Of a stretch of 64,000 bases of DNA, positions 1-64,000 are shown piece by piece. The notes under the pieces are model-generated. The model made no database searches. It had not been told where the DNA came from and saw nothing but the letters and a program-made list of their open reading frames with translations. The first letter of the stretch is position 1, and every line of letters begins with the position of its first letter. The DNA lies in assembly GCA_051876075.1 (NCBI GenBank), contig JBJEHM010000023.1, positions 6,114-70,113 of the forward strand, in the 5' to 3' direction. The position numbers and the translations under genes were made by a program. The stretch is from Coriobacteriales bacterium. GTDB lineage: Bacteria; Actinomycetota; Coriobacteriia; Coriobacteriales; QAMH01.

Positions 1-1
1 C

Positions 2-448
2 TGCGACATGCCGGCGCTCACCCAAGACGTGATCGAGCTGGGTTTTGCGTACCTGCACCGCCTGTGCGATGAGGAACGCGGCGGCATCGTCTTGAGCCCG
101 GACCAGGAGATGGGCGTGAGCATCGTGGGCTGGACGCGGCAGACGCCCTTCGACCACAGCGGCGTCTACTACTGCGCCAACGGGCTCACCGTCCTGCCCG
201 CCTATATCGACAAGGCCCGCCGCCTGGGGTTGCCGGCCCACTACCTCCCGGCCATGCCCGACGTGGACACCTGGGCGGACCTGCGCCACAACATCACGCT
301 CATGCAGGCGATCGAGTACGCAGCGCGCTTCCAAGACGACCTGACTGTCCCGCACCGCACGCTTTCTGCGTTGGGTGAGCTGGGGCTGGTGGACGTGCGC
401 GTCATGCCCAACGACCTTTTCGACCCGCGTGACGAGATAGACCGCTAG
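2..448 (+). CDS. DUF2064/TIGR04282-like GT-A fold (nucleotidyl/glycosyl)transferase, 5'-truncated by window edge
   Basis: Frame is open from base 2 (C-D-M-P-A-L). It contains 'IVLSPDQEMGVSIVGW' and 'LPAMPDVDTWADL', resembling the family's LGPxxDGG and DxDTxxDL motifs. Confidence 0.6.
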   Translation, partial: CDMPALTQDVIELGFAYLHRLCDEERGGIVLSPDQEMGVSIVGWTRQTPFDHSGVYYCANGLTVLPAYIDKARRLGLPAHYLPAMPDVDTWADLRHNITLMQAIEYAARFQDDLTVPHRTLSALGELGLVDVRVMPNDLFDPRDEIDR

Positions 449-470
449 CTTTCGTCCGCACCGCAAAGAA

Positions 471-504
471 GAGGGGGCGGGTGCTGCGCTGCACCCGCCC
501 CCTC
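471..504. terminator. Bidirectional GC-rich hairpin between convergent genes
   Basis: Perfect 14-bp inverted repeat GAGGGGGCGGGTGC / GCACCCGCCCCCTC with 6-nt loop. Confidence 0.75.
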
Positions 505-528
505 TCGGCATTCCTGCGTCTATGCCGC

Positions 529-918
529 TTACTTGTAGCCCAGCTCCGCGGCGTTGGTGGCGTTGGGACCCCAGTCCTGGTCGTTGGGGCGGGGCATCCA
601 GCCGCCGCCGAGCACGTGGACATGGAAGTGCGGGACGCTCTGACTGGCGTCCTCGCCCGTGTTGATCAGCAGGCGATAGCCGTTGTCGAGGCCCTTGATG
701 GCCGCGACCTCCTTCACGGCGGCAAAGACCTTGCCCAGAGTCTCTTCGGGGACGTTGTCTCCGATGTTGGCGTAGTGGTCCTTGGGGATGATCAGGGTGT
801 GGACGGGCATCAGCGGCTCCATGTCGTCGAAGGCGATGACGTGCTCGTTCTCGTATACGACCTTGGTGCCGATCTCATGTGCGCCGATCTTGCAGAAGAT
901 GCAGTCCTTGTCGATCAC
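529..918 (-). CDS. hinT: HIT (histidine triad) family nucleotide-binding protein
   Basis: N-terminal DCIFCKI, HFHVHVLGG triad, GTG start with GAGGAG RBS. Confidence 0.92.
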   Translation of the reverse strand: MIDKDCIFCKIGAHEIGTKVVYENEHVIAFDDMEPLMPVHTLIIPKDHYANIGDNVPEETLGKVFAAVKEVAAIKGLDNGYRLLINTGEDASQSVPHFHVHVLGGGWMPRPNDQDWGPNATNAAELGYK

Positions 919-971
919 GGTGTTCTCCTCACTCGCGTGTGCTGCAGGTGTGTGCTGAAAAGGGTAGCACC

Positions 972-1073
972 CTATCTCTTCAAGGAGCCGAAGATGCCTC
1001 GGATGAGCTGGCGACCGACCTCGCGCCCGATGGTGCTGGCCATGTTGCCCACTGCGCGCTCGGTGGGGGTCAT
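972..1073 (-). CDS. 33-aa small ORF resembling the C-terminal helix of YjgR/DUF853 ATPases (mini-protein or gene remnant)
   Basis: MTPTERAVGNMASTIGREVGRQLIRGIFGSLKR. GGAG lies 5 nt before the ATG and a TAGACT -10 candidate is at 1109-1114 on the minus strand. Confidence 0.5.
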   Translation of the reverse strand: MTPTERAVGNMASTIGREVGRQLIRGIFGSLKR

Positions 1074-1242
1074 GCGCGCTCCAATCGCAGAGTTGTCAAG
1101 ATGCCGTAAGTCTAGCGCAGGATGGCGAGAGGGGGTCTCTCGGCAGAGTGGGTTCAATTCCCCGCTGACTCCAGCGTGTTCAGATGGTAAAGTCTCGAGT
1201 CACCTGTAACCGTTTTGTTACTGAGTTTGAGTGAGGAAGACA

Positions 1243-2625
1243 ATGGATAACGAAAAGAAGCACTCCCGCGCGCTGTGGTCCAACAAGTGGGCCTTCGTGC
1301 TGGCTGGCGCAGGCTCCGCTGTGGGCCTGGGCAACATGTGGCGCTTCCCCTACCTGGATGCCAAGTACGGCGGAGGCACCTTCCTGCTGGTGTACCTGAT
1401 CTGCGTGTTCACCTTGGGCATCTCGCTGCTGCTGCAGGACATCGCCTTGGGTCGCAACGCCAAGAAGTCCGTTGTGGGCGTCTTCAGCCGCTACGGCAAG
1501 AAGTACAGCATCATCGGCATCCTGGCTGCGGCAGTCCCCTTCATCATCCTGCCCTACTACAGCATCATCGGTGGCTGGGTGGCCAAGTACGCCGCTGCCT
1601 ACATCACCTCCAACCCGGCTGCCATGGCAGACGGCGGCGGGTTCTTCACGGGCTTCATCGGAGGCGGCCTGGAGAGCTACCTGTGGATGATCCTCTTTGC
1701 CGCCATCGTGATGGCCATCATCTTCATGGGCGTCAAGGGTGGCATCGAGCGCATCAACCTGGTCCTCATGCCCCTGCTCATCCTCATGGCCGTCGGCATC
1801 GCCATCTTCACCATGACCATCCCCGGCGCTCTCGACGGCGTGAAGTACTTCTTCACCCCGGACTTCTCCAAGATGTCCCCGGAGCTCATCCTCGCCGCCA
1901 TCGGACAGTGCTTCTTCAGCCTGTCCATCGCCATGGCGATCATGGTCACCTACGGCTCCTATGTGAAGGACGACGAGTCCCTCACCAGCTCCACCACCCA
2001 GATCGTGGGCTTTGACCTCTTGGTCTCCATCCTCGCCGGCCTGATGATCGTCCCCGGTGCCTTTGCCGCCCTGGGCAGCGCAGAGGCTGTCGCCTCCAGC
2101 TCGGGCCCCGGCCTCATGTTCATCACCCTGCCCCAGGTCTTCGCCCACATGGGCGGGGCCGCGCAAGTCGTGGGCTTCCTGTTCTTCCTGCTGGCGCTCT
2201 TTGCAGCGGTCACCTCTGCCATCTCCATCGCAGAGGCCTGCGTGAGCATCGTGGCAGACGGCATGAAATGCTCCCGCACCAAGGCGGGTGTCATCATCAC
2301 CGTCTACACCCTGCTCATGGGCTGCTTCATCAACGCCGGCTACAACGTCTTGAGCTTCATCCAGCCGCTGGGCGAGGGTAGCTCGCTGCTCGACCTGGCA
2401 GACTTCCTGTCCAACACCGTTATGATGCCCGTGGTCTGCATCCTTACCTGCCTCTTCGTGGGCTTTGTGATGAAGCCCAAGACCCTGGTGGCAGAGGTGC
2501 GCAAGTCCGCCGAGTTCAAGCTGGCGGGTGCTTGGAGCGTGATGGTCAAGTACATCGCCCCCATCTTGGTCTTCGTGGTGCTGCTCGCCTATGTGGCGGC
2601 GACCTTCGGGTTCATATCGTTCTAG
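1243..2625 (+). CDS. Sodium-dependent transporter, NSS/SNF family (amino acid symporter)
   Basis: W..K..F.LA.AGSAVGLGNMWRFPY signature, GPGL.FITLP motif, many hydrophobic helices. ATG at 1243 follows GAGGAAG. Confidence 0.93.
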   Translation: MDNEKKHSRALWSNKWAFVLAGAGSAVGLGNMWRFPYLDAKYGGGTFLLVYLICVFTLGISLLLQDIALGRNAKKSVVGVFSRYGKKYSIIGILAAAVPFIILPYYSIIGGWVAKYAAAYITSNPAAMADGGGFFTGFIGGGLESYLWMILFAAIVMAIIFMGVKGGIERINLVLMPLLILMAVGIAIFTMTIPGALDGVKYFFTPDFSKMSPELILAAIGQCFFSLSIAMAIMVTYGSYVKDDESLTSSTTQIVGFDLLVSILAGLMIVPGAFAALGSAEAVASSSGPGLMFITLPQVFAHMGGAAQVVGFLFFLLALFAAVTSAISIAEACVSIVADGMKCSRTKAGVIITVYTLLMGCFINAGYNVLSFIQPLGEGSSLLDLADFLSNTVMMPVVCILTCLFVGFVMKPKTLVAEVRKSAEFKLAGAWSVMVKYIAPILVFVVLLAYVAATFGFISF

Positions 2626-2646
2626 CAAGCTGAAAGCTGTGCTCTG

Positions 2647-2685
2647 GCGGCCCGGTCCCTGCGCATGCGGGGCCGGGCCGCTTTG
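2647..2685 (+). terminator. Intrinsic terminator after NSS transporter
   Basis: 13-bp GC stem (2647-2659 / 2669-2681, one G-U pair) followed by TTTG. Confidence 0.7.
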
Positions 2686-2778
2686 CTGTGCGCAGGCGCG
2701 CACAAGCCTGATACAATGAAACGCTTGCATTCACCGGCTAGTAATTCCGCTGCCCTGTGGCGGCGCGAGAGGATCATC

Positions 2779-4197
2779 ATGGCAGAACAGAGCAACGAGC
2801 ACGGCAGCGATGCCCTCTGGGGCGGGCGCTTTGAGGACTCGCCCAGCGACTTCACGCAGATCTTCGGGGCGAGCCTCCCGGTTGACCAGCGCATGTGGGA
2901 GGCAGACATCGCCGGATCCAAGGCCCACAGCGCCATGCTGGGCCGTCAGGGCATTATCCCCCAGGAAGACGTTGAGGCCATCCACCGTGGGCTCGACGAG
3001 ATCGCCCGCCAGATCGAGGAGGGCGAGTTCGAGTTCGACATCAACGACGAGGACATCCACATGTCCATCGAGCGCAACCTCACGGAGGCCATCGGCCCTG
3101 CTGGCGGGCGCCTGCACACCGGGCGCAGCCGCAACGACCAGGTGGCGACCGACACCCACCTGCACTGCAAGCAGCTGAGCCAGGGCCTGATGTACCTGGT
3201 GCTCGACCTGCGTCGCGCGCTCTACGAGGCTGCTGTGGACAACTTCGGCGTGGTGATGCCGGGCTACACCCACATGCAGCGCGCCCAGCCGGTGCTCTTC
3301 AGCCACCACATGCTTGCCTACTACTGGATGTTCACCCGCGACTTCGACCGCCTCAAGGCCGCCATGGATGCCTGCGACGTGCTGCCTCTGGGCTCTGCCG
3401 CCCTGGCTGGCACCACCTACCCCCTCGACCGCTTCTACGTGGCCGAGCAGCTGGGCTTTGGCGCCGTGTACCCCAACAGCATGGACGCGGTGAGTGACCG
3501 CGACTTCCTGCTCGACCTGAGCTATGCCTGCTCTGTGGCGATGATGCACCTGAGCCGCCTGAGCGAGGAGCTCATCTACTGGAGCAGCGGCGAGTTCGGC
3601 TTCATCCGCCTGAGCGACGCCTACTCCACCGGCAGCAGCATCATGCCGCAGAAGAAGAACCCGGACTTCGCCGAGCTCATCCGCGGCAAGGTGGGCCGCG
3701 TCTACGGCGACCTCATCCAGCTCCTCACCACCCTCAAGGGTCTGCCGCTGTCCTACAACAAGGACATGCAGGAGGACAAAGAGGGCGTGTTCGACGCGGT
3801 CGACACCTTGAGCGACAGCCTCATCGTCATGGCGGGCATGATCCGCACCATGACGGTCAACGAAGACGCCATGCGCGCCGGTGCCCACGGGGGCTTCATG
3901 GCCGCAACAGACCTCGCAGACTATCTGGTGGGCAAGGGCATGCCCTTCCGCGACGCCCATGCCGTGGTGGGCCACCTGGTCTTGGAGTGCGAGAAGGCGG
4001 GCAAGACCCTGCAGGAGCTCAGCGCCGCAGAGCTGGCAGCTGCCAGCGAGCTCTTTGGCGAAGACGCGGTCAAGGCCGTGGACATCGACGAGGTGGTTTC
4101 CAAGCGCACCACCTACGGCGGCACCGGCCACGAGGCGGTCAAGGTGCAGCTGCAGGAGGCAGCGGAGCGCCTCCGCGCAGATGCGGCGCGCCTCTAA
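2779..4197 (+). CDS. argH: Argininosuccinate lyase
   Basis: LWGGRF N-terminus, LHTGRSRNDQVATD, GSSIMPQKKNPD signature. Confidence 0.97.
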   Translation: MAEQSNEHGSDALWGGRFEDSPSDFTQIFGASLPVDQRMWEADIAGSKAHSAMLGRQGIIPQEDVEAIHRGLDEIARQIEEGEFEFDINDEDIHMSIERNLTEAIGPAGGRLHTGRSRNDQVATDTHLHCKQLSQGLMYLVLDLRRALYEAAVDNFGVVMPGYTHMQRAQPVLFSHHMLAYYWMFTRDFDRLKAAMDACDVLPLGSAALAGTTYPLDRFYVAEQLGFGAVYPNSMDAVSDRDFLLDLSYACSVAMMHLSRLSEELIYWSSGEFGFIRLSDAYSTGSSIMPQKKNPDFAELIRGKVGRVYGDLIQLLTTLKGLPLSYNKDMQEDKEGVFDAVDTLSDSLIVMAGMIRTMTVNEDAMRAGAHGGFMAATDLADYLVGKGMPFRDAHAVVGHLVLECEKAGKTLQELSAAELAAASELFGEDAVKAVDIDEVVSKRTTYGGTGHEAVKVQLQEAAERLRADAARL

Positions 4198-4314
4198 CAT
4201 CAGATGGACGAGGCGGGCTCACCCCGCTTGATGAAGAAGAAGAGACAGCCTCCCGTGCGCCGTCGAAAGGCAGCGGGGGCTGTAGGACGCCCTTAAGAAA
4301 GGACGAGAAACGTT

Positions 4315-6807
4315 ATGAGAAAACCCGAGCTCCTTGCCCCTGCCGGCAACCGCGAGGCCTTCGAGGCTGCGCTCGCAGCCGGTGCAGACGCCGTCTACCT
4401 GGGTGCGGGGGAGGGCTTCAACGCCCGCTGCAACGCAGACAACTTTGCCCCGGAGGACCTCGAGGCAGCCTGCCGCGACGCCCACCTGAGGGGGCGCAAG
4501 GTCTACCTCACGGCCAACACCCTGGTCTACCCGGGCGAGATGGACCAGGCCCTGGGCGTGGTGTACGGCGCTGCAGAGGCCGGCATCGACGCCGCCATCA
4601 TCCAGGACGTGGGCCTGGCGCAGCGCCTGCGCGAAGAGCTGCCCCAGCTCGAGCTGCACACCTCCACCCAGATGAACATCCGCGATGCCAAGGGCATCGA
4701 GCTTGCGCGCAAGCTGGGCTTTGGCCGCGTGACCCTGGCCCGCGAGCTCTCCGTGGGGCAGATCGCCAAGCTGGCCCAGCTGGGCATGGACCTCGAGGTC
4801 TTCGTCCACGGCGCCCTGTGCATCTGCCAGAGCGGGCAGTGCCTTCTGAGCAGCCTCATCGGCGGCCGCAGCGCCAACAGGGGTGTGTGCGCTCAGCCCT
4901 GCCGCCTGCCCTACACCATCGTCAACGAGGACGGCAAGAAGCTCGCCGACCCCGGCGAGTACCTGCTCAGCCCCAAGGACCTCATGGGCATCGACTACCT
5001 GCCGCAGCTCATCGCTGCGGGCGTCGCCTCGCTCAAGATCGAGGGCCGCATGAAGTCCGCTGAGTACGTCTCGACCGCTGTGGGCACCTACCGCGCCGCC
5101 CTCGACCGCGCCTGGCTCGAGGAGGACGGATTCGAGGCCACGGCAGAGGAGAAGGCGGGGCTTTCCGAGGCGTTCTCGCGCGGGTTCACGCCGGCCTACC
5201 TTGTAGGAGAGCGCGGCAACGAGATGATGGGCTACAAGCGCCCCAACAACCGCGGCGTGCTGGTGGGCAGGGTCTCTGGCTTCCGCAACGGCATGGTGCA
5301 GGTGGAGGCGAGCGAGCAGCTGGAGGCCGGCGACCTGCTGGAGGTCTGGACCTCTAAGGGCCGCACCACCTACGAGGTGCAGCAGGCAGACGACCTGCGC
5401 CCCGGCAGCGTCGAGCTCTATATCCGCGGCGCGGTGAGCCCGGGAGACCGCCTCTTCCGCATCCGCAGCGCCGCCTTGGCGCGCGAGTGCCGCGAGCGCA
5501 CGCAGGAGGGCCTGAAGACCGTGGCCCTGCGCGCGTCTGTGACCGCCGTGAAGGGCCAGCCCCTGATGGTCGTGGTCAGCGACGACAAGGGCAACCACGG
5601 CCAGGCAGAGGGCGCCGTCGTGGAGGAGGCGCGCAGCATCGCCATCACAGAAGACGACGTCATGGAGCACGTCAACCGCCTGGGCGGCACCCCCTACCGC
5701 ATCATCGAGTGGGACATACAGCTCGACGAAGGCGTGGGCATGGGTTTTTCCGCCCTGCACAAGTGCCGCGCTGCCGCCATCGCCGCCTACGAGGAAGCCG
5801 TGCTCGACCTGGCAGCCCACGAGTCGCGCGAGAGGGGCCTGGCCTGCGGCACGCTCGACACCTCCTCTGTGCCCCAGCTCGCAGACAAGATGAGCGCCTT
5901 CGTCACCCGCATCAACTTCAACGAGACCACCAGCGTCGCCCAGACGATGAGCGAGCTCGAGCCGGGCAAGGCCACGGGCCCCAAGCTCTACGCCACCAAT
6001 CCAGACGCCCTGCGCGTGTGGGCGGCCCTGGGCGCTGACTTTGCCTGGATCAGCCCCGAGCTCACCTTGGCCCAGATCAAGCAGCTGGCAGACGAGAGCC
6101 CGCTGCCGCTGGGCGTGGTGGTCCACGGCAGGCAGGAGCTCATGGTCTCTGACCACTGCTTCCTCATGGCAGAGGGCCCCTGCGACGGCAAGTGTGCCAA
6201 ATGTAAGCGCCGCAAGGGCGCCCCGCGCTACTACAAGGACCGCAAGGGCTACCTCTTCCCGATTACGGCGGACGTCTTCGGCCGCGGCCACCTCTACAAC
6301 GCCGTCAAGCTCGACATCTCTCATGCCATCGGCGACCTGCGCCGCGCCGGCGTCACGGGCTTTGCCGTGGACATAACCCTGCTCGAAGAGAACGAGGGCG
6401 AGGAGCAGTTCTACCGCGCCCGCCGCGCCCTGCAGGGCAAGCCCGTGGAGAAGGAGGAGGGCTGCACCGCCGGTAACCTCTTCCGCAACCGCACCGGCGC
6501 CAAGAAGACGGTGAAGGAGAAGGAGGCCGAGCGCCGCGCCGCCAACCGCGAGCAGCGCTGGGGCAAGACCTTCGACGGCAACCGCATCGACAGCGAGGCC
6601 TCTACCAAGGCCGGCAGGGAGGCCCGCACCGAGTACGAGCTCCAGGAGGCCCGCAGCCAGGCCCGCGCCCAGCGCAAGGAGAAGGGCGGCGTTGCCGGCG
6701 CCAAGAACATACAGGCACGTGGGGACGCCGGCACCAAGCGCCGCGTAGTCCGCAAGGAGAACAGGGGCAAGTTCCCGCCCAGCGGCTCCCGCGGCGGCAA
6801 GCGCTAG
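4315..6807 (+). CDS. Peptidase U32 family protein with DUF3656-like domain (RlhA-type RNA hydroxylase) and basic C-terminal tail
   Basis: KPELLAPAG, GADAVYLG, HGALCICQSGQC...RGVCAQPCR Fe-S cysteines, KIEGRMKS, and a second degenerate U32 segment. Confidence 0.85.
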   Translation: MRKPELLAPAGNREAFEAALAAGADAVYLGAGEGFNARCNADNFAPEDLEAACRDAHLRGRKVYLTANTLVYPGEMDQALGVVYGAAEAGIDAAIIQDVGLAQRLREELPQLELHTSTQMNIRDAKGIELARKLGFGRVTLARELSVGQIAKLAQLGMDLEVFVHGALCICQSGQCLLSSLIGGRSANRGVCAQPCRLPYTIVNEDGKKLADPGEYLLSPKDLMGIDYLPQLIAAGVASLKIEGRMKSAEYVSTAVGTYRAALDRAWLEEDGFEATAEEKAGLSEAFSRGFTPAYLVGERGNEMMGYKRPNNRGVLVGRVSGFRNGMVQVEASEQLEAGDLLEVWTSKGRTTYEVQQADDLRPGSVELYIRGAVSPGDRLFRIRSAALARECRERTQEGLKTVALRASVTAVKGQPLMVVVSDDKGNHGQAEGAVVEEARSIAITEDDVMEHVNRLGGTPYRIIEWDIQLDEGVGMGFSALHKCRAAAIAAYEEAVLDLAAHESRERGLACGTLDTSSVPQLADKMSAFVTRINFNETTSVAQTMSELEPGKATGPKLYATNPDALRVWAALGADFAWISPELTLAQIKQLADESPLPLGVVVHGRQELMVSDHCFLMAEGPCDGKCAKCKRRKGAPRYYKDRKGYLFPITADVFGRGHLYNAVKLDISHAIGDLRRAGVTGFAVDITLLEENEGEEQFYRARRALQGKPVEKEEGCTAGNLFRNRTGAKKTVKEKEAERRAANREQRWGKTFDGNRIDSEASTKAGREARTEYELQEARSQARAQRKEKGGVAGAKNIQARGDAGTKRRVVRKENRGKFPPSGSRGGKR

Positions 6808-6853
6808 AGCCGGGCGCCCTAGCCGTTTTTCGACCTGCTAGCTCCCAGAAACA

Positions 6854-6891
6854 AAGGACGCCCCCGGCGCGTGGATGTCGGGGGCGTCCTT
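6854..6891. terminator. Bidirectional terminator between U32 gene and uraA
   Basis: AAGGACGCCCCCGGC / GTCGGGGGCGTCCTT inverted repeat between convergent genes. Confidence 0.75.
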
Positions 6892-6914
6892 GTGCTTGTG
6901 AGAGGGGAGGGCCG

Positions 6915-8456
6915 CTACTGCTGCTGAGCTTCCTTGGCCTTGCGCTCTGCGTTGACGAGCTCGGTTGCGGGGTCGTCTGCGCTGACGGGTGTGCCCAGGT
7001 CGTCCATCTGCTCGCGCAGGGCCTTGCTCGGGCCCTCGAGGGGGTTGGTGGGCTTGTCTTCGTCAACGGGCAGGATGGCGTTGAGGACGATGCCTGCCAG
7101 GGAGCCCACGGCCAGGCCGGAGAGGCTGATGACGACGCCGCCCACGGTGAAGGCGATGGAGCCGCCGGCGCTGTAGGCGATGCCCAGGGCCAGCACCAGG
7201 ATGATGGCTGCGATGAGGACGTTGCGGGTGTGGGAGAAATCGACGCGGGCCTCGACCAGGTTGCGCACGCCCACGGCAGAGATCATGCCGTAGAGCACCA
7301 TGGAGACGCCACCGATCACGCAGGTGGGCATGGCGCCGATGACTGCGGCGAACTTGGGGCAGAAGCTGAACACGATGGCAAAGCAGGCCGCCAAGCGCAC
7401 CACGCGCGGGTCGTAGACCTTGGTGAGGGCGAGCACGCCGGTGTTCTCGCCGTAGGTGGTGTTGGCCGGCGCGCCGAAGAGGCTCGCCAGGATGGTGGCC
7501 AGGCCGTCGCCCAGCAGGGTGCGGTGCAGGCCGGGGTTGGCGATGAAGTTGCGGTTGCAGGTGGAGCTGATGGCAGAGACGTCGCCGATGTGCTCGATCA
7601 TGGTGGCGAAGGCCAGCGGCATGATGGTGATGACGGCGGTGATCAGCAGGCCGGTGTCGCAGCCGTTGGCGAACAGCCCGAAGACGGTGTTGTCAAAGGC
7701 AACGGGCAGGCCGATCCACGGTGCGGTGGCGATGCCTTCGAGGGCAGAGACGCTCACGAGCTGCAGGTTGGGGTTGCCGAACATGCAGTAGGTTGCGGTG
7801 CCCGCGATGTCGACAACCTGGCTGCAGGTGGGGATGAGCAGCATGGCAGCGGCGTAGGAGACGAGCACGCCCATGAGGACGGGGATGATCTTGATCATGC
7901 CCTTGCCCCAGATGTTGCAGATGAAGATGATCACCACGGCCACAACTGCCATGAGCCAGTTGGCGGAGCAGTTGTTGATGGCGCTGGGCGCCAGGGTGAG
8001 GCCGATGGCGATGACGATGGGGCCGGTGACCAGCGGCGGGAAGAAGCGCATGACGCGCTCTGTGCCAAAGGCCTTGAAGCAGGCGCTGAGCACCAGGTAG
8101 AGCAGACCCGCGCATGCCACGCCAAAGCAGGCGTAGGGGAGGAGCTCTGCCTCCCCGTTGGGGGCGATGGCCGCGTAGCCCGCGATGAAGGCGAAGGAGC
8201 TGCCCAAGAAGGCGGGCACGCGTCCCTTGGCCAGGAAGTGGAAGAGCAGGGTGCCCAGGCCGGCGAAGAGCAGCGTTGCGCTCACAGAGAGGCCGGTGAG
8301 GATGGGCACCAGGATCGTGGCGCCAAACATCGCGAACATGTGCTGGAAGCCGAACACCACCATCTTGGGGGCGCCCAGCGTGCGCGCGTCGTAGATGGCC
8401 TCGGGGCTGTCTTCGGCACCCATGGTTGGAACGAGGGACTCTTCTTCCTTTGACAT
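6915..8456 (-). CDS. uraA: Uracil-xanthine permease (NCS2 family)
   Basis: GFQHMFAMFGATILVP, VPAFLGSSFAF, PANTTYGENTGVL motifs; divergent from upp. Confidence 0.92.
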   Translation of the reverse strand: MSKEEESLVPTMGAEDSPEAIYDARTLGAPKMVVFGFQHMFAMFGATILVPILTGLSVSATLLFAGLGTLLFHFLAKGRVPAFLGSSFAFIAGYAAIAPNGEAELLPYACFGVACAGLLYLVLSACFKAFGTERVMRFFPPLVTGPIVIAIGLTLAPSAINNCSANWLMAVVAVVIIFICNIWGKGMIKIIPVLMGVLVSYAAAMLLIPTCSQVVDIAGTATYCMFGNPNLQLVSVSALEGIATAPWIGLPVAFDNTVFGLFANGCDTGLLITAVITIMPLAFATMIEHIGDVSAISSTCNRNFIANPGLHRTLLGDGLATILASLFGAPANTTYGENTGVLALTKVYDPRVVRLAACFAIVFSFCPKFAAVIGAMPTCVIGGVSMVLYGMISAVGVRNLVEARVDFSHTRNVLIAAIILVLALGIAYSAGGSIAFTVGGVVISLSGLAVGSLAGIVLNAILPVDEDKPTNPLEGPSKALREQMDDLGTPVSADDPATELVNAERKAKEAQQQ

Positions 8457-8492
8457 CGCTTCTCCTCTTATGTGATTGGGGTTTCTTGGCAA

Positions 8493-8519
8493 AACCGCCG
8501 CAAGTATACTTGAGCGGTT
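8493..8519. promoter_or_regulatory. Overlapping divergent -10 elements for uraA and upp in a palindrome
   Basis: CAAGTATACTTG (8501-8512) is a perfect palindrome giving TATACT on both strands, flanked by AACCGC/GCGGTT. Confidence 0.5.
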
Positions 8520-8598
8520 AGGGCAATGGCGCTCCCTTCGCCGAAGAAGCACGATCCCGTCCGAAAAGGGAGCAGCCTCACAACAGGAAGGGTTCGCC

Positions 8599-9228
8599 AT
8601 GGGCCAGGTTCACGTTCTCGATCATCCCCTCATCACAGACAAACTCTCGCGCATGCGCCGCAAGGAGACCTCGTCGATGGACTTCCGCCATCAGCTCACA
8701 GAGATCTCCATGCTCATGGGCTACGAGGTCTTCCGCGACTTGGAGACCAAGATGGTCGAGGTCGAGACCCCCATCTGCACGGCGCAGTTCCCCATGCTCG
8801 AGGACGCGCCCATCACCATCGTCCCCATCCTGCGCGCCGGCCTGGGGCTGGTCGACGGCCTGCAGAGCCTGCTGCCCACCGCGCGCGTGGGGCACATCGG
8901 CATGTACCGCGACGAGGAGACCAAGCAGCCGGTCGAGTACTACTACAAGATGCCCGTGGGCATCGAGAAGGGAAAGGTCATCGTCGTCGACCCCATGCTC
9001 GCAACCGGGGGCAGCGCCGTCGACGCCATCAGCGCCCTCAAGAGCCGCGGCTGCAGCGACATCCGCCTCATGAACCTCGTTGCCGCACCCCAGGGCATCG
9101 AGGCCGTGCAGAAGGCCCACCCAGATGTCGACATTTACGTCGCGGCTGTTGACGAGTGTCTCAACGAAGACGCCTACATCGTCCCCGGCCTGGGAGACGC
9201 GGGGGACCGCATCTTCGGCACCAAGTAG
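8599..9228 (+). CDS. upp: Uracil phosphoribosyltransferase
   Basis: [31 protein letters not shown] loop, [17 protein letters not shown]. Confidence 0.97.
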
Positions 9229-9327
9229 CATCCGGCAGCTCGCACACCCCGGCATGTAGGCACACAGCGTCCCGCGGTGGTATCATCGCGGGACGTTTTC
9301 GCATTTCCACGGAAAGGTCAGGCACCT

Positions 9328-10542
9328 ATGCTTTCCACTGAAGAACAGCTCCACATCATCCAGTCGGGTGTTCATGAGATAAAGCCCCTCGATGCCCTGA
9401 AGGAGAAGCTGGACCGCGGCGAGCCCCTCAACATCAAGCTGGGCGTCGACCCCACCAGCCCCGACCTCCACATCGGCCATGCCGTGCCCCTGCGCAAGCT
9501 GCGCCAGTTCCAGGACCTGGGCCATCGCGTCACCCTCATCATCGGCGACGGCACCGCCCTCATCGGCGACCCCAGCGGGCGCAACTCCACCCGCCCCCAG
9601 CTTTCCAAGGAGCAGATCGAGGCCAACGCCCAGACCTACATGGACCAGGCCATGAAGATCCTCGACCCCGCAAAGACCGATGTCCGCCACAACAGCGAGT
9701 GGATCTTCAGCCTGGACCTGGCCCAGCTCCTGAGCGTCCTCTCCAACTTCACGGTTGCCCGCATCCTGGAGCGCGACGACTTCAACAACCGCTACACCAA
9801 CCACCTGCCCATCGCCCTGCACGAGTTCCTCTACCCAGTGATGCAGGCCTACGATTCCGTCGTCATCAAGGCAGACGTTGAGATTGGCGGCAGCGACCAG
9901 CTCTTCAACCTGCTTGCAGGCCGCGAGCTCATGGAGAAGCTGGGTATGGAGCCGCAGGTTGCGCTCACCCTGCCGCTGCTGGAGGGCACAGACGGCGTGA
10001 AGAAGATGTCCAAGAGCTACGGCAACTACATCGGCCTTACAGACGAGCCCGCAGACATGTTCGGTAAGGTCATGAGCATCCCCGACGAGCTGATGGTCAA
10101 GTACTTCCGCGTGGCAACTGCCATGCCCGTTGCAGAGGTCGACGCCATCGAGGCTGGCCTGGCCAGCGGCGAGCTGCACCCCAACAAGGTCAAGCGCCAG
10201 CTGGGCCGCGAGCTCGTCACCATCTACCACTCCGCTCAAGACGCAGAGGCGGCAGAGGAGGCCTTCGACAAGCTCTTCAAGGAGCACGAGATCCCCGAGG
10301 ACATCGAGGAGTTCGCCATCGAACTCGTCGACGACGCGGAGAAGGGCGGGGTCTTCCTGCCTCCCGTGCTGGTGGCATGCAAGCTGGCCGGCACCAACGG
10401 CGAGGCCCGCAGGCTGATCGACGGCGGCGGTGTGAAGGTCAACGGCCAGGCCCTGGCTGCCAAGACCTACAACGTCCCCGCACAGCAGCTCGCAGGCGCC
10501 GTTCTGCAGGTCGGCAAGCGCAAGTTCGCCCGCTTGGCCTAA
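9328..10542 (+). CDS. tyrS: Tyrosine--tRNA ligase
   Basis: KLGVDPTSPDLHIGH (HIGH), KMSKS, C-terminal S4-like domain ending VGKRKF. Confidence 0.97.
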   Translation: MLSTEEQLHIIQSGVHEIKPLDALKEKLDRGEPLNIKLGVDPTSPDLHIGHAVPLRKLRQFQDLGHRVTLIIGDGTALIGDPSGRNSTRPQLSKEQIEANAQTYMDQAMKILDPAKTDVRHNSEWIFSLDLAQLLSVLSNFTVARILERDDFNNRYTNHLPIALHEFLYPVMQAYDSVVIKADVEIGGSDQLFNLLAGRELMEKLGMEPQVALTLPLLEGTDGVKKMSKSYGNYIGLTDEPADMFGKVMSIPDELMVKYFRVATAMPVAEVDAIEAGLASGELHPNKVKRQLGRELVTIYHSAQDAEAAEEAFDKLFKEHEIPEDIEEFAIELVDDAEKGGVFLPPVLVACKLAGTNGEARRLIDGGGVKVNGQALAAKTYNVPAQQLAGAVLQVGKRKFARLA

Positions 10543-10596
10543 AGACCTTGCCCCAGGGCCCCGCCCAATCGGGTATCATGGGGCCCGCTCGCATGT

Positions 10597-10673
10597 CGGG
10601 GTGTGGCGCAGCCTGGTAGCGCGCCTGCTTTGGGAGCAGGATGTCGCAGGTTCGAATCCTGTCACCCCGACCA
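10597..10673 (+). tRNA. tRNA-Pro (TGG)
   Basis: CGGGGTG acceptor stem, anticodon arm CCTGC-TTTGGGA-GCAGG, GGTTCGAATCC T-arm, encoded CCA. Confidence 0.97.
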
Positions 10674-10684
10674 CTCGCATGCAA

Positions 10685-10710
10685 AAACGGCACCCCGCGG
10701 GGTGCCGTTT
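10685..10710. terminator. Terminator after tRNA-Pro / convergent flavoprotein gene
   Basis: AAACGGCACCCC / GGGGTGCCGTTT inverted repeat. Confidence 0.7.
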
Positions 10711-10737
10711 CTCATGGGGGCGCAAGTGTCGCAGCGT

Positions 10738-11355
10738 CTAGCGGATGAAGTTGGTTTGGACGGCCTGCTCGCGCTGCGGGATGCCGTAGGCCTCCCTGCC
10801 CAGGGCGATCGACTTCATGAGAAAGCTCATGTTGCGCGCCAAAGTGCGCATCTGCTGCATGCCTTCGGCATCTTCAACCGCCTCGCCGGGGGTGCGGCCG
10901 TGCGCGCCGTTCCAGTACTGGCCGCTTGCCACGGGCATGCCGCTGAAGAGGAAGTACTTGTTGATCTGGTCGATGGTGGCGGTGATGCCGCCCCTGCGGG
11001 CCACGGCCACGGCCGCTCCCACCTTCATGGTCTTGTCTGCCTTGCAGCTGAGGAAGAGGCGGTCGAGCAGGGCGTCGAGCGTGGCGTTGGAGCTGGCATA
11101 GTAGACCGGGGAACCCACCACCAGGCCGTCTGCCTCAATGAATTTGGGGGCGACTTCGTTGACCATGTCGTCGTAGACGCACTTGCCCAGCTTGCCGCAG
11201 CCATAGCAGGCCACGCAGCCGCGGATCACCTGCTTGCCAACCTGCACGGTCTCGACTTCGATGCCCTCCTCTGCAAAGGCCTTCTCCATCTCGGCCAGGG
11301 CGCAGGCGGTGTTGCCGCCTTCGCGGGGGCTTCCGTTGATCATGAGAACCTTCAT
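10738..11355 (-). CDS. Flavodoxin-fold iron-sulfur flavoprotein (Isf / NADPH-dependent FMN reductase family)
   Basis: INGSPR.GGNT FMN loop, CVACYGC.....C cluster motif, GSPVYY, RRGG. Confidence 0.88.
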   Translation of the reverse strand: MKVLMINGSPREGGNTACALAEMEKAFAEEGIEVETVQVGKQVIRGCVACYGCGKLGKCVYDDMVNEVAPKFIEADGLVVGSPVYYASSNATLDALLDRLFLSCKADKTMKVGAAVAVARRGGITATIDQINKYFLFSGMPVASGQYWNGAHGRTPGEAVEDAEGMQQMRTLARNMSFLMKSIALGREAYGIPQREQAVQTNFIR

Positions 11356-11457
11356 GTAACTGCTCCTTTGTGTGCTCGCGAACGTGAACCGACGGTTGGA
11401 ATGATGATAGCAGCCGTTTTCTGGCGAGGTAAGTTGTGCTAGACTACCTCGCTACGC

Positions 11458-11532
<75 letters not shown>

Positions 11533-11587
11533 TAGCACTGTAGCGGGCCGCCCCTGTGGCGGCCTGCTTTGATGTTGGGAGCCGTCT

Positions 11588-12505
11588 TTGGCACAGGACA
11601 AGCCCGCAGAGCGCCCGGCGTGGTTCTACCGCCTGGTGCTGGTGAGCGCCACCTTGATCTGGGGCGGAAACTTCGTCATCTCCAAGCTCGCCGTGGGCGC
11701 CCTGCACCCGGTGTGGGTCATCGCCGTGCGCTTCACCATCGCGGGCCTGCTGCTGGGGCTCGTCTTCCTGTCGCGGGTGCGGCGCTGCATGAGCCTGCCG
11801 CTGCTCAAGGCGGGCCTCATCATCGGCTTCTTCAGCTTCCTCGGCTATGGCAGCCAGTTCATCGGCCTCAGCGGCACCACGCCCTCCAAGAACGCCTTCC
11901 TCTCTGCCTGCTACTGCCTCACCGTCCCCTTCATCTGGTGGCTCGTGGCGCGTCGCCGGCCCACTGCACGCAACCTCGGGGCGGCTGTCCTGTGCGTTGC
12001 CGGCATGGCGCTCGTCACGCTGCAGGGCGAGCTCTCTGTGAGCTGGGGAGACGGGGTCAGCATGCTTTCGGCCCTGCTCTACGGGGCAGAGATCGTGGCG
12101 ATCGCCCTGTGCGTGCGCGACCACGACGTCATCGCCATCACCGTGGTGCAGATGGTCAGCAGCGGTCTCATCGCAGCGGCTGCCGGCCTGCTGCTGGGGC
12201 TGCCCTTTGAAGCGCGGGCCTTTGCAGAGCCGGCGTTCGTCTTGCAGATGGCCTACATCATCGTCTTGGGCAGCTGCTATGCCAGCACGGCCCAGAATCT
12301 CGCCCAGACCAAGGTCCCCCCGGCCCAGGTGAGCATGCTTTTCGCGCTCGAGAGCGTCTTTGGAACGGTCTTCAGCGTGCTCTTCCTCCACGAGGAGCTC
12401 AACGCCCAGCTGCTGTTGGGCTTCGCCCTCATTTTCCTCGCCATACTCGTGTCTGAGCTCGGGGGCCTCAAAGTGAGCAAGGAGAAGGCGGCCCCGCGCG
12501 GTTAG
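11588..12505 (+). CDS. DMT/EamA family transporter
   Basis: IWGGNF, about 10 hydrophobic helices in two repeats, SMLFALESVFG; TTG start after GGGAG. Confidence 0.88.
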   Translation: MAQDKPAERPAWFYRLVLVSATLIWGGNFVISKLAVGALHPVWVIAVRFTIAGLLLGLVFLSRVRRCMSLPLLKAGLIIGFFSFLGYGSQFIGLSGTTPSKNAFLSACYCLTVPFIWWLVARRRPTARNLGAAVLCVAGMALVTLQGELSVSWGDGVSMLSALLYGAEIVAIALCVRDHDVIAITVVQMVSSGLIAAAAGLLLGLPFEARAFAEPAFVLQMAYIIVLGSCYASTAQNLAQTKVPPAQVSMLFALESVFGTVFSVLFLHEELNAQLLLGFALIFLAILVSELGGLKVSKEKAAPRG

Positions 12506-12635
12506 GAGCGGCCCTGCGCTCTGTCGCAGCCTGTGGGAGGGACGCTCTGCAACCGAACGGGTACCATTGTCTGCGGCAGCGCTGCAGTGCTTGGGGTATC
12601 CTTACCGCGAGATAAACCGTGTTCCAGGAGGCTCC

Positions 12636-13187
12636 ATGCAGCTTGCACCCGTAACGGCGGGCGTTCCCGTCATCACCGTCACCGGCTGGTCCAACTCCGG
12701 CAAGACCACCTTCTTCACCAAGGTGGTCGAGCTCCTCACGGCCGCCGGTTACAGCGTGGGTGTCATCAAGCACCACGGCCACAAGGCAGAGACCGTCGAC
12801 CAGAAGGGCAAGGACTCCTGGAAGTACGCGCAAGCCGGCGCCAACCCCGTGGTGCTCTCCAGCGCGATGCAATACGCGATCTTTCGCTCCACGCCCCAGG
12901 GCGAGGTGACCAGGGACGAGCTCATCGCGCAGATCGGGGGAGAGGTCGACTTCGTCATCGTGGAGGGCTTCCGCGCAGATGCAGAAGGCGCCGTCGAGCT
13001 GAGCCGCGTCGCCAATGGCAAGGGCCTCAAGCTCGCCCCAGAGGAGCGCATCGCCCTCATCACCGACAACCCGGAATTCGCCGCGCAGGTGCGCGCAGAG
13101 GGCAAGCCGGTCTTTGGGCTCGACGACCACGCAGAGGTTGCCCGCTACTTCTGCCAGCTGGCTGGCATACAGGACCCCAGGCTCTAG
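12636..13187 (+). CDS. mobB: Molybdopterin-guanine dinucleotide biosynthesis protein B
   Basis: GWSNSGKTT P-loop, VIKHHGH, DQKGKDS, D.VIVEGF. Confidence 0.92.
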   Translation: MQLAPVTAGVPVITVTGWSNSGKTTFFTKVVELLTAAGYSVGVIKHHGHKAETVDQKGKDSWKYAQAGANPVVLSSAMQYAIFRSTPQGEVTRDELIAQIGGEVDFVIVEGFRADAEGAVELSRVANGKGLKLAPEERIALITDNPEFAAQVRAEGKPVFGLDDHAEVARYFCQLAGIQDPRL

Positions 13188-13238
13188 ACATGCATGCTGG
13201 GGAGCTGACAGCTGCCCCGGACCCTAAGGAGGAAGCAC

Positions 13239-14237
13239 GTGAAGGACCATCTTGGCAGAGAGATCGACTATCTGCGCATCTCTGTTACAGACCGCTGCAA
13301 CCTGCGCTGCATCTACTGCATGCCCGCAGAGGGCGTTGCGTGGAAGTCGCACAACGAGATGCTGCGCATCGAGGAGATCGCCCGCGTCGCCCGCATCGCG
13401 GCGGAGGAGGGCATCAGGAAGGTGCGCCTCACCGGAGGCGAGCCCCTGGTGAAGAGGGGCCTTGTGAGCCTCATCACAGACATCAAGGCCGCCGGCATAG
13501 AAGACGTGAGCCTCACCACCAACGGCATTCTGCTGCCGCGCATGGCGCGAGAGCTCAAGGATGCCGGGCTCGACCGCGTGAACATCAGCCTCGACACCCT
13601 CGATGCTGACAAGTACCACGAGATAACCAGGCTCGGCAAGATCGAGGACGTCTTCGCAGCTATAGACGCCGCGCTCGAGTACGGCTTCCATCCCGTCAAG
13701 ATCAACGCCGTGGCAGTGAGAAGCGAGCACCAGAACTTCCTCGAGTTTGCCAAGATGTCTCTCGAGCGCCCCCTGCACGTGCGCTTCATCGAGTACATGC
13801 CGGTGGGCGAGAGCAGCGGCGGCACCGGAGCCGGCTGGGACATCCACGACACCATCCCCAGCGAGGAGTTGCGCCAGATCATCAACGAGGCAGCTGCCGA
13901 GGAGGGCCTTCCCGCGCTCGAGCCCGTCTCCAAGGACGACGCCCCCGGCGGCGGTGGTCCTGCCAAGTACTGGAAGTTCCCCGGTGCTCAGGGCACGGTG
14001 GGATTCATCAGCGCGATGAGCAACCACTTCTGCGCCGAGTGCAACCGCCTGCGCCTCACGGCAGACGGCAAGATTCGCCCCTGCCTCTTCAGCGACGAGG
14101 AGATCGACGTCAAGGCGGCGCTCCAGGGCAGCGACGACGAGGTCCGCAACGCGCTCTACGCAGCGCTCAGGGTCAAGCCAGACGCCCATCATCACAGGGA
14201 GGGCACAGACCGCCGCATGAGCCAGATCGGCGGTTAG
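13239..14237 (+). CDS. moaA: GTP 3',8-cyclase
   Basis: YLRISVTDRCNLRCIYCMP radical SAM motif, FCAECNRLRLTADG.IRPCL, C-terminal MSQIGG. Confidence 0.97.
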   Translation: MKDHLGREIDYLRISVTDRCNLRCIYCMPAEGVAWKSHNEMLRIEEIARVARIAAEEGIRKVRLTGGEPLVKRGLVSLITDIKAAGIEDVSLTTNGILLPRMARELKDAGLDRVNISLDTLDADKYHEITRLGKIEDVFAAIDAALEYGFHPVKINAVAVRSEHQNFLEFAKMSLERPLHVRFIEYMPVGESSGGTGAGWDIHDTIPSEELRQIINEAAAEEGLPALEPVSKDDAPGGGGPAKYWKFPGAQGTVGFISAMSNHFCAECNRLRLTADGKIRPCLFSDEEIDVKAALQGSDDEVRNALYAALRVKPDAHHHREGTDRRMSQIGG

Positions 14238-14291
14238 ACGCCCAGGCGCGCTATAGTTGTGAACATCCGTACTGAGAAAGGCAGGTACGAC

Positions 14292-14846
14292 ATGAGCGAT
14301 ACCATCCCCGGCGGGCTCTCCGCCGGAACAGCAGAGATCACCGGCGCAGACTCCGGCACCCTCACCCATGTAGACGAGCACGGTGCCGTGCGCATGGTCG
14401 ATGTCTCGGCCAAGGCGGACACCCAGCGCATCGCCACGGCGGAGGGCTTCATCTTCATGCACCAAGACACCCTCGACATGATCGTCGAGGGCAAGGCGGC
14501 AAAGGGCGACGTGCTCGCCTGCGCGCGTGTGGCCGGCATCATGGGCTGCAAGCAGACCAGCAGCCTCATCCCCATGTGCCACCCGCTCAATCTCACCAAA
14601 TCCAAGTGCGACCTCGAGCCCATCCTGGCAGGCGAGCGCGAGGACGGACGCGTGGGCATCCACGCCGTCATGACCACCGGCGTCACCGGCAAGACCGGCA
14701 TCGAGATGGAGGCGCTCACCGGTGTCTCGATCGCCCTGCTCACGGTGTACGACATGTGCAAGGCAGTCGACCGCGGCATGGAGATATGCGACGTCCGCCT
14801 GCTCCGCAAGGAGGGCGGCAAGACCGGTTTGTGGACCAGGGACTAG
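14292..14846 (+). CDS. moaC: Cyclic pyranopterin monophosphate synthase
   Basis: LTHVDEHGAVRMVDVS, LIPMCHPL, TGIEMEAL, YDMCKAVD. Confidence 0.96.
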   Translation: MSDTIPGGLSAGTAEITGADSGTLTHVDEHGAVRMVDVSAKADTQRIATAEGFIFMHQDTLDMIVEGKAAKGDVLACARVAGIMGCKQTSSLIPMCHPLNLTKSKCDLEPILAGEREDGRVGIHAVMTTGVTGKTGIEMEALTGVSIALLTVYDMCKAVDRGMEICDVRLLRKEGGKTGLWTRD

Positions 14847-14861
14847 GGAGCGAGGAACACC

Positions 14862-15338
14862 ATGGCACTGCGCTTTGCCATCATCACCTGCAGCGACACC
14901 CGCAGCATCGAGGAGGACACCGCCGGCATGAGGCTCGAGGAGCTCATCGTCGCCAACGGCTGGGAGGTCGCCCGCCACGTCATCGTCAAAGACGAGGCTG
15001 ACCAGATCGGCGCCGCCATCATCGATGCGGCAGACGAGCTGAAGGCAGACATCGTCCTCACCTGCGGCGGCAGCGGCCTGAGCCTGCGCGACGTCACACC
15101 GGAGACCACGCTCTCTGTCTGCGACCGCGAGGTCCCCGGCTTGGGCGAGGCCATGAGGGCCTACTCCATGACCAAGACCGGCCGCGCCATGCTGAGCCGC
15201 GCCACCGCCGGCCAGCGCGGGCGCTGCCTGGTCGTCAACCTCCCCGGCAGCAAGAAGGCCGCCGAGGAGAACTTCGAGGCCGTGTACGGGCAGTTCGAGC
15301 ACGCAGTCCACATGATGGCCGGCGAAGGTCACAAGTAG
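14862..15338 (+). CDS. mog: MogA/MoaB molybdopterin adenylyltransferase
   Basis: IITCSD, DTAG, GGSGLSLRDVTPE, MLSRATAG, VNLPGS. Confidence 0.92.
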   Translation: MALRFAIITCSDTRSIEEDTAGMRLEELIVANGWEVARHVIVKDEADQIGAAIIDAADELKADIVLTCGGSGLSLRDVTPETTLSVCDREVPGLGEAMRAYSMTKTGRAMLSRATAGQRGRCLVVNLPGSKKAAEENFEAVYGQFEHAVHMMAGEGHK

Positions 15339-15346
15339 GGGGCTTC

Positions 15347-15733
15347 ATGGCTATCCGCAGGAAGAAAGAGGGCGAGTACCACACCGGTCGCCTCAACATC
15401 AGCTGCAACCCCGCGCAAAAGGACGCCATTGCCGCGTCGGCCACAGAGCAGGGCAAGTCGATCTCGTCGTACCTGCTCGACCTCTACGAGGCCAGCCAGC
15501 AAGCGGGGAGCAGCGAGAGCCTGGCGCGCGTGGGGCTCGAGGTCGTGGGTTTGAAGAAGCGCTTGGTCGATGTGGAGACCCAGCTGCGCCGCCACCTTGC
15601 GCGCAGCCAGGGCACGCTCGACCCGACGGTGGCAGACGACCTGCGCACCCTCCGCGAGCTGGAGGGGCAGATCGACCTCACCTTGCACGAGCTTGTGGAG
15701 ACGGTAAAGCTTCTCAAGGCCAAGGGCCTGTAG
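15347..15733 (+). CDS. Ribbon-helix-helix protein with coiled-coil C-terminus (MobC/NikA-like)
   Basis: RLNISC strand followed by helices KDAIAASA..QGKSISSYLL and a heptad-rich C-terminal half; typical GC3 codon use; 8 nt after mog stop. Confidence 0.55.
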   Translation: MAIRRKKEGEYHTGRLNISCNPAQKDAIAASATEQGKSISSYLLDLYEASQQAGSSESLARVGLEVVGLKKRLVDVETQLRRHLARSQGTLDPTVADDLRTLRELEGQIDLTLHELVETVKLLKAKGL

Positions 15734-15759
15734 GCTGGCTCACGGCGCAGCAAGAGAAA

Positions 15760-15791
15760 GCGGGCCGGGGGGATGAGACGCCCCGGCCCGC
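15760..15791. terminator. Bidirectional terminator between moa operon and tRNA-Arg
   Basis: GCGGGCCGGGG / CCCCGGCCCGC perfect 11-bp stem. Confidence 0.75.
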
Positions 15792-15801
15792 GCTGTCTTC
15801 C

Positions 15802-15878
15802 TGGCGCCCCCTGCAGGGCTCGAACCTGCGACCGCCGGATTAGAAGTCCGATGCTCTATCCAACTGAGCTAAGGAGGC
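15802..15878 (-). tRNA. tRNA-Arg (TCT)
   Basis: Reverse complement GCCTCCTTAGCTCAGTTGGATAGAGCATCGGACTTCTAATCCGGCGGTCGCAGGTTCGAGCCCTGCAGGGGGCGCCA. Confidence 0.97.
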
Positions 15879-16002
15879 GTGCAGCTTCACATTCTAGCGG
15901 TTATGGGTGCCTTGGGTGAGCGCAGGGCGGCGTGCGGCGGCATCCCCCAGCCGCGCAGCGCAAGCTGTCTTCCGTGCGCTACAGTATGCTGAGCAGGCTG
16001 GA

Positions 16003-16031
16003 CTAAATCCTACTTAAGTACTAGGATTTAG
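16003..16031. promoter_or_regulatory. Palindromic operator upstream of gshA
   Basis: CTAAATCCTA-N9-TAGGATTTAG perfect AT-rich inverted repeat just downstream of a TATGCT -10 candidate (15985-15990). Confidence 0.6.
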
Positions 16032-16058
16032 CCACCGTTTCCACCAGAGAGGGGCCGC

Positions 16059-17339
16059 ATGCTACACGTTGAGGACAGCCGGGTGAGGTCCCTGCTCTTA
16101 AAGGGCAACTTCGGGCTCGAGCGAGAAAGCCTGCGCATCACCCATGACGGCTTCTTGGCACAGACCGCGCACCCCTTCCCGAATCATCCCAACATCCTGT
16201 GCGATTTCTCCGAGAACCAGCTCGAGATCAACACCGGCGTGAGCGGCAGCCCGCAGGCGGCGGTGTCAGAGCTGCTGCAACTCGACGCGCTGGTGCAGCG
16301 CACGCTGGCTGCTGCACCCGAGCCAGAGCTCCTGTGGCCCTTCTCGAACCCGCCCTACATCCGCAGCGAGCTCGACATCCCCATCGCCCAGTACACGGGG
16401 GAGCTGGCGCACAAGACCGCCTACCGCGAGTATCTCAGCGATCGCTACGGCCGCTACAAGATGGCGTTCTCCGGCATCCACTTCAACTACTCGTTTTCCG
16501 ACGAGCTGCTGCAGGCGAGCTTTGAGGCAAGCGGCGAGGACGACTTCACCGCTTACAAGGACCAGCTCTACGTGCAGCTTGCCGAGCGCGCGGTGGCCTA
16601 CGGCTGGCTCATGACAGCGGTCACAGCGGCGAGCCCCCTGATGGACTCGTCGTTCGTGGAGAAGAAGCACATGGGCGAGGACCTCTTCCTGGGCTTGGGC
16701 ACGGTGCGCTGCAGCGAGCTGGGCTATTGGAACTACTTCACCCCGGTGCTCGACTACTCCAGCGTGCGGGCGTATGCAGACAGCATCCAGCGCTACGTTG
16801 ACAGCGGGCTCGTCTGCGCTCCCAGCGAGCTGTACTACCCCGTGCGCATCAAGCCCCGCGGCCCCTATGGGCTCGATGCCCTGAGGGCAGGCGATGTGAG
16901 CCATATCGAGCTGCGGATGTTCGACCTCAACCCGCTCTACCCGGCGGGCGTCAACGTGAGCGACGTCTTCTTCGCGCAGCTCTTCTTGGTGTGGCTCGCC
17001 TCCACGCCGGCAGAGCCCTTTGAGGAAAAACACCAGGTCCAGGCTGCGCAGAACTTCAAGAACGCCAGCCACTACGACCTCAAGACTGTGCGCATCGTGA
17101 GCCCCCTGGGCACGGCCAACACGGCGGCCAAGGCGGCGCGCCACGTGATCGGCTTCATGCGGGAGTTCTACGCCGGCATCGGGGCTGGAGACGAGGTCAT
17201 GGCCTGCCTTGACTACCAGTTCTCCAAGTTTGTCGACAGCTCAAACCGCTACACCCACATCATCCGCGAGCGCTATTCCGGCGGCTTTGTGGACAAGGGC
17301 GTCGAGCTGGCACGGCAACGCCAGCAAGAGCAGCTGTAA
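16059..17339 (+). CDS. gshA: Glutamate--cysteine ligase (GshA; like the N-terminal domain of GshF)
   Basis: FGLERESLR, DFSENQLEINT, LWPFSNPP, SGIHFNYSF, ELYYPVRIK, HIELRMFDLNP. Confidence 0.88.
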   Translation: MLHVEDSRVRSLLLKGNFGLERESLRITHDGFLAQTAHPFPNHPNILCDFSENQLEINTGVSGSPQAAVSELLQLDALVQRTLAAAPEPELLWPFSNPPYIRSELDIPIAQYTGELAHKTAYREYLSDRYGRYKMAFSGIHFNYSFSDELLQASFEASGEDDFTAYKDQLYVQLAERAVAYGWLMTAVTAASPLMDSSFVEKKHMGEDLFLGLGTVRCSELGYWNYFTPVLDYSSVRAYADSIQRYVDSGLVCAPSELYYPVRIKPRGPYGLDALRAGDVSHIELRMFDLNPLYPAGVNVSDVFFAQLFLVWLASTPAEPFEEKHQVQAAQNFKNASHYDLKTVRIVSPLGTANTAAKAARHVIGFMREFYAGIGAGDEVMACLDYQFSKFVDSSNRYTHIIRERYSGGFVDKGVELARQRQQEQL

Positions 17340-17385
17340 AACGCAGAGCAGGCCAGGGGCGATGCCCTTGGCCTGCGGCTTTTGC

Positions 17386-17462
17386 TGGTGCCCTCTACAG
17401 GGTTCGAACCTGCGGCCTTCTGCTCCGGAGGCAGACGCTCTATCCAGCTGAGCTAAGAGGAC
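17386..17462 (-). tRNA. tRNA-Arg (CCG)
   Basis: Reverse complement GTCCTCTTAGCTCAGCTGGATAGAGCGTCTGCCTCCGGAGCAGAAGGCCGCAGGTTCGAACCCTGTAGAGGGCACCA. Confidence 0.97.
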
Positions 17463-17600
17463 GTGCGGCCGCCAAGGCGGCTGCAAGCAAGAAATCTACC
17501 ACAACGCCGCTGTTAAAGAGGCTCGCAGCCGATAACTGCTAGAATTGGGGAGTTAATGCCCTATTACGGCGCGCGTCAGCGCGCTCATTTAGGAGGAGAA

Positions 17601-18083
17601 ATGGCACTCTATACTCCCGAGTACAAGCCCAACGGCCGCGAGACCGCAACCATCACCACCAACAAGGGCGTCATCCGCGTCCAGCTCCACGGAGAAGACG
17701 CCCCCATCCACGTGGGCAACTTCGTCGAGCTTGCCCAGAAGGGCTACTACGACGGCCTCAAGTTCCACCGCTATGTGCCGGACTTTGTGATCCAGGGCGG
17801 CTGCCCGCTGGGCACCGGTACCGGCAACCCCGGCTACTCCATCCACGAGGAGTACAGCACCAACCCCCACAACAGCCATGAGGACGGCACCCTGGCCATG
17901 GCCCGCTCCAACATGCCCAACTCCGCCGGCTCCCAGTTCTACTTCTGCCTGGGTCCCCAGCACTTCCTCGACCCCAACTACACCGTCTTCGGCGACTGCA
18001 TGGACGCAGAGAGCATCGAGGTCGTCCACAGCCTGCGCAAGGGCGATGTGATGGAGTCCATCGTCATCGAGAACGCCAACTAA
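17601..18083 (+). CDS. Cyclophilin-type peptidyl-prolyl cis-trans isomerase
   Basis: YYDGLKFHR..PDFVIQGG, GTLAMAR, SAGSQFY, YTVFG; AGGAGG RBS. Confidence 0.95.
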   Translation: MALYTPEYKPNGRETATITTNKGVIRVQLHGEDAPIHVGNFVELAQKGYYDGLKFHRYVPDFVIQGGCPLGTGTGNPGYSIHEEYSTNPHNSHEDGTLAMARSNMPNSAGSQFYFCLGPQHFLDPNYTVFGDCMDAESIEVVHSLRKGDVMESIVIENAN

Positions 18084-18110
18084 ACAGCAACACAAGGATA
18101 GGGGCTGCCA

Positions 18111-19709
18111 GTGGACATCGCGGTTTTCACAGAGGCACAGGAGGCATATGCGCGGGGCGACTACAAGACCGCCCTCGTGGGCTTCTCTGCATGCAGCCAT
18201 GACGTCGAGGAGCTCTCAGACGCAGAGGCCGGCAAGTTCTTCCACCTCATCGGCAACTGCTACATAAAGAGCGGCCAGCCTGCCAAGGCCGCCGAGTACT
18301 ACGGCAAGGCCATCGAGCTTGTTGCCCCAGAGCGCCAGCCGTCGCTGCTGGTCAACCTGGGAACGGCATGCCTGTCCTCCGAGGACTACCCCAGGGCGCT
18401 GTCGGCGTTTGCGCGAGCCCTCGACTGCCCCGGCTACCCCACGCCCTACAAGGCGCTCAGCGGCATCGGGGCCGTACAGCTCAAGCTCGGTGCGATGGAG
18501 GAGGCAGGGGCTGCATACCGCGAGGCTGCCCTCGACCCCGCCAACCCCGCCCCGGGTAAGGCCCTGATCAACCTCGGCATCTGCTTCATGGGTCTCGAGC
18601 GCCCGGCAGACGCCGTCTCCACGCTGGAGACAGCGCTCGACCTGGGGCTCTCTGCCTCGAGCGCCAACAAGTGCCGCGCCTGCCTGGGCCAGGCCTACCT
18701 GGCGTGCGGCAGGGTGGCAGAGGCCGTGGCCTCTTTCGAGGCCGCCACGGCAGACGGCAGCTACCGCCTCTCCGCCGTCGCCGCCCACGACCTGGTGATG
18801 GCCCGCTCTCTGCGCGACCGCTTTGGCGCCGTGCTGGGCGGTGCGGACGAGCGCTCGCAGCAGCCAGAGCCCGCTGCCGAGGAGCCGGTGCCCGAGCCGG
18901 AGCCTGCCCCCGCCGAGCCAGCCGAGCTGCCCGCTTCAGAGGAGCCCGAGCCCCAGCCAGAGCAACCTCTGGAGGAGGAGCCCGCAGACAACGATGCCAT
19001 GTGGGAGCCTTCCCCGCTCGTGCAAGACGAGACCGATGCCGTTCAGGAGCAGGATCCCGGGGAAGAGCCCGGAGAGGAGCAGCCCGCGGATATCTCCGAG
19101 GCTGTGACCGAGACCTTCCCCGTCATCTCCCTGCCTGCTGAAGACGAGCCCGAGCTGGTCCAGGAGGCCCCCGAGGAGGCAGGGGAGCTCCCCGAGGTGC
19201 CCGAGCAGCTCCAGGAGGACACCCTCATCCCCAGCCCCGAGGACACCGCCTTCTTCACCATCACAGAGGAGGCTATCGAGCAGGCCGCCAAGGAAGAGCG
19301 CCGCAAGGCGCGCAAGGGCAACCGCGGGCTCAAGGTGGCGCTCGGCGTCGTCGTCGTCCTCATCCTGTTGGCCGCCGCCGCAGCCTTTGCCTACGTGCGC
19401 GGCTACGGCTATCCCCTGCAGGAGCAGGTTGCCCAGCGCTTCCTGGATGCCGCGATCGCTCAAGAGAGCACGGATGCCTACTGGAACGAGTCCGTGACCC
19501 AGGAGTCGCGCGAGTCGCAGATGGCTGTGCTCGAGGGCATCGAGTCCTACAAGGTGGCTGCAGTCGAGCGCGGGCTCTCTAACAGCACCGTTTACGTCGA
19601 GGCCGTCCTCGAAGAGGGAGGCACCGCATACTACGAGGTTATGATGGGGCGCGACCTCATCAGCTGGGACATCGAATATGTTGAGCTGTACTTCCCCAGC
19701 GAGCACTAG
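18111..19709 (+). CDS. TPR-repeat membrane protein with acidic Glu/Pro linker, single TM helix and short extracellular domain
   Basis: Repeated TPR-like helices in the N-terminal ~230 aa, E/P-rich linker, and hydrophobic VALGVVVVLILLAAAAAFAYV preceded by a basic patch. Confidence 0.8.
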   Translation: MDIAVFTEAQEAYARGDYKTALVGFSACSHDVEELSDAEAGKFFHLIGNCYIKSGQPAKAAEYYGKAIELVAPERQPSLLVNLGTACLSSEDYPRALSAFARALDCPGYPTPYKALSGIGAVQLKLGAMEEAGAAYREAALDPANPAPGKALINLGICFMGLERPADAVSTLETALDLGLSASSANKCRACLGQAYLACGRVAEAVASFEAATADGSYRLSAVAAHDLVMARSLRDRFGAVLGGADERSQQPEPAAEEPVPEPEPAPAEPAELPASEEPEPQPEQPLEEEPADNDAMWEPSPLVQDETDAVQEQDPGEEPGEEQPADISEAVTETFPVISLPAEDEPELVQEAPEEAGELPEVPEQLQEDTLIPSPEDTAFFTITEEAIEQAAKEERRKARKGNRGLKVALGVVVVLILLAAAAAFAYVRGYGYPLQEQVAQRFLDAAIAQESTDAYWNESVTQESRESQMAVLEGIESYKVAAVERGLSNSTVYVEAVLEEGGTAYYEVMMGRDLISWDIEYVELYFPSEH

Positions 19710-19790
19710 CTCGCGGGTGGTAGATGGCGGCAAGGCACGTGCTGAGCTGCCTTTGAACGATAGGGAACACGTATGAAAGGAGCCATCTAG

Positions 19791-20198
19791 ATGGCCATCG
19801 AGAAGACTTACAACATGATCAAGCCCGACGGCGTCCGCAACGGCCACATCGGAGAGATCATCACCCGCATCGAGCGCGTTGGCCTGACCATCGAGCGCAT
19901 GGAGCTCGGCATGGTCACCATGGAGGAGGCCGAGGCCAACTACGGCGAGCACAAGGGCAAGCCCTTCTACGAGGGCCTCATCTCCTACATCACCTCCGGC
20001 CCCGTTGTGAAGATGGTCGTCTCTGGCGAAAACGCCGTTGCCACCATGCGCAAGCTCATGGGCGCCACCAACTGCGCAGAGGCTGCCCCCGGCACCATCC
20101 GCGGCGACTTTGGCCTGACTGTTGACGAGAACGTCATCCACGGCTCCGACTCCGTCGCCTCTGCGGAGCGCGAGATCAAGGTGTTCTTCGGCGAGTAG
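19791..20198 (+). CDS. ndk: Nucleoside diphosphate kinase
   Basis: MIKPDGV, PGTIRGDF, NVIHGSDS active-site His. Confidence 0.97.
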   Translation: MAIEKTYNMIKPDGVRNGHIGEIITRIERVGLTIERMELGMVTMEEAEANYGEHKGKPFYEGLISYITSGPVVKMVVSGENAVATMRKLMGATNCAEAAPGTIRGDFGLTVDENVIHGSDSVASAEREIKVFFGE

Positions 20199-20223
20199 GC
20201 CTGAGCCTGCACAAAGCCCCATG

Positions 20224-20257
20224 CGAGGGGCCGCTGCCCGGGTGCAGCGGCCCCTCG
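20224..20257 (+). terminator. Terminator after ndk
   Basis: CGAGGGGCCGCTGC / GCAGCGGCCCCTCG 14-bp stem followed by TTGTT. Confidence 0.75.
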
Positions 20258-20348
20258 TTGTTCACAGGGTCTCCATTGGCCCTGCCTGTGTCCCTCTGTT
20301 AGTATTAGCCTTTGCAACACCCTGCACTTGATTAGAGAAAGGGCGACT

Positions 20349-21398
20349 ATGTCGCTATTCGACTCGCTATTCGGCAACTTTGGCAACGACATGGCCATCG
20401 ACCTGGGCACCGCTAACACCCTGGTCTCTGTCCGCGGCCAGGGCATCGTCATCAACGAGCCCTCCGTTGTCGCCATCGACCAATCCCAGCAGCGCGTGCT
20501 CGCTGTTGGTGCAGAGGCCAAGGAGATGCTCGGCCGCACCCCGGGCAACATCGTCGCCATGAGGCCCCTCAAAGACGGCGTCATCGCAGACTTCGACACC
20601 ACCGAGGCCATGCTGCGCTATTTCATCAGCAAGGCGCAGGGCCGCCGCATGCCCTGGAGCGCCAAGCCCCGCGTTGTCGTGTGCGTTCCCAGTGGGGTCA
20701 CCAGCGTGGAGAAGCGCGCTGTCTTCGAGGCCACCATCACCGCAGGCGCCCGCCAGTGCTTCTTGATCGAGGAGCCCATGGCGGCTGCCATCGGCGCGGG
20801 CCTGCCCGTCGAGAGCCCCACCGGCTCCATGGTCGTCGACATCGGCGGCGGCACCACGGAGGTTGCCGTCATCTCGCTCGGCGGCATCGTCAACGCCACC
20901 TCCATCCGCGTTGCGGGCGACGCCTTCGACACCGCGGTGGTGCAGTATGCCAAGACGCACTACAACCTCGCCATCGGCGAGCGCACGGCAGAGGAGATCA
21001 AGATCACCATCGGCTCTGCGGCCCCCCTGGTCGAAGAAGTCGACGTCGAGGTCCGCGGCCGAGACCTGCTCAGCGGCCTTCCTCGCACGGTGCGCATCGA
21101 AAGCGAGGACGTGCGCGAGGCACTCGAGGAGCCCGTTGCCAAGATGATCCAGGCGGTGAAGGACACCCTTGACGAGACTCCGCCCGACCTCGCAAGCGAC
21201 CTCATGGAGTACGGCATCACCCTCACCGGCGGCGGTGGCCTGCTCAGGGGCCTCGACGAGCGCCTCCGCAAGGAGATCGGCATTCCCGTCCATGTCTCAG
21301 AGACCGCCCTCATCAACGTGGTCGAGGGCTGTGCCGCGGTGCTGGAGTCCCCGGACTTCCTCGCACAGGGGACCCAGGGCGTGGGTCAGCGCAGATAG
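20349..21398 (+). CDS. mreB: Rod shape-determining actin MreB
   Basis: DMAIDLGTANT, IEEPMAAAIGAG, DIGGGTTE, LTGGGGLL. Confidence 0.97.
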   Translation: MSLFDSLFGNFGNDMAIDLGTANTLVSVRGQGIVINEPSVVAIDQSQQRVLAVGAEAKEMLGRTPGNIVAMRPLKDGVIADFDTTEAMLRYFISKAQGRRMPWSAKPRVVVCVPSGVTSVEKRAVFEATITAGARQCFLIEEPMAAAIGAGLPVESPTGSMVVDIGGGTTEVAVISLGGIVNATSIRVAGDAFDTAVVQYAKTHYNLAIGERTAEEIKITIGSAAPLVEEVDVEVRGRDLLSGLPRTVRIESEDVREALEEPVAKMIQAVKDTLDETPPDLASDLMEYGITLTGGGGLLRGLDERLRKEIGIPVHVSETALINVVEGCAAVLESPDFLAQGTQGVGQRR

Positions 21399-21407
21399 GC
21401 TTCCTCG

Positions 21408-22436
21408 ATGCCGGGCTTGAGCTTCTCAAACCAGAATCAACCGAGGCGACCGGGTGGATGGATTATCCCGGTCGTCTTGGTTGTTGTGTCCGTTCTCCTG
21501 ATGACCGTGTCTGTCCGCATGGACAACGGCGGCGTCTTCGGGGTCGTGCGCAGCGCAGTCCATGCCGTGGCATCGCCCCTTCAAGAGCTGAGCTCCGTTA
21601 TCTCCACGCCCTTCAAGGCGCTCAGCGCCGAGCCAGACGGCACTGCGGGCATGAGCGAGGAGGACGTGTCTGCCCTCAAGCAAGAAAACGAGCAGCTCAG
21701 GGTGCTCGTAGCCCAGCTCGAGGAGTACCGCCAGCAAGACCAGCGCCTCACCGCGCTGCTGGGCCTGTCCGACAGCTATGGGCTCGAGACGGTTTCTGGC
21801 AGGGTCCTCAACGTCAAGAGCGGCTGGGACCATACGGCGACCATCAGCGTTGGCAGCGACGACGGCGTGCGTGTGGGCATGGGCGTCATGAGCTCCTGCG
21901 GGCTCTACGGCCAGGTGGAGAGCGTGAGCGCCAGCACATCGGTGGTGCGCCTCATCACAGACGCAGACAGCAGCGTCTCTGCCATGATTCAGGGAACCAG
22001 GGCTACTGGCATCATCACCGGCTCCTATGACGGCACGCTGATCATGGAGTACGTGAGCGTTGACAGCTCGGTGGGCGAGGGAGACATCGTCATCACTTCC
22101 GGTGCGGGCGGCAGCTATCCGCGTGGCATCGTGGTGGGCACCGTGGGCTCGGTGGAGAAGGACTCCTCCAAGATGTACTACCGCATCATCGTCAACCCCA
22201 TCTCCTCCATTCGCAACTGCGAGGAGGTGCTGGTGCTCACGGGCAACGAGGACTCCACCAAGAGCTTGGTTGACAAGGAGTTCCTTGAGAGCATCCTCGC
22301 CCCGGTTATGGGCAGCTCCTCGGCACAGGGCGGCGACGGCAGCCAAGGAGACGGAGGCCAGGGCGATCAGGGCGACGGAGACCAGGGTGGCGACGGTGGC
22401 CAAGACCCGCAGCCCCAGCCGGGGGAGGGAGAGTAG
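21408..22436 (+). CDS. mreC: Rod shape-determining protein MreC with Gly/Asp/Gln low-complexity tail
   Basis: N-terminal TM helix, coiled coil LKQENEQLR, GD.VITSG.GG.YP.GI.VG.V; operon position. Confidence 0.93.
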   Translation: MPGLSFSNQNQPRRPGGWIIPVVLVVVSVLLMTVSVRMDNGGVFGVVRSAVHAVASPLQELSSVISTPFKALSAEPDGTAGMSEEDVSALKQENEQLRVLVAQLEEYRQQDQRLTALLGLSDSYGLETVSGRVLNVKSGWDHTATISVGSDDGVRVGMGVMSSCGLYGQVESVSASTSVVRLITDADSSVSAMIQGTRATGIITGSYDGTLIMEYVSVDSSVGEGDIVITSGAGGSYPRGIVVGTVGSVEKDSSKMYYRIIVNPISSIRNCEEVLVLTGNEDSTKSLVDKEFLESILAPVMGSSSAQGGDGSQGDGGQGDQGDGDQGGDGGQDPQPQPGEGE

Positions 22437-22439
22437 CCC

Positions 22440-22976
22440 ATGGACAAGAACCTCGTCTACATCATCACGGTGGTGGTGTGCGCCCTGTTTCAGCTTGCGC
22501 TGGCCCCGGCTATCCAAGTGTTCGGCGCACTGCCCAACTTCCTCATCATCCCGGTGCTCTTCATCGGGCTGCGCTCCGGAGCGGTGGCAGGCTCGGTTGC
22601 CGGCTTTGCCCTGGGCCTGCTCTACGACTTTGCCGGAGACGGCGTGATCGGCGCGATGGCGCTCACGCTGGTCATTGCCGGCTTGGTCTGCGGCGTGCTT
22701 GGGGGCAACATGGAGACCGGACCGCTGATGGCTGCCGTCATCGGCATCGTCGTGAGCATCCTGGCGGCGCTGCTCTTCGGGCTTGCCACTGTGCTCGGCA
22801 GCTCCGCTGTAGGAGGCTCGCTGAGCACCATGGTGGGCTATGCCCTGCCATGCGGCGTCTACACAGCGCTGTTTGCCGCCGTCGGGCTTGCCACCATGTC
22901 GATGGTGACCCCGGAAGAGTCGCCTCGCATGGGCTCCGGCCTTGGGATCGGCGGCAGGGGCGGCTTCTTGGGCTAG
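22440..22976 (+). CDS. mreD: Rod shape-determining protein MreD
   Basis: Hydrophobic ~5-TM protein, PN...I and G..GF.LGLLYD; between mreC and PBP2. Confidence 0.88.
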   Translation: MDKNLVYIITVVVCALFQLALAPAIQVFGALPNFLIIPVLFIGLRSGAVAGSVAGFALGLLYDFAGDGVIGAMALTLVIAGLVCGVLGGNMETGPLMAAVIGIVVSILAALLFGLATVLGSSAVGGSLSTMVGYALPCGVYTALFAAVGLATMSMVTPEESPRMGSGLGIGGRGGFLG

Positions 22977-23022
22977 GGCCCGCCAACAGCGCAACGAGTT
23001 TCTATTTGGAGGTGATTCGCCC

Positions 23023-25062
23023 GTGACCGAGGCTGTGCGCGCATCGTTGATCGTCTTGCTGTTCATCGCGGCGATCGTCCTCATCGTCGTCGTGATTCGC
23101 TCCGGCAAGAAGCCCGGTAGCGTCTTCAAGCTCGACTCGACAAAGACCAATTCGACTATGGCGGCAACCCAGACCGTCGACAACGACTCCGTGGACGGGG
23201 AGGCTACCATGCGCCGCCGCTTCCTGGCCTTCATGGGCATTGCCGGCGCGGGCTTGGGCGCCCTGTTTGTCAAGCTGTGGTCCATGCAGGTCATCAGCGG
23301 CAGGGACTACACGGAAAAAGCCGAGCAGAACCGCATCACCGAGTACACGACGGTTGCCCCGCGCGGCCGCATCTTCGACCGCAACGGCGTGGAGCTGGTG
23401 GGCAACCGGCCCTCGTTCGCCGTGCTCATCAGCGCAGACGAGCAGTCGAACAAGAAGGTCATACGCCGTCTCTCGAACGTGCTCGGCATCCCCCGGGAAA
23501 CCGTCACCCAGCTTGCCGGCAGCTCGACGGAGGGCGCCCAGGCAGACCGCCTCATCGCCTTGGACGTAGACGAGCGCGCCGTCGCCTACATCACCGAGCA
23601 CCCCAGCGCCTTCCCGGGCGTGAGCGTGGAGGCGCGCACCGTGCGCACCTACCCCCAGGGGACCCTCGCTGCCCATGTGCTGGGGTACACGGGCACCATC
23701 AGCCAAGAGGAGCTTGCCAAGAACAACAGCGCCCACAGCTACGAGAGCGGCGACATCGTGGGCAAGGACGGCGCAGAGCAGGCTTTCGAGAGCTACCTCC
23801 AAGGGGATCGCGGCGTCAAACGCGTAGAGGTGAACGCCGCCGGAGACGTGGTGGGCACGGTCGACACCATCGACCCCACCCAGGGAAACGACGTGCGCCT
23901 CACCATCGACGCCAAGGTGCAGAAGGTTGCCGAGCAGGCGCTGCAAAAGGCGTTTGCCGATGCGGCGCGAGCCAAGTACACCAAGGCCGCGGCGGGCGCC
24001 ATCGTCTGCCTCGAGGCAAACACGGGGGAAGTCATCGCCATGGCCAGCGCGCCCACCTACGACCCTGCGGAGTTCGTGGGGGGCATCTCGTCTGACACCT
24101 GGGAGTGGCTCGTGGACGAAGACAACGAGTACCCGCTCTCCAACCGCTGCATCGCGGGCCTGTACCCCGCCGCCTCGACCTTCAAGGGCTTCACGGGCCT
24201 TGCAGGCCTCGAGTACGGCTTTGCAGACAGCGGCAGCGTCTGGAACTGCAAGGGCACGTGGACCGGCTTTGGCAAGGCATGGCCCCAGAAGTGCTGGAAC
24301 CTCGACGGCCACGGGCACATCGGCTTCTACAAGGGCATCGTCGAGTCCTGCGACGTCGTCTTCTACGAGATAGCCAAGAGGTTCTACTACTACAAGGGCT
24401 CTGACACCGTCTTGCAGGAGTACCTGCAGAGCTGGGGCTTTGGCGCCAAAACCGGCATCGAGCTCCCTGGCGAGCAAGATGGCCGCGTCCCCACCCCCAA
24501 GTGGAAGAAGGAGTACAACCGCGACGCCCCCGAGAGCCAGGCTTGGCAGCCGGGCGACGTCTCCAACCTCATCATCGGCCAGGGCGACCTGCTCGTCACG
24601 CCGCTGCAGATCGCCTGCGGCTATGCGGGCCTCGCAACGGGCACCGTCCCCAAGCCGGTGCTCCTGCGCTCCGTGATGGCTGCAGACGGCAAGACGGTCG
24701 TCGTCGACGGAGAGCGCTTCCAGGGCTCCATGCTCACGCCCCAGTACAAGGAAAAGAACCTCAAGACCATGAGGCGGGGCTTTGAGGGCGTCGTCTCAGA
24801 AGGCTCCGTGAAAGACGTCTTCAAGGGCATGGGCGTCAGCTCTGCCGGAAAGACCGGCACCGGCGAGGTCGCCGGCAAGGACAACTATGCCTGGTATGTC
24901 GGATATGCTCCCGCCAGCAAGCCCAAGTACGTGTGCGCCTGCATCATCGAGCAGGGCGGCGCCGGTGCCACCTCGGCAGCCCCAGCCGTGCGCTCGGTGC
25001 TTGCAAAGGCGCTCGGCAAGGACGCCAAGCACGTCTCTGGTGGCTCCACCCACGAGAGGTAG
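23023..25062 (+). CDS. mrdA: Penicillin-binding protein 2
   Basis: APRGRIFDRNG, S..K (ASTFK), SCD, KTG motifs; GTG after GGAGG. Confidence 0.95.
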   Translation: MTEAVRASLIVLLFIAAIVLIVVVIRSGKKPGSVFKLDSTKTNSTMAATQTVDNDSVDGEATMRRRFLAFMGIAGAGLGALFVKLWSMQVISGRDYTEKAEQNRITEYTTVAPRGRIFDRNGVELVGNRPSFAVLISADEQSNKKVIRRLSNVLGIPRETVTQLAGSSTEGAQADRLIALDVDERAVAYITEHPSAFPGVSVEARTVRTYPQGTLAAHVLGYTGTISQEELAKNNSAHSYESGDIVGKDGAEQAFESYLQGDRGVKRVEVNAAGDVVGTVDTIDPTQGNDVRLTIDAKVQKVAEQALQKAFADAARAKYTKAAAGAIVCLEANTGEVIAMASAPTYDPAEFVGGISSDTWEWLVDEDNEYPLSNRCIAGLYPAASTFKGFTGLAGLEYGFADSGSVWNCKGTWTGFGKAWPQKCWNLDGHGHIGFYKGIVESCDVVFYEIAKRFYYYKGSDTVLQEYLQSWGFGAKTGIELPGEQDGRVPTPKWKKEYNRDAPESQAWQPGDVSNLIIGQGDLLVTPLQIACGYAGLATGTVPKPVLLRSVMAADGKTVVVDGERFQGSMLTPQYKEKNLKTMRRGFEGVVSEGSVKDVFKGMGVSSAGKTGTGEVAGKDNYAWYVGYAPASKPKYVCACIIEQGGAGATSAAPAVRSVLAKALGKDAKHVSGGSTHER

Positions 25063-25067
25063 GCATT

Positions 25068-26318
25068 ATGGCACCCCTGCAGTTCTCCAACCGCATCTCA
25101 AAGCCCGCCAGCATGTCTGCGGGCGGCTCCGGCCACAAGCTCCCGCTTTCCTTCGGGGGGCTCGGGGGTGTTCTCCACGCGGTGAACATCCCCTTGCTGC
25201 TGTGCGTTGTGGCCCTGCTCGCCCTGGGTCTGGTGACGCTCTATGCGGTTACGCTCACAGACAAGGACTACTCCATCACCAAGCAGTGCATGAGCATCGG
25301 CATCGGCGTGGTGGCAGCCGCGGTTGTGTGGGCTGTCGACTACCGCAAGCTCGGGACGAGCAACGCGGCGGTTATCGGCTTGCTGGCACTCGACATCTTC
25401 GTCATCTTGCTGCCCATGACACCGCTTGGCTTTGAGTCGAACGGCGCGCGCTCGTGGATCGCTGTTGGCCCTCTCACCTTGCAGCCCTCAGAGATCGGCA
25501 AGCCCGTTACCATCGTCATGATGGCGCTCTTCGTGTCCCGCTTTGGGGGCAACATCAGCAGCGGCAAGGACTTCCTCAAGTGCGTGGGCCTGCTGCTGGT
25601 TCCGGCGGCCCTGCTCGCCAAGGAGGACCTGGGCACCGGCCTGGTCATCCTCGTCATCGGCTTTGTCATCATCTTTGTTGGCGGCGCTACCATGCGCTGG
25701 GTGCTTGTGACGCTGATGGTGTGCGCTGTGAGCGTGGCCGGGTTGCTGGTGGCCAACTACGCCGTCTCCACGTGGACGGGCGGAGAGACCCAGATCATCA
25801 AGGAATACCAGATGAGCCGCCTGCTCGTCTTCGTCGACCCAGATAACCCGGACTACGCCAACGACGCCTACAACCTCAACCAGGCTATGATCGCCATAGG
25901 CAGCGGGGAGATAACCGGCAAGGGCTGGGGCAACGCCACACAGTCCAACGGCGGCTTCTTGCCCGAGTCCGCAACCGACTTCATCTTCTGCGTCTACGCG
26001 GAGCAGTTCGGCTTTGTGGGCTCGGTGCTGCTCTTGCTGCTCTACCTGGCGCTGCTGGCCAGCGCGCTGTGGATAGGGCTTTCTGCCGGCAGCCTTGAAG
26101 GCTCGCTGATCGTGGCGGGCGTCATGGGCATGTGGCTCTTCCAGATCATAGAGAACATCGGGATGGACATCGGCCTCATGCCCATCACGGGCATCCCGCT
26201 GCCCTTCATGAGCTATGGCGGCAGCTTCATGATCGCCAACTTCATCTGCATAGGCCTGCTTATGAACGTGTGGATGCGCAGGGGTGTTGTCTCTGCAAAG
26301 GCAGCGGGGAGCGTGTAA
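25068..26318 (+). CDS. rodA: SEDS family peptidoglycan polymerase RodA
   Basis: GARSWI, QPSEIGK, DLGT, AMIAIGSG, LPESATDFIF...EQFG, GIPLPFMSYGGS. Confidence 0.95.
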   Translation: MAPLQFSNRISKPASMSAGGSGHKLPLSFGGLGGVLHAVNIPLLLCVVALLALGLVTLYAVTLTDKDYSITKQCMSIGIGVVAAAVVWAVDYRKLGTSNAAVIGLLALDIFVILLPMTPLGFESNGARSWIAVGPLTLQPSEIGKPVTIVMMALFVSRFGGNISSGKDFLKCVGLLLVPAALLAKEDLGTGLVILVIGFVIIFVGGATMRWVLVTLMVCAVSVAGLLVANYAVSTWTGGETQIIKEYQMSRLLVFVDPDNPDYANDAYNLNQAMIAIGSGEITGKGWGNATQSNGGFLPESATDFIFCVYAEQFGFVGSVLLLLLYLALLASALWIGLSAGSLEGSLIVAGVMGMWLFQIIENIGMDIGLMPITGIPLPFMSYGGSFMIANFICIGLLMNVWMRRGVVSAKAAGSV

Positions 26319-26324
26319 GAGGCC

Positions 26325-27290
26325 ATGGGAGCATCGGCAGGAAAGAAGAGAAAGCGCACGAAGAACCCGGTTGACCTGGGCAAACTGCGCGCGGCGGCAG
26401 AGGAGTACACCCAAGCCCTCGACGCCCCGCTCAACCTGAGCCTCGTCATAGACGTCACCGCCAGCGACGAGCTCATCAACTGCCTGCTCGACGAGCTGCG
26501 CACCCAGGAGCCCAAGGTCGACCTGCGCTGCACGGTGCTTGCGGCAGAGCTCCCGCAACTGAGCTGGCAGTGCGACCTGTGCTTGGTGGTTGCAGGGCAG
26601 TCGCTGCTGCTGGGCGAGCTCGTTGCCCAGGGATATGAGCACGGCGTGCCGGTGGTGGTGGCCGTGGAGGAGGGCGAGACCTTCTTTGCCCAGACCCCAC
26701 AGCAGGCCGCAGAGATCCTGGGCTTGGATGGCGGTGGCTCCGCAGACGCAGCCCCGACGGGGGTGCCACTGGACTGCATCGTCGCCGTGGAGCTCGGCGG
26801 GGCAGAGCCCCTGGGAGAGCTCGGGGCTTGGATTGCCGGCAATGCCCCTCAGGCGCGGCTGGCCCTCGCCCGGCACTTCGAGTTCTGCCGCAGGCCGGTT
26901 GCCCTCGAGCTCACCCGCATGGCCGCGCTGCTCAACGCCGGAGTGGGAGCGCTCATCATGATCCCCGGCGCCGACATGCCCGTCATCACCATGAACCAGG
27001 CCAAGATGGTGTTGCAGATCGCGGGGCTCTACGGCCAGCCGCTCGACATGGGCCGTATGCGCGAGGTGCTGGCCGTGGTGGCGGGGGCCTTTGGGCTGCG
27101 CGCCGTCGCGCGCGAGCTGGCAGATGCCGTCCCCGGCCTGGGGTGGGGGGTCAAGGGCGCTGTGGCATACTCTGGGACCATCGCCATGGGCAAGGCAGCC
27201 ATCGACTGCTTTGAGGAGGGGGGCACCCTCAACAGCTTGGGGGCAGCGATCGAGCGCGCAGCCGAGCAGCTCGCCCCCCAGGGCGAGTAG
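26325..27290 (+). CDS. DUF697/YcjF-like domain protein
   Basis: C-terminal IPGADMPVIT.NQAKMVLQIA..YG and PGLGWGVKGAVA..GT.A.G pattern. Confidence 0.65.
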   Translation: MGASAGKKRKRTKNPVDLGKLRAAAEEYTQALDAPLNLSLVIDVTASDELINCLLDELRTQEPKVDLRCTVLAAELPQLSWQCDLCLVVAGQSLLLGELVAQGYEHGVPVVVAVEEGETFFAQTPQQAAEILGLDGGGSADAAPTGVPLDCIVAVELGGAEPLGELGAWIAGNAPQARLALARHFEFCRRPVALELTRMAALLNAGVGALIMIPGADMPVITMNQAKMVLQIAGLYGQPLDMGRMREVLAVVAGAFGLRAVARELADAVPGLGWGVKGAVAYSGTIAMGKAAIDCFEEGGTLNSLGAAIERAAEQLAPQGE

Positions 27291-27347
27291 GCTCCCGTCG
27301 AGAGAGTCTGCGGGCCGTGCCCGCAGCTTGCAGAGGAAGGAAGCAGC

Positions 27348-29249
27348 ATGACAGACCTGTGGCCGCGCTATGCGCCGTTGCTTTCCAAGGTGGAGAAGCC
27401 CTCCCGCTATCTGGGCAGGGAGTACGGGGCGGTTGACCCGGCAGACAAGCCGCAAGCCGACTACCACGCCGTCTTCATCTACCCAGACACCTACGAGATA
27501 GGCCAGGCCAACCAGGCCGTGGCGATTCTCTACGACTGCCTCAACGCAGACCCGCACATCCTGTGCGAGCGTGCCTTCCTCCCTTGGATCGACATGATCG
27601 GCCTCATGCGCGAGGAGGGCCTGCCACTGTGTTCGCTTGAGAGCTACGCGCCCCTGAGCGAGTTCGACTTCGTGGGTATCACCCTGCCCCACGAGCTGGC
27701 GGCCACCAATGTGCTCGAGGTGCTCGACCTGGGGGGCATCCCCCTGCACGCAAGCGAGCGCGGCGAGGGCGACCCCCTGGTGATGGCGGGTGGTCCCTGC
27801 GCCTACAACCCGGAGCCCTACGCGGAGTTCTTCGACGCCTTCTTCATCGGCGAGGGCGAGGAGCTCGACCTGCTCGTGGCGCGCACGCATCGCAGCCTGC
27901 GCGATGCCGGTGCGAGCCGTGCGCAGATCCTGCAAGAGATCGCCAAGATCGAGGGCATGTACGTCCCCGGCCTCTACCGTGAGAAGACCCCTGAAGAGCA
28001 GGCCCGCCCGCTCGAGGGCATACGCGACACGATCTGCACGCGCTATGCCCCGGTCCAGGAAGGCGTGGCGCCGCTGGTGCGCAAGGCTGTCATCGCGGAC
28101 TTCGACTCCAGCAAGGCCCTTCCCACCCCCATCGTGCCCTACCAGGAGCTGGTGCACGACCGCCTTGCCGTCGAGGTCCTGCGCGGCTGCGCCCGCGGCT
28201 GCCGCTTCTGCCAGGCGGGCATGATCTATCGCCCTGTGCGCGAGCGCACGGTCGACCCCGTGGTAGGGGCCGTGTGCCAAGGGCTGTCCTTCACGGGCTA
28301 CGACGAGGTGAGCCTCACCAGCCTCTCGTCCACAGACCACAGCTGCATCATGGACATGGTGCGCCGCATCAACAACCAGTACCGCGGCACGGGCATCGGC
28401 ATCTCGCTGCCCAGCCAGCGCGTGGACGCCTTCGGCATCGAGCTCGCCACGCTCGTCGCCGGGGAGCGCAAGCCGGGCCTCACCCTTGCCCCAGAAGCGG
28501 GAACGCAGCGCATGCGCGACGTTATCAACAAGGGCGTGACAGAAGAGCAGATCTTCAACGCCGTCACCAGCGCCTTCCAGGCGGGTTGGCGCCGCTGCAA
28601 GCTCTACTTCATGATCGGCCTGCCGGGAGAAACCGACGAGGACGTCGCCGGCATCGGCGAGCTCTGCCGCCGCCTGTACAACGCCGCAAAGGACTCTGTG
28701 CCAGACGATCAGCGCGGCAACGTGCGCATGAGCGCTAGCGTCGCCCTCTTCATCCCCAAACCCTGCACCCCCTTCCAGTGGGACGGGCAGATCGGCTTGG
28801 AGCAGATCGAGCACCGCATCCAGGTGCTGAGGGCGAGCATGCCCAAGAAGGGCGTCGACCTGCACTACCACGACAGCCAGACGTCCTACATAGAGGCCGT
28901 GCTCGCACGCGGCGGGCGCGAGTGCTCTGCCCTCATCGAGTCTGCTTGGCGCCGCGGCGCGCGCTTTGACGCGTGGAGTGAGCAGTTCGACTTCGGTGCC
29001 TGGGAGCAGGGGGCGCTGGAAAGCGGCGTGGACATCTTCGAGGCCGCCACGCGCACCTTCGAAGAGGGCGAGGCCCTGCCCTGGAACCACATCAGCTGCG
29101 GCGTCACAGAGGAATTCCTGCTGAGGGAGCGCCGCCTGGCGCATCTGGGGAAGACAACCCCCGACTGCAGCTTTGGCCCCTGCAGCGCCTGCGGTGTCTG
29201 CCAAGACCTGCCCGTCAAGACCTTTACCCAGAGGGAGCGTGTGCTGTGA
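27348..29249 (+). CDS. TIGR03960 family B12-binding-like radical SAM protein
   Basis: VEKPSRYLG, YPDTYEIG, GGPCAYNPEP, EVLRGCARGCRFCQAG, C-terminal DCSFGPCSACGVC. Confidence 0.92.
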   Translation: MTDLWPRYAPLLSKVEKPSRYLGREYGAVDPADKPQADYHAVFIYPDTYEIGQANQAVAILYDCLNADPHILCERAFLPWIDMIGLMREEGLPLCSLESYAPLSEFDFVGITLPHELAATNVLEVLDLGGIPLHASERGEGDPLVMAGGPCAYNPEPYAEFFDAFFIGEGEELDLLVARTHRSLRDAGASRAQILQEIAKIEGMYVPGLYREKTPEEQARPLEGIRDTICTRYAPVQEGVAPLVRKAVIADFDSSKALPTPIVPYQELVHDRLAVEVLRGCARGCRFCQAGMIYRPVRERTVDPVVGAVCQGLSFTGYDEVSLTSLSSTDHSCIMDMVRRINNQYRGTGIGISLPSQRVDAFGIELATLVAGERKPGLTLAPEAGTQRMRDVINKGVTEEQIFNAVTSAFQAGWRRCKLYFMIGLPGETDEDVAGIGELCRRLYNAAKDSVPDDQRGNVRMSASVALFIPKPCTPFQWDGQIGLEQIEHRIQVLRASMPKKGVDLHYHDSQTSYIEAVLARGGRECSALIESAWRRGARFDAWSEQFDFGAWEQGALESGVDIFEAATRTFEEGEALPWNHISCGVTEEFLLRERRLAHLGKTTPDCSFGPCSACGVCQDLPVKTFTQRERVL

Positions 29250-29932
29250 GCGAGAACATGGGGTTCCTGATGCGCATCAAGTACGTCAAGCGCGGCCGCC
29301 TGGCCTTTCTCTCGCACCTCGAGACCATACGCAGCATGGAGCGCATCATCCGCCGCGCACGGCTGCCCTACGCCGTCACCGAAGGATTCAACCCGCACAT
29401 GAAGGTGAGCTTTGGGCCGGCGCTGCCCGTGGGGGCGGCCAGCGAATGCGAATACCTCGACCTGCGCCTGCGCGAGTACGTGAACCCGGAGCAGGCCCTG
29501 CAGCGCATGCTCGAGGGAAGCGTGGGGGACCTCGCCCCCGTCGAGTGCGCCTACATCGACGTGCATGCAGATGCCGTGACCGTTGCCTTCCCCATCAGCG
29601 ACTGGGAGGCGCGCTTTGAGTACTGCAGCTGCGAGACGCTGCAGCCCGCCTTCGAGGCGTTGGTGGAACGCGGGTACGTGGAGGTCATGCGCAAACCTAA
29701 GAAGCGCCGCGGGCCCATGGAGGTCAAACAGGTGGCCCTCGAGGGGCGCCTGCTGGGGGCACCGGTGCTCGAGCAGTGCGGCCCGGATGCGGTGGCGCGC
29801 TTCTCCACGCGCGCGCAAGACCAGGGCTCCCTGCGCCCAGACCGCTTCATCGAGCAGGCGCTGGGCATGATGGAGGGCCCTGCGCCACGCTTGGCGGGCC
29901 TCACGCGCACCATGCTCAGGGGAGAAGACTAG
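29246..29932 (+). CDS. TIGR03936 family radical SAM-associated protein (DUF2344)
   Basis: Y.KRGRLAFLSHLE, RRARLPYAVTEGFNPH.K.SFGPALPVG..SECEY; 4-nt overlap with the rSAM gene. Confidence 0.9.
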   Translation: MSENMGFLMRIKYVKRGRLAFLSHLETIRSMERIIRRARLPYAVTEGFNPHMKVSFGPALPVGAASECEYLDLRLREYVNPEQALQRMLEGSVGDLAPVECAYIDVHADAVTVAFPISDWEARFEYCSCETLQPAFEALVERGYVEVMRKPKKRRGPMEVKQVALEGRLLGAPVLEQCGPDAVARFSTRAQDQGSLRPDRFIEQALGMMEGPAPRLAGLTRTMLRGED

Positions 29933-30016
29933 CTTGCAGCCACACCCGGCGGCGTGGCTAAAAAAGCTGTCCTCAGGCGTTGTAATAGAGGAGTGGATTT
30001 GTTATCATTCCCATTC

Positions 30017-30064
30017 GCGTCTGTGTGCATTGGTGCGTAATTCCCTCACGCAGGAATGCGACGC
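30017..30064 (+). ncRNA. Structured 5' leader of rplU-rpmA (candidate ribosomal protein leader)
   Basis: Nested stems GCGTC/GACGC, GCATT/AATGC and TGCGT/ACGCA downstream of TATCAT (30003-30008). Confidence 0.4.
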
Positions 30065-30101
30065 AGGGCACTTCGGTTAAAAGTTGAAAGGCAAAACCAG
30101 A

Positions 30102-30626
30102 ATGTACGCAATCATCAAAACCGGTGGCAAGCAGTACACCGTCAAGCCGGGTGACGTCATCGATGTTGAGAAGATCGAGGGCGAGGCTGGCACCCAGGTG
30201 CAGCTCCCCGTTCTGTTCCTCAACAACGGCTCCGACGTCGTGACCGATGCAGACGCTCTTGCTCAGACCACCGTCACCGCAGAGATCGTTGACCAGCACA
30301 AGGGCCCCAAGGCCATCATCTTCAAGTTCAAGAAGCGCAAGGGCTACAAGAAGCTCCGCGGCCATCGTCAGAACCTCACCAAGATTGTCATCACCGAGGT
30401 CGCAGGCGTCAAGGCCGAGCCCAAGGCTGCCAAGCCTGCAAAGGCCGAGGCTCCCGCAGAGCCCGTCGCTGCTGCAGAGCCCGCAGCTCCGGCTGCCCTT
30501 CCCTCTGCAGAAGAGCTGAACAAGATGACTGTCGCCCAGCTCAAGGAGATCGCTGCAGAGCGCGGTATCAAGCTCTCCTCCTCCGCCCGCAAGGCAGAGA
30601 TCATCGAGACCATCCAGAACGCTTAA
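30102..30626 (+). CDS. rplU: 50S ribosomal protein L21 with Ala/Pro linker and C-terminal Rho-N/SAP-like domain
   Basis: MYAIIKTGGKQY, FKFKKRKGY....GHRQ; extra ~70 aa ending LNKMTVAQLKEIAAERGIKLSSSARKAEIIETI. Confidence 0.97.
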   Translation: MYAIIKTGGKQYTVKPGDVIDVEKIEGEAGTQVQLPVLFLNNGSDVVTDADALAQTTVTAEIVDQHKGPKAIIFKFKKRKGYKKLRGHRQNLTKIVITEVAGVKAEPKAAKPAKAEAPAEPVAAAEPAAPAALPSAEELNKMTVAQLKEIAAERGIKLSSSARKAEIIETIQNA

Positions 30627-30646
30627 GGTAAGGGAGGCGAAAGACA

Positions 30647-30901
30647 ATGGCACATAAAAAAGGTCTAGGCTCCACTCGCAACGGTCGCGACTCCCGCGCA
30701 CAGCGTCTGGGCTGCAAGAAGTTCGCCGGCGAGGTCGTCACCACTGGCATGATCCTCGTCCGCCAGCACGGCACCCACTTCCATCCCGGTGAGAACGTGG
30801 GCCGCGGCAAGGACGACACCTTGTTTGCCCTGGCAGACGGCACCGTCAAGTACACCCGCGGTGACAAGCGCCGCGTGCACGTCATCCCCGCAGAGGCCTA
30901 A
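30647..30901 (+). CDS. rpmA: 50S ribosomal protein L27
   Basis: [38 protein letters not shown]. Confidence 0.98.
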
Positions 30902-30921
30902 AGCCTCTTTGGCGACATAGC

Positions 30922-30957
30922 AATGGAAGGGCCCCCGCATGGGGGTCTTTTCATTTT
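30922..30957 (+). terminator. Terminator after rpmA
   Basis: AATGGAAGGGCCCCC-GCAT-GGGGGTCTTTTCATT stem followed by TT. Confidence 0.75.
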
Positions 30958-31067
30958 GCGGGCGCTGCACATATGCCGCTGGCACCCTTCGGCGGGGTCT
31001 TCGGGATGCAGGCTGCTCGCACGGGTACAATCTCGACTATCCAAACCAACGCGAAGGAGCGCTTCTT

Positions 31068-32894
31068 ATGTGCGGAATCGTCGGCTATGTAGGTGACAGC
31101 CCGGCCAAGGACATCCTGGTGGGCGGCCTGAGGCAGCTCGAGTACCGCGGCTATGACTCCGCGGGCATCGCCGTGCCAGACGGCAGCGGCGGCCTCCAGG
31201 TCGTGTGCAGGGTCGGCAAGGTGCAAGAGCTCGCAGAGGCGCTCCAGGGTGTGGAGCTGCCCGCACGCTGCGGCATCGGCCACACGCGCTGGGCGACCCA
31301 CGGAAAGCCAAGCGAAACCAACGCCCACCCGCATCGCGACTGCTCGGGCAAGATCGCCGTCGTGCACAACGGCATCATCGAGAACTACGCCGCCCTGCGC
31401 GAGCAGCTGCAAGAAGAGGGCCATGTGTTCGCCAGCGAGACAGACACAGAGACGGTGGCCCACCTGCTCGAGCGCTACTACGAAGGCGACCTCGCCGCGG
31501 CGATGCGCAAGACCGTCGCCCAGCTCCAGGGCGCCTACGGCATCGCTGCCATCCACGCCGACCACCCCGACCAGATCGTGGTTACCCGCAAGGACAGCCC
31601 CATCGTGGTGGGTGCAGCCGGCGGGGCCAGCTTGGTTGCAAGCGACATGGTCGCCATCATGGAGTACACCCGTGACGTCGTCTTCCTGGAAGACGGGCAG
31701 CTCGCTGTGCTCTCCCCGGGCTCGCTGCAGGTCTTTGACGCTGGCGGAGCGTTGGTCGAGCCCCAGGTCACCCACATCGACTGGGACACCGAGGCTGCCG
31801 AGAGGGCGGGCTACCCGGACTTCATGCTCAAGGAGATCCACGAGCAGCCCCGCGTGGTGAGAGACACCGTCGCCGGCCATCTCAAGGACAACAAGATCGT
31901 GCTCGAGGACCTTAACCTGAGCCAAGAGGACATCGAGGCCATAGACCAGGTCTACATCATCGGCTGCGGCACCAGCTACCATGCCGGCCTGGTTGCCCGC
32001 GAGCTCATCGAGGGCTGGGCGCGCATCCCCACCCGCGTTGAGGTGGCAAGCGAGTTCCGCTACCGCAACCCCATCGTGACCCCGTCGACGCTGGTCATCG
32101 CCTTGAGCCAGTCTGGGGAAACGGCAGACACCCTCGCAGCCGTGCGCCTAGCCCGCAGCAAGGGGGCCAAGGTCTTTGCGGTGACCAACGTCATGGGCAG
32201 CCGCATCACGAGGGAAAGCGACGGAACGCTCTACGTCAAGGCTAATATGGAGATCTCCGTTGCCGCCACCAAGAGCTTCCTGGCCCAGATCGCCTGCGTG
32301 ACCCTCATCGCCCTCTTCCTCGCACAGCGCAAGGGGCGCCTCAACAGCCGGCAGGTGGTCTCCCTCTACCACGAGCTGCGCGCCACACCTGCCCAGATCG
32401 AGTACATACTCTCTGACACCTCGGCAATCGAGGAGGCGGCGGAGCTGCTCAAGGACTGCCACAGCGCCATGTACGTGGGCCGCGGCGTCAACGCGACGAC
32501 CTGCTACGAAGGCGCGCTCAAGCTCAAGGAGATCAGCTACCTGCACGCCGAGGCCTATGCCGCCGGAGAGCTCAAGCACGGCCCCATCGCCTTGATCGAC
32601 CCCAGCGTGCCCGTTGTCGCCGTTGTCACAGAGAGCCCTACCCGCATGCAGACCCTCAGCAACGTGCAGGAGGTCCTGGCCCGCGGTGCCAAGGTGATCG
32701 CAGTGGCGACGGAGGGCGATGAAGAGGTCTGCAAGATCGCCGATTGCGTCATCTACATCCCACCTGTCCGCGACTGCTTCTCTGCCATCACCGCCAGCGT
32801 GCCCCTGCAGCTGCTGGCCCGCAGCGTTGCCCTCAAGCGCGGCTGCGATGTGGATCACCCCAGGAACCTTGCAAAGTCCGTGACCGTGGAGTAG
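31068..32894 (+). CDS. glmS: Glutamine--fructose-6-phosphate aminotransferase
   Basis: MCGIVG N-terminal Cys, LEYRGYDSAG, HTRWATHG, SQSGETADT, PRNLAKSVTVE. Confidence 0.98.
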   Translation: MCGIVGYVGDSPAKDILVGGLRQLEYRGYDSAGIAVPDGSGGLQVVCRVGKVQELAEALQGVELPARCGIGHTRWATHGKPSETNAHPHRDCSGKIAVVHNGIIENYAALREQLQEEGHVFASETDTETVAHLLERYYEGDLAAAMRKTVAQLQGAYGIAAIHADHPDQIVVTRKDSPIVVGAAGGASLVASDMVAIMEYTRDVVFLEDGQLAVLSPGSLQVFDAGGALVEPQVTHIDWDTEAAERAGYPDFMLKEIHEQPRVVRDTVAGHLKDNKIVLEDLNLSQEDIEAIDQVYIIGCGTSYHAGLVARELIEGWARIPTRVEVASEFRYRNPIVTPSTLVIALSQSGETADTLAAVRLARSKGAKVFAVTNVMGSRITRESDGTLYVKANMEISVAATKSFLAQIACVTLIALFLAQRKGRLNSRQVVSLYHELRATPAQIEYILSDTSAIEEAAELLKDCHSAMYVGRGVNATTCYEGALKLKEISYLHAEAYAAGELKHGPIALIDPSVPVVAVVTESPTRMQTLSNVQEVLARGAKVIAVATEGDEEVCKIADCVIYIPPVRDCFSAITASVPLQLLARSVALKRGCDVDHPRNLAKSVTVE

Positions 32895-32897
32895 CAC

Positions 32898-33467
32898 ATG
32901 AACGTTGAAGAAACCCAGGGGCTGCACGAGGCTCCCCAGGCGCAGCCCGCCGTCCCCATCGCGGGACTCGGTGTGGACATAGTCGAGATACCCCGCATGG
33001 AGGCGATCCTGCAGCGCAGCCCTGCCTTTGAGAGGAAGGTCTTCACAGAGGGAGAACGTGCCTACTGCAGCAAGAAGCACAATCCAGCGGTGCACTACGC
33101 CACTCACTTTGCCGCTAAGGAGGCGGTGGTCAAGGCCCTGGGCACGGGCTTTGGCTCTGGAGTGGGGTTCCAGGACGTGGAGGTCACCCACAACGAGCGC
33201 GGCAAGCCGGTGGTGCTGCTGCACAACCGCGCGCGCCAGATCGCAGACGAGATGGGCATCTTGGAGATTCCCATCTCGCTGAGCCGCACCCATGGGACGG
33301 CGGTCGCAAACGCCATCGCCACCAGAGAAGACACCAAACCGGCTCCCCCGGAAGAGAAGAGCGACTCCAAGCGCCAGATCGCCTCTGCCTTCAAGGAGCT
33401 GCGCGGCATGCTCGACGAGCTCGACGCGCCCACGGCAGCAGAACCCGAAGCAGGGAAGGACGCCTAG
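32898..33467 (+). CDS. acpS: Holo-[acyl-carrier-protein] synthase
   Basis: GLGVDIVEI.R, FAAKEAVVKALGTG, ISLSRT. Confidence 0.93.
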   Translation: MNVEETQGLHEAPQAQPAVPIAGLGVDIVEIPRMEAILQRSPAFERKVFTEGERAYCSKKHNPAVHYATHFAAKEAVVKALGTGFGSGVGFQDVEVTHNERGKPVVLLHNRARQIADEMGILEIPISLSRTHGTAVANAIATREDTKPAPPEEKSDSKRQIASAFKELRGMLDELDAPTAAEPEAGKDA

Positions 33468-33468
33468 C

Positions 33469-34446
33469 ATGGCGGTCTCTGCACGCGAGTTCACAGCGGT
33501 TGACGCGGCCAGGCTGCTGCCCTTGCCTGCGGAAGACGCTAACAAGTACAGCAGGGGCCAGGTTGTGGTCGCTGCCGGCTCGGCGGGCTACCCGGGAGCT
33601 GCAGTGCTGGCGGCGCAGGCGTGCGCCCGCAGCGGGGCCGGCTATGTGAGCCTGCTGGTCCCCGCCCCCGCGGTCCACGACGCGCGCGCCCATCTTTTGA
33701 GCATCCCCGTGGCCCCTTGCGCGCACGAAGGGGGCTGCTTTGCTGCAGCGGCCGTACGCGAGCTGGAGGCGCACGCTGCCCGTGCAAGGGCGCTGCTGCT
33801 GGGGCCGGGCATAGGGCGCACGGCGGAGTGCGCGGCCTTTGTTTGTGCAGTGGCGAGCAGCCCCGTGCTGAAGACGCTGCCCCTGGTTATGGATGCAGAC
33901 GCCCTCTACGCGCTTGCCTGCGACCCCGGTCTTCTGCAGGCGCGCTGTGACGCTGGCTGCCGCACGCTGCTCACCCCGCACGAGGGCGAGGCTGCGCGCC
34001 TCTTGGGCGGAATCCTGGGCCCACGCGAGGCAGCGGCTAGGGAGCTGGCGCAGCGCTATGGCGCCACGGTAGTCCTCAAGGGGCCGCAGACCCTGGTGGC
34101 GGTGCCGGATGGCAGCCTTCTGGAGTGCCGCAACGCCGGCCCGGAGCTTGCAAAGGCGGGAACGGGCGACGTGCTGGCAGGAATGATCGCCGCGTTTTGC
34201 GCCCAAGGCTTGCCTGACGTGGACGCAGCATGCCTTGGGGTGTATCTTCATGGGCGCAGCGGAGCGCTGGCTGCCGCCGAGCAGGGAGTGCCCGGCGTTA
34301 TGCCAGAGGACCTGATAGCACGGATCGGGCAGGCCGTATGCAGTTTGGAGGAGCACTCGCCCCGTTTGGCGGCTGCTCGCTCCAGCGCAGCGCGGCGCGC
34401 CCATGGGATAGAAAGCAACAAGGCAAAAGAGGACGAGCATGACTGA
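33469..34446 (+). CDS. nnrD: NAD(P)H-hydrate dehydratase (NnrD/YjeF C-terminal only)
   Basis: NKYSRG, GYPGAA.LA, GPGIG, DADAL, LTPHEGEAARL, AGTGDVLAG. Confidence 0.9.
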   Translation: MAVSAREFTAVDAARLLPLPAEDANKYSRGQVVVAAGSAGYPGAAVLAAQACARSGAGYVSLLVPAPAVHDARAHLLSIPVAPCAHEGGCFAAAAVRELEAHAARARALLLGPGIGRTAECAAFVCAVASSPVLKTLPLVMDADALYALACDPGLLQARCDAGCRTLLTPHEGEAARLLGGILGPREAAARELAQRYGATVVLKGPQTLVAVPDGSLLECRNAGPELAKAGTGDVLAGMIAAFCAQGLPDVDAACLGVYLHGRSGALAAAEQGVPGVMPEDLIARIGQAVCSLEEHSPRLAAARSSAARRAHGIESNKAKEDEHD

Positions 34447-35755
34447 TTCCATCAACTACTTTGGCTCAAACCCCAAGCTGCCTGGCAACGAGCATGCCCA
34501 GGACAAGCCGTTCGACAGCGCAGGAGACACCCAGCTCACCCTGGGGGCAGAGGTCGCCCAGGCTGCAAGCACGCCCAGCGTCACGCTCCACGACTCCTAC
34601 ACTCGCCAGAGCGTGCCCCGCGGTGCCTGGGCAGAGATCGACCTCTCTGCCATCGCCTTCAACGTGCAGCAGGCCCGCCGTGCCTGCGGCCCGCAGCGCC
34701 TGCTCTGCGCTGTTGTCAAGGCAGACGCCTACGGTCACGGCGCCGTTCGCGTAGCGCGCGCCGCCCTTGACGCCGGTGCAGACCGCCTTGCCGTCGCCAC
34801 CCCCGAAGAGGGGGTCGAGCTGCGTCAGGCGGGCTTCACAGAGCCCATCTTGCTGTTGGCCCAGCCCCCGCAGCGGACTATCCCCTTGCTGCTGGCCTAC
34901 AGCATCACCCCCGCCGTCTTCACCCAGGAGTTCGCCCTCGACTACGCCGAGCAGGCAGACCTCCAGGGCAGGGAGGCCCCCTTCCACCTGGCGGTGAACA
35001 CCGGCATGAACCGCATCGGTGTCTTCTACCTCGACGCGGGCGACTTCATCAAGAGCATCTCGTTCCACAGGGCGCTCAAGTACGAGGGCACCTTCACGCA
35101 CTTTGCCACGGCAGACTGCGCCGAGCAGCTCGACTTCTACGAGCAGCACCGCCGCTTTGAGGAGGCCCTGCGCCTCATCCGCGAGGCCGGCTTCAACCCC
35201 GGCATCGTCCACGCAGCCAACAGCGCCTCGATCTTCCGCTACCCGCAGGTGCACTACGACATGGTGCGCCTGGGTATCTGCCTCTACGGCCTGGACTACA
35301 ACCCCGAGGTCTCCGGCGGCAGCATCGCTCTCAAGCCGGCGATGAGCATCAGGGCAGAGATCTCTGCCGTCAAGGAGCCCCAAGTGGGAGAAGGCGTCAG
35401 CTACGGCATGAACTACCGCGTGGGCAAGCCCGTCCAGATCGCCACCCTGCCGCTCGGCTATGCAGACGGCGTGAGGCGCGAGCTCACCAAGAAGGGCTTC
35501 AAGGTGCTGTGGAACGGGCGCCCTGTGAGCCAGGTGGGCAACATCTGCATGGACCAGATGATGATCGAGATCCCCCTGGGCTACTCGGTGACGGGCATCA
35601 AGGGCGGCGGAGCCCAGGTGGGCGACGAGGTCGTCATCATCGGCACCCAGGGCGACTACGAGCTCACGGCAGACACCATGGCAGAGGCCCTGGGCACGAT
35701 CACCCACGAGATAACCTGCCTCTTCGGGCTGCGCCTTCCCAGGGTGTACGTCTGA
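34439..35755 (+). CDS. alr: Alanine racemase (N-terminally extended)
   Basis: AVVKADAYGHG PLP lysine, TGMNRIG, ANSA, VRLGI.LYG, GYADG, G.ICMDQ. Confidence 0.96.
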   Translation: MTDSINYFGSNPKLPGNEHAQDKPFDSAGDTQLTLGAEVAQAASTPSVTLHDSYTRQSVPRGAWAEIDLSAIAFNVQQARRACGPQRLLCAVVKADAYGHGAVRVARAALDAGADRLAVATPEEGVELRQAGFTEPILLLAQPPQRTIPLLLAYSITPAVFTQEFALDYAEQADLQGREAPFHLAVNTGMNRIGVFYLDAGDFIKSISFHRALKYEGTFTHFATADCAEQLDFYEQHRRFEEALRLIREAGFNPGIVHAANSASIFRYPQVHYDMVRLGICLYGLDYNPEVSGGSIALKPAMSIRAEISAVKEPQVGEGVSYGMNYRVGKPVQIATLPLGYADGVRRELTKKGFKVLWNGRPVSQVGNICMDQMMIEIPLGYSVTGIKGGGAQVGDEVVIIGTQGDYELTADTMAEALGTITHEITCLFGLRLPRVYV

Positions 35756-36348
35756 TGTCGCGCCCCCTTGCAGAGATAGAGCGCGAGTGCGCGGGCTGCG
35801 CCAAGTGCGCGCTTGCCGGCTCGCGCACCAACCTGGTCTTTGGCGTGGGCAACCCCCATGCCAACGTCATGTTCGTAGGCGAGGGACCCGGCAAGAACGA
35901 GGACTTGCAGGGCGAGCCCTTTGTGGGCGCAGCCGGTCAGCTGCTCAACCAGATGCTCCAGCGCGCTGGCATCCCGCGAGAAGACATCTACATCGCCAAC
36001 ATCCTCAAGTGCCGCCCTCCGGGCAACCGCGATCCGCGGCCAGAGGAGATAGAGGCGTGCACGCCCTGGCTGCGCCAGCAGGTTGCCAGCGTGCACCCCT
36101 CCGTCATCGTGACGCTGGGCAACTTCGCCACCAAGTTCATCTTGCAAACAGACCAGGGCATCACCCGCCTGCGCGGCCGCGTGCAGAGCGCCGGCCCCCT
36201 GCGCGTGATCCCCATGTTCCACCCTGCCGCCGCCATCTACGACCGCTCCAAGGTCGCAGCGCTGGAGGAGGACTTCGATCTGCTGCGCGCCCTGCTCGAC
36301 CGCGATGCCCGGCTCGCCGCAGGCGGGGGAGGGGGTGCCCGTGAGTGA
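35755..36348 (+). CDS. Uracil-DNA glycosylase family 4 (Fe-S)
   Basis: CAGCAKC.L, FVGEGPG..ED..G.PFVG.AG, KCRPPGNR, HPAA. Confidence 0.93.
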   Translation: MSRPLAEIERECAGCAKCALAGSRTNLVFGVGNPHANVMFVGEGPGKNEDLQGEPFVGAAGQLLNQMLQRAGIPREDIYIANILKCRPPGNRDPRPEEIEACTPWLRQQVASVHPSVIVTLGNFATKFILQTDQGITRLRGRVQSAGPLRVIPMFHPAAAIYDRSKVAALEEDFDLLRALLDRDARLAAGGGGGARE

Positions 36349-36757
36349 GACCTTCACATCTGCAAGCGTAGAGGAGACCTTAGAGCTGGGCCGCCGCCTC
36401 TCGCTTCAGGCCGAGCCAGACAGCTGCTACGTTCTCACAGGCGACCTCGGGGCCGGCAAGACGCACTTCTCGAAGGGCTTTGCCGCCGGCTTGGGCGTGA
36501 CCGAGCAGATCACAAGCCCCACCTTTGCCATAGTCGAGCGCTATGACAGCGGCAGGCTCCCCCTGCTGCATTGGGACCTCTACCGCTTGGAAAGCGAGTG
36601 GGAGCTCGAGGACGTCGATTGGTACGGCCTGACAGAGTGCGGGGCGGTGAGCCTGGTGGAATGGGGAGACAAGTTCCCCGACGCCCTCCCCGAGGGCTGC
36701 CGTTTTGTGGACGTGCGCGTGAGAGAGGATGGCACGCGCCTCATAACGCTGAGCTAG
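36341..36757 (+). CDS. tsaE: t6A biosynthesis ATPase TsaE
   Basis: GDLGAGKT, TSPTF, H.DLYRL, VEWG. Confidence 0.95.
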   Translation: MSETFTSASVEETLELGRRLSLQAEPDSCYVLTGDLGAGKTHFSKGFAAGLGVTEQITSPTFAIVERYDSGRLPLLHWDLYRLESEWELEDVDWYGLTECGAVSLVEWGDKFPDALPEGCRFVDVRVREDGTRLITLS

Positions 36758-36786
36758 GGCAGCTGTTGCCGTCATGTTGAGCGGCA

Positions 36787-36808
36787 TTCAGCCAATCTTC
36801 AGCCAATC
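36787..36808 (+). repeat. Exact 11-bp tandem direct repeat (TTCAGCCAATC x2) at the promoter of the J-domain gene
   Basis: 36787-36797 and 36798-36808 are identical and lie directly upstream of TGTAAGATAAT. Confidence 0.8.
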
Positions 36809-36829
36809 CCTGTAAGATAATGAACCACT

Positions 36830-37561
36830 ATGGCAGAGACTAATCCGTATAAGGTTCTTGGCTTGGACGAGGCCGCCTCGAAGGACGAGGTGACCCGCGC
36901 GTACCGCAAGCTTGCCAAGAAGTACCACCCCGACCTCAACCCCGGGGATGAAGCCGCGGCAAAGAAGATGGCAGAGGTGAACGCCGCCTATGACGCCATC
37001 GTCAACGGCACCCCGTATGGCCCCCGTGCCCGCCAGCAGGCGTCGAACCCCTATGCCCAGCAGGGCACAGGCGGCTACTCAAACACCCAGACCTACACCT
37101 ACGACCCCACCACAGGCCAGTACACCCGCAGCAGCGGCTCGGGTCAGCAGGAGTACTACGATCCCTTCGAGGAGTTCTTCCGCAGCTGGTATGGCAACCA
37201 GGGGTCCCAGCACGACTCCAGCTACTACGAGCAGCAGCGCCAGCAGCAGCAACAGCGCCAGCAGCAGTATCAGCAGCAGCGCCGGCAGACCACAGTCTTT
37301 GGCGGCGGCTGCATGACCTGGATCATCGCCTTCCTGGCGATCAACCTCCTGCTCAACCTCTTCCTGGGTGCATGCTCGCGCCTCATCTACGCGCCGGTGG
37401 TCTACACCCAGAGCAGTGGACCAAACAGCAGCTACAGCCAGGTGTACTCCGGCAACGGCTCACAAGGCGGCTCGCAGAACGGCACGCAGGATTCCTCCTC
37501 GCAGCAGGGCGCTCCCAGCCAGCCTCAGCAGGGCTCTCCGTCTGCTGCGGGCACTGTCTAG
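36830..37561 (+). CDS. J-domain (DnaJ N-terminal) membrane protein with Gln/Tyr/Ser-rich linker
   Basis: NPYKVLGL, KKYHPDLNP (HPD), poly-Gln stretch, one hydrophobic helix; lacks the Zn finger and C-terminal DnaJ domains. Confidence 0.88.
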   Translation: MAETNPYKVLGLDEAASKDEVTRAYRKLAKKYHPDLNPGDEAAAKKMAEVNAAYDAIVNGTPYGPRARQQASNPYAQQGTGGYSNTQTYTYDPTTGQYTRSSGSGQQEYYDPFEEFFRSWYGNQGSQHDSSYYEQQRQQQQQRQQQYQQQRRQTTVFGGGCMTWIIAFLAINLLLNLFLGACSRLIYAPVVYTQSSGPNSSYSQVYSGNGSQGGSQNGTQDSSSQQGAPSQPQQGSPSAAGTV

Positions 37562-37609
37562 GTGCCCTTGCCCAAGAGTCAGCAGGGCAAGACAGCATCC
37601 GGAGGCCAT

Positions 37610-38899
37610 ATGCCAGCATCCCGAGATAAGAAGCGTGCGCGCACCCGCCAGATTGGGTTGGCGGCAGGTATCGCCGCGGTTGCAGCCCTCCTCATCTTCG
37701 GCGGCGGGGCCTATCTGCTCACAAAGACGCTTTCCAACAACCAAGACCGGCCCTCTGTCCAACACGACACCATGGTTCTTGCGGCGGGCAGCTTCTCGAG
37801 CGAGCTCGATGCGACAGGTGCTGTCCAGTCTGCGAGCGTCTCCGCGGTGACGATCGAGCTCGAGGGTACCGTGACCTCGGTTGCGGTTGGGGAGGGGGAC
37901 CTTGTTGAGAAAGGCGACCTCCTGTTCACCCTTGAGAACGAGGAGGTGAGCTTGGCGCTGGCCGAGGCTCTGTCCGACTACCGCCAGGCGCAGGAAGCCC
38001 AGAAGGAGGCCAAGGACAAGCGCAGCGAGGCCGAGGCGATTCTGGCAGAGTCCGAGCTCCAGCTGGAAAAGTCAAAGGAGGGCCTCGAGGCGGCGCGGGC
38101 GGCGGCGCAAGAGCACCCCGACGAGCCCTTTGACGAGGCGCCGTACCAGGAGGCCGTTGATAGCGCGCAGACAGCAGTAGACGATGCGAAGGTCGAACTC
38201 TCACAGCAGGAGGCAAGCCTTTCCAAAGCTGAGAAAAGCACCGCCAAGGCACGCTCGGCCTACACCCGGGCACGGAGAGAGCAGGGAAAGCTGAGCATCG
38301 CTGCTCCTCAGCGCGGCACTGTCACGGGCCTGAAGGCAGAAGTCGGGCAGCAGCTGTCACCCACCACGGCGGGCACGCTTGCGTCTGTGGTGGACACGGG
38401 CAAGGTCAACTGCGTCGTGCAGGTGCCGGAGTCGAAGGTGGGGAGCATCAGCAAGGGCCAGAAGGCGTCTGTCACCTGCAGCGCGCTGCCCGGGCAGACG
38501 CTTGCCGCAACGGTCCTCAAGGTGGCTGATGCCCCCACCGAGAAGAGCGCGCCTGCAACGGGAGCCGCACAGGGCGGAGCGGTGATGGGGGATGCCAGCG
38601 GCAACGGGACGCTCTATGGCGTGACGCTCGCCTTCGACGAGCCGCCCCAGGGTCTCGAGCTGGGCATGGCCGTCTCTGCCAAGGTCCACATCGACGATTA
38701 CGGGACGGTATACTACGTTCCCGCAACAGCTGTGGCCAGCGGGAGCTTTGGCATGTACGTCGAAGCCATCGTCGACGAGGCCACTGTCAAGCAATGCAGC
38801 GTGACCCAGGTCGGGACAGCACCCGATGACCAGCTGGTCATCCAAGGGGCCTCCCTGGTCGAGGGCATGCGTATCCGAACCGACCTCTCTGGAGCCTGA
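37610..38899 (+). CDS. HlyD/RND-type periplasmic adaptor (membrane fusion protein), no adjacent transporter
   Basis: N-terminal TM helix, lipoyl half motifs GTVTSVAVGEGDLVEKGDLLFTL and IAAPQRGTV, long coiled coil; GGAGG RBS. Confidence 0.85.
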   Translation: MPASRDKKRARTRQIGLAAGIAAVAALLIFGGGAYLLTKTLSNNQDRPSVQHDTMVLAAGSFSSELDATGAVQSASVSAVTIELEGTVTSVAVGEGDLVEKGDLLFTLENEEVSLALAEALSDYRQAQEAQKEAKDKRSEAEAILAESELQLEKSKEGLEAARAAAQEHPDEPFDEAPYQEAVDSAQTAVDDAKVELSQQEASLSKAEKSTAKARSAYTRARREQGKLSIAAPQRGTVTGLKAEVGQQLSPTTAGTLASVVDTGKVNCVVQVPESKVGSISKGQKASVTCSALPGQTLAATVLKVADAPTEKSAPATGAAQGGAVMGDASGNGTLYGVTLAFDEPPQGLELGMAVSAKVHIDDYGTVYYVPATAVASGSFGMYVEAIVDEATVKQCSVTQVGTAPDDQLVIQGASLVEGMRIRTDLSGA

Positions 38900-38905
38900 T
38901 GCCCT

Positions 38906-41236
38906 GTGACCCAAGCTAAGATCGCGCTGGCCTTCGACACCGCCAGCGATATGCTCGCCCTCTGCGTGGGCGACGTTGCGCCCAGCGAGCCCCGCGTCAT
39001 CGCCGGCGCAGACGCCCCGGCGCCGCGCCAATCCGACCAAGTGCTCCTCAAGAGGGCAGCCGCCCTGCTCGAGGAAAACGGCATGAGCCCACATGACGTG
39101 GAGCTGGTCGTCGTCGGAAGGGGCCCGGGCTCGTTTACCGGCGTGCGCATCGGCATCGCCACTGCCAAGGGCATCGCCTGCGGTCTGGGCTGCCCGGTGC
39201 ACGGGGTCTCCACCATCGACGCGGTAGCTTGGCGCGCGTGGCGGGCAGGGCTGCGCGGCCGCATCGGCGTCGTCGAAGACGCGATGCGCAAGGAGGTCTA
39301 CCCGGTCCGCTTTGAGCTCGGCGAGCAGGGCGTCGAGCGCCTCGAGCTCGACAGCGTGTGCAAGCCCGCTCAGGTTGCGCAGGCATGGCGCGAGGCGGGC
39401 GAGGAGCTGGTGCTGCTGGGAGATGGCCTGCGCAAGCATGCGTCGTGCTTTGACGGGGCCCCCTTCACAATCGGCTCCGAGGAGCTGTGGGCACCCGACG
39501 GCCAGGGCCTGCTGCAGGCCTATGCGGCCCTGCGCCGCGCAGGTGGGCTGGGAAGCGGCGACCCTGCGGTGCTGCTGCCCGTCTACACGCGCCTCTCGGA
39601 TGCAGAGGAGGCAGAGCGCGCGCGGCTGGGGATCGCAGACGCTCTGCCGGCGAGCGGGGTGGCAGACGGACGCGCCGTTGGGGGCCTCTTCCTCCACCCG
39701 CTCTCTGTCAACGACGTTGCCGCCGCCGTCGAGCTCCAACAGCGCGCGATGCCCCAGGACGCATGGACCGAGGGCAAGCTGGCAGACGAGGTCGGCCGGC
39801 CAGACCGCAGCTGGTGGGTTGCCCGCAAGGAGGGCAGGCTCGTCGGCTGCGCTGGCGGCCAGGTGGTCGACGGCGAGCTCTGCATCTTCAGCGTGTGCGT
39901 TGACCCCGAGCAGCGTCGCCAGGGCATAGCTCAGCGCCTCATCGAGCGCGTCGCCACAGACGCGCGCGCCCTGGCTGCAGAGACGGTGACCCTCGAGGTG
40001 CGCACAGACAACAGCCCTGCCATCGCCCTCTACCGCAGCTTGGGCCTGGAGGATGTCGGCGTGCGCCCGCGCTACTACCACGACCGCGCAGATGCGCTGA
40101 TCATGCGCGGACAGCTGCCCTTGAGCTACAGCTACGCCACCGCTGCGGGCAGCTTCCCCATGGAGACCGGCGGCGGTCCGCGTGCCCAAGCCGGTGCCTG
40201 CGCCGGCTCTGCCCGCCCCCTCATCCTGGCCATCGAGAGCTCCTGCGATGAAACCGCGGCTGCCGTCGTCGACGGGGACCGCTGCATCTGGGCAGACCAG
40301 GTTGCCAGCCAGATCGACTTCCACAGCCGCTTTGGCGGCGTCGTGCCAGAAATCGCCTCGCGCAAGCACACCGAGGCCATCGTTCCCGTGGTGATGGATG
40401 CTATGGGGCAGGCTGGTGCTCGCTGGGAGGACCTCTCTGCCGTGGCCGTGACCCAGGGCCCCGGGCTCGTGGGCGCGCTCGTGGTGGGCCTGGCCTTTGC
40501 CAAGGGGCTGTGCTTTGCAACGGGCCTGCCGCTCATCGGGGTGAACCACCTCGAGGGGCATCTCTACGCTAACCGCTATGTGGCTCCGGATATCGAGACC
40601 CCCTTCATCGCCTTGCTGGTGAGCGGCGGGCACACCATGCTCGTCCACGTGAGGGAGTGGGGGGACTACGAGGTCTTGGGGTCGACTCTCGACGATGCTG
40701 TGGGAGAGGCCTTCGACAAGGTGGCAAAGGCTTTGGGGCTCGGCTACCCCGGGGGTCCGATCATCAGCCGCTTTGCCGCTGCGGGCAACCCGCAGGCCAT
40801 CGACTTTCCGCGTGCGATGATGCACAGCGGCGACCTGCGCTTCTCTCTCAGCGGCCTCAAGACGGCGGTTGTCACCTACATCAACAAGAAGAACGCCGCA
40901 GGCGAGCCTGTGAACATCCCCGACCTCGCAGCGAGCTTCCAGGCTGCTGTCGTCGACGTGCAGGTTCACAAGGCCTGGCAGGCGTGCAGGGAAACCGGCT
41001 GCAAGACCCTGTGCATGGGTGGCGGCGTGGCGAGCAACCCCGCCCTGCGCGCCGCGCTTGCAGACAAGCTGGGGCGCCGGGGGGTGCGCGTGGTGATGCC
41101 GGATGCCCACGCGTGCACAGACAATGCCACGATGATCGCCAGCTGCGCCGTCGACCTCTACCGCGAGGGCCTCTTCACCGGCCTCGATGCCGACGTGATC
41201 GCCCACATGCCCCTGCGCAGCAAGGGCGGGGAGTAA
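38906..41236 (+). CDS. tsaD: TsaB-RimI(GNAT)-TsaD triple fusion
   Basis: TsaB: FDTAS, GPGSFTGVRIG. GNAT: V.P..RRQGIA, LEVR.DN..AIALY..LG. TsaD: LAIESSCDETAAAV, GGVVPEIASRKH, HLEGH, VSGGHT, CTDNA.MI. Confidence 0.95.
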   Translation: MTQAKIALAFDTASDMLALCVGDVAPSEPRVIAGADAPAPRQSDQVLLKRAAALLEENGMSPHDVELVVVGRGPGSFTGVRIGIATAKGIACGLGCPVHGVSTIDAVAWRAWRAGLRGRIGVVEDAMRKEVYPVRFELGEQGVERLELDSVCKPAQVAQAWREAGEELVLLGDGLRKHASCFDGAPFTIGSEELWAPDGQGLLQAYAALRRAGGLGSGDPAVLLPVYTRLSDAEEAERARLGIADALPASGVADGRAVGGLFLHPLSVNDVAAAVELQQRAMPQDAWTEGKLADEVGRPDRSWWVARKEGRLVGCAGGQVVDGELCIFSVCVDPEQRRQGIAQRLIERVATDARALAAETVTLEVRTDNSPAIALYRSLGLEDVGVRPRYYHDRADALIMRGQLPLSYSYATAAGSFPMETGGGPRAQAGACAGSARPLILAIESSCDETAAAVVDGDRCIWADQVASQIDFHSRFGGVVPEIASRKHTEAIVPVVMDAMGQAGARWEDLSAVAVTQGPGLVGALVVGLAFAKGLCFATGLPLIGVNHLEGHLYANRYVAPDIETPFIALLVSGGHTMLVHVREWGDYEVLGSTLDDAVGEAFDKVAKALGLGYPGGPIISRFAAAGNPQAIDFPRAMMHSGDLRFSLSGLKTAVVTYINKKNAAGEPVNIPDLAASFQAAVVDVQVHKAWQACRETGCKTLCMGGGVASNPALRAALADKLGRRGVRVVMPDAHACTDNATMIASCAVDLYREGLFTGLDADVIAHMPLRSKGGE

Positions 41237-41269
41237 GGTGCCGGGCCCTGCGGCCCTATAATGCAACCC

Positions 41270-42301
41270 ATGGACACCGCACCCCTCATCCTCATGGTCT
41301 CTGGCGGCTCGGACTCGACGGCTCTGCTGGAGCTGGCTGCGCGCGCTGCTGCCGGCATCGCTCCCTCGGGCCCGCTCGAGGAGCGCTTGCGCGCCATGCT
41401 GCTCGGCTGCCTGCCCTCGCATGCCCGCCTGCAGCTGCTGTGCCTGCATGTGAACCACCAGCTCCGCGGGGAGGATTCCGAGCAGGACCAAGCCTTTGTG
41501 GAGCAGCGCTGCCGGAGCCTGGGCGTCCCCTTCGAATCGCGGCGCGTGGACGTCGCTGCCCGGGTGGGGGAGGGCGCTGCAGGCATGGAGGCAGCCGCGC
41601 GGGAGCTGCGCTACCAGGCCGCTGCCCTGGAGCTCGAGCGCTGGTGCGCGCAGTGTGCGGTCCCGGCCGAGGAGGGCCTCGTGCTCACGGCCCACACTCT
41701 CGACGACCGCGTGGAGACCTTCCTCATGAGGGCGATGGTGGGCACCGGCCCGGGTGGCCTGGGCAGCATCCCGCGCAGGCGCGGCTGCATCGTGCGCCCG
41801 CTGCTCGACGCCACCCGCCAAGAGCTGCGGGACCTGCTCTGCGAGCTGCATCCCGGCAGCGGCCCGGAGCAGCTGTGGAGGGAAGACGCCACCAACCAGG
41901 ACGGGAGCAACTTCCGCAGCAAGGTGCGCATGCGGCTCGTCCCGGTGATGGAGGAGCTCAAACCCGGCTTCCAGCGCAGCCTTGCGCGCACCATGGACCT
42001 CATCGCACAGGAAGACGACGCGCTCTCCTCGGCGGCTGCGGCACTCGTCTACCGCAACCTCATATGGGAGGGCGATGCCGCCCGCCTGCCGCTCAGCGCC
42101 TTGAGGGGGCTCGACGAGCCGATGACCCGCCGCGTTATACGGCAGTGCCTCCTGGTCGTCAAGCCAGAGGCCCGGCTCGAGTCCCGCCAGATACAGAGAG
42201 TGCTTGACGGCATCAAGCGGGGCGGGGCCTTTGCCACGGAGCTCGACGGCGCTTTGCGTGCCGAGGGCTGCGAGGGGGAGCTGCGAATATCCGTACGTTG
42301 A
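41270..42301 (+). CDS. tilS: tRNA(Ile)-lysidine synthetase
   Basis: VSGGSDS PP-loop, HVNHQLR, AHTLDD..ET, RPLL, EDATN; start chosen at the ATG 7 nt after TATAAT (probably leaderless). Confidence 0.92.
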   Translation: MDTAPLILMVSGGSDSTALLELAARAAAGIAPSGPLEERLRAMLLGCLPSHARLQLLCLHVNHQLRGEDSEQDQAFVEQRCRSLGVPFESRRVDVAARVGEGAAGMEAAARELRYQAAALELERWCAQCAVPAEEGLVLTAHTLDDRVETFLMRAMVGTGPGGLGSIPRRRGCIVRPLLDATRQELRDLLCELHPGSGPEQLWREDATNQDGSNFRSKVRMRLVPVMEELKPGFQRSLARTMDLIAQEDDALSSAAAALVYRNLIWEGDAARLPLSALRGLDEPMTRRVIRQCLLVVKPEARLESRQIQRVLDGIKRGGAFATELDGALRAEGCEGELRISVR

Positions 42302-42377
42302 CGATTCCCCGATTGCTGCAGGGCTTTGCCCAAGGTGTGAGACAATCAACAGATGCCGTGAACGTAAGGAGTGTCCG

Positions 42378-42917
42378 ATGAACGAGGATATCCAGAGGGT
42401 TCTGATCACCCAGGAGCAGATCTGCGAGAAGGTCGCCGAGATGGGTGCCCAGATCTCCGCAGACTATCAGGGTGAGCCGCTGCTCGTCGTGAGCGTGCTC
42501 AAGGGCGCTGCCATCTTCATGGCAGACCTCGTGCGCGCCATCGACCTTCCCGTCGAGATGGACTTCATGGCTGTCAGCTCCTACGGCAGCTCCCATGAGT
42601 CCAGCGGCGTCGTCCGCGTGATCAAGGACCTCAACACCCCTGTCGAGGGCCGCCACGTCCTCATCGCAGAAGACGTGCTGGATTCTGGCCTTACGCTCAA
42701 CTACGTCGTCAAGATGCTCAAGAGCCGCAATCCCAAGAGCATCGAGGTGGCGGCCTTCCTCGTGAAGGAGGGAGCGCAGAAGGCTCCCGTCGAGTGCAAG
42801 TACTCCGGCTTTGCCTGCCCGGACGAGTTCCTCGTGGGCTATGGCCTCGACTATGCGGAACGCTACCGCAACCTGCCCTACGTGGGCGTCCTCGACCCAA
42901 AGGTCTACCTGGCCTAG
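42378..42917 (+). CDS. hpt: Hypoxanthine phosphoribosyltransferase
   Basis: VLKGA..FMADL, VSSYG, LIAEDVLDSG.TL, FLVGYGLDYAE.YRNLPY. Confidence 0.96.
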   Translation: MNEDIQRVLITQEQICEKVAEMGAQISADYQGEPLLVVSVLKGAAIFMADLVRAIDLPVEMDFMAVSSYGSSHESSGVVRVIKDLNTPVEGRHVLIAEDVLDSGLTLNYVVKMLKSRNPKSIEVAAFLVKEGAQKAPVECKYSGFACPDEFLVGYGLDYAERYRNLPYVGVLDPKVYLA

Positions 42918-42961
42918 CCCCTCGCACTGCAAGCCCCACTACCCCGAGGAGAACCATCAGC

Positions 42962-45046
<2,085 letters not shown>

Positions 45047-45062
45047 TGAGATAAGCGCGGTA

Positions 45063-45090
45063 GCGGCCCCGGGTGGGGCCGCTGCCTTTT
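45063..45090 (+). terminator. Hairpin terminator after ftsH
   Basis: GCGGCCCC-GGGT-GGGGCCGC followed by TGCCTTTT. Confidence 0.6.
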
Positions 45091-45140
45091 GCAGTGGGCT
45101 ATCATGGTCCGCGAGCACACGACCTAAGGAGAAACACCGC

Positions 45141-45707
45141 ATGGACCACGCAAAGATCGAAGAGGGCGTCCGTCTGATACTCGAGGGTGTGGGGGAGGAC
45201 CCCACCCGCCCCGGCCTCGTTGACACCCCGGCGCGCGTGGCGCGCATGTACGAGGAGATACTCGCCGGAATGAGCCAGGACCCGGCTGAGCTCTTTGCAA
45301 CGACCTTCGACGAGGGCCACCAGGAGATGGTCATCGTCCACGACATCCCCGTCTACAGCATCTGCGAGCATCACCTGGTGCCCTTCTACGGCGTCGCTCA
45401 TGTGGCGTACATCCCCAACCAGAGCGGCCGCGTCTGCGGCATTTCCAAGCTCGCCCGCCTCGTTGACCTCTACGCGCGCCGCGCACAGGTGCAAGAGCGC
45501 CTCACCAGCCAGGTGGCAGACGCGCTGGTGCGCTATATGGAGCCCCTCGGCGCGATGGTGGTCATGGAATGCGAGCACATGTGCATGACGATGCGCGGCG
45601 TGAAGAAGCCCGGCTCCAAGACGACCACCTCTGCTGTACGCGGGACCTTCCAGAGCAGCGACCGAACGCGTGCCGAGGCCATGCGCCTCATCACCCAGGG
45701 CCGCTAG
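45141..45707 (+). CDS. folE: GTP cyclohydrolase I
   Basis: [42 protein letters not shown]. Confidence 0.96.
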
Positions 45708-45734
45708 CGGGCTTGCCGTTAGGAGCGTTTTGTC

Positions 45735-47015
45735 ATGTGGAAGTGCGGCAAGTTCGAGTTTTCCTGCGGTCACTACATCATGGGGGTCCTCAACGTCACC
45801 CCCGATTCCTTCAGCGACGGCGGGCTCCACAACAGCGTCGAGCTGGCCGTAGCCCATGCAAAGCGAATGGCTGACGAGGGAGCGGACATCATCGACGTCG
45901 GCGGAGAGTCAACCCGCCCCGGCTCACAGCCTCCCAGCATCGAGGAGGAGCTCGAGCGCGTCCTGCCCGTTGTGAGCGCCCTGGTGGCACGCGGCATGTG
46001 CGTGAGCGTGGACACCCGCCATTGGGAGGTCGCCCAGGCTTGCCTTGCGGCAGGCGCCCACATCATCAACGACGTCTCCGGCTTCAGGGACAGCCGCATG
46101 CGCAGGCTCGTTGCCGGCAGCGACTGCGGTGTGGTTGTGATGCACATGCTCGGCGAGCCGGGCACCATGCAGGACTCCCCCCGCTATGACGACGTCCTGG
46201 CCGAGGTGGGCGGCTATCTGCTCCGCCAGGCGCGCTTGCTCCAAGAGGAGGGGGTGGACCCCCAGCGCATCTGCATCGACCCCGGCCCGGGTTTTGGAAA
46301 GACCTTCGAGCACAACCAGGTGCTTATCTCGCACACCCGCTGGCTTTCCCAGCTGGGCTACCCGCTCATGGTCGCAGTCAGCCGCAAGAGCTACATAGGC
46401 GCGGCAACGGGCATCGAGCTGCCCCGCGAGCGCGATGCCGCAAGCGCCCTGTGCGCTGCTGCGGCATGCCGCGAGGGAGCGATCGTAGCGCGTGTGCACG
46501 ATGTGGCCACCACGGCGCGCACCTTTGCCAGCTCCAAGCGCGCCGTCATCGCCTTGGGCTCCAACATCGGGGACCGCTGCGCCCAGCTCGATGCCGCCAT
46601 CGCGGCCCTGAGGCGCGCTCCCGGCGTGTGGGTGTATTCCGTGAGCTCGTATGTGGAGAGCGAGCCCGCCTACAAGGAGGACCAGGCCCCCTTTGCCAAC
46701 GCGGTCGCCGTGCTGGAGACCAGCCTTGCCCCCGCGGAGCTGCTTGAGCTCCTCCATGCGATCGAGGACGAGCAGGGGAGGCTGCGCTTGGAGGCAAACG
46801 GGCCGCGCACCCTTGACCTCGACATGCTCGATTACGAAGGGGTGGTCAGCGCTGACCCCCGCCTCACGCTGCCGCACCCGCGCCTCATGGAGCGGGACTT
46901 CGTCGTCACTCCGCTGCTCGAGCTGCTCGACGGCTACGTGCTCGCAGACGGGCGTGCCGTGACGCGCGAGCAGCTGAGCTGCGGTGCTGTGACGGGGGTT
47001 CTTCGCAAGTCCTAG
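45735..47015 (+). CDS. folP: Dihydropteroate synthase fused N-terminal to HPPK (FolP-FolK)
   Basis: MGVLNVTPDSFSDGG, DVGGESTRPG, SRKS, RVHDV, then IALGSNIG, GPRTLDLD, LPHPR..ER.FV. Confidence 0.94.
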   Translation: MWKCGKFEFSCGHYIMGVLNVTPDSFSDGGLHNSVELAVAHAKRMADEGADIIDVGGESTRPGSQPPSIEEELERVLPVVSALVARGMCVSVDTRHWEVAQACLAAGAHIINDVSGFRDSRMRRLVAGSDCGVVVMHMLGEPGTMQDSPRYDDVLAEVGGYLLRQARLLQEEGVDPQRICIDPGPGFGKTFEHNQVLISHTRWLSQLGYPLMVAVSRKSYIGAATGIELPRERDAASALCAAAACREGAIVARVHDVATTARTFASSKRAVIALGSNIGDRCAQLDAAIAALRRAPGVWVYSVSSYVESEPAYKEDQAPFANAVAVLETSLAPAELLELLHAIEDEQGRLRLEANGPRTLDLDMLDYEGVVSADPRLTLPHPRLMERDFVVTPLLELLDGYVLADGRAVTREQLSCGAVTGVLRKS

Positions 47016-47158
47016 CGACGGCGCGCCGGAGTCTTCTGCCGGCGCCAGCATATTCATCTCAATCGAGCTGGGCCTATGCTAGTATGTGTGTCAACGTGCG
47101 CCCTTTTTCCAGCGCACCGCAAACGTAGCAAAAAACACACCACAGAGGAGGTGCCCCC

Positions 47159-47623
47159 ATGGATGAAGCCGGCATCGAGGAGCTGCTTGACGAGCTTGCC
47201 GAGCGCATCGAGAATTCCAAGCCCGTCCTGGGCAACAGCCAGAAGCGCCAAGTCGAGATCGGCCCGATCTTCGAGATAATCGACGAGATCCGCGACATCC
47301 TGCCCGAGGAGCTCCGCCAGGCGCGCATCATCGTCCGCGACCGCCAGGGCATGATCGAGGCCGCAGAGATCGACGCAAACCGCATCCTCGAGGATGCAGA
47401 GCGCCAGGCAGACCAGATCGCCTCCGAGCAGGAGGTCGTCCGCATCGCCGAGGCCAAGGCCACGGACATCATCGAAGAGGCGATGATGCGCGAGCGTGAG
47501 ATGCGCGTTGGCGCCGAGGACTATGCAGACCAGATCTTCGCCAACCTCGAGACCAACCTGGACAACCTCCTGAAGAACGTCACCCGCTGCCGCGCGCGCC
47601 TCAACAACAGCTCCGCAGACTAG
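47159..47623 (+). CDS. Coiled-coil protein of the DivIVA-like / ATP synthase b-like family commonly found upstream of yceD
   Basis: P.ELRQA..I, heptad A/E/R-rich repeat, GAEDYAD; GAGGAGG RBS. Confidence 0.7.
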   Translation: MDEAGIEELLDELAERIENSKPVLGNSQKRQVEIGPIFEIIDEIRDILPEELRQARIIVRDRQGMIEAAEIDANRILEDAERQADQIASEQEVVRIAEAKATDIIEEAMMREREMRVGAEDYADQIFANLETNLDNLLKNVTRCRARLNNSSAD

Positions 47624-47649
47624 CGCGCGTGCAACATGAAGGGAGGGCC

Positions 47650-48396
47650 ATGCAGGCCTTCGAGCAGTCAATCTACCCAGAGCTCGCCGAGCTCGGGGGC
47701 GTCCGCAGGCTGAGTGGCGTGCTGGACGAGCCCTCCTACGAGGTCGGCGGCATGGTCATGGAGACTCCCGCTGGCTGGAGCTACACCGCAACGCTCACCA
47801 ACACGGGCGAGGCCGTCCTTCTCCAGGGCGAGGTCAGCGCCGTGGCCACCACCGAGTGCGCCCGCTGCCTCGAGCCTGCAACCGTGGAGGTCTCGGCCGA
47901 GCTCCAAGGGTACTTCCTCCTCAACGAGGCGGATCTTGCTCAGGGTTACGAGGAAGACGAGGTCGACGTTGTCGACGCAGACGGCAGCTTCGACATCTCG
48001 TACAACATCCTCGCCTCCCTGTGCTATGCGACGCCCTTCGTCGTGCTGTGCAAGGACGATTGCAAGGGTCTGTGTCCCCACTGTGGGCAGGACCTCAACA
48101 AGGGCGAGTGCGACTGCGCCCAGCAGCCGGACCCGATGAATCCCTTCGCCGCGCTCGCCGGGCTGAGCTTCAGCGAGGACGACGTCGCGCGCGGCCAGGA
48201 GGCTGCCAGGGAATACGGCGACGCCGTCGCCACCTTGGAAGAGGAAGAGCCCCCCGAGCTTTCGCCCGAAGAGGCCGCGGAGCTCGAGAAAGCCCTCTCT
48301 GCGATCTTCGAGGACGGCGCAGAGGGCTACCTGGAGTTTGATGAGCAGGGCAACCTGGTCTTCATCGAGGAGGAGCCGCAGGAACCTGAGGACTAA
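47650..48396 (+). CDS. yceD: DUF177/YceD 23S rRNA accumulation protein with acidic C-terminal extension
   Basis: ECARCLE, LCKDDCKGLCPHCGQDLN..ECDC, NPFAAL; near rpmF. Confidence 0.88.
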   Translation: MQAFEQSIYPELAELGGVRRLSGVLDEPSYEVGGMVMETPAGWSYTATLTNTGEAVLLQGEVSAVATTECARCLEPATVEVSAELQGYFLLNEADLAQGYEEDEVDVVDADGSFDISYNILASLCYATPFVVLCKDDCKGLCPHCGQDLNKGECDCAQQPDPMNPFAALAGLSFSEDDVARGQEAAREYGDAVATLEEEEPPELSPEEAAELEKALSAIFEDGAEGYLEFDEQGNLVFIEEEPQEPED

Positions 48397-48466
48397 GCCT
48401 GCTGCTGCATCACCGTGTTCTGACGAGGCTCGCTCACGTGGGCCTCGTTTCGTCTGAGGAGAGCCG

Positions 48467-49837
48467 ATGACCGAGTACTACAAGACCCCCACCTGCCCGC
48501 AGGCAGCCCAGTGCGGCGGCTGCGAGTGGCTGGCCGTGCCCTATCCCATACAGCTCGAGCGCAAGCGCGCGTCCCTGGCCGAGCTCTTCGCCTCCACGGG
48601 CGTCGAGCCCCAGGAGGTCGTGGGGATGGACGAGCCCCTGCACTACCGCGCCAAGGCGATGACGCCCTACCAGCCGGGAGAGAAGGGGAGCCTGCGCCAT
48701 GGTATGTACAAGGCGGGCACGCACCAGCTTGTCGAATGCCCCAGCTGCCTGGTCGAAGACCCTCGCGCCCGCCCCATCCTTGAGACCATCGCCCAGCTGT
48801 GCCGCAGCTTCCGCATCAAGGCCTACAGGGAAGACGAGGGCAGGGGGCTGCTGCGCCACGCGGTGGTGCGCTGCGCGGCAGAGACGGGCCAGGTCATGGT
48901 CACCCTGGTGGTCAACAGCAAGGAGTTCCCGCACAAGAAGGAGTTCGTCAAGGCTTTGAGGGACGCCCACCCAGAGATCTCGACCGTCGTGTTCAACATC
49001 AACACCCGAGACACCAACGCCGTGTTGGGCAACAGGGAGCAGGTGGCGTTCGGTCAGGGGTGGATAGAGGACAGGCTCTGCGGGCAGACCTTCCGCATCC
49101 CCAGCTCCGCCTTCTACCAGACCAACCCCCGCCAAACAGAGCTCCTCTACGAGACCGCAGTCGAGCTTGCGGGTCTGAAGGGTGGCGAGACCGTGCTCGA
49201 CGCCTACTGCGGCATCGGCACCATCGGCATCGTGGCTGCAAAGCGCTGCTTGCAGCGCCAGAGGGAGGGCCAGCCGGCGGGCTTCCACAAGAAGAAGGCC
49301 GCAAAGGCTGCCGCAAAGGGCAAGAAGGCGTCCAAGGAGCTCCAGATCAGGCCGGTTTCCCTAGTGGGCGTGGAGACAACGCCCGCTGCGGTGGAGATAG
49401 CGCAGGAAAACGCGCGCATCAACAAGGTCAATGGGGCCACCTTCATCCAGGCGGATGCGGGGGCCTTCCTGCGCGACTGCGGGGAGCGCTTTGACGTGGT
49501 CTTCCTCGACCCGCCGCGCGCGGGTGTCTCCGAGGACTTCATCCAAGGCCTGCTGGCAGCGCGCCCCAAGAGGGTCGTGTACATCAGCTGCAACCCAGAG
49601 ACGCAGCTCAGGGACATCCAGGCCCTCGAAGGCGCCTACACGCTCAAGCGACTCGTTCCCGTGGACATGTTCCCCCACACCAAGCACCTCGAGACGGTGG
49701 CACTGCTCGTGCGCACCCCCGCATCCAAGGCTGCTCCCAAGGCACCTCAGTGTGAGGAGCCCATCGAACAGCCACAGCCCGGCGAGCCGGCTCCTCGGCA
49801 AGATTCCGCCGTCGAGCTGCCCCAAGGGGAGGGCTAA
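48467..49837 (+). CDS. rlmD: 23S rRNA m5U methyltransferase (RlmD/TrmA family, no TRAM domain)
   Basis: C...QCGGC Fe-S motif, FYQTN, DAYCGIG, DPPRAG, YISCNPET, DMFPHT.H.E. Confidence 0.92.
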   Translation: MTEYYKTPTCPQAAQCGGCEWLAVPYPIQLERKRASLAELFASTGVEPQEVVGMDEPLHYRAKAMTPYQPGEKGSLRHGMYKAGTHQLVECPSCLVEDPRARPILETIAQLCRSFRIKAYREDEGRGLLRHAVVRCAAETGQVMVTLVVNSKEFPHKKEFVKALRDAHPEISTVVFNINTRDTNAVLGNREQVAFGQGWIEDRLCGQTFRIPSSAFYQTNPRQTELLYETAVELAGLKGGETVLDAYCGIGTIGIVAAKRCLQRQREGQPAGFHKKKAAKAAAKGKKASKELQIRPVSLVGVETTPAAVEIAQENARINKVNGATFIQADAGAFLRDCGERFDVVFLDPPRAGVSEDFIQGLLAARPKRVVYISCNPETQLRDIQALEGAYTLKRLVPVDMFPHTKHLETVALLVRTPASKAAPKAPQCEEPIEQPQPGEPAPRQDSAVELPQGEG

Positions 49838-49940
49838 AAACTCCCTTCCCTTTTGCGAGTTTGCATGTTAATATACCAATTCGCGTGTTTAGGATTTACG
49901 GCTTCCCCACACGGAGGGCCGTGTAGGAAAGGTTACGATC

Positions 49941-50120
49941 ATGGCTGTACCCAAAAGGAAGACTGGCCGAGCTGTCACCCATGCTCGCCGCTCTGCAAAC
50001 GACCGCTGCGCTACCCCCGCTCGCTCCGTCTGCCCTCAGTGCGGAGAGGTCAAGCTGCCCCACCGCGTGTGCCCCAGCTGCGGTTACTACAAGGACCGCG
50101 AGGTGCTCGAGGTCGAGTAA
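49941..50120 (+). CDS. rpmF: 50S ribosomal protein L32 (not in ORF track)
   Basis: Translated by hand: MAVPKRKTGRAVTHARRSANDRCATPARSVCPQCGEVKLPHRVCPSCGYYKDREVLEVE; GAAAGG RBS. Confidence 0.96.
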   Translation: MAVPKRKTGRAVTHARRSANDRCATPARSVCPQCGEVKLPHRVCPSCGYYKDREVLEVE

Positions 50121-50151
50121 GCTGCGCTAGCAGTCATACAACGTTTTCGAT

Positions 50152-50188
50152 AGGGAGCCGGCGGTTCAAGATCGCCGGCTCCCTTTCT
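50152..50188 (+). terminator. Terminator after rpmF
   Basis: AGGGAGCCGGCG / CGCCGGCTCCCT 12-bp stem followed by TTCT. Confidence 0.75.
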
Positions 50189-50352
50189 GTAGGCAGCTGC
50201 AACAGGGCGCACGGGCAAACCGTTGCCCTGCGGTTTTTGCGTGCGCCGCATGACGCGGGTATCCTGTGAAGCTGACCGTAACGCATCGCACAAGCTTGTG
50301 GGGGCCCGGCGGCCCGTGGAAGCGTGTGCGATACACCAGAGAGGAGACCGTC

Positions 50353-51345
50353 ATGGAGATGGTCACAGTTGTTGTCGACGCGCTTGGCGGTGACGACGCC
50401 CCTGCAGTCGTGCTCGAGGGCGTGGAGCAGGCCCTTGCCGCTGCGCAAGACATCCAGGTGATTCTCACCGGCCCGGCAGAGGTGGTCGAGCCCTTCGCCG
50501 CCGCGCACGAGCGCTGCGAGGCGATGGCCACAACCCAGGTTATAGAGATGGGTGAGCACCCTGCCAACGCAGTCCGCAGGAAGAAGGACTCCAGCATCGT
50601 GGTGGGCTGCCGCCTGGTGAAGGAGGGGAGGGCCCAGGGCTTCTTCAGCGCGGGCAGCACCGGTGCCTGCATGTCTGCCGCCACCCTCGTCATGGGCCGC
50701 ATCCCCGGGGTCAAGCGCCCCTGCATCGCGAGCGTGGTCCCCAGTCCGGTTGCCAAGACCATACTCTGCGACATGGGCGCCAACGCAGACTGCAAGCCCG
50801 AGTACCTGCTTCAGTTCGCCAAGATGGGGCAGGTTTACGCGCAGGTTGCCCTCGGCCTTGAGCATCCCAGCGTGGGTCTGCTCAACATCGGAGAAGAAGA
50901 GACCAAGGGCTCGCAGTTTGCCCAGGACTGCCACCAGCTCCTCAAGGAAGAGCTCCCTGGCTTTGCCGGCAACGCAGAGGGGAAGAACATCGCCCTGGGC
51001 GGCTTTGACGTCATCGTCACAGACGGCTTTACGGGCAACGTGGCGCTCAAGACCTACGAAGGCGTGGGCAAGGCGCTGCTCGGCTCGCTCAAGCAGACCC
51101 TCATGGGCTCTCTGAGGACCAAGATCGGCGCGCTGCTCATCAAGCCCGCGCTCAAGGAGCTCATGTCAAAGGTGAGCGCAGACGAGTACGGCGGAGCCCA
51201 GCTCCTGGGCGTGAAGGGCGTGTGCCTCATCGGGCACGGCAACAGCAACACCCAAGCTGTCTGCAGCGGCGTGTTGGCAACGGCCTCTGCCATTCGCATG
51301 GGCATGCCTGCAAAGCTCGCTGCGGCGATCGGGGAGGCCCAGTGA
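50353..51345 (+). CDS. plsX: Phosphate acyltransferase PlsX
   Basis: VDALGGDDAP, SAGSTGA, DMGANADC, LLNIGEEETKG, TDGFTGNV.LK, GHG.S. Confidence 0.96.
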   Translation: MEMVTVVVDALGGDDAPAVVLEGVEQALAAAQDIQVILTGPAEVVEPFAAAHERCEAMATTQVIEMGEHPANAVRRKKDSSIVVGCRLVKEGRAQGFFSAGSTGACMSAATLVMGRIPGVKRPCIASVVPSPVAKTILCDMGANADCKPEYLLQFAKMGQVYAQVALGLEHPSVGLLNIGEEETKGSQFAQDCHQLLKEELPGFAGNAEGKNIALGGFDVIVTDGFTGNVALKTYEGVGKALLGSLKQTLMGSLRTKIGALLIKPALKELMSKVSADEYGGAQLLGVKGVCLIGHGNSNTQAVCSGVLATASAIRMGMPAKLAAAIGEAQ

Positions 51346-52094
51346 TGGTGGCGCGCAGACCAAGCAAGCTGCTGAGCAAGCTGAGCATCCCGGAGGTCAG
51401 CCCCGAGCACGAGCAGCGCATCGAGCAGGCCCAGCAGATCATCGGCCGCGAGTTCAACGTCCCTGGCCTCCTGCAGGTGGCCCTCACGCACCCCAGCTAT
51501 GTCAAGTACACCAAGAGCGGGGACAACTACGAGCGCCTCGAGTTCCTGGGAGACAGCATTCTTGGGGCCATCATCGCAGAAGAGGTCTTTGGGATGTTCC
51601 CAGACCTGGAAGAAGGCGGCCTCACCCGCATCAAGGTGAGCCTCGTGAGCGGCGCGAGCCTCTCGCAGGTGTGCGGTGACCTGGGCTTGGGCGAGTGCAT
51701 CATCTTCGGGGACTCGGAAGCCGGCACCCAGGGCCGCGGTCTCCACAGCGCCCTGGAAAACGTCTACGAGGCCATCGTCGCCGCCCTCTACCTCGATGCC
51801 GGCATAGACGTTGCCCGCGAGTGGGTTATGAGGACGCTCGGACCCCATATCAGCCGCGACATCGCCACAGAGCCGGAGAGCCCCAAGAGCTCGCTGCAGG
51901 AGTACCTCCAGGCGCGGCGCCGCAAGCCCACCTACCGGATCACGGACATCATCGGGCCCCCGCACGACCGCGTCTTCCAAGCTGCCGTGTACTGCGGGGA
52001 AGAGCTCATCGGCACGGGCGAGGGCCACAGCAAGAAGGCTGCCGAGGCCGCTGCCGCACAGCAGGCGCTCGAGACCCTGGGGGTTGTCAAGTAG
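51345..52094 (+). CDS. rnc: Ribonuclease III
   Basis: ALTHPSY, NYERLEFLGDS, dsRBD with KSSLQEYLQ and SKKAAE; TGATG overlap with plsX. Confidence 0.97.
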   Translation: MVARRPSKLLSKLSIPEVSPEHEQRIEQAQQIIGREFNVPGLLQVALTHPSYVKYTKSGDNYERLEFLGDSILGAIIAEEVFGMFPDLEEGGLTRIKVSLVSGASLSQVCGDLGLGECIIFGDSEAGTQGRGLHSALENVYEAIVAALYLDAGIDVAREWVMRTLGPHISRDIATEPESPKSSLQEYLQARRRKPTYRITDIIGPPHDRVFQAAVYCGEELIGTGEGHSKKAAEAAAAQQALETLGVVK

Positions 52095-52160
52095 ACTGCC
52101 CACAGCGGGCTCCGTGCTAGAATCAATCAGTTATGCCCACCTGCAAACAAAGGGTTGCGC

Positions 52161-55100
52161 GTGTATCTCAAATCGCTTGTTCTCAAAGGATTCAAGTCGT
52201 TCGCAGACCGCTCTGTGCTCAGGCTCGAGCCCGGCATGACCGTCGTCGTGGGGCCCAACGGCTCTGGCAAGTCGAATGTCAGCGACGCGGTCTTGTGGGT
52301 GCTCGGCGAGCAGAGCGCCAAGCAGCTGCGCGGCCAGGCCATGGAAGACGTCATCTTCGCCGGCAGCAGCGCGCGCCAGGCTGTGAGCTTGGCCGAGGTC
52401 GACCTCGTGCTCGACAACAGCGATGGAACGCTGCCCCTCGACTTCAACGAGGTCGTCATAACGCGCCGCATGTACCGCAGCGGAGACAGCGAGTACCTCA
52501 TCAACGGCAGCCCCAGCCGCCTCATGGACATACTCGACGTGCTCAACGACTCCGGCTTGGGCCGCGACGCGCACTCCATCATCTCGCAGGGCGCGCTGCA
52601 GTCACTCCTGCAGTCCCGCCCAGAGGACCGCAGGGTGCTCATCGAAGAGGCCGCGGGCATCCTCAAGCACAAGAAGCGCAAGGAGCGCGCCGCAAAGAAG
52701 CTCCGCAACATGGACGCCGAGCTCGAGCGCGTCAACGATATCGCGGCAGAGATCGACCGCCAGCTCAGGCCGCTCGAGCGTCAGGCGAGCCGCGCCAGGC
52801 AGTACGAGCAGCTCGCCGGCGAGCTCAAGGAGGTCAACCTGACGCTGGCCGTTGACGACCTGCGCTCGCTCCAGCGCGAGTGGGAGGCCCTCGAGCTGCG
52901 CGAGAAGGAGGCGGATGCCGGCGTAGAGCTCGTGCGCTACCGTCTTGACGAGCGCAACCGCGAGCTGGAGAAGCTGCAGCGCCTGCTCGAGGAGAAGGGC
53001 CTCTTCGTGGGCGACCTCGCCGAGCAGCGCCGCCGCTGCCAGATGGTGCTCGCCCAGCTCGACAGCAGCATGCTCCTGCTCGAGGAGAAGGGCCGCAACA
53101 TGGTGACCCGCCTCTCGGAGCTGCGTCAGACCATTCACCAGAGCGAGAGGGGCCTGACTGAGTCCCGCGAGCGCCTGGAGAGGGCGAGCGTGGAGCAGGT
53201 CGAGGCAGAGGCCTCGCTCAAGACCGTCCAGGGCCAGGTGTCGGAGGCGAGCATCTCCCTCGAGGAGACCCGCAAGCAGCGCAAGAGCCAGGACATAGAG
53301 CTCGGGCACCTCAATGGGGCTCTTCGCTCGCATGAGCGCCAGATCGACGAGCTCACCCTCCAGGTGCTCAAGGCAACCGAGAGCCTGGCTACGGCCGATG
53401 TCGAAGACGACCTGCTCAAGCGCCGCGTCCAGCAGATCGACGACAGCTTCGGTGCAACCCAGGCCACGCTCGCTGCGCGCCGCTCCCGCATCGGCGAGCT
53501 CGAGGAGCGCCTCGAAGGCCTTCAGCACGAGTCCGCCCTTGCCAAGAGCGACATCGACAAGCGCGTGCGCCTCGTCGACGACGCCCGCCGCGTGGTGGGG
53601 GACAAGCGCGATGCTGTCGCGGAGCTCCAGGCAGAGCTGAAGGGCCTCAAGGAGGTCGACCGCGCCTTCGACGATGCGAGTCCCCTGCTCAGCCGGGCGC
53701 TTGCCCAGCGCGCAGAGGGGGACGGCATCGTCGCGCCCCTGAGCGAACTGCTGCGCGCGCCGGCAGAGCTCGAGCATCTGGTCGAGCTCCTGCTGGGAGA
53801 AGACCTCTTTGGCTTGGCAACGCAAGACACTGCCAGCGCGCTCAAGCTTGCAGAGCGTCTGCTCGCGGGCGACGAGGAAGGCGGCGAGCTGACCCTCGTA
53901 CCCCTTGAGGGCTGCGCCAACGTCCAGGATGTGTGCGCAAGCGGCACGCGCCTGCTCGAGCTGCTCGACGTCGAGCCGCGCCATGCTGCGATGGCAGAGG
54001 TCCTACTGGGAGACGTCTACCTGGCAGACAGCCTCGAGTCCGCGCTCAGCGCCGTGCACAGCGGATCGGGCGCGCGCTTTGTCACCCGCGAGGGTGTGGT
54101 GGTGTGGCCCAGCGGCAAGATCTGCATCGGCCAGCCCTCTGCAGACACAGAGGGCGTCCTGGCCCGCAAGCGCCGCATCGCCGCCTTGGGGCAAGAGATC
54201 CCCGCCGCCCAGGCCGCCGTCGAGGCTGCCTTGGAGGAGCTCTCCCTCGCCGAGTCCAGGCTCCAGCTCGCCCAGGCCGACGACTTCGAGCTCTCGCAGT
54301 CGATTGCCCAGCTCAACGGTGAGAGGGACTCTTTGCGCGAGGAGGTGGGCCGCCTGGAAGCGAGCATCACCGGCCTCATGCAGGAGCGCGAGGAGATTAG
54401 CCTGCGCCGCGAGAAGGTAGCGCGAGAAACCGAGGAGACGCGCCAGCGCGTGGCCGAGCTCCAGGAGCGCAAGGAGCAGCTTGCCGAGGAGCGCGTCCAG
54501 CTCGAAGAGCAGGCTGCTGCGTCCAAGGAGCAGCGCACCGGGCTCTTCCAGGAAGAGACGGCCGCCACCACCCGCATCCAACAGCTCCAAGTCGAGCTCG
54601 CCACTATCCGCGAGCGCGAGCGCCACCTGCGCTCCACCTGCGAGTCCAGCACCCGCACTATCCAGCAGCTCGAAGAGCAGCTCGAGGTCTCGCACCAGAC
54701 CGAGCACAACCTGGAGATTCTGCGCCTGAGGGTCGAGCCCCTCTACCAGCTCTTCACCGAGCTGCGCGACGTCGTGCGCGAAAAGGCCGAGATGTTGAGG
54801 GACCGCGCCCAGCTCGAGCAGGCCGGGCAGGGAGACCTGCGCAACACCATCGAGGAGGCGCGCCGCGCCGCCCAAGAGCAGCAGGCGCAACTCGACGAGG
54901 CGAGCGAGGGCCTGGTCCAGGTGCGCATAGAGAAGTCGAAGCTCGAGGTGCGCGTCGAGCAGGCCATCAAGGTCATCACGCAGGAAAACGGCGTCTTGCT
55001 CGACATCGCCTTAGAGATGCCGGCACCGGAGGACCGCGCAGAGCTCGAGCAGCGCCGCGACAGGCTCTCCAAGCGCATCAAGGGCCTGGGCAGCGTCAAC

Positions 55101-55745
55101 CCCGTCGCAGTCGAGGAGTACCGCAAGCTCAAGGAGAGGCGGGACTTCATCGCCATCCAGGTCGAGGACCTCGAAGGCGCGGCAAAGGCGCTCGACCGCA
55201 TCGTCGCTGCCATAGACCGCAAGATGCGCAACCGCTTCATGGAGACCTTCAACCAGGTCAATGCCAACTTCCAAGAGATCATCCAGTCGCTGTTCCCCGG
55301 CGGGCAGGGCCACCTCGAGCTCACAGACCCAGAGAACCCGGAGACCACCGGCGTCGAGGTCCATGCCCAACCGCGCGGCAAGGCGGTGCGCAAGCAGAGC
55401 CTGCTTTCCGGCGGCGAGCAGAGCTTGGTGAGCCTGGCCCTCATGTTCGCGGTGTACAGGGTCAACAACACGCCCTTCTACATCCTCGACGAGGTCGAGG
55501 CCGCCCTCGACGACACCAACCTCCGCAGGCTGCTCTCGTACCTGGACTCCATCCGCGAGTCCACCCAGGTGATCATGATCAGCCACCAGCGCCGCACCAT
55601 GGAGATGGCCGACCTTCTCTACGGTGTGTCCATGCGCAGCGACGGAGTCTCTAAGCTCGTCAGCCAAAAGCTCGACCAGGCCATTCGCAGCGCGAGCGGC
55701 CCCAATGCGGCGCGCGACGTCGAGTCGTTCAGCGGCGCCCAGTAG
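52161..55745 (+). CDS. smc: Chromosome segregation protein SMC
   Basis: GFKSFA, GPNGSGKSN, long coiled coils with central hinge, LSGGEQ, ILDEVEAALD. Confidence 0.97.
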   Translation: MYLKSLVLKGFKSFADRSVLRLEPGMTVVVGPNGSGKSNVSDAVLWVLGEQSAKQLRGQAMEDVIFAGSSARQAVSLAEVDLVLDNSDGTLPLDFNEVVITRRMYRSGDSEYLINGSPSRLMDILDVLNDSGLGRDAHSIISQGALQSLLQSRPEDRRVLIEEAAGILKHKKRKERAAKKLRNMDAELERVNDIAAEIDRQLRPLERQASRARQYEQLAGELKEVNLTLAVDDLRSLQREWEALELREKEADAGVELVRYRLDERNRELEKLQRLLEEKGLFVGDLAEQRRRCQMVLAQLDSSMLLLEEKGRNMVTRLSELRQTIHQSERGLTESRERLERASVEQVEAEASLKTVQGQVSEASISLEETRKQRKSQDIELGHLNGALRSHERQIDELTLQVLKATESLATADVEDDLLKRRVQQIDDSFGATQATLAARRSRIGELEERLEGLQHESALAKSDIDKRVRLVDDARRVVGDKRDAVAELQAELKGLKEVDRAFDDASPLLSRALAQRAEGDGIVAPLSELLRAPAELEHLVELLLGEDLFGLATQDTASALKLAERLLAGDEEGGELTLVPLEGCANVQDVCASGTRLLELLDVEPRHAAMAEVLLGDVYLADSLESALSAVHSGSGARFVTREGVVVWPSGKICIGQPSADTEGVLARKRRIAALGQEIPAAQAAVEAALEELSLAESRLQLAQADDFELSQSIAQLNGERDSLREEVGRLEASITGLMQEREEISLRREKVARETEETRQRVAELQERKEQLAEERVQLEEQAAASKEQRTGLFQEETAATTRIQQLQVELATIRERERHLRSTCESSTRTIQQLEEQLEVSHQTEHNLEILRLRVEPLYQLFTELRDVVREKAEMLRDRAQLEQAGQGDLRNTIEEARRAAQEQQAQLDEASEGLVQVRIEKSKLEVRVEQAIKVITQENGVLLDIALEMPAPEDRAELEQRRDRLSKRIKGLGSVNPVAVEEYRKLKERRDFIAIQVEDLEGAAKALDRIVAAIDRKMRNRFMETFNQVNANFQEIIQSLFPGGQGHLELTDPENPETTGVEVHAQPRGKAVRKQSLLSGGEQSLVSLALMFAVYRVNNTPFYILDEVEAALDDTNLRRLLSYLDSIRESTQVIMISHQRRTMEMADLLYGVSMRSDGVSKLVSQKLDQAIRSASGPNAARDVESFSGAQ

Positions 55746-55773
55746 TGTCAACCAGCCAGGGGAGGAGGTTCCC

Positions 55774-56679
55774 ATGTCCCTGAAAGAACGCCTTGCGAGG
55801 GCCCGCCAGAGCCTGACCGAGAGCATGAACGTCCTGTTCAAACGCGGACCCGAGGTAGACGAGGACTTCTGGGAGGATCTTGAGGAGACCCTCATCCTGG
55901 CAGACCTTGGCGCCCAGGCCGCAGAGGAGATCGTCGAGCGCTTGAGGGATACCGCAACGCGCAAGGCCCTCCCAGACGCCTACGCCGTCCTCGATCTGCT
56001 GGCCCAGACCATCGAGGGCCTCTTCACCCAGGCAGACCCGGACCCCTTCGACGAAAACCCCGTGTGCGTGCTCTTTGTGGGGATCAACGGGGCGGGCAAG
56101 ACCACCACGGTGGGCAAGCTCGCAAACCAGGCGCTCGCCCAGGGCCGCAAGCCCCTCATCGGCAGCGCAGACACCTTCCGCGCTGCGGCGATCGAGCAGC
56201 TCGACGCCTGGGGAGAGCGCAGCGGCGTAGAGGTCGTCAAGCGCGAGCGCGGGGCAGACCCCGGCTCGGTGTGCTATGACGTGCTCGAGCGCGCGGAGGA
56301 GCTGGGCAGCGACCTCGTGCTCATCGACACCTCGGGGCGCCTCCACACCAGCGCCGACCTCATGCGCGAGCTCGAGAAGGTCGTGGCTGTCACGCGCAAG
56401 CGCGCCTCCATTCCCGTGCGCGTGGTGCTCGTCATCGATGCCACCACCGGTCAGAACGGCTTGCAGCAGGCGCGCGAGTTCAACAAGGCCCTGGGCCTGG
56501 ACGGCGTGGTCATGACCAAGCTCGACGGCACGGCCAAGGGAGGCATCGCCGTGGCTGTCTCGCACGAGCTGCAGCTGCCCATCCTGCGCATGGGGGTGGG
56601 CGAGTCCATCGAGGACCTTCAGCCCTTCGACCCCCACGCCTTTGCCGAGGCGCTCTTTGGCGAGATGCGCCAGGCCTAG
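55774..56679 (+). CDS. ftsY: SRP receptor FtsY (short, no acidic domain)
   Basis: GINGAGKTTT, DTFRAAA, DTSGR, TKLDGTAKGG. Confidence 0.96.
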   Translation: MSLKERLARARQSLTESMNVLFKRGPEVDEDFWEDLEETLILADLGAQAAEEIVERLRDTATRKALPDAYAVLDLLAQTIEGLFTQADPDPFDENPVCVLFVGINGAGKTTTVGKLANQALAQGRKPLIGSADTFRAAAIEQLDAWGERSGVEVVKRERGADPGSVCYDVLERAEELGSDLVLIDTSGRLHTSADLMRELEKVVAVTRKRASIPVRVVLVIDATTGQNGLQQAREFNKALGLDGVVMTKLDGTAKGGIAVAVSHELQLPILRMGVGESIEDLQPFDPHAFAEALFGEMRQA

Positions 56680-56712
56680 CACCGTCACGCAACCAATACC
56701 GAGGAAGATCCT

Positions 56713-58140
56713 ATGTTCGAGAACCTTTCTGCAAAGCTCCAGGGCGTCTTCGGCGGCCTCAAGAGCAAGGGCCGTCTCACCGAGGCAGACATCGATGCCG
56801 CCATGAAGGAGATCCGCATGGCGTTGCTCGAGGCAGACGTCAACTTCAAGGTGGTCAAGGGATTCGTTAAGCGCACCAAGGAGCGCTGCCTCACGGCCGA
56901 TGTCATGGACAGCCTGACCCCCGCCCAAAACGTCGTCAAGATCGTCAACGACGAGCTCACGGCCCTGCTGGGTGGAGAAACCGTCCGTCTCGACTTTGGC
57001 AGCCGCATCCCGGGCGTCATCATGATGGTCGGCCTGCAGGGCTCCGGCAAGACCACCGCCAGCGCCAAGCTGGCATACCGCCTCACCAAGATGGGGCACA
57101 CCCCGCTGCTCGCCGCCTGCGACGTCTACCGCCCCGCTGCCGCAGACCAGCTGCAGACCCTCGGCGACGAGCAGGGCGTGCGCGTCTTCCGCGGGGACGG
57201 CGCCGACCCGGTCGGCATCGCCAAGGGCGCGGTCCGCGATGCCATCGACAACCTGAGAGACGTGGTCATCATCGACACCGCTGGCCGCCTCCACGTTGAC
57301 GAGGCCATGATGGACGAGGCCGTCGCCATCCGCGACGCGGTGAAGCCCGACTACATCTTCTTCGTGGTCGACGCCATGACCGGCCAGGACGCTGTCACCA
57401 CGGCAGCCGCCTTTGCGGAAAAAGTCGACTTCGACGGCGTGATCATGTCCAAGATGGACGGCGATGCCCGCGGCGGCGGTGCCCTCTCCATTCGCGAGGT
57501 CACCGGCAAGCCCATCGCCTTCATCAGCGCGGGAGAGAAGCCCGACTCCCTCGAGGTCTTCCATCCCAGCCGCATGGCCGGCCGCATCTTGGGTATGGGC
57601 GACGTGCTCTCTGTTATCGAGAAAGCCGTCGAGGTCCAAGAGCAGCAGATCGCCGCGGAGGAGGCTGAGCGCCTCGCCAAGGCGGAGTTCACCTTCGAGG
57701 ACTTCTACACGGTCATCGGCCAGACCCGCAAGATGGGCGGTCTCAACAAGCTTGTCGAGGCCCTGCCCGGCGGTGCCAAGGCCCAGGCAGAGGGCAGGGT
57801 TGACGAAGGCGAGCTCGACCGCGTCGAGGCCATCATCAACTCCATGACGCCAGAGGAGCGCCGCAAGCCCCAGGTGCTCAACGGCAGCAGGCGCGCGCGC
57901 ATCGCCCGCGGCTGCGGCCTGAGCGTCACGGAGGTCAACCAGGTCATCAAGAAGTTCAACGAGACCCGCAAGATGGTGAAGAAGCTCACCGCCAAGGCAA
58001 AGCAGGCCGAGCAGGCGTCCAAGGGCAAGAAGGGCAAGAAGCGCAAGGGGCTCTTCGGCCGCAGTGCCGGCATCCCCGGGCTCGAGGGCGTCGACATGAA
58101 GGCCATCGCCAAGATGATGAAGGACGGCGGCCTGGACTAG
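56713..58140 (+). CDS. ffh: Signal recognition particle protein
   Basis: MFENLS.KL, GLQGSGKTT, DTAGR, DGDARGG, M domain NGSRRARIARG. Confidence 0.97.
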   Translation: MFENLSAKLQGVFGGLKSKGRLTEADIDAAMKEIRMALLEADVNFKVVKGFVKRTKERCLTADVMDSLTPAQNVVKIVNDELTALLGGETVRLDFGSRIPGVIMMVGLQGSGKTTASAKLAYRLTKMGHTPLLAACDVYRPAAADQLQTLGDEQGVRVFRGDGADPVGIAKGAVRDAIDNLRDVVIIDTAGRLHVDEAMMDEAVAIRDAVKPDYIFFVVDAMTGQDAVTTAAAFAEKVDFDGVIMSKMDGDARGGGALSIREVTGKPIAFISAGEKPDSLEVFHPSRMAGRILGMGDVLSVIEKAVEVQEQQIAAEEAERLAKAEFTFEDFYTVIGQTRKMGGLNKLVEALPGGAKAQAEGRVDEGELDRVEAIINSMTPEERRKPQVLNGSRRARIARGCGLSVTEVNQVIKKFNETRKMVKKLTAKAKQAEQASKGKKGKKRKGLFGRSAGIPGLEGVDMKAIAKMMKDGGLD

Positions 58141-58748
58141 GCCTGCCGGCTCAAGCGCAGCTCCAATCCGGCGAGGTAATCCTCGAGCATCTCCTCTATG
58201 CAATCGAGCACATGGGTGGGCTCTGCCACGATGTCGCCGTTGAGCCAGCTCATGAGGGCGGACTCCAGCATGTGCGCGATGTAGCGGCAGCGCTCCCGGG
58301 CGCTGTCCTCTTCCATGCCGGCGGCCGACAGCTTGGGAAGGAACTCCTGCTCGAGCTCGCGGTTAACGAGTTCGAGCAGCTCCTCCCGCAGGCCCTTGTC
58401 CCCGAGCGCCGGCACGATCATCTCCTTGAGGGCCGGGTTCTCGGCCAGCCAGTTCAGGGTCTCACTCGCGCTCTCCTTCCATCCCTGCCGCCCCGTTTCC
58501 CGTGCGCCCGCCTGTCCAAAGGCCCGCTCCAGCTCGCGCTCATATGCGTATTGGGCCAGCTGGGGGATGCTCTTGAAGTAGTAGTAGAAGGTCTGGCGGT
58601 CGATGCCGCATGCGTCTGTGATCTGCTTGACGCGCAGCGTGTCCAGTGCCTCGCCTTGAGAAAGCAAGCCAACCAGGGCGTCTGCAAGGGATTCCCTGGT
58701 GCTGGGACCTCGCTGCCCGCCTCGCACGGTGTTCCTCCCAGTTCCCAT
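58137..58748 (-). CDS. TetR/AcrR family transcriptional regulator
   Basis: HTH: LADAL..LL, LRVKQITDACGIDRQTFYYYFKSI. Confidence 0.88.
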   Translation of the reverse strand: MGTGRNTVRGGQRGPSTRESLADALVGLLSQGEALDTLRVKQITDACGIDRQTFYYYFKSIPQLAQYAYERELERAFGQAGARETGRQGWKESASETLNWLAENPALKEMIVPALGDKGLREELLELVNRELEQEFLPKLSAAGMEEDSARERCRYIAHMLESALMSWLNGDIVAEPTHVLDCIEEMLEDYLAGLELRLSRQA

Positions 58749-58983
58749 AGGCTCTTCCTCCTGCCTGCGCCCCGCGCTCACGCTGCAGGGCTTCCTTTGC
58801 TTCTCTGGGCACTGATTATGACAGCTGTATGGTCCCCCTTCCAGCGTGTGGCAGCAGGCACGCCACGCTCATAAGTCACCGTTTCGTCACCCTAGCGCCG
58901 TGCCCTTTGGGTTATAAGGAACTGACGTCTATACGCATCGGCGGGCAGTGCCTGCCGTTTCTTTGGCTATTGGAGGAAACATC

Positions 58984-59808
58984 ATGGCTGGATGCAGCGG
59001 AAGCTGCGGCTCTTGCGGGGACTCTTCCTGCGGAGAGCGCACAGAACCTCAGGCCCTCAAGCAGCACGAGGGCACCAAGATCAACAAGATCATTGCCGTC
59101 GCCAGCGGCAAGGGCGGCGTGGGCAAGTCCCTCACCACCGCCCTGCTCGCCTGCGAGCTGCAGCGCCGCGGCAAGAAGGTCGGCATCCTCGACGGAGACA
59201 TCACGGGCCCGTCCATTCCCCGCTCTTTCGGTGTGCACAGCGCCCCGCAGGTCGACGAGGACGGCATGCTGCTGCCCGCAGTGACCAAGACCGGCATCAA
59301 GATCGTCTCCACCAACATGCTCACTGCAGACGAGGCAACGCCCTTCCTGTGGCGCGGTCCCGTCCTCAACGGCGTGCTGACCCAGTTCTACAGCGACATC
59401 AACTGGGGCGAGCTCGACTACCTGCTCATCGACATGCCCCCGGGCACGGGCGACATCCCCATGACCGTCTTCCAGCAGTTCCCCATCGCGGGCGCCATCG
59501 TGGTCTCGTCCCCGCAGGTCCTGGTGAACATGATCGTCGAGAAGTGCATCCGCATGTGCGCGAGCATGAAGGTCCCCGTCCTGGGCCTCGTCGAGAACAT
59601 GTCCTACTACCAGTGCCCCACCTGCAACGAGAAGCACGAGATCTTCGGCAAGTCTGAAGTCGAGTACATCGCCAAGGAAAAGCACATCGACGCCTGGGCG
59701 CGCATCCCCATGGAGCCCCAGGTCACCGCTCAGGTCGACGCCGGCAAGGTCGAGGACATAGAGAACAGCTGGTACGCCGGCATCGCAGACAAGCTCGAGG
59801 CGCTGTAG
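58984..59808 (+). CDS. mrp: Mrp/NBP35 (ApbC) Fe-S cluster carrier ATPase
   Basis: N-terminal CSGSCGSC, SGKGGVGKS, WRGP, DMPPGTGD, VENMS...CPTC. Confidence 0.94.
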   Translation: MAGCSGSCGSCGDSSCGERTEPQALKQHEGTKINKIIAVASGKGGVGKSLTTALLACELQRRGKKVGILDGDITGPSIPRSFGVHSAPQVDEDGMLLPAVTKTGIKIVSTNMLTADEATPFLWRGPVLNGVLTQFYSDINWGELDYLLIDMPPGTGDIPMTVFQQFPIAGAIVVSSPQVLVNMIVEKCIRMCASMKVPVLGLVENMSYYQCPTCNEKHEIFGKSEVEYIAKEKHIDAWARIPMEPQVTAQVDAGKVEDIENSWYAGIADKLEAL

Positions 59809-59816
59809 GGGCGCAC

Positions 59817-60818
59817 ATGGCAGACACCAAGAGGAAGCTTCCCCCCGCCCCCCAGTACGAGCTCGAGAGCTACGAGCCCGTGCAGATCACCCGCCCGGTC
59901 TACGTGGTGACAGACGAGGTCTTGGAAGCGCGCATCAAGCAGATCATGGACGGCGCCTCAAAGGACTACGTCCCCACCAAGCGCCAGGTTGCCGGCCCCA
60001 AGGACAACATAGAGATCTCCATTCACGTCGACAAAGACGGCGAAGAGGTCAAGGGCCTGTGCAGCGAAAAACAGGTCTACTCGCTGGGCCAGGGCTACAT
60101 GCCCATCGGCTTCGACCGCAACGTCGTGGGCATGAAGGTGGGTGAGTCCAAGTCCTTCGACTTCGACGCTCCGGACTTCGACGACCCAGACGCCAAGGAG
60201 AGGCCCTTCCATGCGGAGGTCACCTTGCGCTGCGTCCTCAAGGAGGCGGAGCCCGAGCTCACAGACGAGTGGGTCTCCAAGCACATCATGCTCTGCAAGG
60301 ACGTCGAGACCTTCCGCGCCCGCACGCGCAAGCAGCTCGAGCAAGAGGCCGTGAAGGCGGCGGACGGCGAGCTCATGGACCGCGCGGTCCGCGCTCTGGC
60401 CACCCGCTTCAAGGGCAGCATCGACGACGTGTGGTACGAGTCCACGCGTGACGACCTCCTGCGCACCTACGAGGAGCAGGCCCGCACCCAGGGCACCGAC
60501 CTCGACGGCTTGCTCGCCGCCCAGGGCATGGACAAGCAGCAGTTCAACATGATGCTGATGCTCCAGGTCAGGGAGATGCTGGTCCAGGGTTTTGTGCTCG
60601 ACGCCTGGGCGCGCCACTACGGCATCGAGCAGACAGAGGAAGACGTCTTGTACGTTGCCAACCTCATGTCCAACAACCGCGGCAAGCTCATGATCGACAA
60701 CCTGAGGGAAGCAGGGGAGGAAGAGCAGCTCAAGGGCCTCGAGATGGCGGCCCGTCGCTACGCTGCCAACAAGCACCTCCTCGAATGCGCGGAGGTCACA
60801 GAGGAGCAGCCCCTCTAG
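59817..60818 (+). CDS. Trigger factor-like chaperone (FKBP + C-terminal domains, lacks ribosome-binding N-domain)
   Basis: VTDE.....I, LGQGYMPIGFD..VVGMKVGE FKBP-like segment, PELTDE, helical C-domain; no GFRxG motif. Confidence 0.75.
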   Translation: MADTKRKLPPAPQYELESYEPVQITRPVYVVTDEVLEARIKQIMDGASKDYVPTKRQVAGPKDNIEISIHVDKDGEEVKGLCSEKQVYSLGQGYMPIGFDRNVVGMKVGESKSFDFDAPDFDDPDAKERPFHAEVTLRCVLKEAEPELTDEWVSKHIMLCKDVETFRARTRKQLEQEAVKAADGELMDRAVRALATRFKGSIDDVWYESTRDDLLRTYEEQARTQGTDLDGLLAAQGMDKQQFNMMLMLQVREMLVQGFVLDAWARHYGIEQTEEDVLYVANLMSNNRGKLMIDNLREAGEEEQLKGLEMAARRYAANKHLLECAEVTEEQPL

Positions 60819-60843
60819 AGTCCTCGGCTCCAATAGCAAGCAT

Positions 60844-60881
60844 GCAGGCCCCGGCGCGTTCGGTAGCGTTCCGGGGCCTGC
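60844..60881 (+). terminator. Hairpin after trigger factor-like gene
   Basis: GCAGGCCCCGG / CCGGGGCCTGC 11-bp stem. Confidence 0.6.
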
Positions 60882-61187
60882 TCGTCTATTCAGCGGCTAA
60901 CGTTGCGGTTCATACCGCTCTGTCACGGTGCGAATGCCGACTAATTATTATCCTTCAAAAAACATAAACCATTTGCCACTTCATCGGTTCTTCGCGGTGG
61001 GTTTTCTGTTGAGGGCGGTATCGATTTGGTCCATTATGGGTTGGAATATCGTGGCCGCGGTATCTCTGTGCCCTCTTTCTATTTGGGAAGGGAGAGAGCA
61101 GGGGAGAGGAGCGGGCGATACTTGCAGTGGGCACCGCTTGCCGGTGTTTGCAAGATGCTGAGAGAGAAGAAGGAAAAGGAGGAGCAA

Positions 61188-64000
61188 GTGACAGACAGGA
61201 AACTCGAAGTCCTTCAGATGGAGGGTGTCGAGGTCAGGAAAACCTGTTGCTACTTCTGCCACCACAACTGCGGCGTTCTCGCCTATGTTAAGGATGGCGA
61301 GCTGCTGTACACCGAGGGCGATCCCAACACGTCCAACGCCGGTGGTCTGTGCGCACGTGGCAACCAGGCAATGACTTTCTACGATGCCCCGACTCGCATC
61401 AACTACCCGCTCAAGCGCGCGGGCAAGAAGGGCGAGAACAAGTGGGAGCGCGTCTCTTGGGACCAGGCTCTGACAGAGATCGCAGACAAGATCAACACCA
61501 TCAAGGCAGAGAGCGGCGCAGAGGCCGTGGCTGCCATCGCCGGTACCCTGCGTACCGACGACTGGGCACGCCGCCGCTTCATGAACCTCTTCGGCACCCC
61601 CAACGTGTGCCACAACTCCCTGCTCTGCTGGGTCCCCACCTTCATGGTCGAGACCGCAGTGGCCGGCTGGTCTCCCTTCGAGACCGACCTGGGCGGCTCT
61701 AAGTGCGTCATCCTGTGGGGCTTCAACCCCGGTGCCGCCAACCTCCCCGCAGCCCACGGCTATTTCGATCTGCAGAGGCAGACCGGCATGAAGATCATCG
61801 TCGTCGACCCCCGCTACACGGAGACCGCTGCTCACGCAGACCTGTGGCTCCCCCTGCGCCCGGGTTCCGACACCGCTCTGGCGCTGGCTATGATCAACGT
61901 CATCTGCAACGAGTACATCTATGACATGGACTTCGTTGACGAGTGGTGCATCGGCTTTGACGAGCTGGTCGAGCACATCGACCAGTACGATCCCGAGTGG
62001 GCCGCCGAGAAGACCTGGCTCGACCCCGAGCTGATCCGCCAGGCTGCCCGCATGTACGCCACCAACACCCCCGGTAACATCCAGTGGGGCTGCACCTGGG
62101 ACCAGCTGGGCAAGTCCTCCGGCGCCGGCTCCCATGCCCGCCAGATCCTGCGCGCCATCACCGGCAACCTCGATGTTCCCGGTGGCGACGGCATGCCCGG
62201 CCCTGCCGCCTACATCACCGACTACGAGCTCGAGTTCAACGAGGAGCTCCCGGAGGAGGTCAAGGCCAAGCAGATCGGCGCTGACAAGTTCCCGCTGACC
62301 ACCTTCCCCGGCTACGACCGCCTGGCTGGCATCTCCAAGGAGAAGTGGGGCAAGGCATTCACCGCCGAGTGGATGTGCGAGGCCCACGGCCCGTCCATCT
62401 TCAAGGCCATCCTCACCGGCGTGCCCTACAAGATCCGCGCCCTCTTCGTCTCTGGCTCCAACCCGTTGAGCTCCTACGGCGACTCCAAGATGGTGTACGA
62501 GGCAACCAAGCAGGTCGAGTTCCTGGTCGTGCTCGAGTACGTCATGACCCCCACCGCCCTGCAGGCAGACTACGTGCTGCCCGTTGCCGGTGCTATCGAG
62601 CGCCCCGTCATCCACACCAACTACGGTGTCACGGACTCCATCGTCTGCCACCAGCGCGGCGTCGAGCCTGCTTACGAGCGCAAGACCGACTACAACATCT
62701 GGCGTGACCTGGGTCTGGCCTGCGGTCAGGACGAGCAGAAGTTCTGGCCCAACGAGCGCCTCGAGGACGAGTTCTTCGACGTTCTCAAGCCGCTCAACCT
62801 CCCCATCACCAGCTACGACGACTTCGTCGAGCGCTTCCGCATGTACTACCCGCCCCTGCAGCAGGCCAAGCACCTCAAGCGCGGCTACTTCTGCACGGCT
62901 TCTGGCAAGGTCGAGCTCAAGTCCTCTGTCCTCGAGGAGCTGGGTCTCCCCGGCCTGCCCGTCTACCTCGAGCCCTCCGAGAACGAGACCGAGCATCCCG
63001 AGGTTGCAGATGAGTTCCCCCTGGTGCTCACCACTGGCGGCGGCTTCATGCCCTACTGCCATTCCGAGCACTTCAACAACCCGATCTTCCGCTTTGTCAT
63101 CCCCGATCCCCACTTCACCATCCACCCGGATACCGCCAAGAAGCTGGGCATCAAGGCCAACGACTGGTGCTGGATCGAGACCCGCCGCGGCCGCATCAAG
63201 CAGCGTGCTAACGTCGAGCCCAGCCTCGACCCCCGCGTGATCTACACCCAGCGCGGTTGGTGGTTCCCCGAGCGCTCCCATGAGGGTTTCCAGCCCTTTG
63301 GCTGCATGGAGTCCAACACCAACATGCTGACCTCCGTTGACGACGAGGACTGCTGCCCCATGACCGGCTGCTGGGCAAACCGCGGTCTGCTCTGCAAGGT
63401 CTACAAGTGCACCGAGACCGACCATGAGTTCACCTATGAGGACTCCCTGTTCTCCATCCCCGGCAATCGCCGCGAGCCTGGCATCGACTGGGATTACGTG
63501 AAGAACCCGCCCCGCGCGCTTCCCTTCAACGAGCCCATCTTCGCCCAGCCCGACTTTGAGGTCCCCGCTGGCCTCGAGTGGGACTACAAGACCCGCAAGG
63601 CTTGGAACGCAGAGAAGACCCAGTACTTCGACGCTGCCTCTGGCTGGATGATCGGCAAGGACAACGGCGCCTACTACCAGTACGGCACCGGCTACCGCTA
63701 CCTGGCACTCGACGGTGTGAACTACCTCGTCGACGAGGCCAACGATGTCTTCTATGACTTCAGCGGTGCCCAGGTTGCCGCCCCTGCAGCACCTGTCGAG
63801 GTTCCCGAGGGTCTCAAGTACGACTTCTTCCGCCAGAAGGTCGTCGAGCCCAGCACCGGCTACTACCTGGATGCAAGCGGCTGGCTGATCGACGAGGCCA
63901 CCGGCTCCTACTTCGAGCGCTACACCCTGCGCAAGTACGATGCCACCCTCAACGTTTTGGTCGACCAGCAGACCGGCAAGTTCTACAGCATGCAGGACCC
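61188..64000 (+). CDS. Bis-MGD molybdopterin oxidoreductase catalytic subunit (DMSO reductase superfamily, acetylene hydratase/catechol dehydroxylase-like), 3'-truncated by window edge
   Basis: Translated by hand from GTG after AAGGAGGAG; frame stays open to the window end (>937 aa). Motifs: C21xxC24xxxC28..C55 Fe-S, RINYPLKR, WERVSWDQAL, VVDPRYTETA..ADLWLPLRPGSD, TALQADYVLP, molydop-binding domain IHPDTAKKLGI..NDW..IET.RG. No Tat signal. Confidence 0.93.
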   Translation, partial: MTDRKLEVLQMEGVEVRKTCCYFCHHNCGVLAYVKDGELLYTEGDPNTSNAGGLCARGNQAMTFYDAPTRINYPLKRAGKKGENKWERVSWDQALTEIADKINTIKAESGAEAVAAIAGTLRTDDWARRRFMNLFGTPNVCHNSLLCWVPTFMVETAVAGWSPFETDLGGSKCVILWGFNPGAANLPAAHGYFDLQRQTGMKIIVVDPRYTETAAHADLWLPLRPGSDTALALAMINVICNEYIYDMDFVDEWCIGFDELVEHIDQYDPEWAAEKTWLDPELIRQAARMYATNTPGNIQWGCTWDQLGKSSGAGSHARQILRAITGNLDVPGGDGMPGPAAYITDYELEFNEELPEEVKAKQIGADKFPLTTFPGYDRLAGISKEKWGKAFTAEWMCEAHGPSIFKAILTGVPYKIRALFVSGSNPLSSYGDSKMVYEATKQVEFLVVLEYVMTPTALQADYVLPVAGAIERPVIHTNYGVTDSIVCHQRGVEPAYERKTDYNIWRDLGLACGQDEQKFWPNERLEDEFFDVLKPLNLPITSYDDFVERFRMYYPPLQQAKHLKRGYFCTASGKVELKSSVLEELGLPGLPVYLEPSENETEHPEVADEFPLVLTTGGGFMPYCHSEHFNNPIFRFVIPDPHFTIHPDTAKKLGIKANDWCWIETRRGRIKQRANVEPSLDPRVIYTQRGWWFPERSHEGFQPFGCMESNTNMLTSVDDEDCCPMTGCWANRGLLCKVYKCTETDHEFTYEDSLFSIPGNRREPGIDWDYVKNPPRALPFNEPIFAQPDFEVPAGLEWDYKTRKAWNAEKTQYFDAASGWMIGKDNGAYYQYGTGYRYLALDGVNYLVDEANDVFYDFSGAQVAAPAAPVEVPEGLKYDFFRQKVVEPSTGYYLDASGWLIDEATGSYFERYTLRKYDATLNVLVDQQTGKFYSMQD
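63558..64000 (+). repeat. Protein-level tandem repeat, 240-nt (80-aa) period, in the molybdoenzyme C-terminal tail
   Basis: Unit 1 EVPAGLEWDY...ASGWMIGKDNGAYY...YLVDEANDVFY. Unit 2 from 63798 EVPEGLKYDF...ASGWLIDEATGSYF...VLVDQQTGKFY. Confidence 0.85.

Follow-up and report, generated by a model that had tools for sequence, protein, structure and literature searches.

What becomes of drugs, neurotransmitters, steroids, and polyphenols from the diet is altered by molybdenum enzymes of the Eggerthellaceae, most of which have no assigned role. The 3' end of the DNA analyzed here (the whole stretch of 64,000 nucleotides, hereafter called the window) holds a gene for a molybdenum or tungsten (Mo/W) enzyme in which a histidine, His25, stands at the position of the essential Asp13 of acetylene hydratase (AH). 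A first-pass annotation had read this histidine as the mark of an unusual chemistry, and the locus therefore raises the question of what kind of enzyme is encoded, which partners it works with, and whether His25 sets it apart. Our analysis identifies the gene as coding for the catalytic (alpha) subunit of an uncharacterized and widespread Mo/W enzyme of gut Eggerthellaceae that resembles AH.

The open frame that begins with GTG at position 61188 reaches the end of the window (64000) and comprises at least 937 codons; its translation has no stop at 63410, where the first-pass annotation had closed the gene. By comparison with a full-length and nearly identical protein (P0001, 98% identity to the window protein) and with the corresponding locus L001, which contain ~95 more residues past the window edge and a tail of 291 amino acids (aa) after "KVYKC," the full length is expected to be ~1032 codons from the GTG. 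An in-frame stop lies upstream at 60942-60944, and a twin-arginine motif is absent from all 81 in-frame codons between this stop and the GTG. A twin-arginine (Tat) leader was likewise found in 0 of 120 family members, and the earlier observation that the protein lacks such a signal was confirmed. The coordinates of all features are collected in Table 1.

Table 1. Features annotated in and around the Mo/W enzyme gene, in window positions
Feature	Coordinates	Strand	Evidence
Weak TetR-like regulator, divergent from the Mrp gene	58137..58781	-	TetR_N, 22.9 bits, below Pfam cutoff
Mrp/NUBPL-type Fe-S-transfer P-loop ATPase, possible maturation factor	58948..59808	+	PF10609, 289 bits
Trigger-factor-like protein without most of the ribosome-binding N-domain	59817..60818	+	Trigger_C, 42 bits
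Ribosome-binding site AAGGAGGAG (61176-61184) and GTG start (61188-61190)	61176..61190	+	Sole candidate start with a Shine-Dalgarno match
Mo/W-bis-pyranopterin oxidoreductase catalytic (alpha) subunit gene, cut by the window end	61188..64000	+	Open frame, Pfam, AH match, P0001
N-terminal [4Fe-4S] (FS0) Cys motif: C21 (61248), C24 (61257), C28 (61269), C55 (61350)	61248..61352	+	Alignment, conservation
His25 codon, aligned with AH Asp13; second-sphere residue adjoining cluster ligand Cys24	61260..61262	+	Alignment
Cys147 codon, predicted Mo/W protein ligand, at the position of AH Cys141	61626..61628	+	Alignment and conservation
C-terminal extension absent from AH: ~70-aa linker, then OCRE-like beta-hairpin modules of ~45 aa	63411..64000	+	Sequence, Pfam, models

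The assignment of the protein to the acetylene hydratase/catechol dehydroxylase part of the DMSO reductase superfamily, made in the first-pass annotation, was upheld by phmmer, the tree, and Foldseek alike. AH of Pelobacter (Syntrophotalea) acetylenicus (2E7Z) is both the closest solved structure and the closest characterized sequence: phmmer aligned residues 19-741 of the query with residues 4-727 of the 2e7z chain (E = 1.9e-119), pairing H25 with Asp13 and C147 with Cys141, and the Foldseek match of the alpha model to 2e7z had an E value of 4.9e-61, with a TM score of 0.90 on the target and an rmsd of 2.9 Å. Three Pfam cofactor domains passed their cutoffs, namely, Molybdop_Fe4S4 (aa 16-64), Molybdopterin (aa 70-508), and Molydop_binding (aa 622-719). 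None of the NCBIfam models (PhsA, FdhF, DmsA, NasC, TorA, ArrA, and others) was matched at its cutoff, the best being PhsA with 290 bits versus 694. Cys/Sec-His is the signature of formate dehydrogenases, and the window protein has Trp rather than His after the ligand Cys; from this residue and the NCBIfam scores, we rejected formate dehydrogenase, nitrate reductase, and Psr/Phs as its identity.

Translation from position 61188 reproduces exactly the motifs reported earlier, i.e., V1...C20-C21-Y-F-C24-H25-H-N-C28...C55-A-R57 and, further on, GTPNVCHNSLLC147W. The hallmarks of AH are the cluster motif Cys9/12/16/46, the metal ligand Cys141, and the subfamily-specific Asp13, the D13A variant being inactive (PMC12096430). 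The window protein is like AH in its FS0 CxxCxxxC...C motif, in the position of the Cys ligand, and in lacking a Tat leader. Across 121 family sequences, the four FS0 cysteines and R57, which sits where AH has Lys48 in the alignment to 2e7z, are invariant, as are many further residues of the pyranopterin domains. C147 lies within the invariant segment H142-N143-x-L-L-C147-W148, and its column holds Cys in 130 of 136 relatives, in agreement with the earlier placement of this residue at the conserved ligand position.

His25 is invariant as well (121/121 family sequences). Because Asp13, which is both specific to AH and essential, is replaced by histidine, the alignment rules out a true acetylene hydratase, yet the residue does not single out the window protein. 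Across the related representatives, histidine occurs here more often than any other residue (34/136, with Asp in 3/136), it occurs in 42 of the 46 nearest stand-alone relatives, and the characterized Gordonibacter enzymes Cldh and Dodh carry it too ("PGCHEGC" and "PGCHNGC"); Asp is confined to the AH clade of the tree. The proposal that His25 signals unusual chemistry was thus not supported, and the exchange of His for Asp is a trait of the lineage instead of a flag of new chemistry. The 2e7z alignment further places L186 and Y479 where AH has Trp179 and Trp472, the roles of which in the AH active site are described in a review (PMC12096430), and retains Trp293 as W300.

The family was found in 310 species genomes and comprises more than 2400 database proteins. 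In a neighbor-joining tree built on 678 columns, it forms one tight monophyletic clade (100/100 bootstraps) that groups with AH, its sister clade, apart from all characterized dehydroxylases in 89 of 100 bootstraps. On conserved columns, the identity of the window protein is nearly equal to AH (37.6%), Dodh (38.5%), and Cldh (37.5%). Near-identity to a characterized His-bearing enzyme, or clustering with an unrelated DMSO reductase subfamily, had been named as grounds for dropping the original assignment; identity reached at most ~38%, and the protein stayed within the AH lineage.

The partners of the alpha subunit are probably encoded past the window edge, where they had been predicted to lie, as judged from a 99%-identical contig and from other relatives. 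In the former (L001), two genes directly follow the Mo gene, the first for a Fer4_11 protein of 186 aa and the second for an NrfD protein of 398 aa. The ferredoxin (beta) is a full-length homologue of PsrB with four clusters (2vpw_B, E = 3e-49), and the anchor (gamma) matches Pfam NrfD (8e-22). The order ferredoxin-NrfD is kept in relatives at 56 to 66% identity and in 29 of 31 loci. Among species-level loci with enough downstream sequence, all 49 have the two genes 3' of the alpha gene, including those of the cultured Gordonibacter sp. 28C, Raoultibacter, Adlercreutzia, and Enterorhabdus. An NrfD gene was found near 0 of 48 of the nearest tail-less relatives; by gene content, the membrane module is a gain specific to this family, the nearest relatives having neither module nor tail.

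This gene arrangement resembles those of PsrABC (2VPW), from Thermus thermophilus, and of further NrfD-anchored complex iron-sulfur molybdoenzymes, which share the alpha-beta-gamma order, the PsrB-type beta subunit, and the NrfD gamma subunit. However, PsrA (~26% identical to the window alpha subunit) is exported by the Tat pathway, whereas no export leader was found on either the alpha or the beta subunit of the family. The NrfD anchor has eight transmembrane segments, with a K+R count of 10.2 in the loops on the N-terminal side versus 1.2 on the other side, and its basic C-terminal tail also lies on the N-terminal side. This charge bias predicts an N-in/C-in anchor, the reverse of PsrC, both termini of which are on the P-side; SoeC has been proposed to be inverted (PMC8076601). 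The positive-inside rule is the sole basis of this predicted topology because the anchor could not be aligned to the solved PsrC, phmmer having returned only chance matches (glutamate receptors) and a profile of 12 sequences having matched nothing. The first-pass description of the alpha subunit as cytoplasmic is accordingly kept in part: the protein is leaderless and predicted to face the cytoplasm, but since its relatives have a membrane anchor, it would not be free in the cytoplasm.

On these grounds, the reading that we favor and consider fairly probable is that the window gene encodes the alpha subunit of a three-subunit, cytoplasm-facing Mo/W complex acting as a menaquinol-driven reductase of an organic substrate inside the cell. 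The alpha subunit, with its acetylene hydratase fold, would bind one [4Fe-4S] cluster via C21/C24/C28/C55; its cofactor would be a Mo or W bis-pyranopterin, for which Cys147 is the probable protein ligand. Its partners would be the PsrB-like ferredoxin, carrying four [4Fe-4S] clusters, and the eight-helix NrfD-type anchor, which would interact with quinone. Given the lack of export signals and the predicted N-in/C-in topology of the anchor, the alpha-beta module would sit against the inner membrane face, where electrons would pass between it and menaquinone, and the electron chain would run from the quinol site through the four clusters and FS0 to the metal. His25, which stands where AH has Asp13, close to the oxygen ligand bound by the metal, may act as a proton relay, a role presumed also for the Gordonibacter dehydroxylases that share it. 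The reaction would be the removal of an oxygen atom or a hydroxyl group, with both its direction and the class of substrate proposed by us.

Another possibility, which we regard as rather unlikely, is a reductive dehydroxylase of catechols (or of other phenols or alcohols) from diet or host, which would represent a third architecture of the catechol dehydroxylase class, membrane anchored but facing the cytoplasm. The Gordonibacter-type catechol dehydroxylases (Cldh, Dodh, Gp Hcdh, and relatives) come from the same host family, are leaderless and cytoplasmic, have Cys at the ligand column and His after the equivalent of AH Cys12, and are ~38% identical to the window protein on conserved columns. 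Gordonibacter members of the present family were already included, unnamed, as putative dehydroxylases in the alignment of Figure 7 in eLife 2020, and 121 of 126 dehydroxylase homolog clusters have no assigned function (PMC11585353). However, the first two cysteines of FS0 are missing from the Gordonibacter-type enzymes, whereas the window protein has the full CxxCxxxC...C motif; moreover, those enzymes form soluble complexes of two subunits, have a small ferredoxin and a neighboring MFS transporter, and carry no OCRE tail. The Eggerthella-type dehydroxylases (Dadh, Cadh, and Hcdh) likewise have three parts, namely, an FS0-bearing catalytic subunit, a subunit with 4Fe-4S clusters, and an anchor in the membrane, but they are exported with Tat leaders (SRRTFVK/SRRSFMR), have a CxxC-G-KxEC motif with Gly and a four-residue spacing, contain large insertions (~950 to 1200 aa), and are only 31 to 35% identical to the leaderless window protein. 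Further, the family joined Cldh/Dodh, with AH left out of the group, in only 2 of 100 bootstraps and the Eggerthella-type clade in 1 of 100, and membership in either characterized clade was rejected. Because the family falls outside both clades, the reductive dehydroxylation suggested in the first-pass annotation stays a guess. The genomic setting also argues against this possibility, as the gene is conserved across the 310 species beside housekeeping genes and not in a strain-variable inducible island, and has no linked transporter or sensor-regulator.

Electrons might instead flow in the opposite direction, from a cytoplasmic metabolite to the menaquinone pool, by a dehydrogenase following the logic of the SoeABC sulfite:quinone oxidoreductase. 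The layout predicted here, with leaderless alpha and beta subunits and an inverted anchor, is consistent with that of SoeABC, compared by its published description; SoeABC is the only precedent that we found in the literature for an NrfD-type complex with a proposed cytoplasmic orientation (PMC8076601), and its catalytic subunit belongs to a different lineage. The location of the Mo gene in the core genome and its broad conservation suggest a housekeeping role. Its neighbors are housekeeping genes, and it lacks the sensor-regulators that usually accompany inducible Eggerthella reductases; this setting is as compatible with a constitutive enzyme, possibly on the donor side, as it is with a reductase. 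Against a dehydrogenase, the characterized members of the lineage are a hydratase and reductases, the neighboring genes point to no donor substrate, and, with no NCBIfam model reaching its cutoff, no Soe model was among the best 25 listed. We therefore consider this direction unlikely.

A non-redox hydratase or lyase acting on another small unsaturated substrate, in which the Fe-S and NrfD proteins only keep the metal reduced or serve as an anchor, appears improbable. AH is by far the closest solved structure and the sister clade, and the nearest relatives are stand-alone, as is AH; but the family differs from this stand-alone, non-redox enzyme (~34 to 38% identity) at Asp13, Trp179, Trp472, and Lys48, which are represented by His25, L186, Y479, and R57, as well as in its partners and OCRE-like tail, and the strict pairing with genes for a ferredoxin of four clusters and an anchor of the quinone type, seen in 49 of 49 loci, argues for through-electron transfer. 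A cofactor-less structural subunit that has lost catalysis, for which QrcB of the NrfD-linked Qrc complex provides a precedent (PMC13059093), is scarcely credible given the invariance of the cluster cysteines, the ligand Cys, and many pyranopterin-domain residues in 121 sequences and the scores of the three cofactor domains.

A further feature of the family is a C-terminal tail, which, together with the true end of the gene, was missing from the first-pass annotation. In the window, module 1 spans ~63621-63767 and module 2 runs from ~63858 to the window end, with a third module past the edge; family proteins have one to four copies in tails with a median length of 208 aa (range, 125 to 800 aa). 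The Pfam OCRE model (PF17780) scored 24.8 bits on the window tail, marginal relative to the gathering cutoff of 24.7, and 55.4 bits on the tail of the related locus L024. The modules are aromatic-rich beta-hairpins, the short strands of which were confidently modeled in structure prediction, and a fold search with the tail against solved structures gave no significant match at the level of the whole domain. Teneurin/Rhs YD-repeats and Cpl-1 choline-binding repeats were rejected as the identity of the tail (E values of 0.02 or worse; TM of ~0.1). The same Pfam model describes the eukaryotic OCRE of RBM5/RBM10; here, the modules are fused to a bacterial redox enzyme. Eukaryotic OCRE binds proline-rich motifs, and in the closest clade of the present family, the anchor has a C-terminal extension with a stretch rich in proline (PEPKPAYPRY). 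The OCRE-like tail is an addition specific to this family (to our knowledge, SoeA has none) and would serve as a docking or assembly module. Tentatively, and with less confidence than we place in the reductase reading, we suggest that the family may constitute a class of respiratory-type enzymes not described before: in the Eggerthellaceae, an AH-lineage Mo/W enzyme would have been recruited onto an inverted NrfD/PsrB module, with the OCRE repeats as a new kind of docking module, and would carry out, in gut species by the hundreds, a probably constitutive redox step on a metabolite inside the cell.

The family is among the most conserved of the Eggerthellaceae Mo enzymes; it would have fallen outside a screen aimed at reductases bearing signal peptides and is elsewhere recorded only as anonymous fragments. 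If the inward-facing, quinone-linked layout is true, it would widen the repertoire of NrfD-type complexes: SoeABC would no longer be the only NrfD complex known to face the cytoplasm, and the AH lineage would have its first. It would also represent a natural case of a soluble AH-like enzyme wired into the respiratory chain and point to a core redox reaction in Eggerthellaceae that has so far not been sought.

Several observations concern the surroundings of the gene. The 369-bp region 5' of the Mo gene yielded no Moco riboswitch, other RNA element, or sigma-70 promoter. An antisense open reading frame of 814 aa (60981-63425) and other long overlapping frames were taken as artifacts of the 65% G+C content. 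Upstream, the Mrp-type gene lies directly 5' of the Mo gene in 16 of 27 related loci, the trigger-factor-like gene adjoins the Mo gene in the closest clade only (L001-L006), and the TetR-like gene is also present in L001 and L003-L006.

Translation from the GTG at 61188 yields C20, C21-Y-F-C24-H25-H-N-C28 and C55-A-R57, with GTPNVCHNSLLC147W in the same frame, exactly the motifs listed in the first-pass annotation, and the product carries the three Pfam domains of a DMSO-reductase-family catalytic subunit. This GTG is the only candidate start preceded by a Shine-Dalgarno sequence. As had been claimed, a twin-arginine signal is lacking: no such motif was found in the 81 in-frame codons upstream to the nearest stop or in any of 120 members of the family (the window protein and its tailed relatives). 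The public gene call for P0001, a full-length homolog 98% identical to the window protein, begins 61 codons too early; the window counterpart of those residues is out of frame with the gene and is therefore noncoding, not a signal sequence. The gene end proposed at 63410 could not be upheld, as there is no stop there and the frame stays open through the window edge, for about 195 residues more. P0001 and the relative's locus L001 (98 to 99% identical) have a 291-aa extension past the acetylene hydratase (AH)-like end, KVYKC. An antisense open reading frame of 814 aa spans the whole molybdoenzyme gene, and many further long frames overlap real genes at 55000-64000; these are typical artifacts of sequence with ~65% G+C.

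AH (2e7z) is the best solved relative, aligning end to end (E = 1.9e-119) and pairing H25 with Asp13 and C147 with the tungsten ligand Cys141. An AlphaFold model of the window protein (pLDDT 87.5, pTM 0.84) matched 2e7z in Foldseek with an E value of 4.9e-61 (TM 0.90 on the target, rmsd 2.9 Å; runner-up, 2e-43). The catalytic subunit has the AH fold with intact cluster and ligand residues, and several residues of the AH active-site region differ. On the 2e7z alignment, Ile14, Ile113, and Ile142 of that region correspond to H26, L121, and W148, and Trp293 is retained as W300. Trp179 and Trp472, named for the same region (PMC12096430), correspond to L186 and Y479.

The partner subunits predicted to lie beyond the window were found in relatives. 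In L001, a 186-aa Fer4_11 protein is encoded directly 3' of the gene, followed by a 398-aa NrfD protein. The ferredoxin, whose leaderless N terminus reads MTRYAMIMDTRRCIGC, is a full-length PsrB homolog (E = 3e-49), implying four [4Fe-4S] clusters. The alpha-ferredoxin-NrfD order is kept in relatives at 56 to 66% identity, in 29 of 31 loci, and in all 49 species-level loci with sufficient downstream sequence, including those of cultured Gordonibacter sp. 28C, Raoultibacter timonensis, R. massiliensis, Adlercreutzia faecimuris, and Enterorhabdus sp. P55. Around the nearest tail-less relatives (Bathyarchaeia, Chloroflexota, Desulfobacterales, Dehalococcoidia, and Moorellaceae), no NrfD gene was found within 4 kb in 48 loci, which makes the membrane module specific to the family; ferredoxins gave only two weak matches there.

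When twelve anchors are aligned, they display eight hydrophobic segments, a mean of 10.2 Lys+Arg on the N-terminal-side loops versus 1.2 on the opposite side, and a basic C-terminal extension on the N-terminal side. This bias and the extension predict that both termini are cytoplasmic, i.e., that the anchor is apparently inverted, whereas both termini of canonical PsrC lie on the positive side (PMC8076601). A residue-level alignment to PsrC, as a control on this predicted orientation, was sought and none was obtained. The window-clade anchor is ~70 residues longer at its C terminus than that of L024 (a relative at 56% identity), and the extra part is basic and includes the proline-rich stretch PEPKPAYPRY.

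The PsrB-like and NrfD partnership is constant in relatives, export signals are absent, and the anchor is strongly inside-positive. We infer that the alpha-beta module docks at the cytoplasmic membrane face and that electrons would run between menaquinone and the metal via five clusters. His25, replacing Asp13 of AH, may relay protons to a metal-bound oxygen ligand, and the enzyme would be a reductase that uses quinol to reduce an organic substrate inside the cell. A serious rival is a donor-side dehydrogenase on the pattern of SoeABC, for which alone among the NrfD-type complexes in the literature surveyed a cytoplasm-facing orientation on an inverted anchor has been proposed (PMC8076601), the arrangement predicted here for the family.

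A cytoplasm-facing catechol dehydroxylase is another rival to the quinol-driven reductase. At 50% identity all family members fall into one cluster (1108 bits), and the family's next relatives (≤644 bits, ≤44% identity, ~720 to 750 aa) lack the tail. In a neighbor-joining tree (678 trimmed columns, 100 bootstraps), the family is monophyletic in 100/100 replicates. A clade of the family with AH that contains no characterized catechol dehydroxylase is recovered in 89/100, and grouping of the family with the Gordonibacter type or the Eggerthella type in 2/100 and 1/100, respectively. Because identities on conserved columns are nearly equal (AH, 37.6%; Dodh, 38.5%; Cldh, 37.5%), this placement is moderate, not decisive, and suggests that the family sides with AH apart from the characterized catechol dehydroxylases. 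The original AH/catechol dehydroxylase assignment was broadly right.

The feature under study is real; the emphasis on its histidine was misplaced. H25 is invariant in 121/121 family sequences, down to 56% identity, as are C21, C24, C28, C55, R57, H142, N143, C147, and W148, and the adjoining H26 varies. His in place of Asp had been read as a sign of a different substrate or chemistry. The family was compared with 136 representatives, obtained by searching 1.84 billion cluster representatives exhaustively, and with sequences of characterized enzymes in the eLife 2020 source alignment. In the representatives, the second cluster cysteine is most often followed by His (34/136); Asp is found there in three, from the AH clade and one other representative (P0221). 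The characterized Gordonibacter dehydroxylases Cldh (PGC-H-EGC) and Dodh (PGC-H-NGC) share the His, as do 42 of the 46 nearest stand-alone relatives, whereas Eggerthella dehydroxylases read CxxC-G-KxEC. Judged from these alignments, His at this site is an old, common state of the lineage and no mark of unusual chemistry. Asp13 is described as essential and as a hallmark of the AH subfamily alone (PMC12096430), so His25 excludes a true acetylene hydratase.

Past KVYKC, the tail comprises a ~70-residue linker and then ~45-residue modules (Y-x-Y-D-x-x-S-G-W-L-I-D...Y-Y-D...Y-D...L-V-D-x-x-T-G-K-x-Y-x-M), one to four per protein and mostly two; the window protein has three, two of them within the window. 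Pfam OCRE passes marginally on the window tail (24.8 bits; cutoff, 24.7) and clearly, with 55.4 bits, on that of a relative sharing 56% identity. Full-length and tail-only models predict short beta-hairpins (pLDDT ~90). Only the full-length model gives the linker high confidence, which suggests that the linker packs against the catalytic body. A fold search with the tail matched no solved structure significantly; we regard it as a putative docking module. Eukaryotic OCRE domains bind proline-rich motifs, and by analogy contact between the tail and the anchor's proline-rich extension is conceivable. Some family members (P0019, 1340 aa; P0076, 1537 aa; P0081, 1255 aa; P0002, 1189 aa) have far longer tails, to ~800 aa, in which the OCRE-like modules are more numerous or set far apart.

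The real interest is a combination specific to this family and present across hundreds of gut species: an AH-lineage enzyme with an apparently inverted NrfD module and a tail of OCRE repeats. At E ≤ 1e-30, the database holds more than 2400 matching proteins, and relatives are encoded in 310 species-representative genomes, nearly all Coriobacteriia and chiefly Eggerthellaceae. Two members appear in the eLife 2020 Figure 7 alignment ("3C-NODE_10 5" from G. pamelaeae 3C and "28C-NODE_1 12"), both recovered by tBLASTn as tail-less fragments that run from CH-ANCGV to KVYKC, and neither characterized. A later respiratory-reductase survey aimed at predicted secreted (signal-peptide-bearing) enzymes, and 121 of 126 dehydroxylase-homolog clusters are still unassigned (PMC11585353). 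Our literature search found no paper on the OCRE-like tail, leaderless NrfD arrangement, or substrate of the family. Six contigs with the gene (L003, L006, L013, L019, L022, and L007), all from "cleanbin" assemblies, are filed under Agathobacter rectalis, Akkermansia muciniphila, Ruthenibacterium lactatiformans, Acidaminococcaceae, Bacteroidaceae, and Bacteroidales, probably through bin contamination.

Coordinates of features in the window and in loci of relatives
Feature	Sequence	Position	Basis or remark
SMC	window	52155-55745	named by eye from sequence
FtsY	window	55624-56679	named by eye from sequence
Ffh	window	56713-58140	named by eye from sequence
Housekeeping block	window	52155-58140	upstream of locus
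Mrp/NUBPL-type Fe-S-transfer ATPase	window	58948-59808	PF10609, 289 bits
Trigger-factor-like protein	window	59817-60818	333 aa; Trigger_C, weak FKBP, ribosome-binding N-domain almost absent
Counterpart of P0001 residues 1-61	window	60928-61161	
Antisense frame	window	60981-63425 (-)	
Molybdop_Fe4S4	window protein	aa 16-64	Pfam
Molybdopterin	window protein	aa 70-508	Pfam
Molydop_binding	window protein	aa 622-719	Pfam
NrfD anchor	L001	13660-14856	
NrfD anchor	L024	11508-12488	326 aa
Recurring gene set	L024	12856-18822	
Recurring gene set	L028-L031	~12821-18565	
Recurring gene set	L032	14414-20175	

The gene adjoins housekeeping genes, in the window SMC, FtsY, and Ffh and elsewhere pheST. The same block is present in L001, whose TetR-like gene is just 76% identical, marking it as a close relative but a different strain. 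In 16 of 27 loci (including L009-L018 and L032), the Mrp/NUBPL-type ATPase gene is the immediate 5' neighbor of the molybdoenzyme gene; it may encode a dedicated cluster-insertion factor. The trigger-factor-like gene separates the two only in the closest clade (L001-L006), and its product could be a private chaperone for the leaderless enzyme. In relatives at 56 to 66% identity, a recurring gene set lies downstream of the three-gene operon, at a position beyond the end of the window. Its products are a CCG-domain (HdrD/GlpC-like) protein, another molybdopterin oxidoreductase (~750 aa) that lacks the Fe4S4 domain, DUF2064, and a radical-SAM protein bearing a Zn_ribbon_HMPTM domain. Between operon and CCG/molybdopterin cluster, L032 carries a gene for a PIN-domain toxin and, upstream of it, a small partner (13515-14241), likely a toxin-antitoxin pair.
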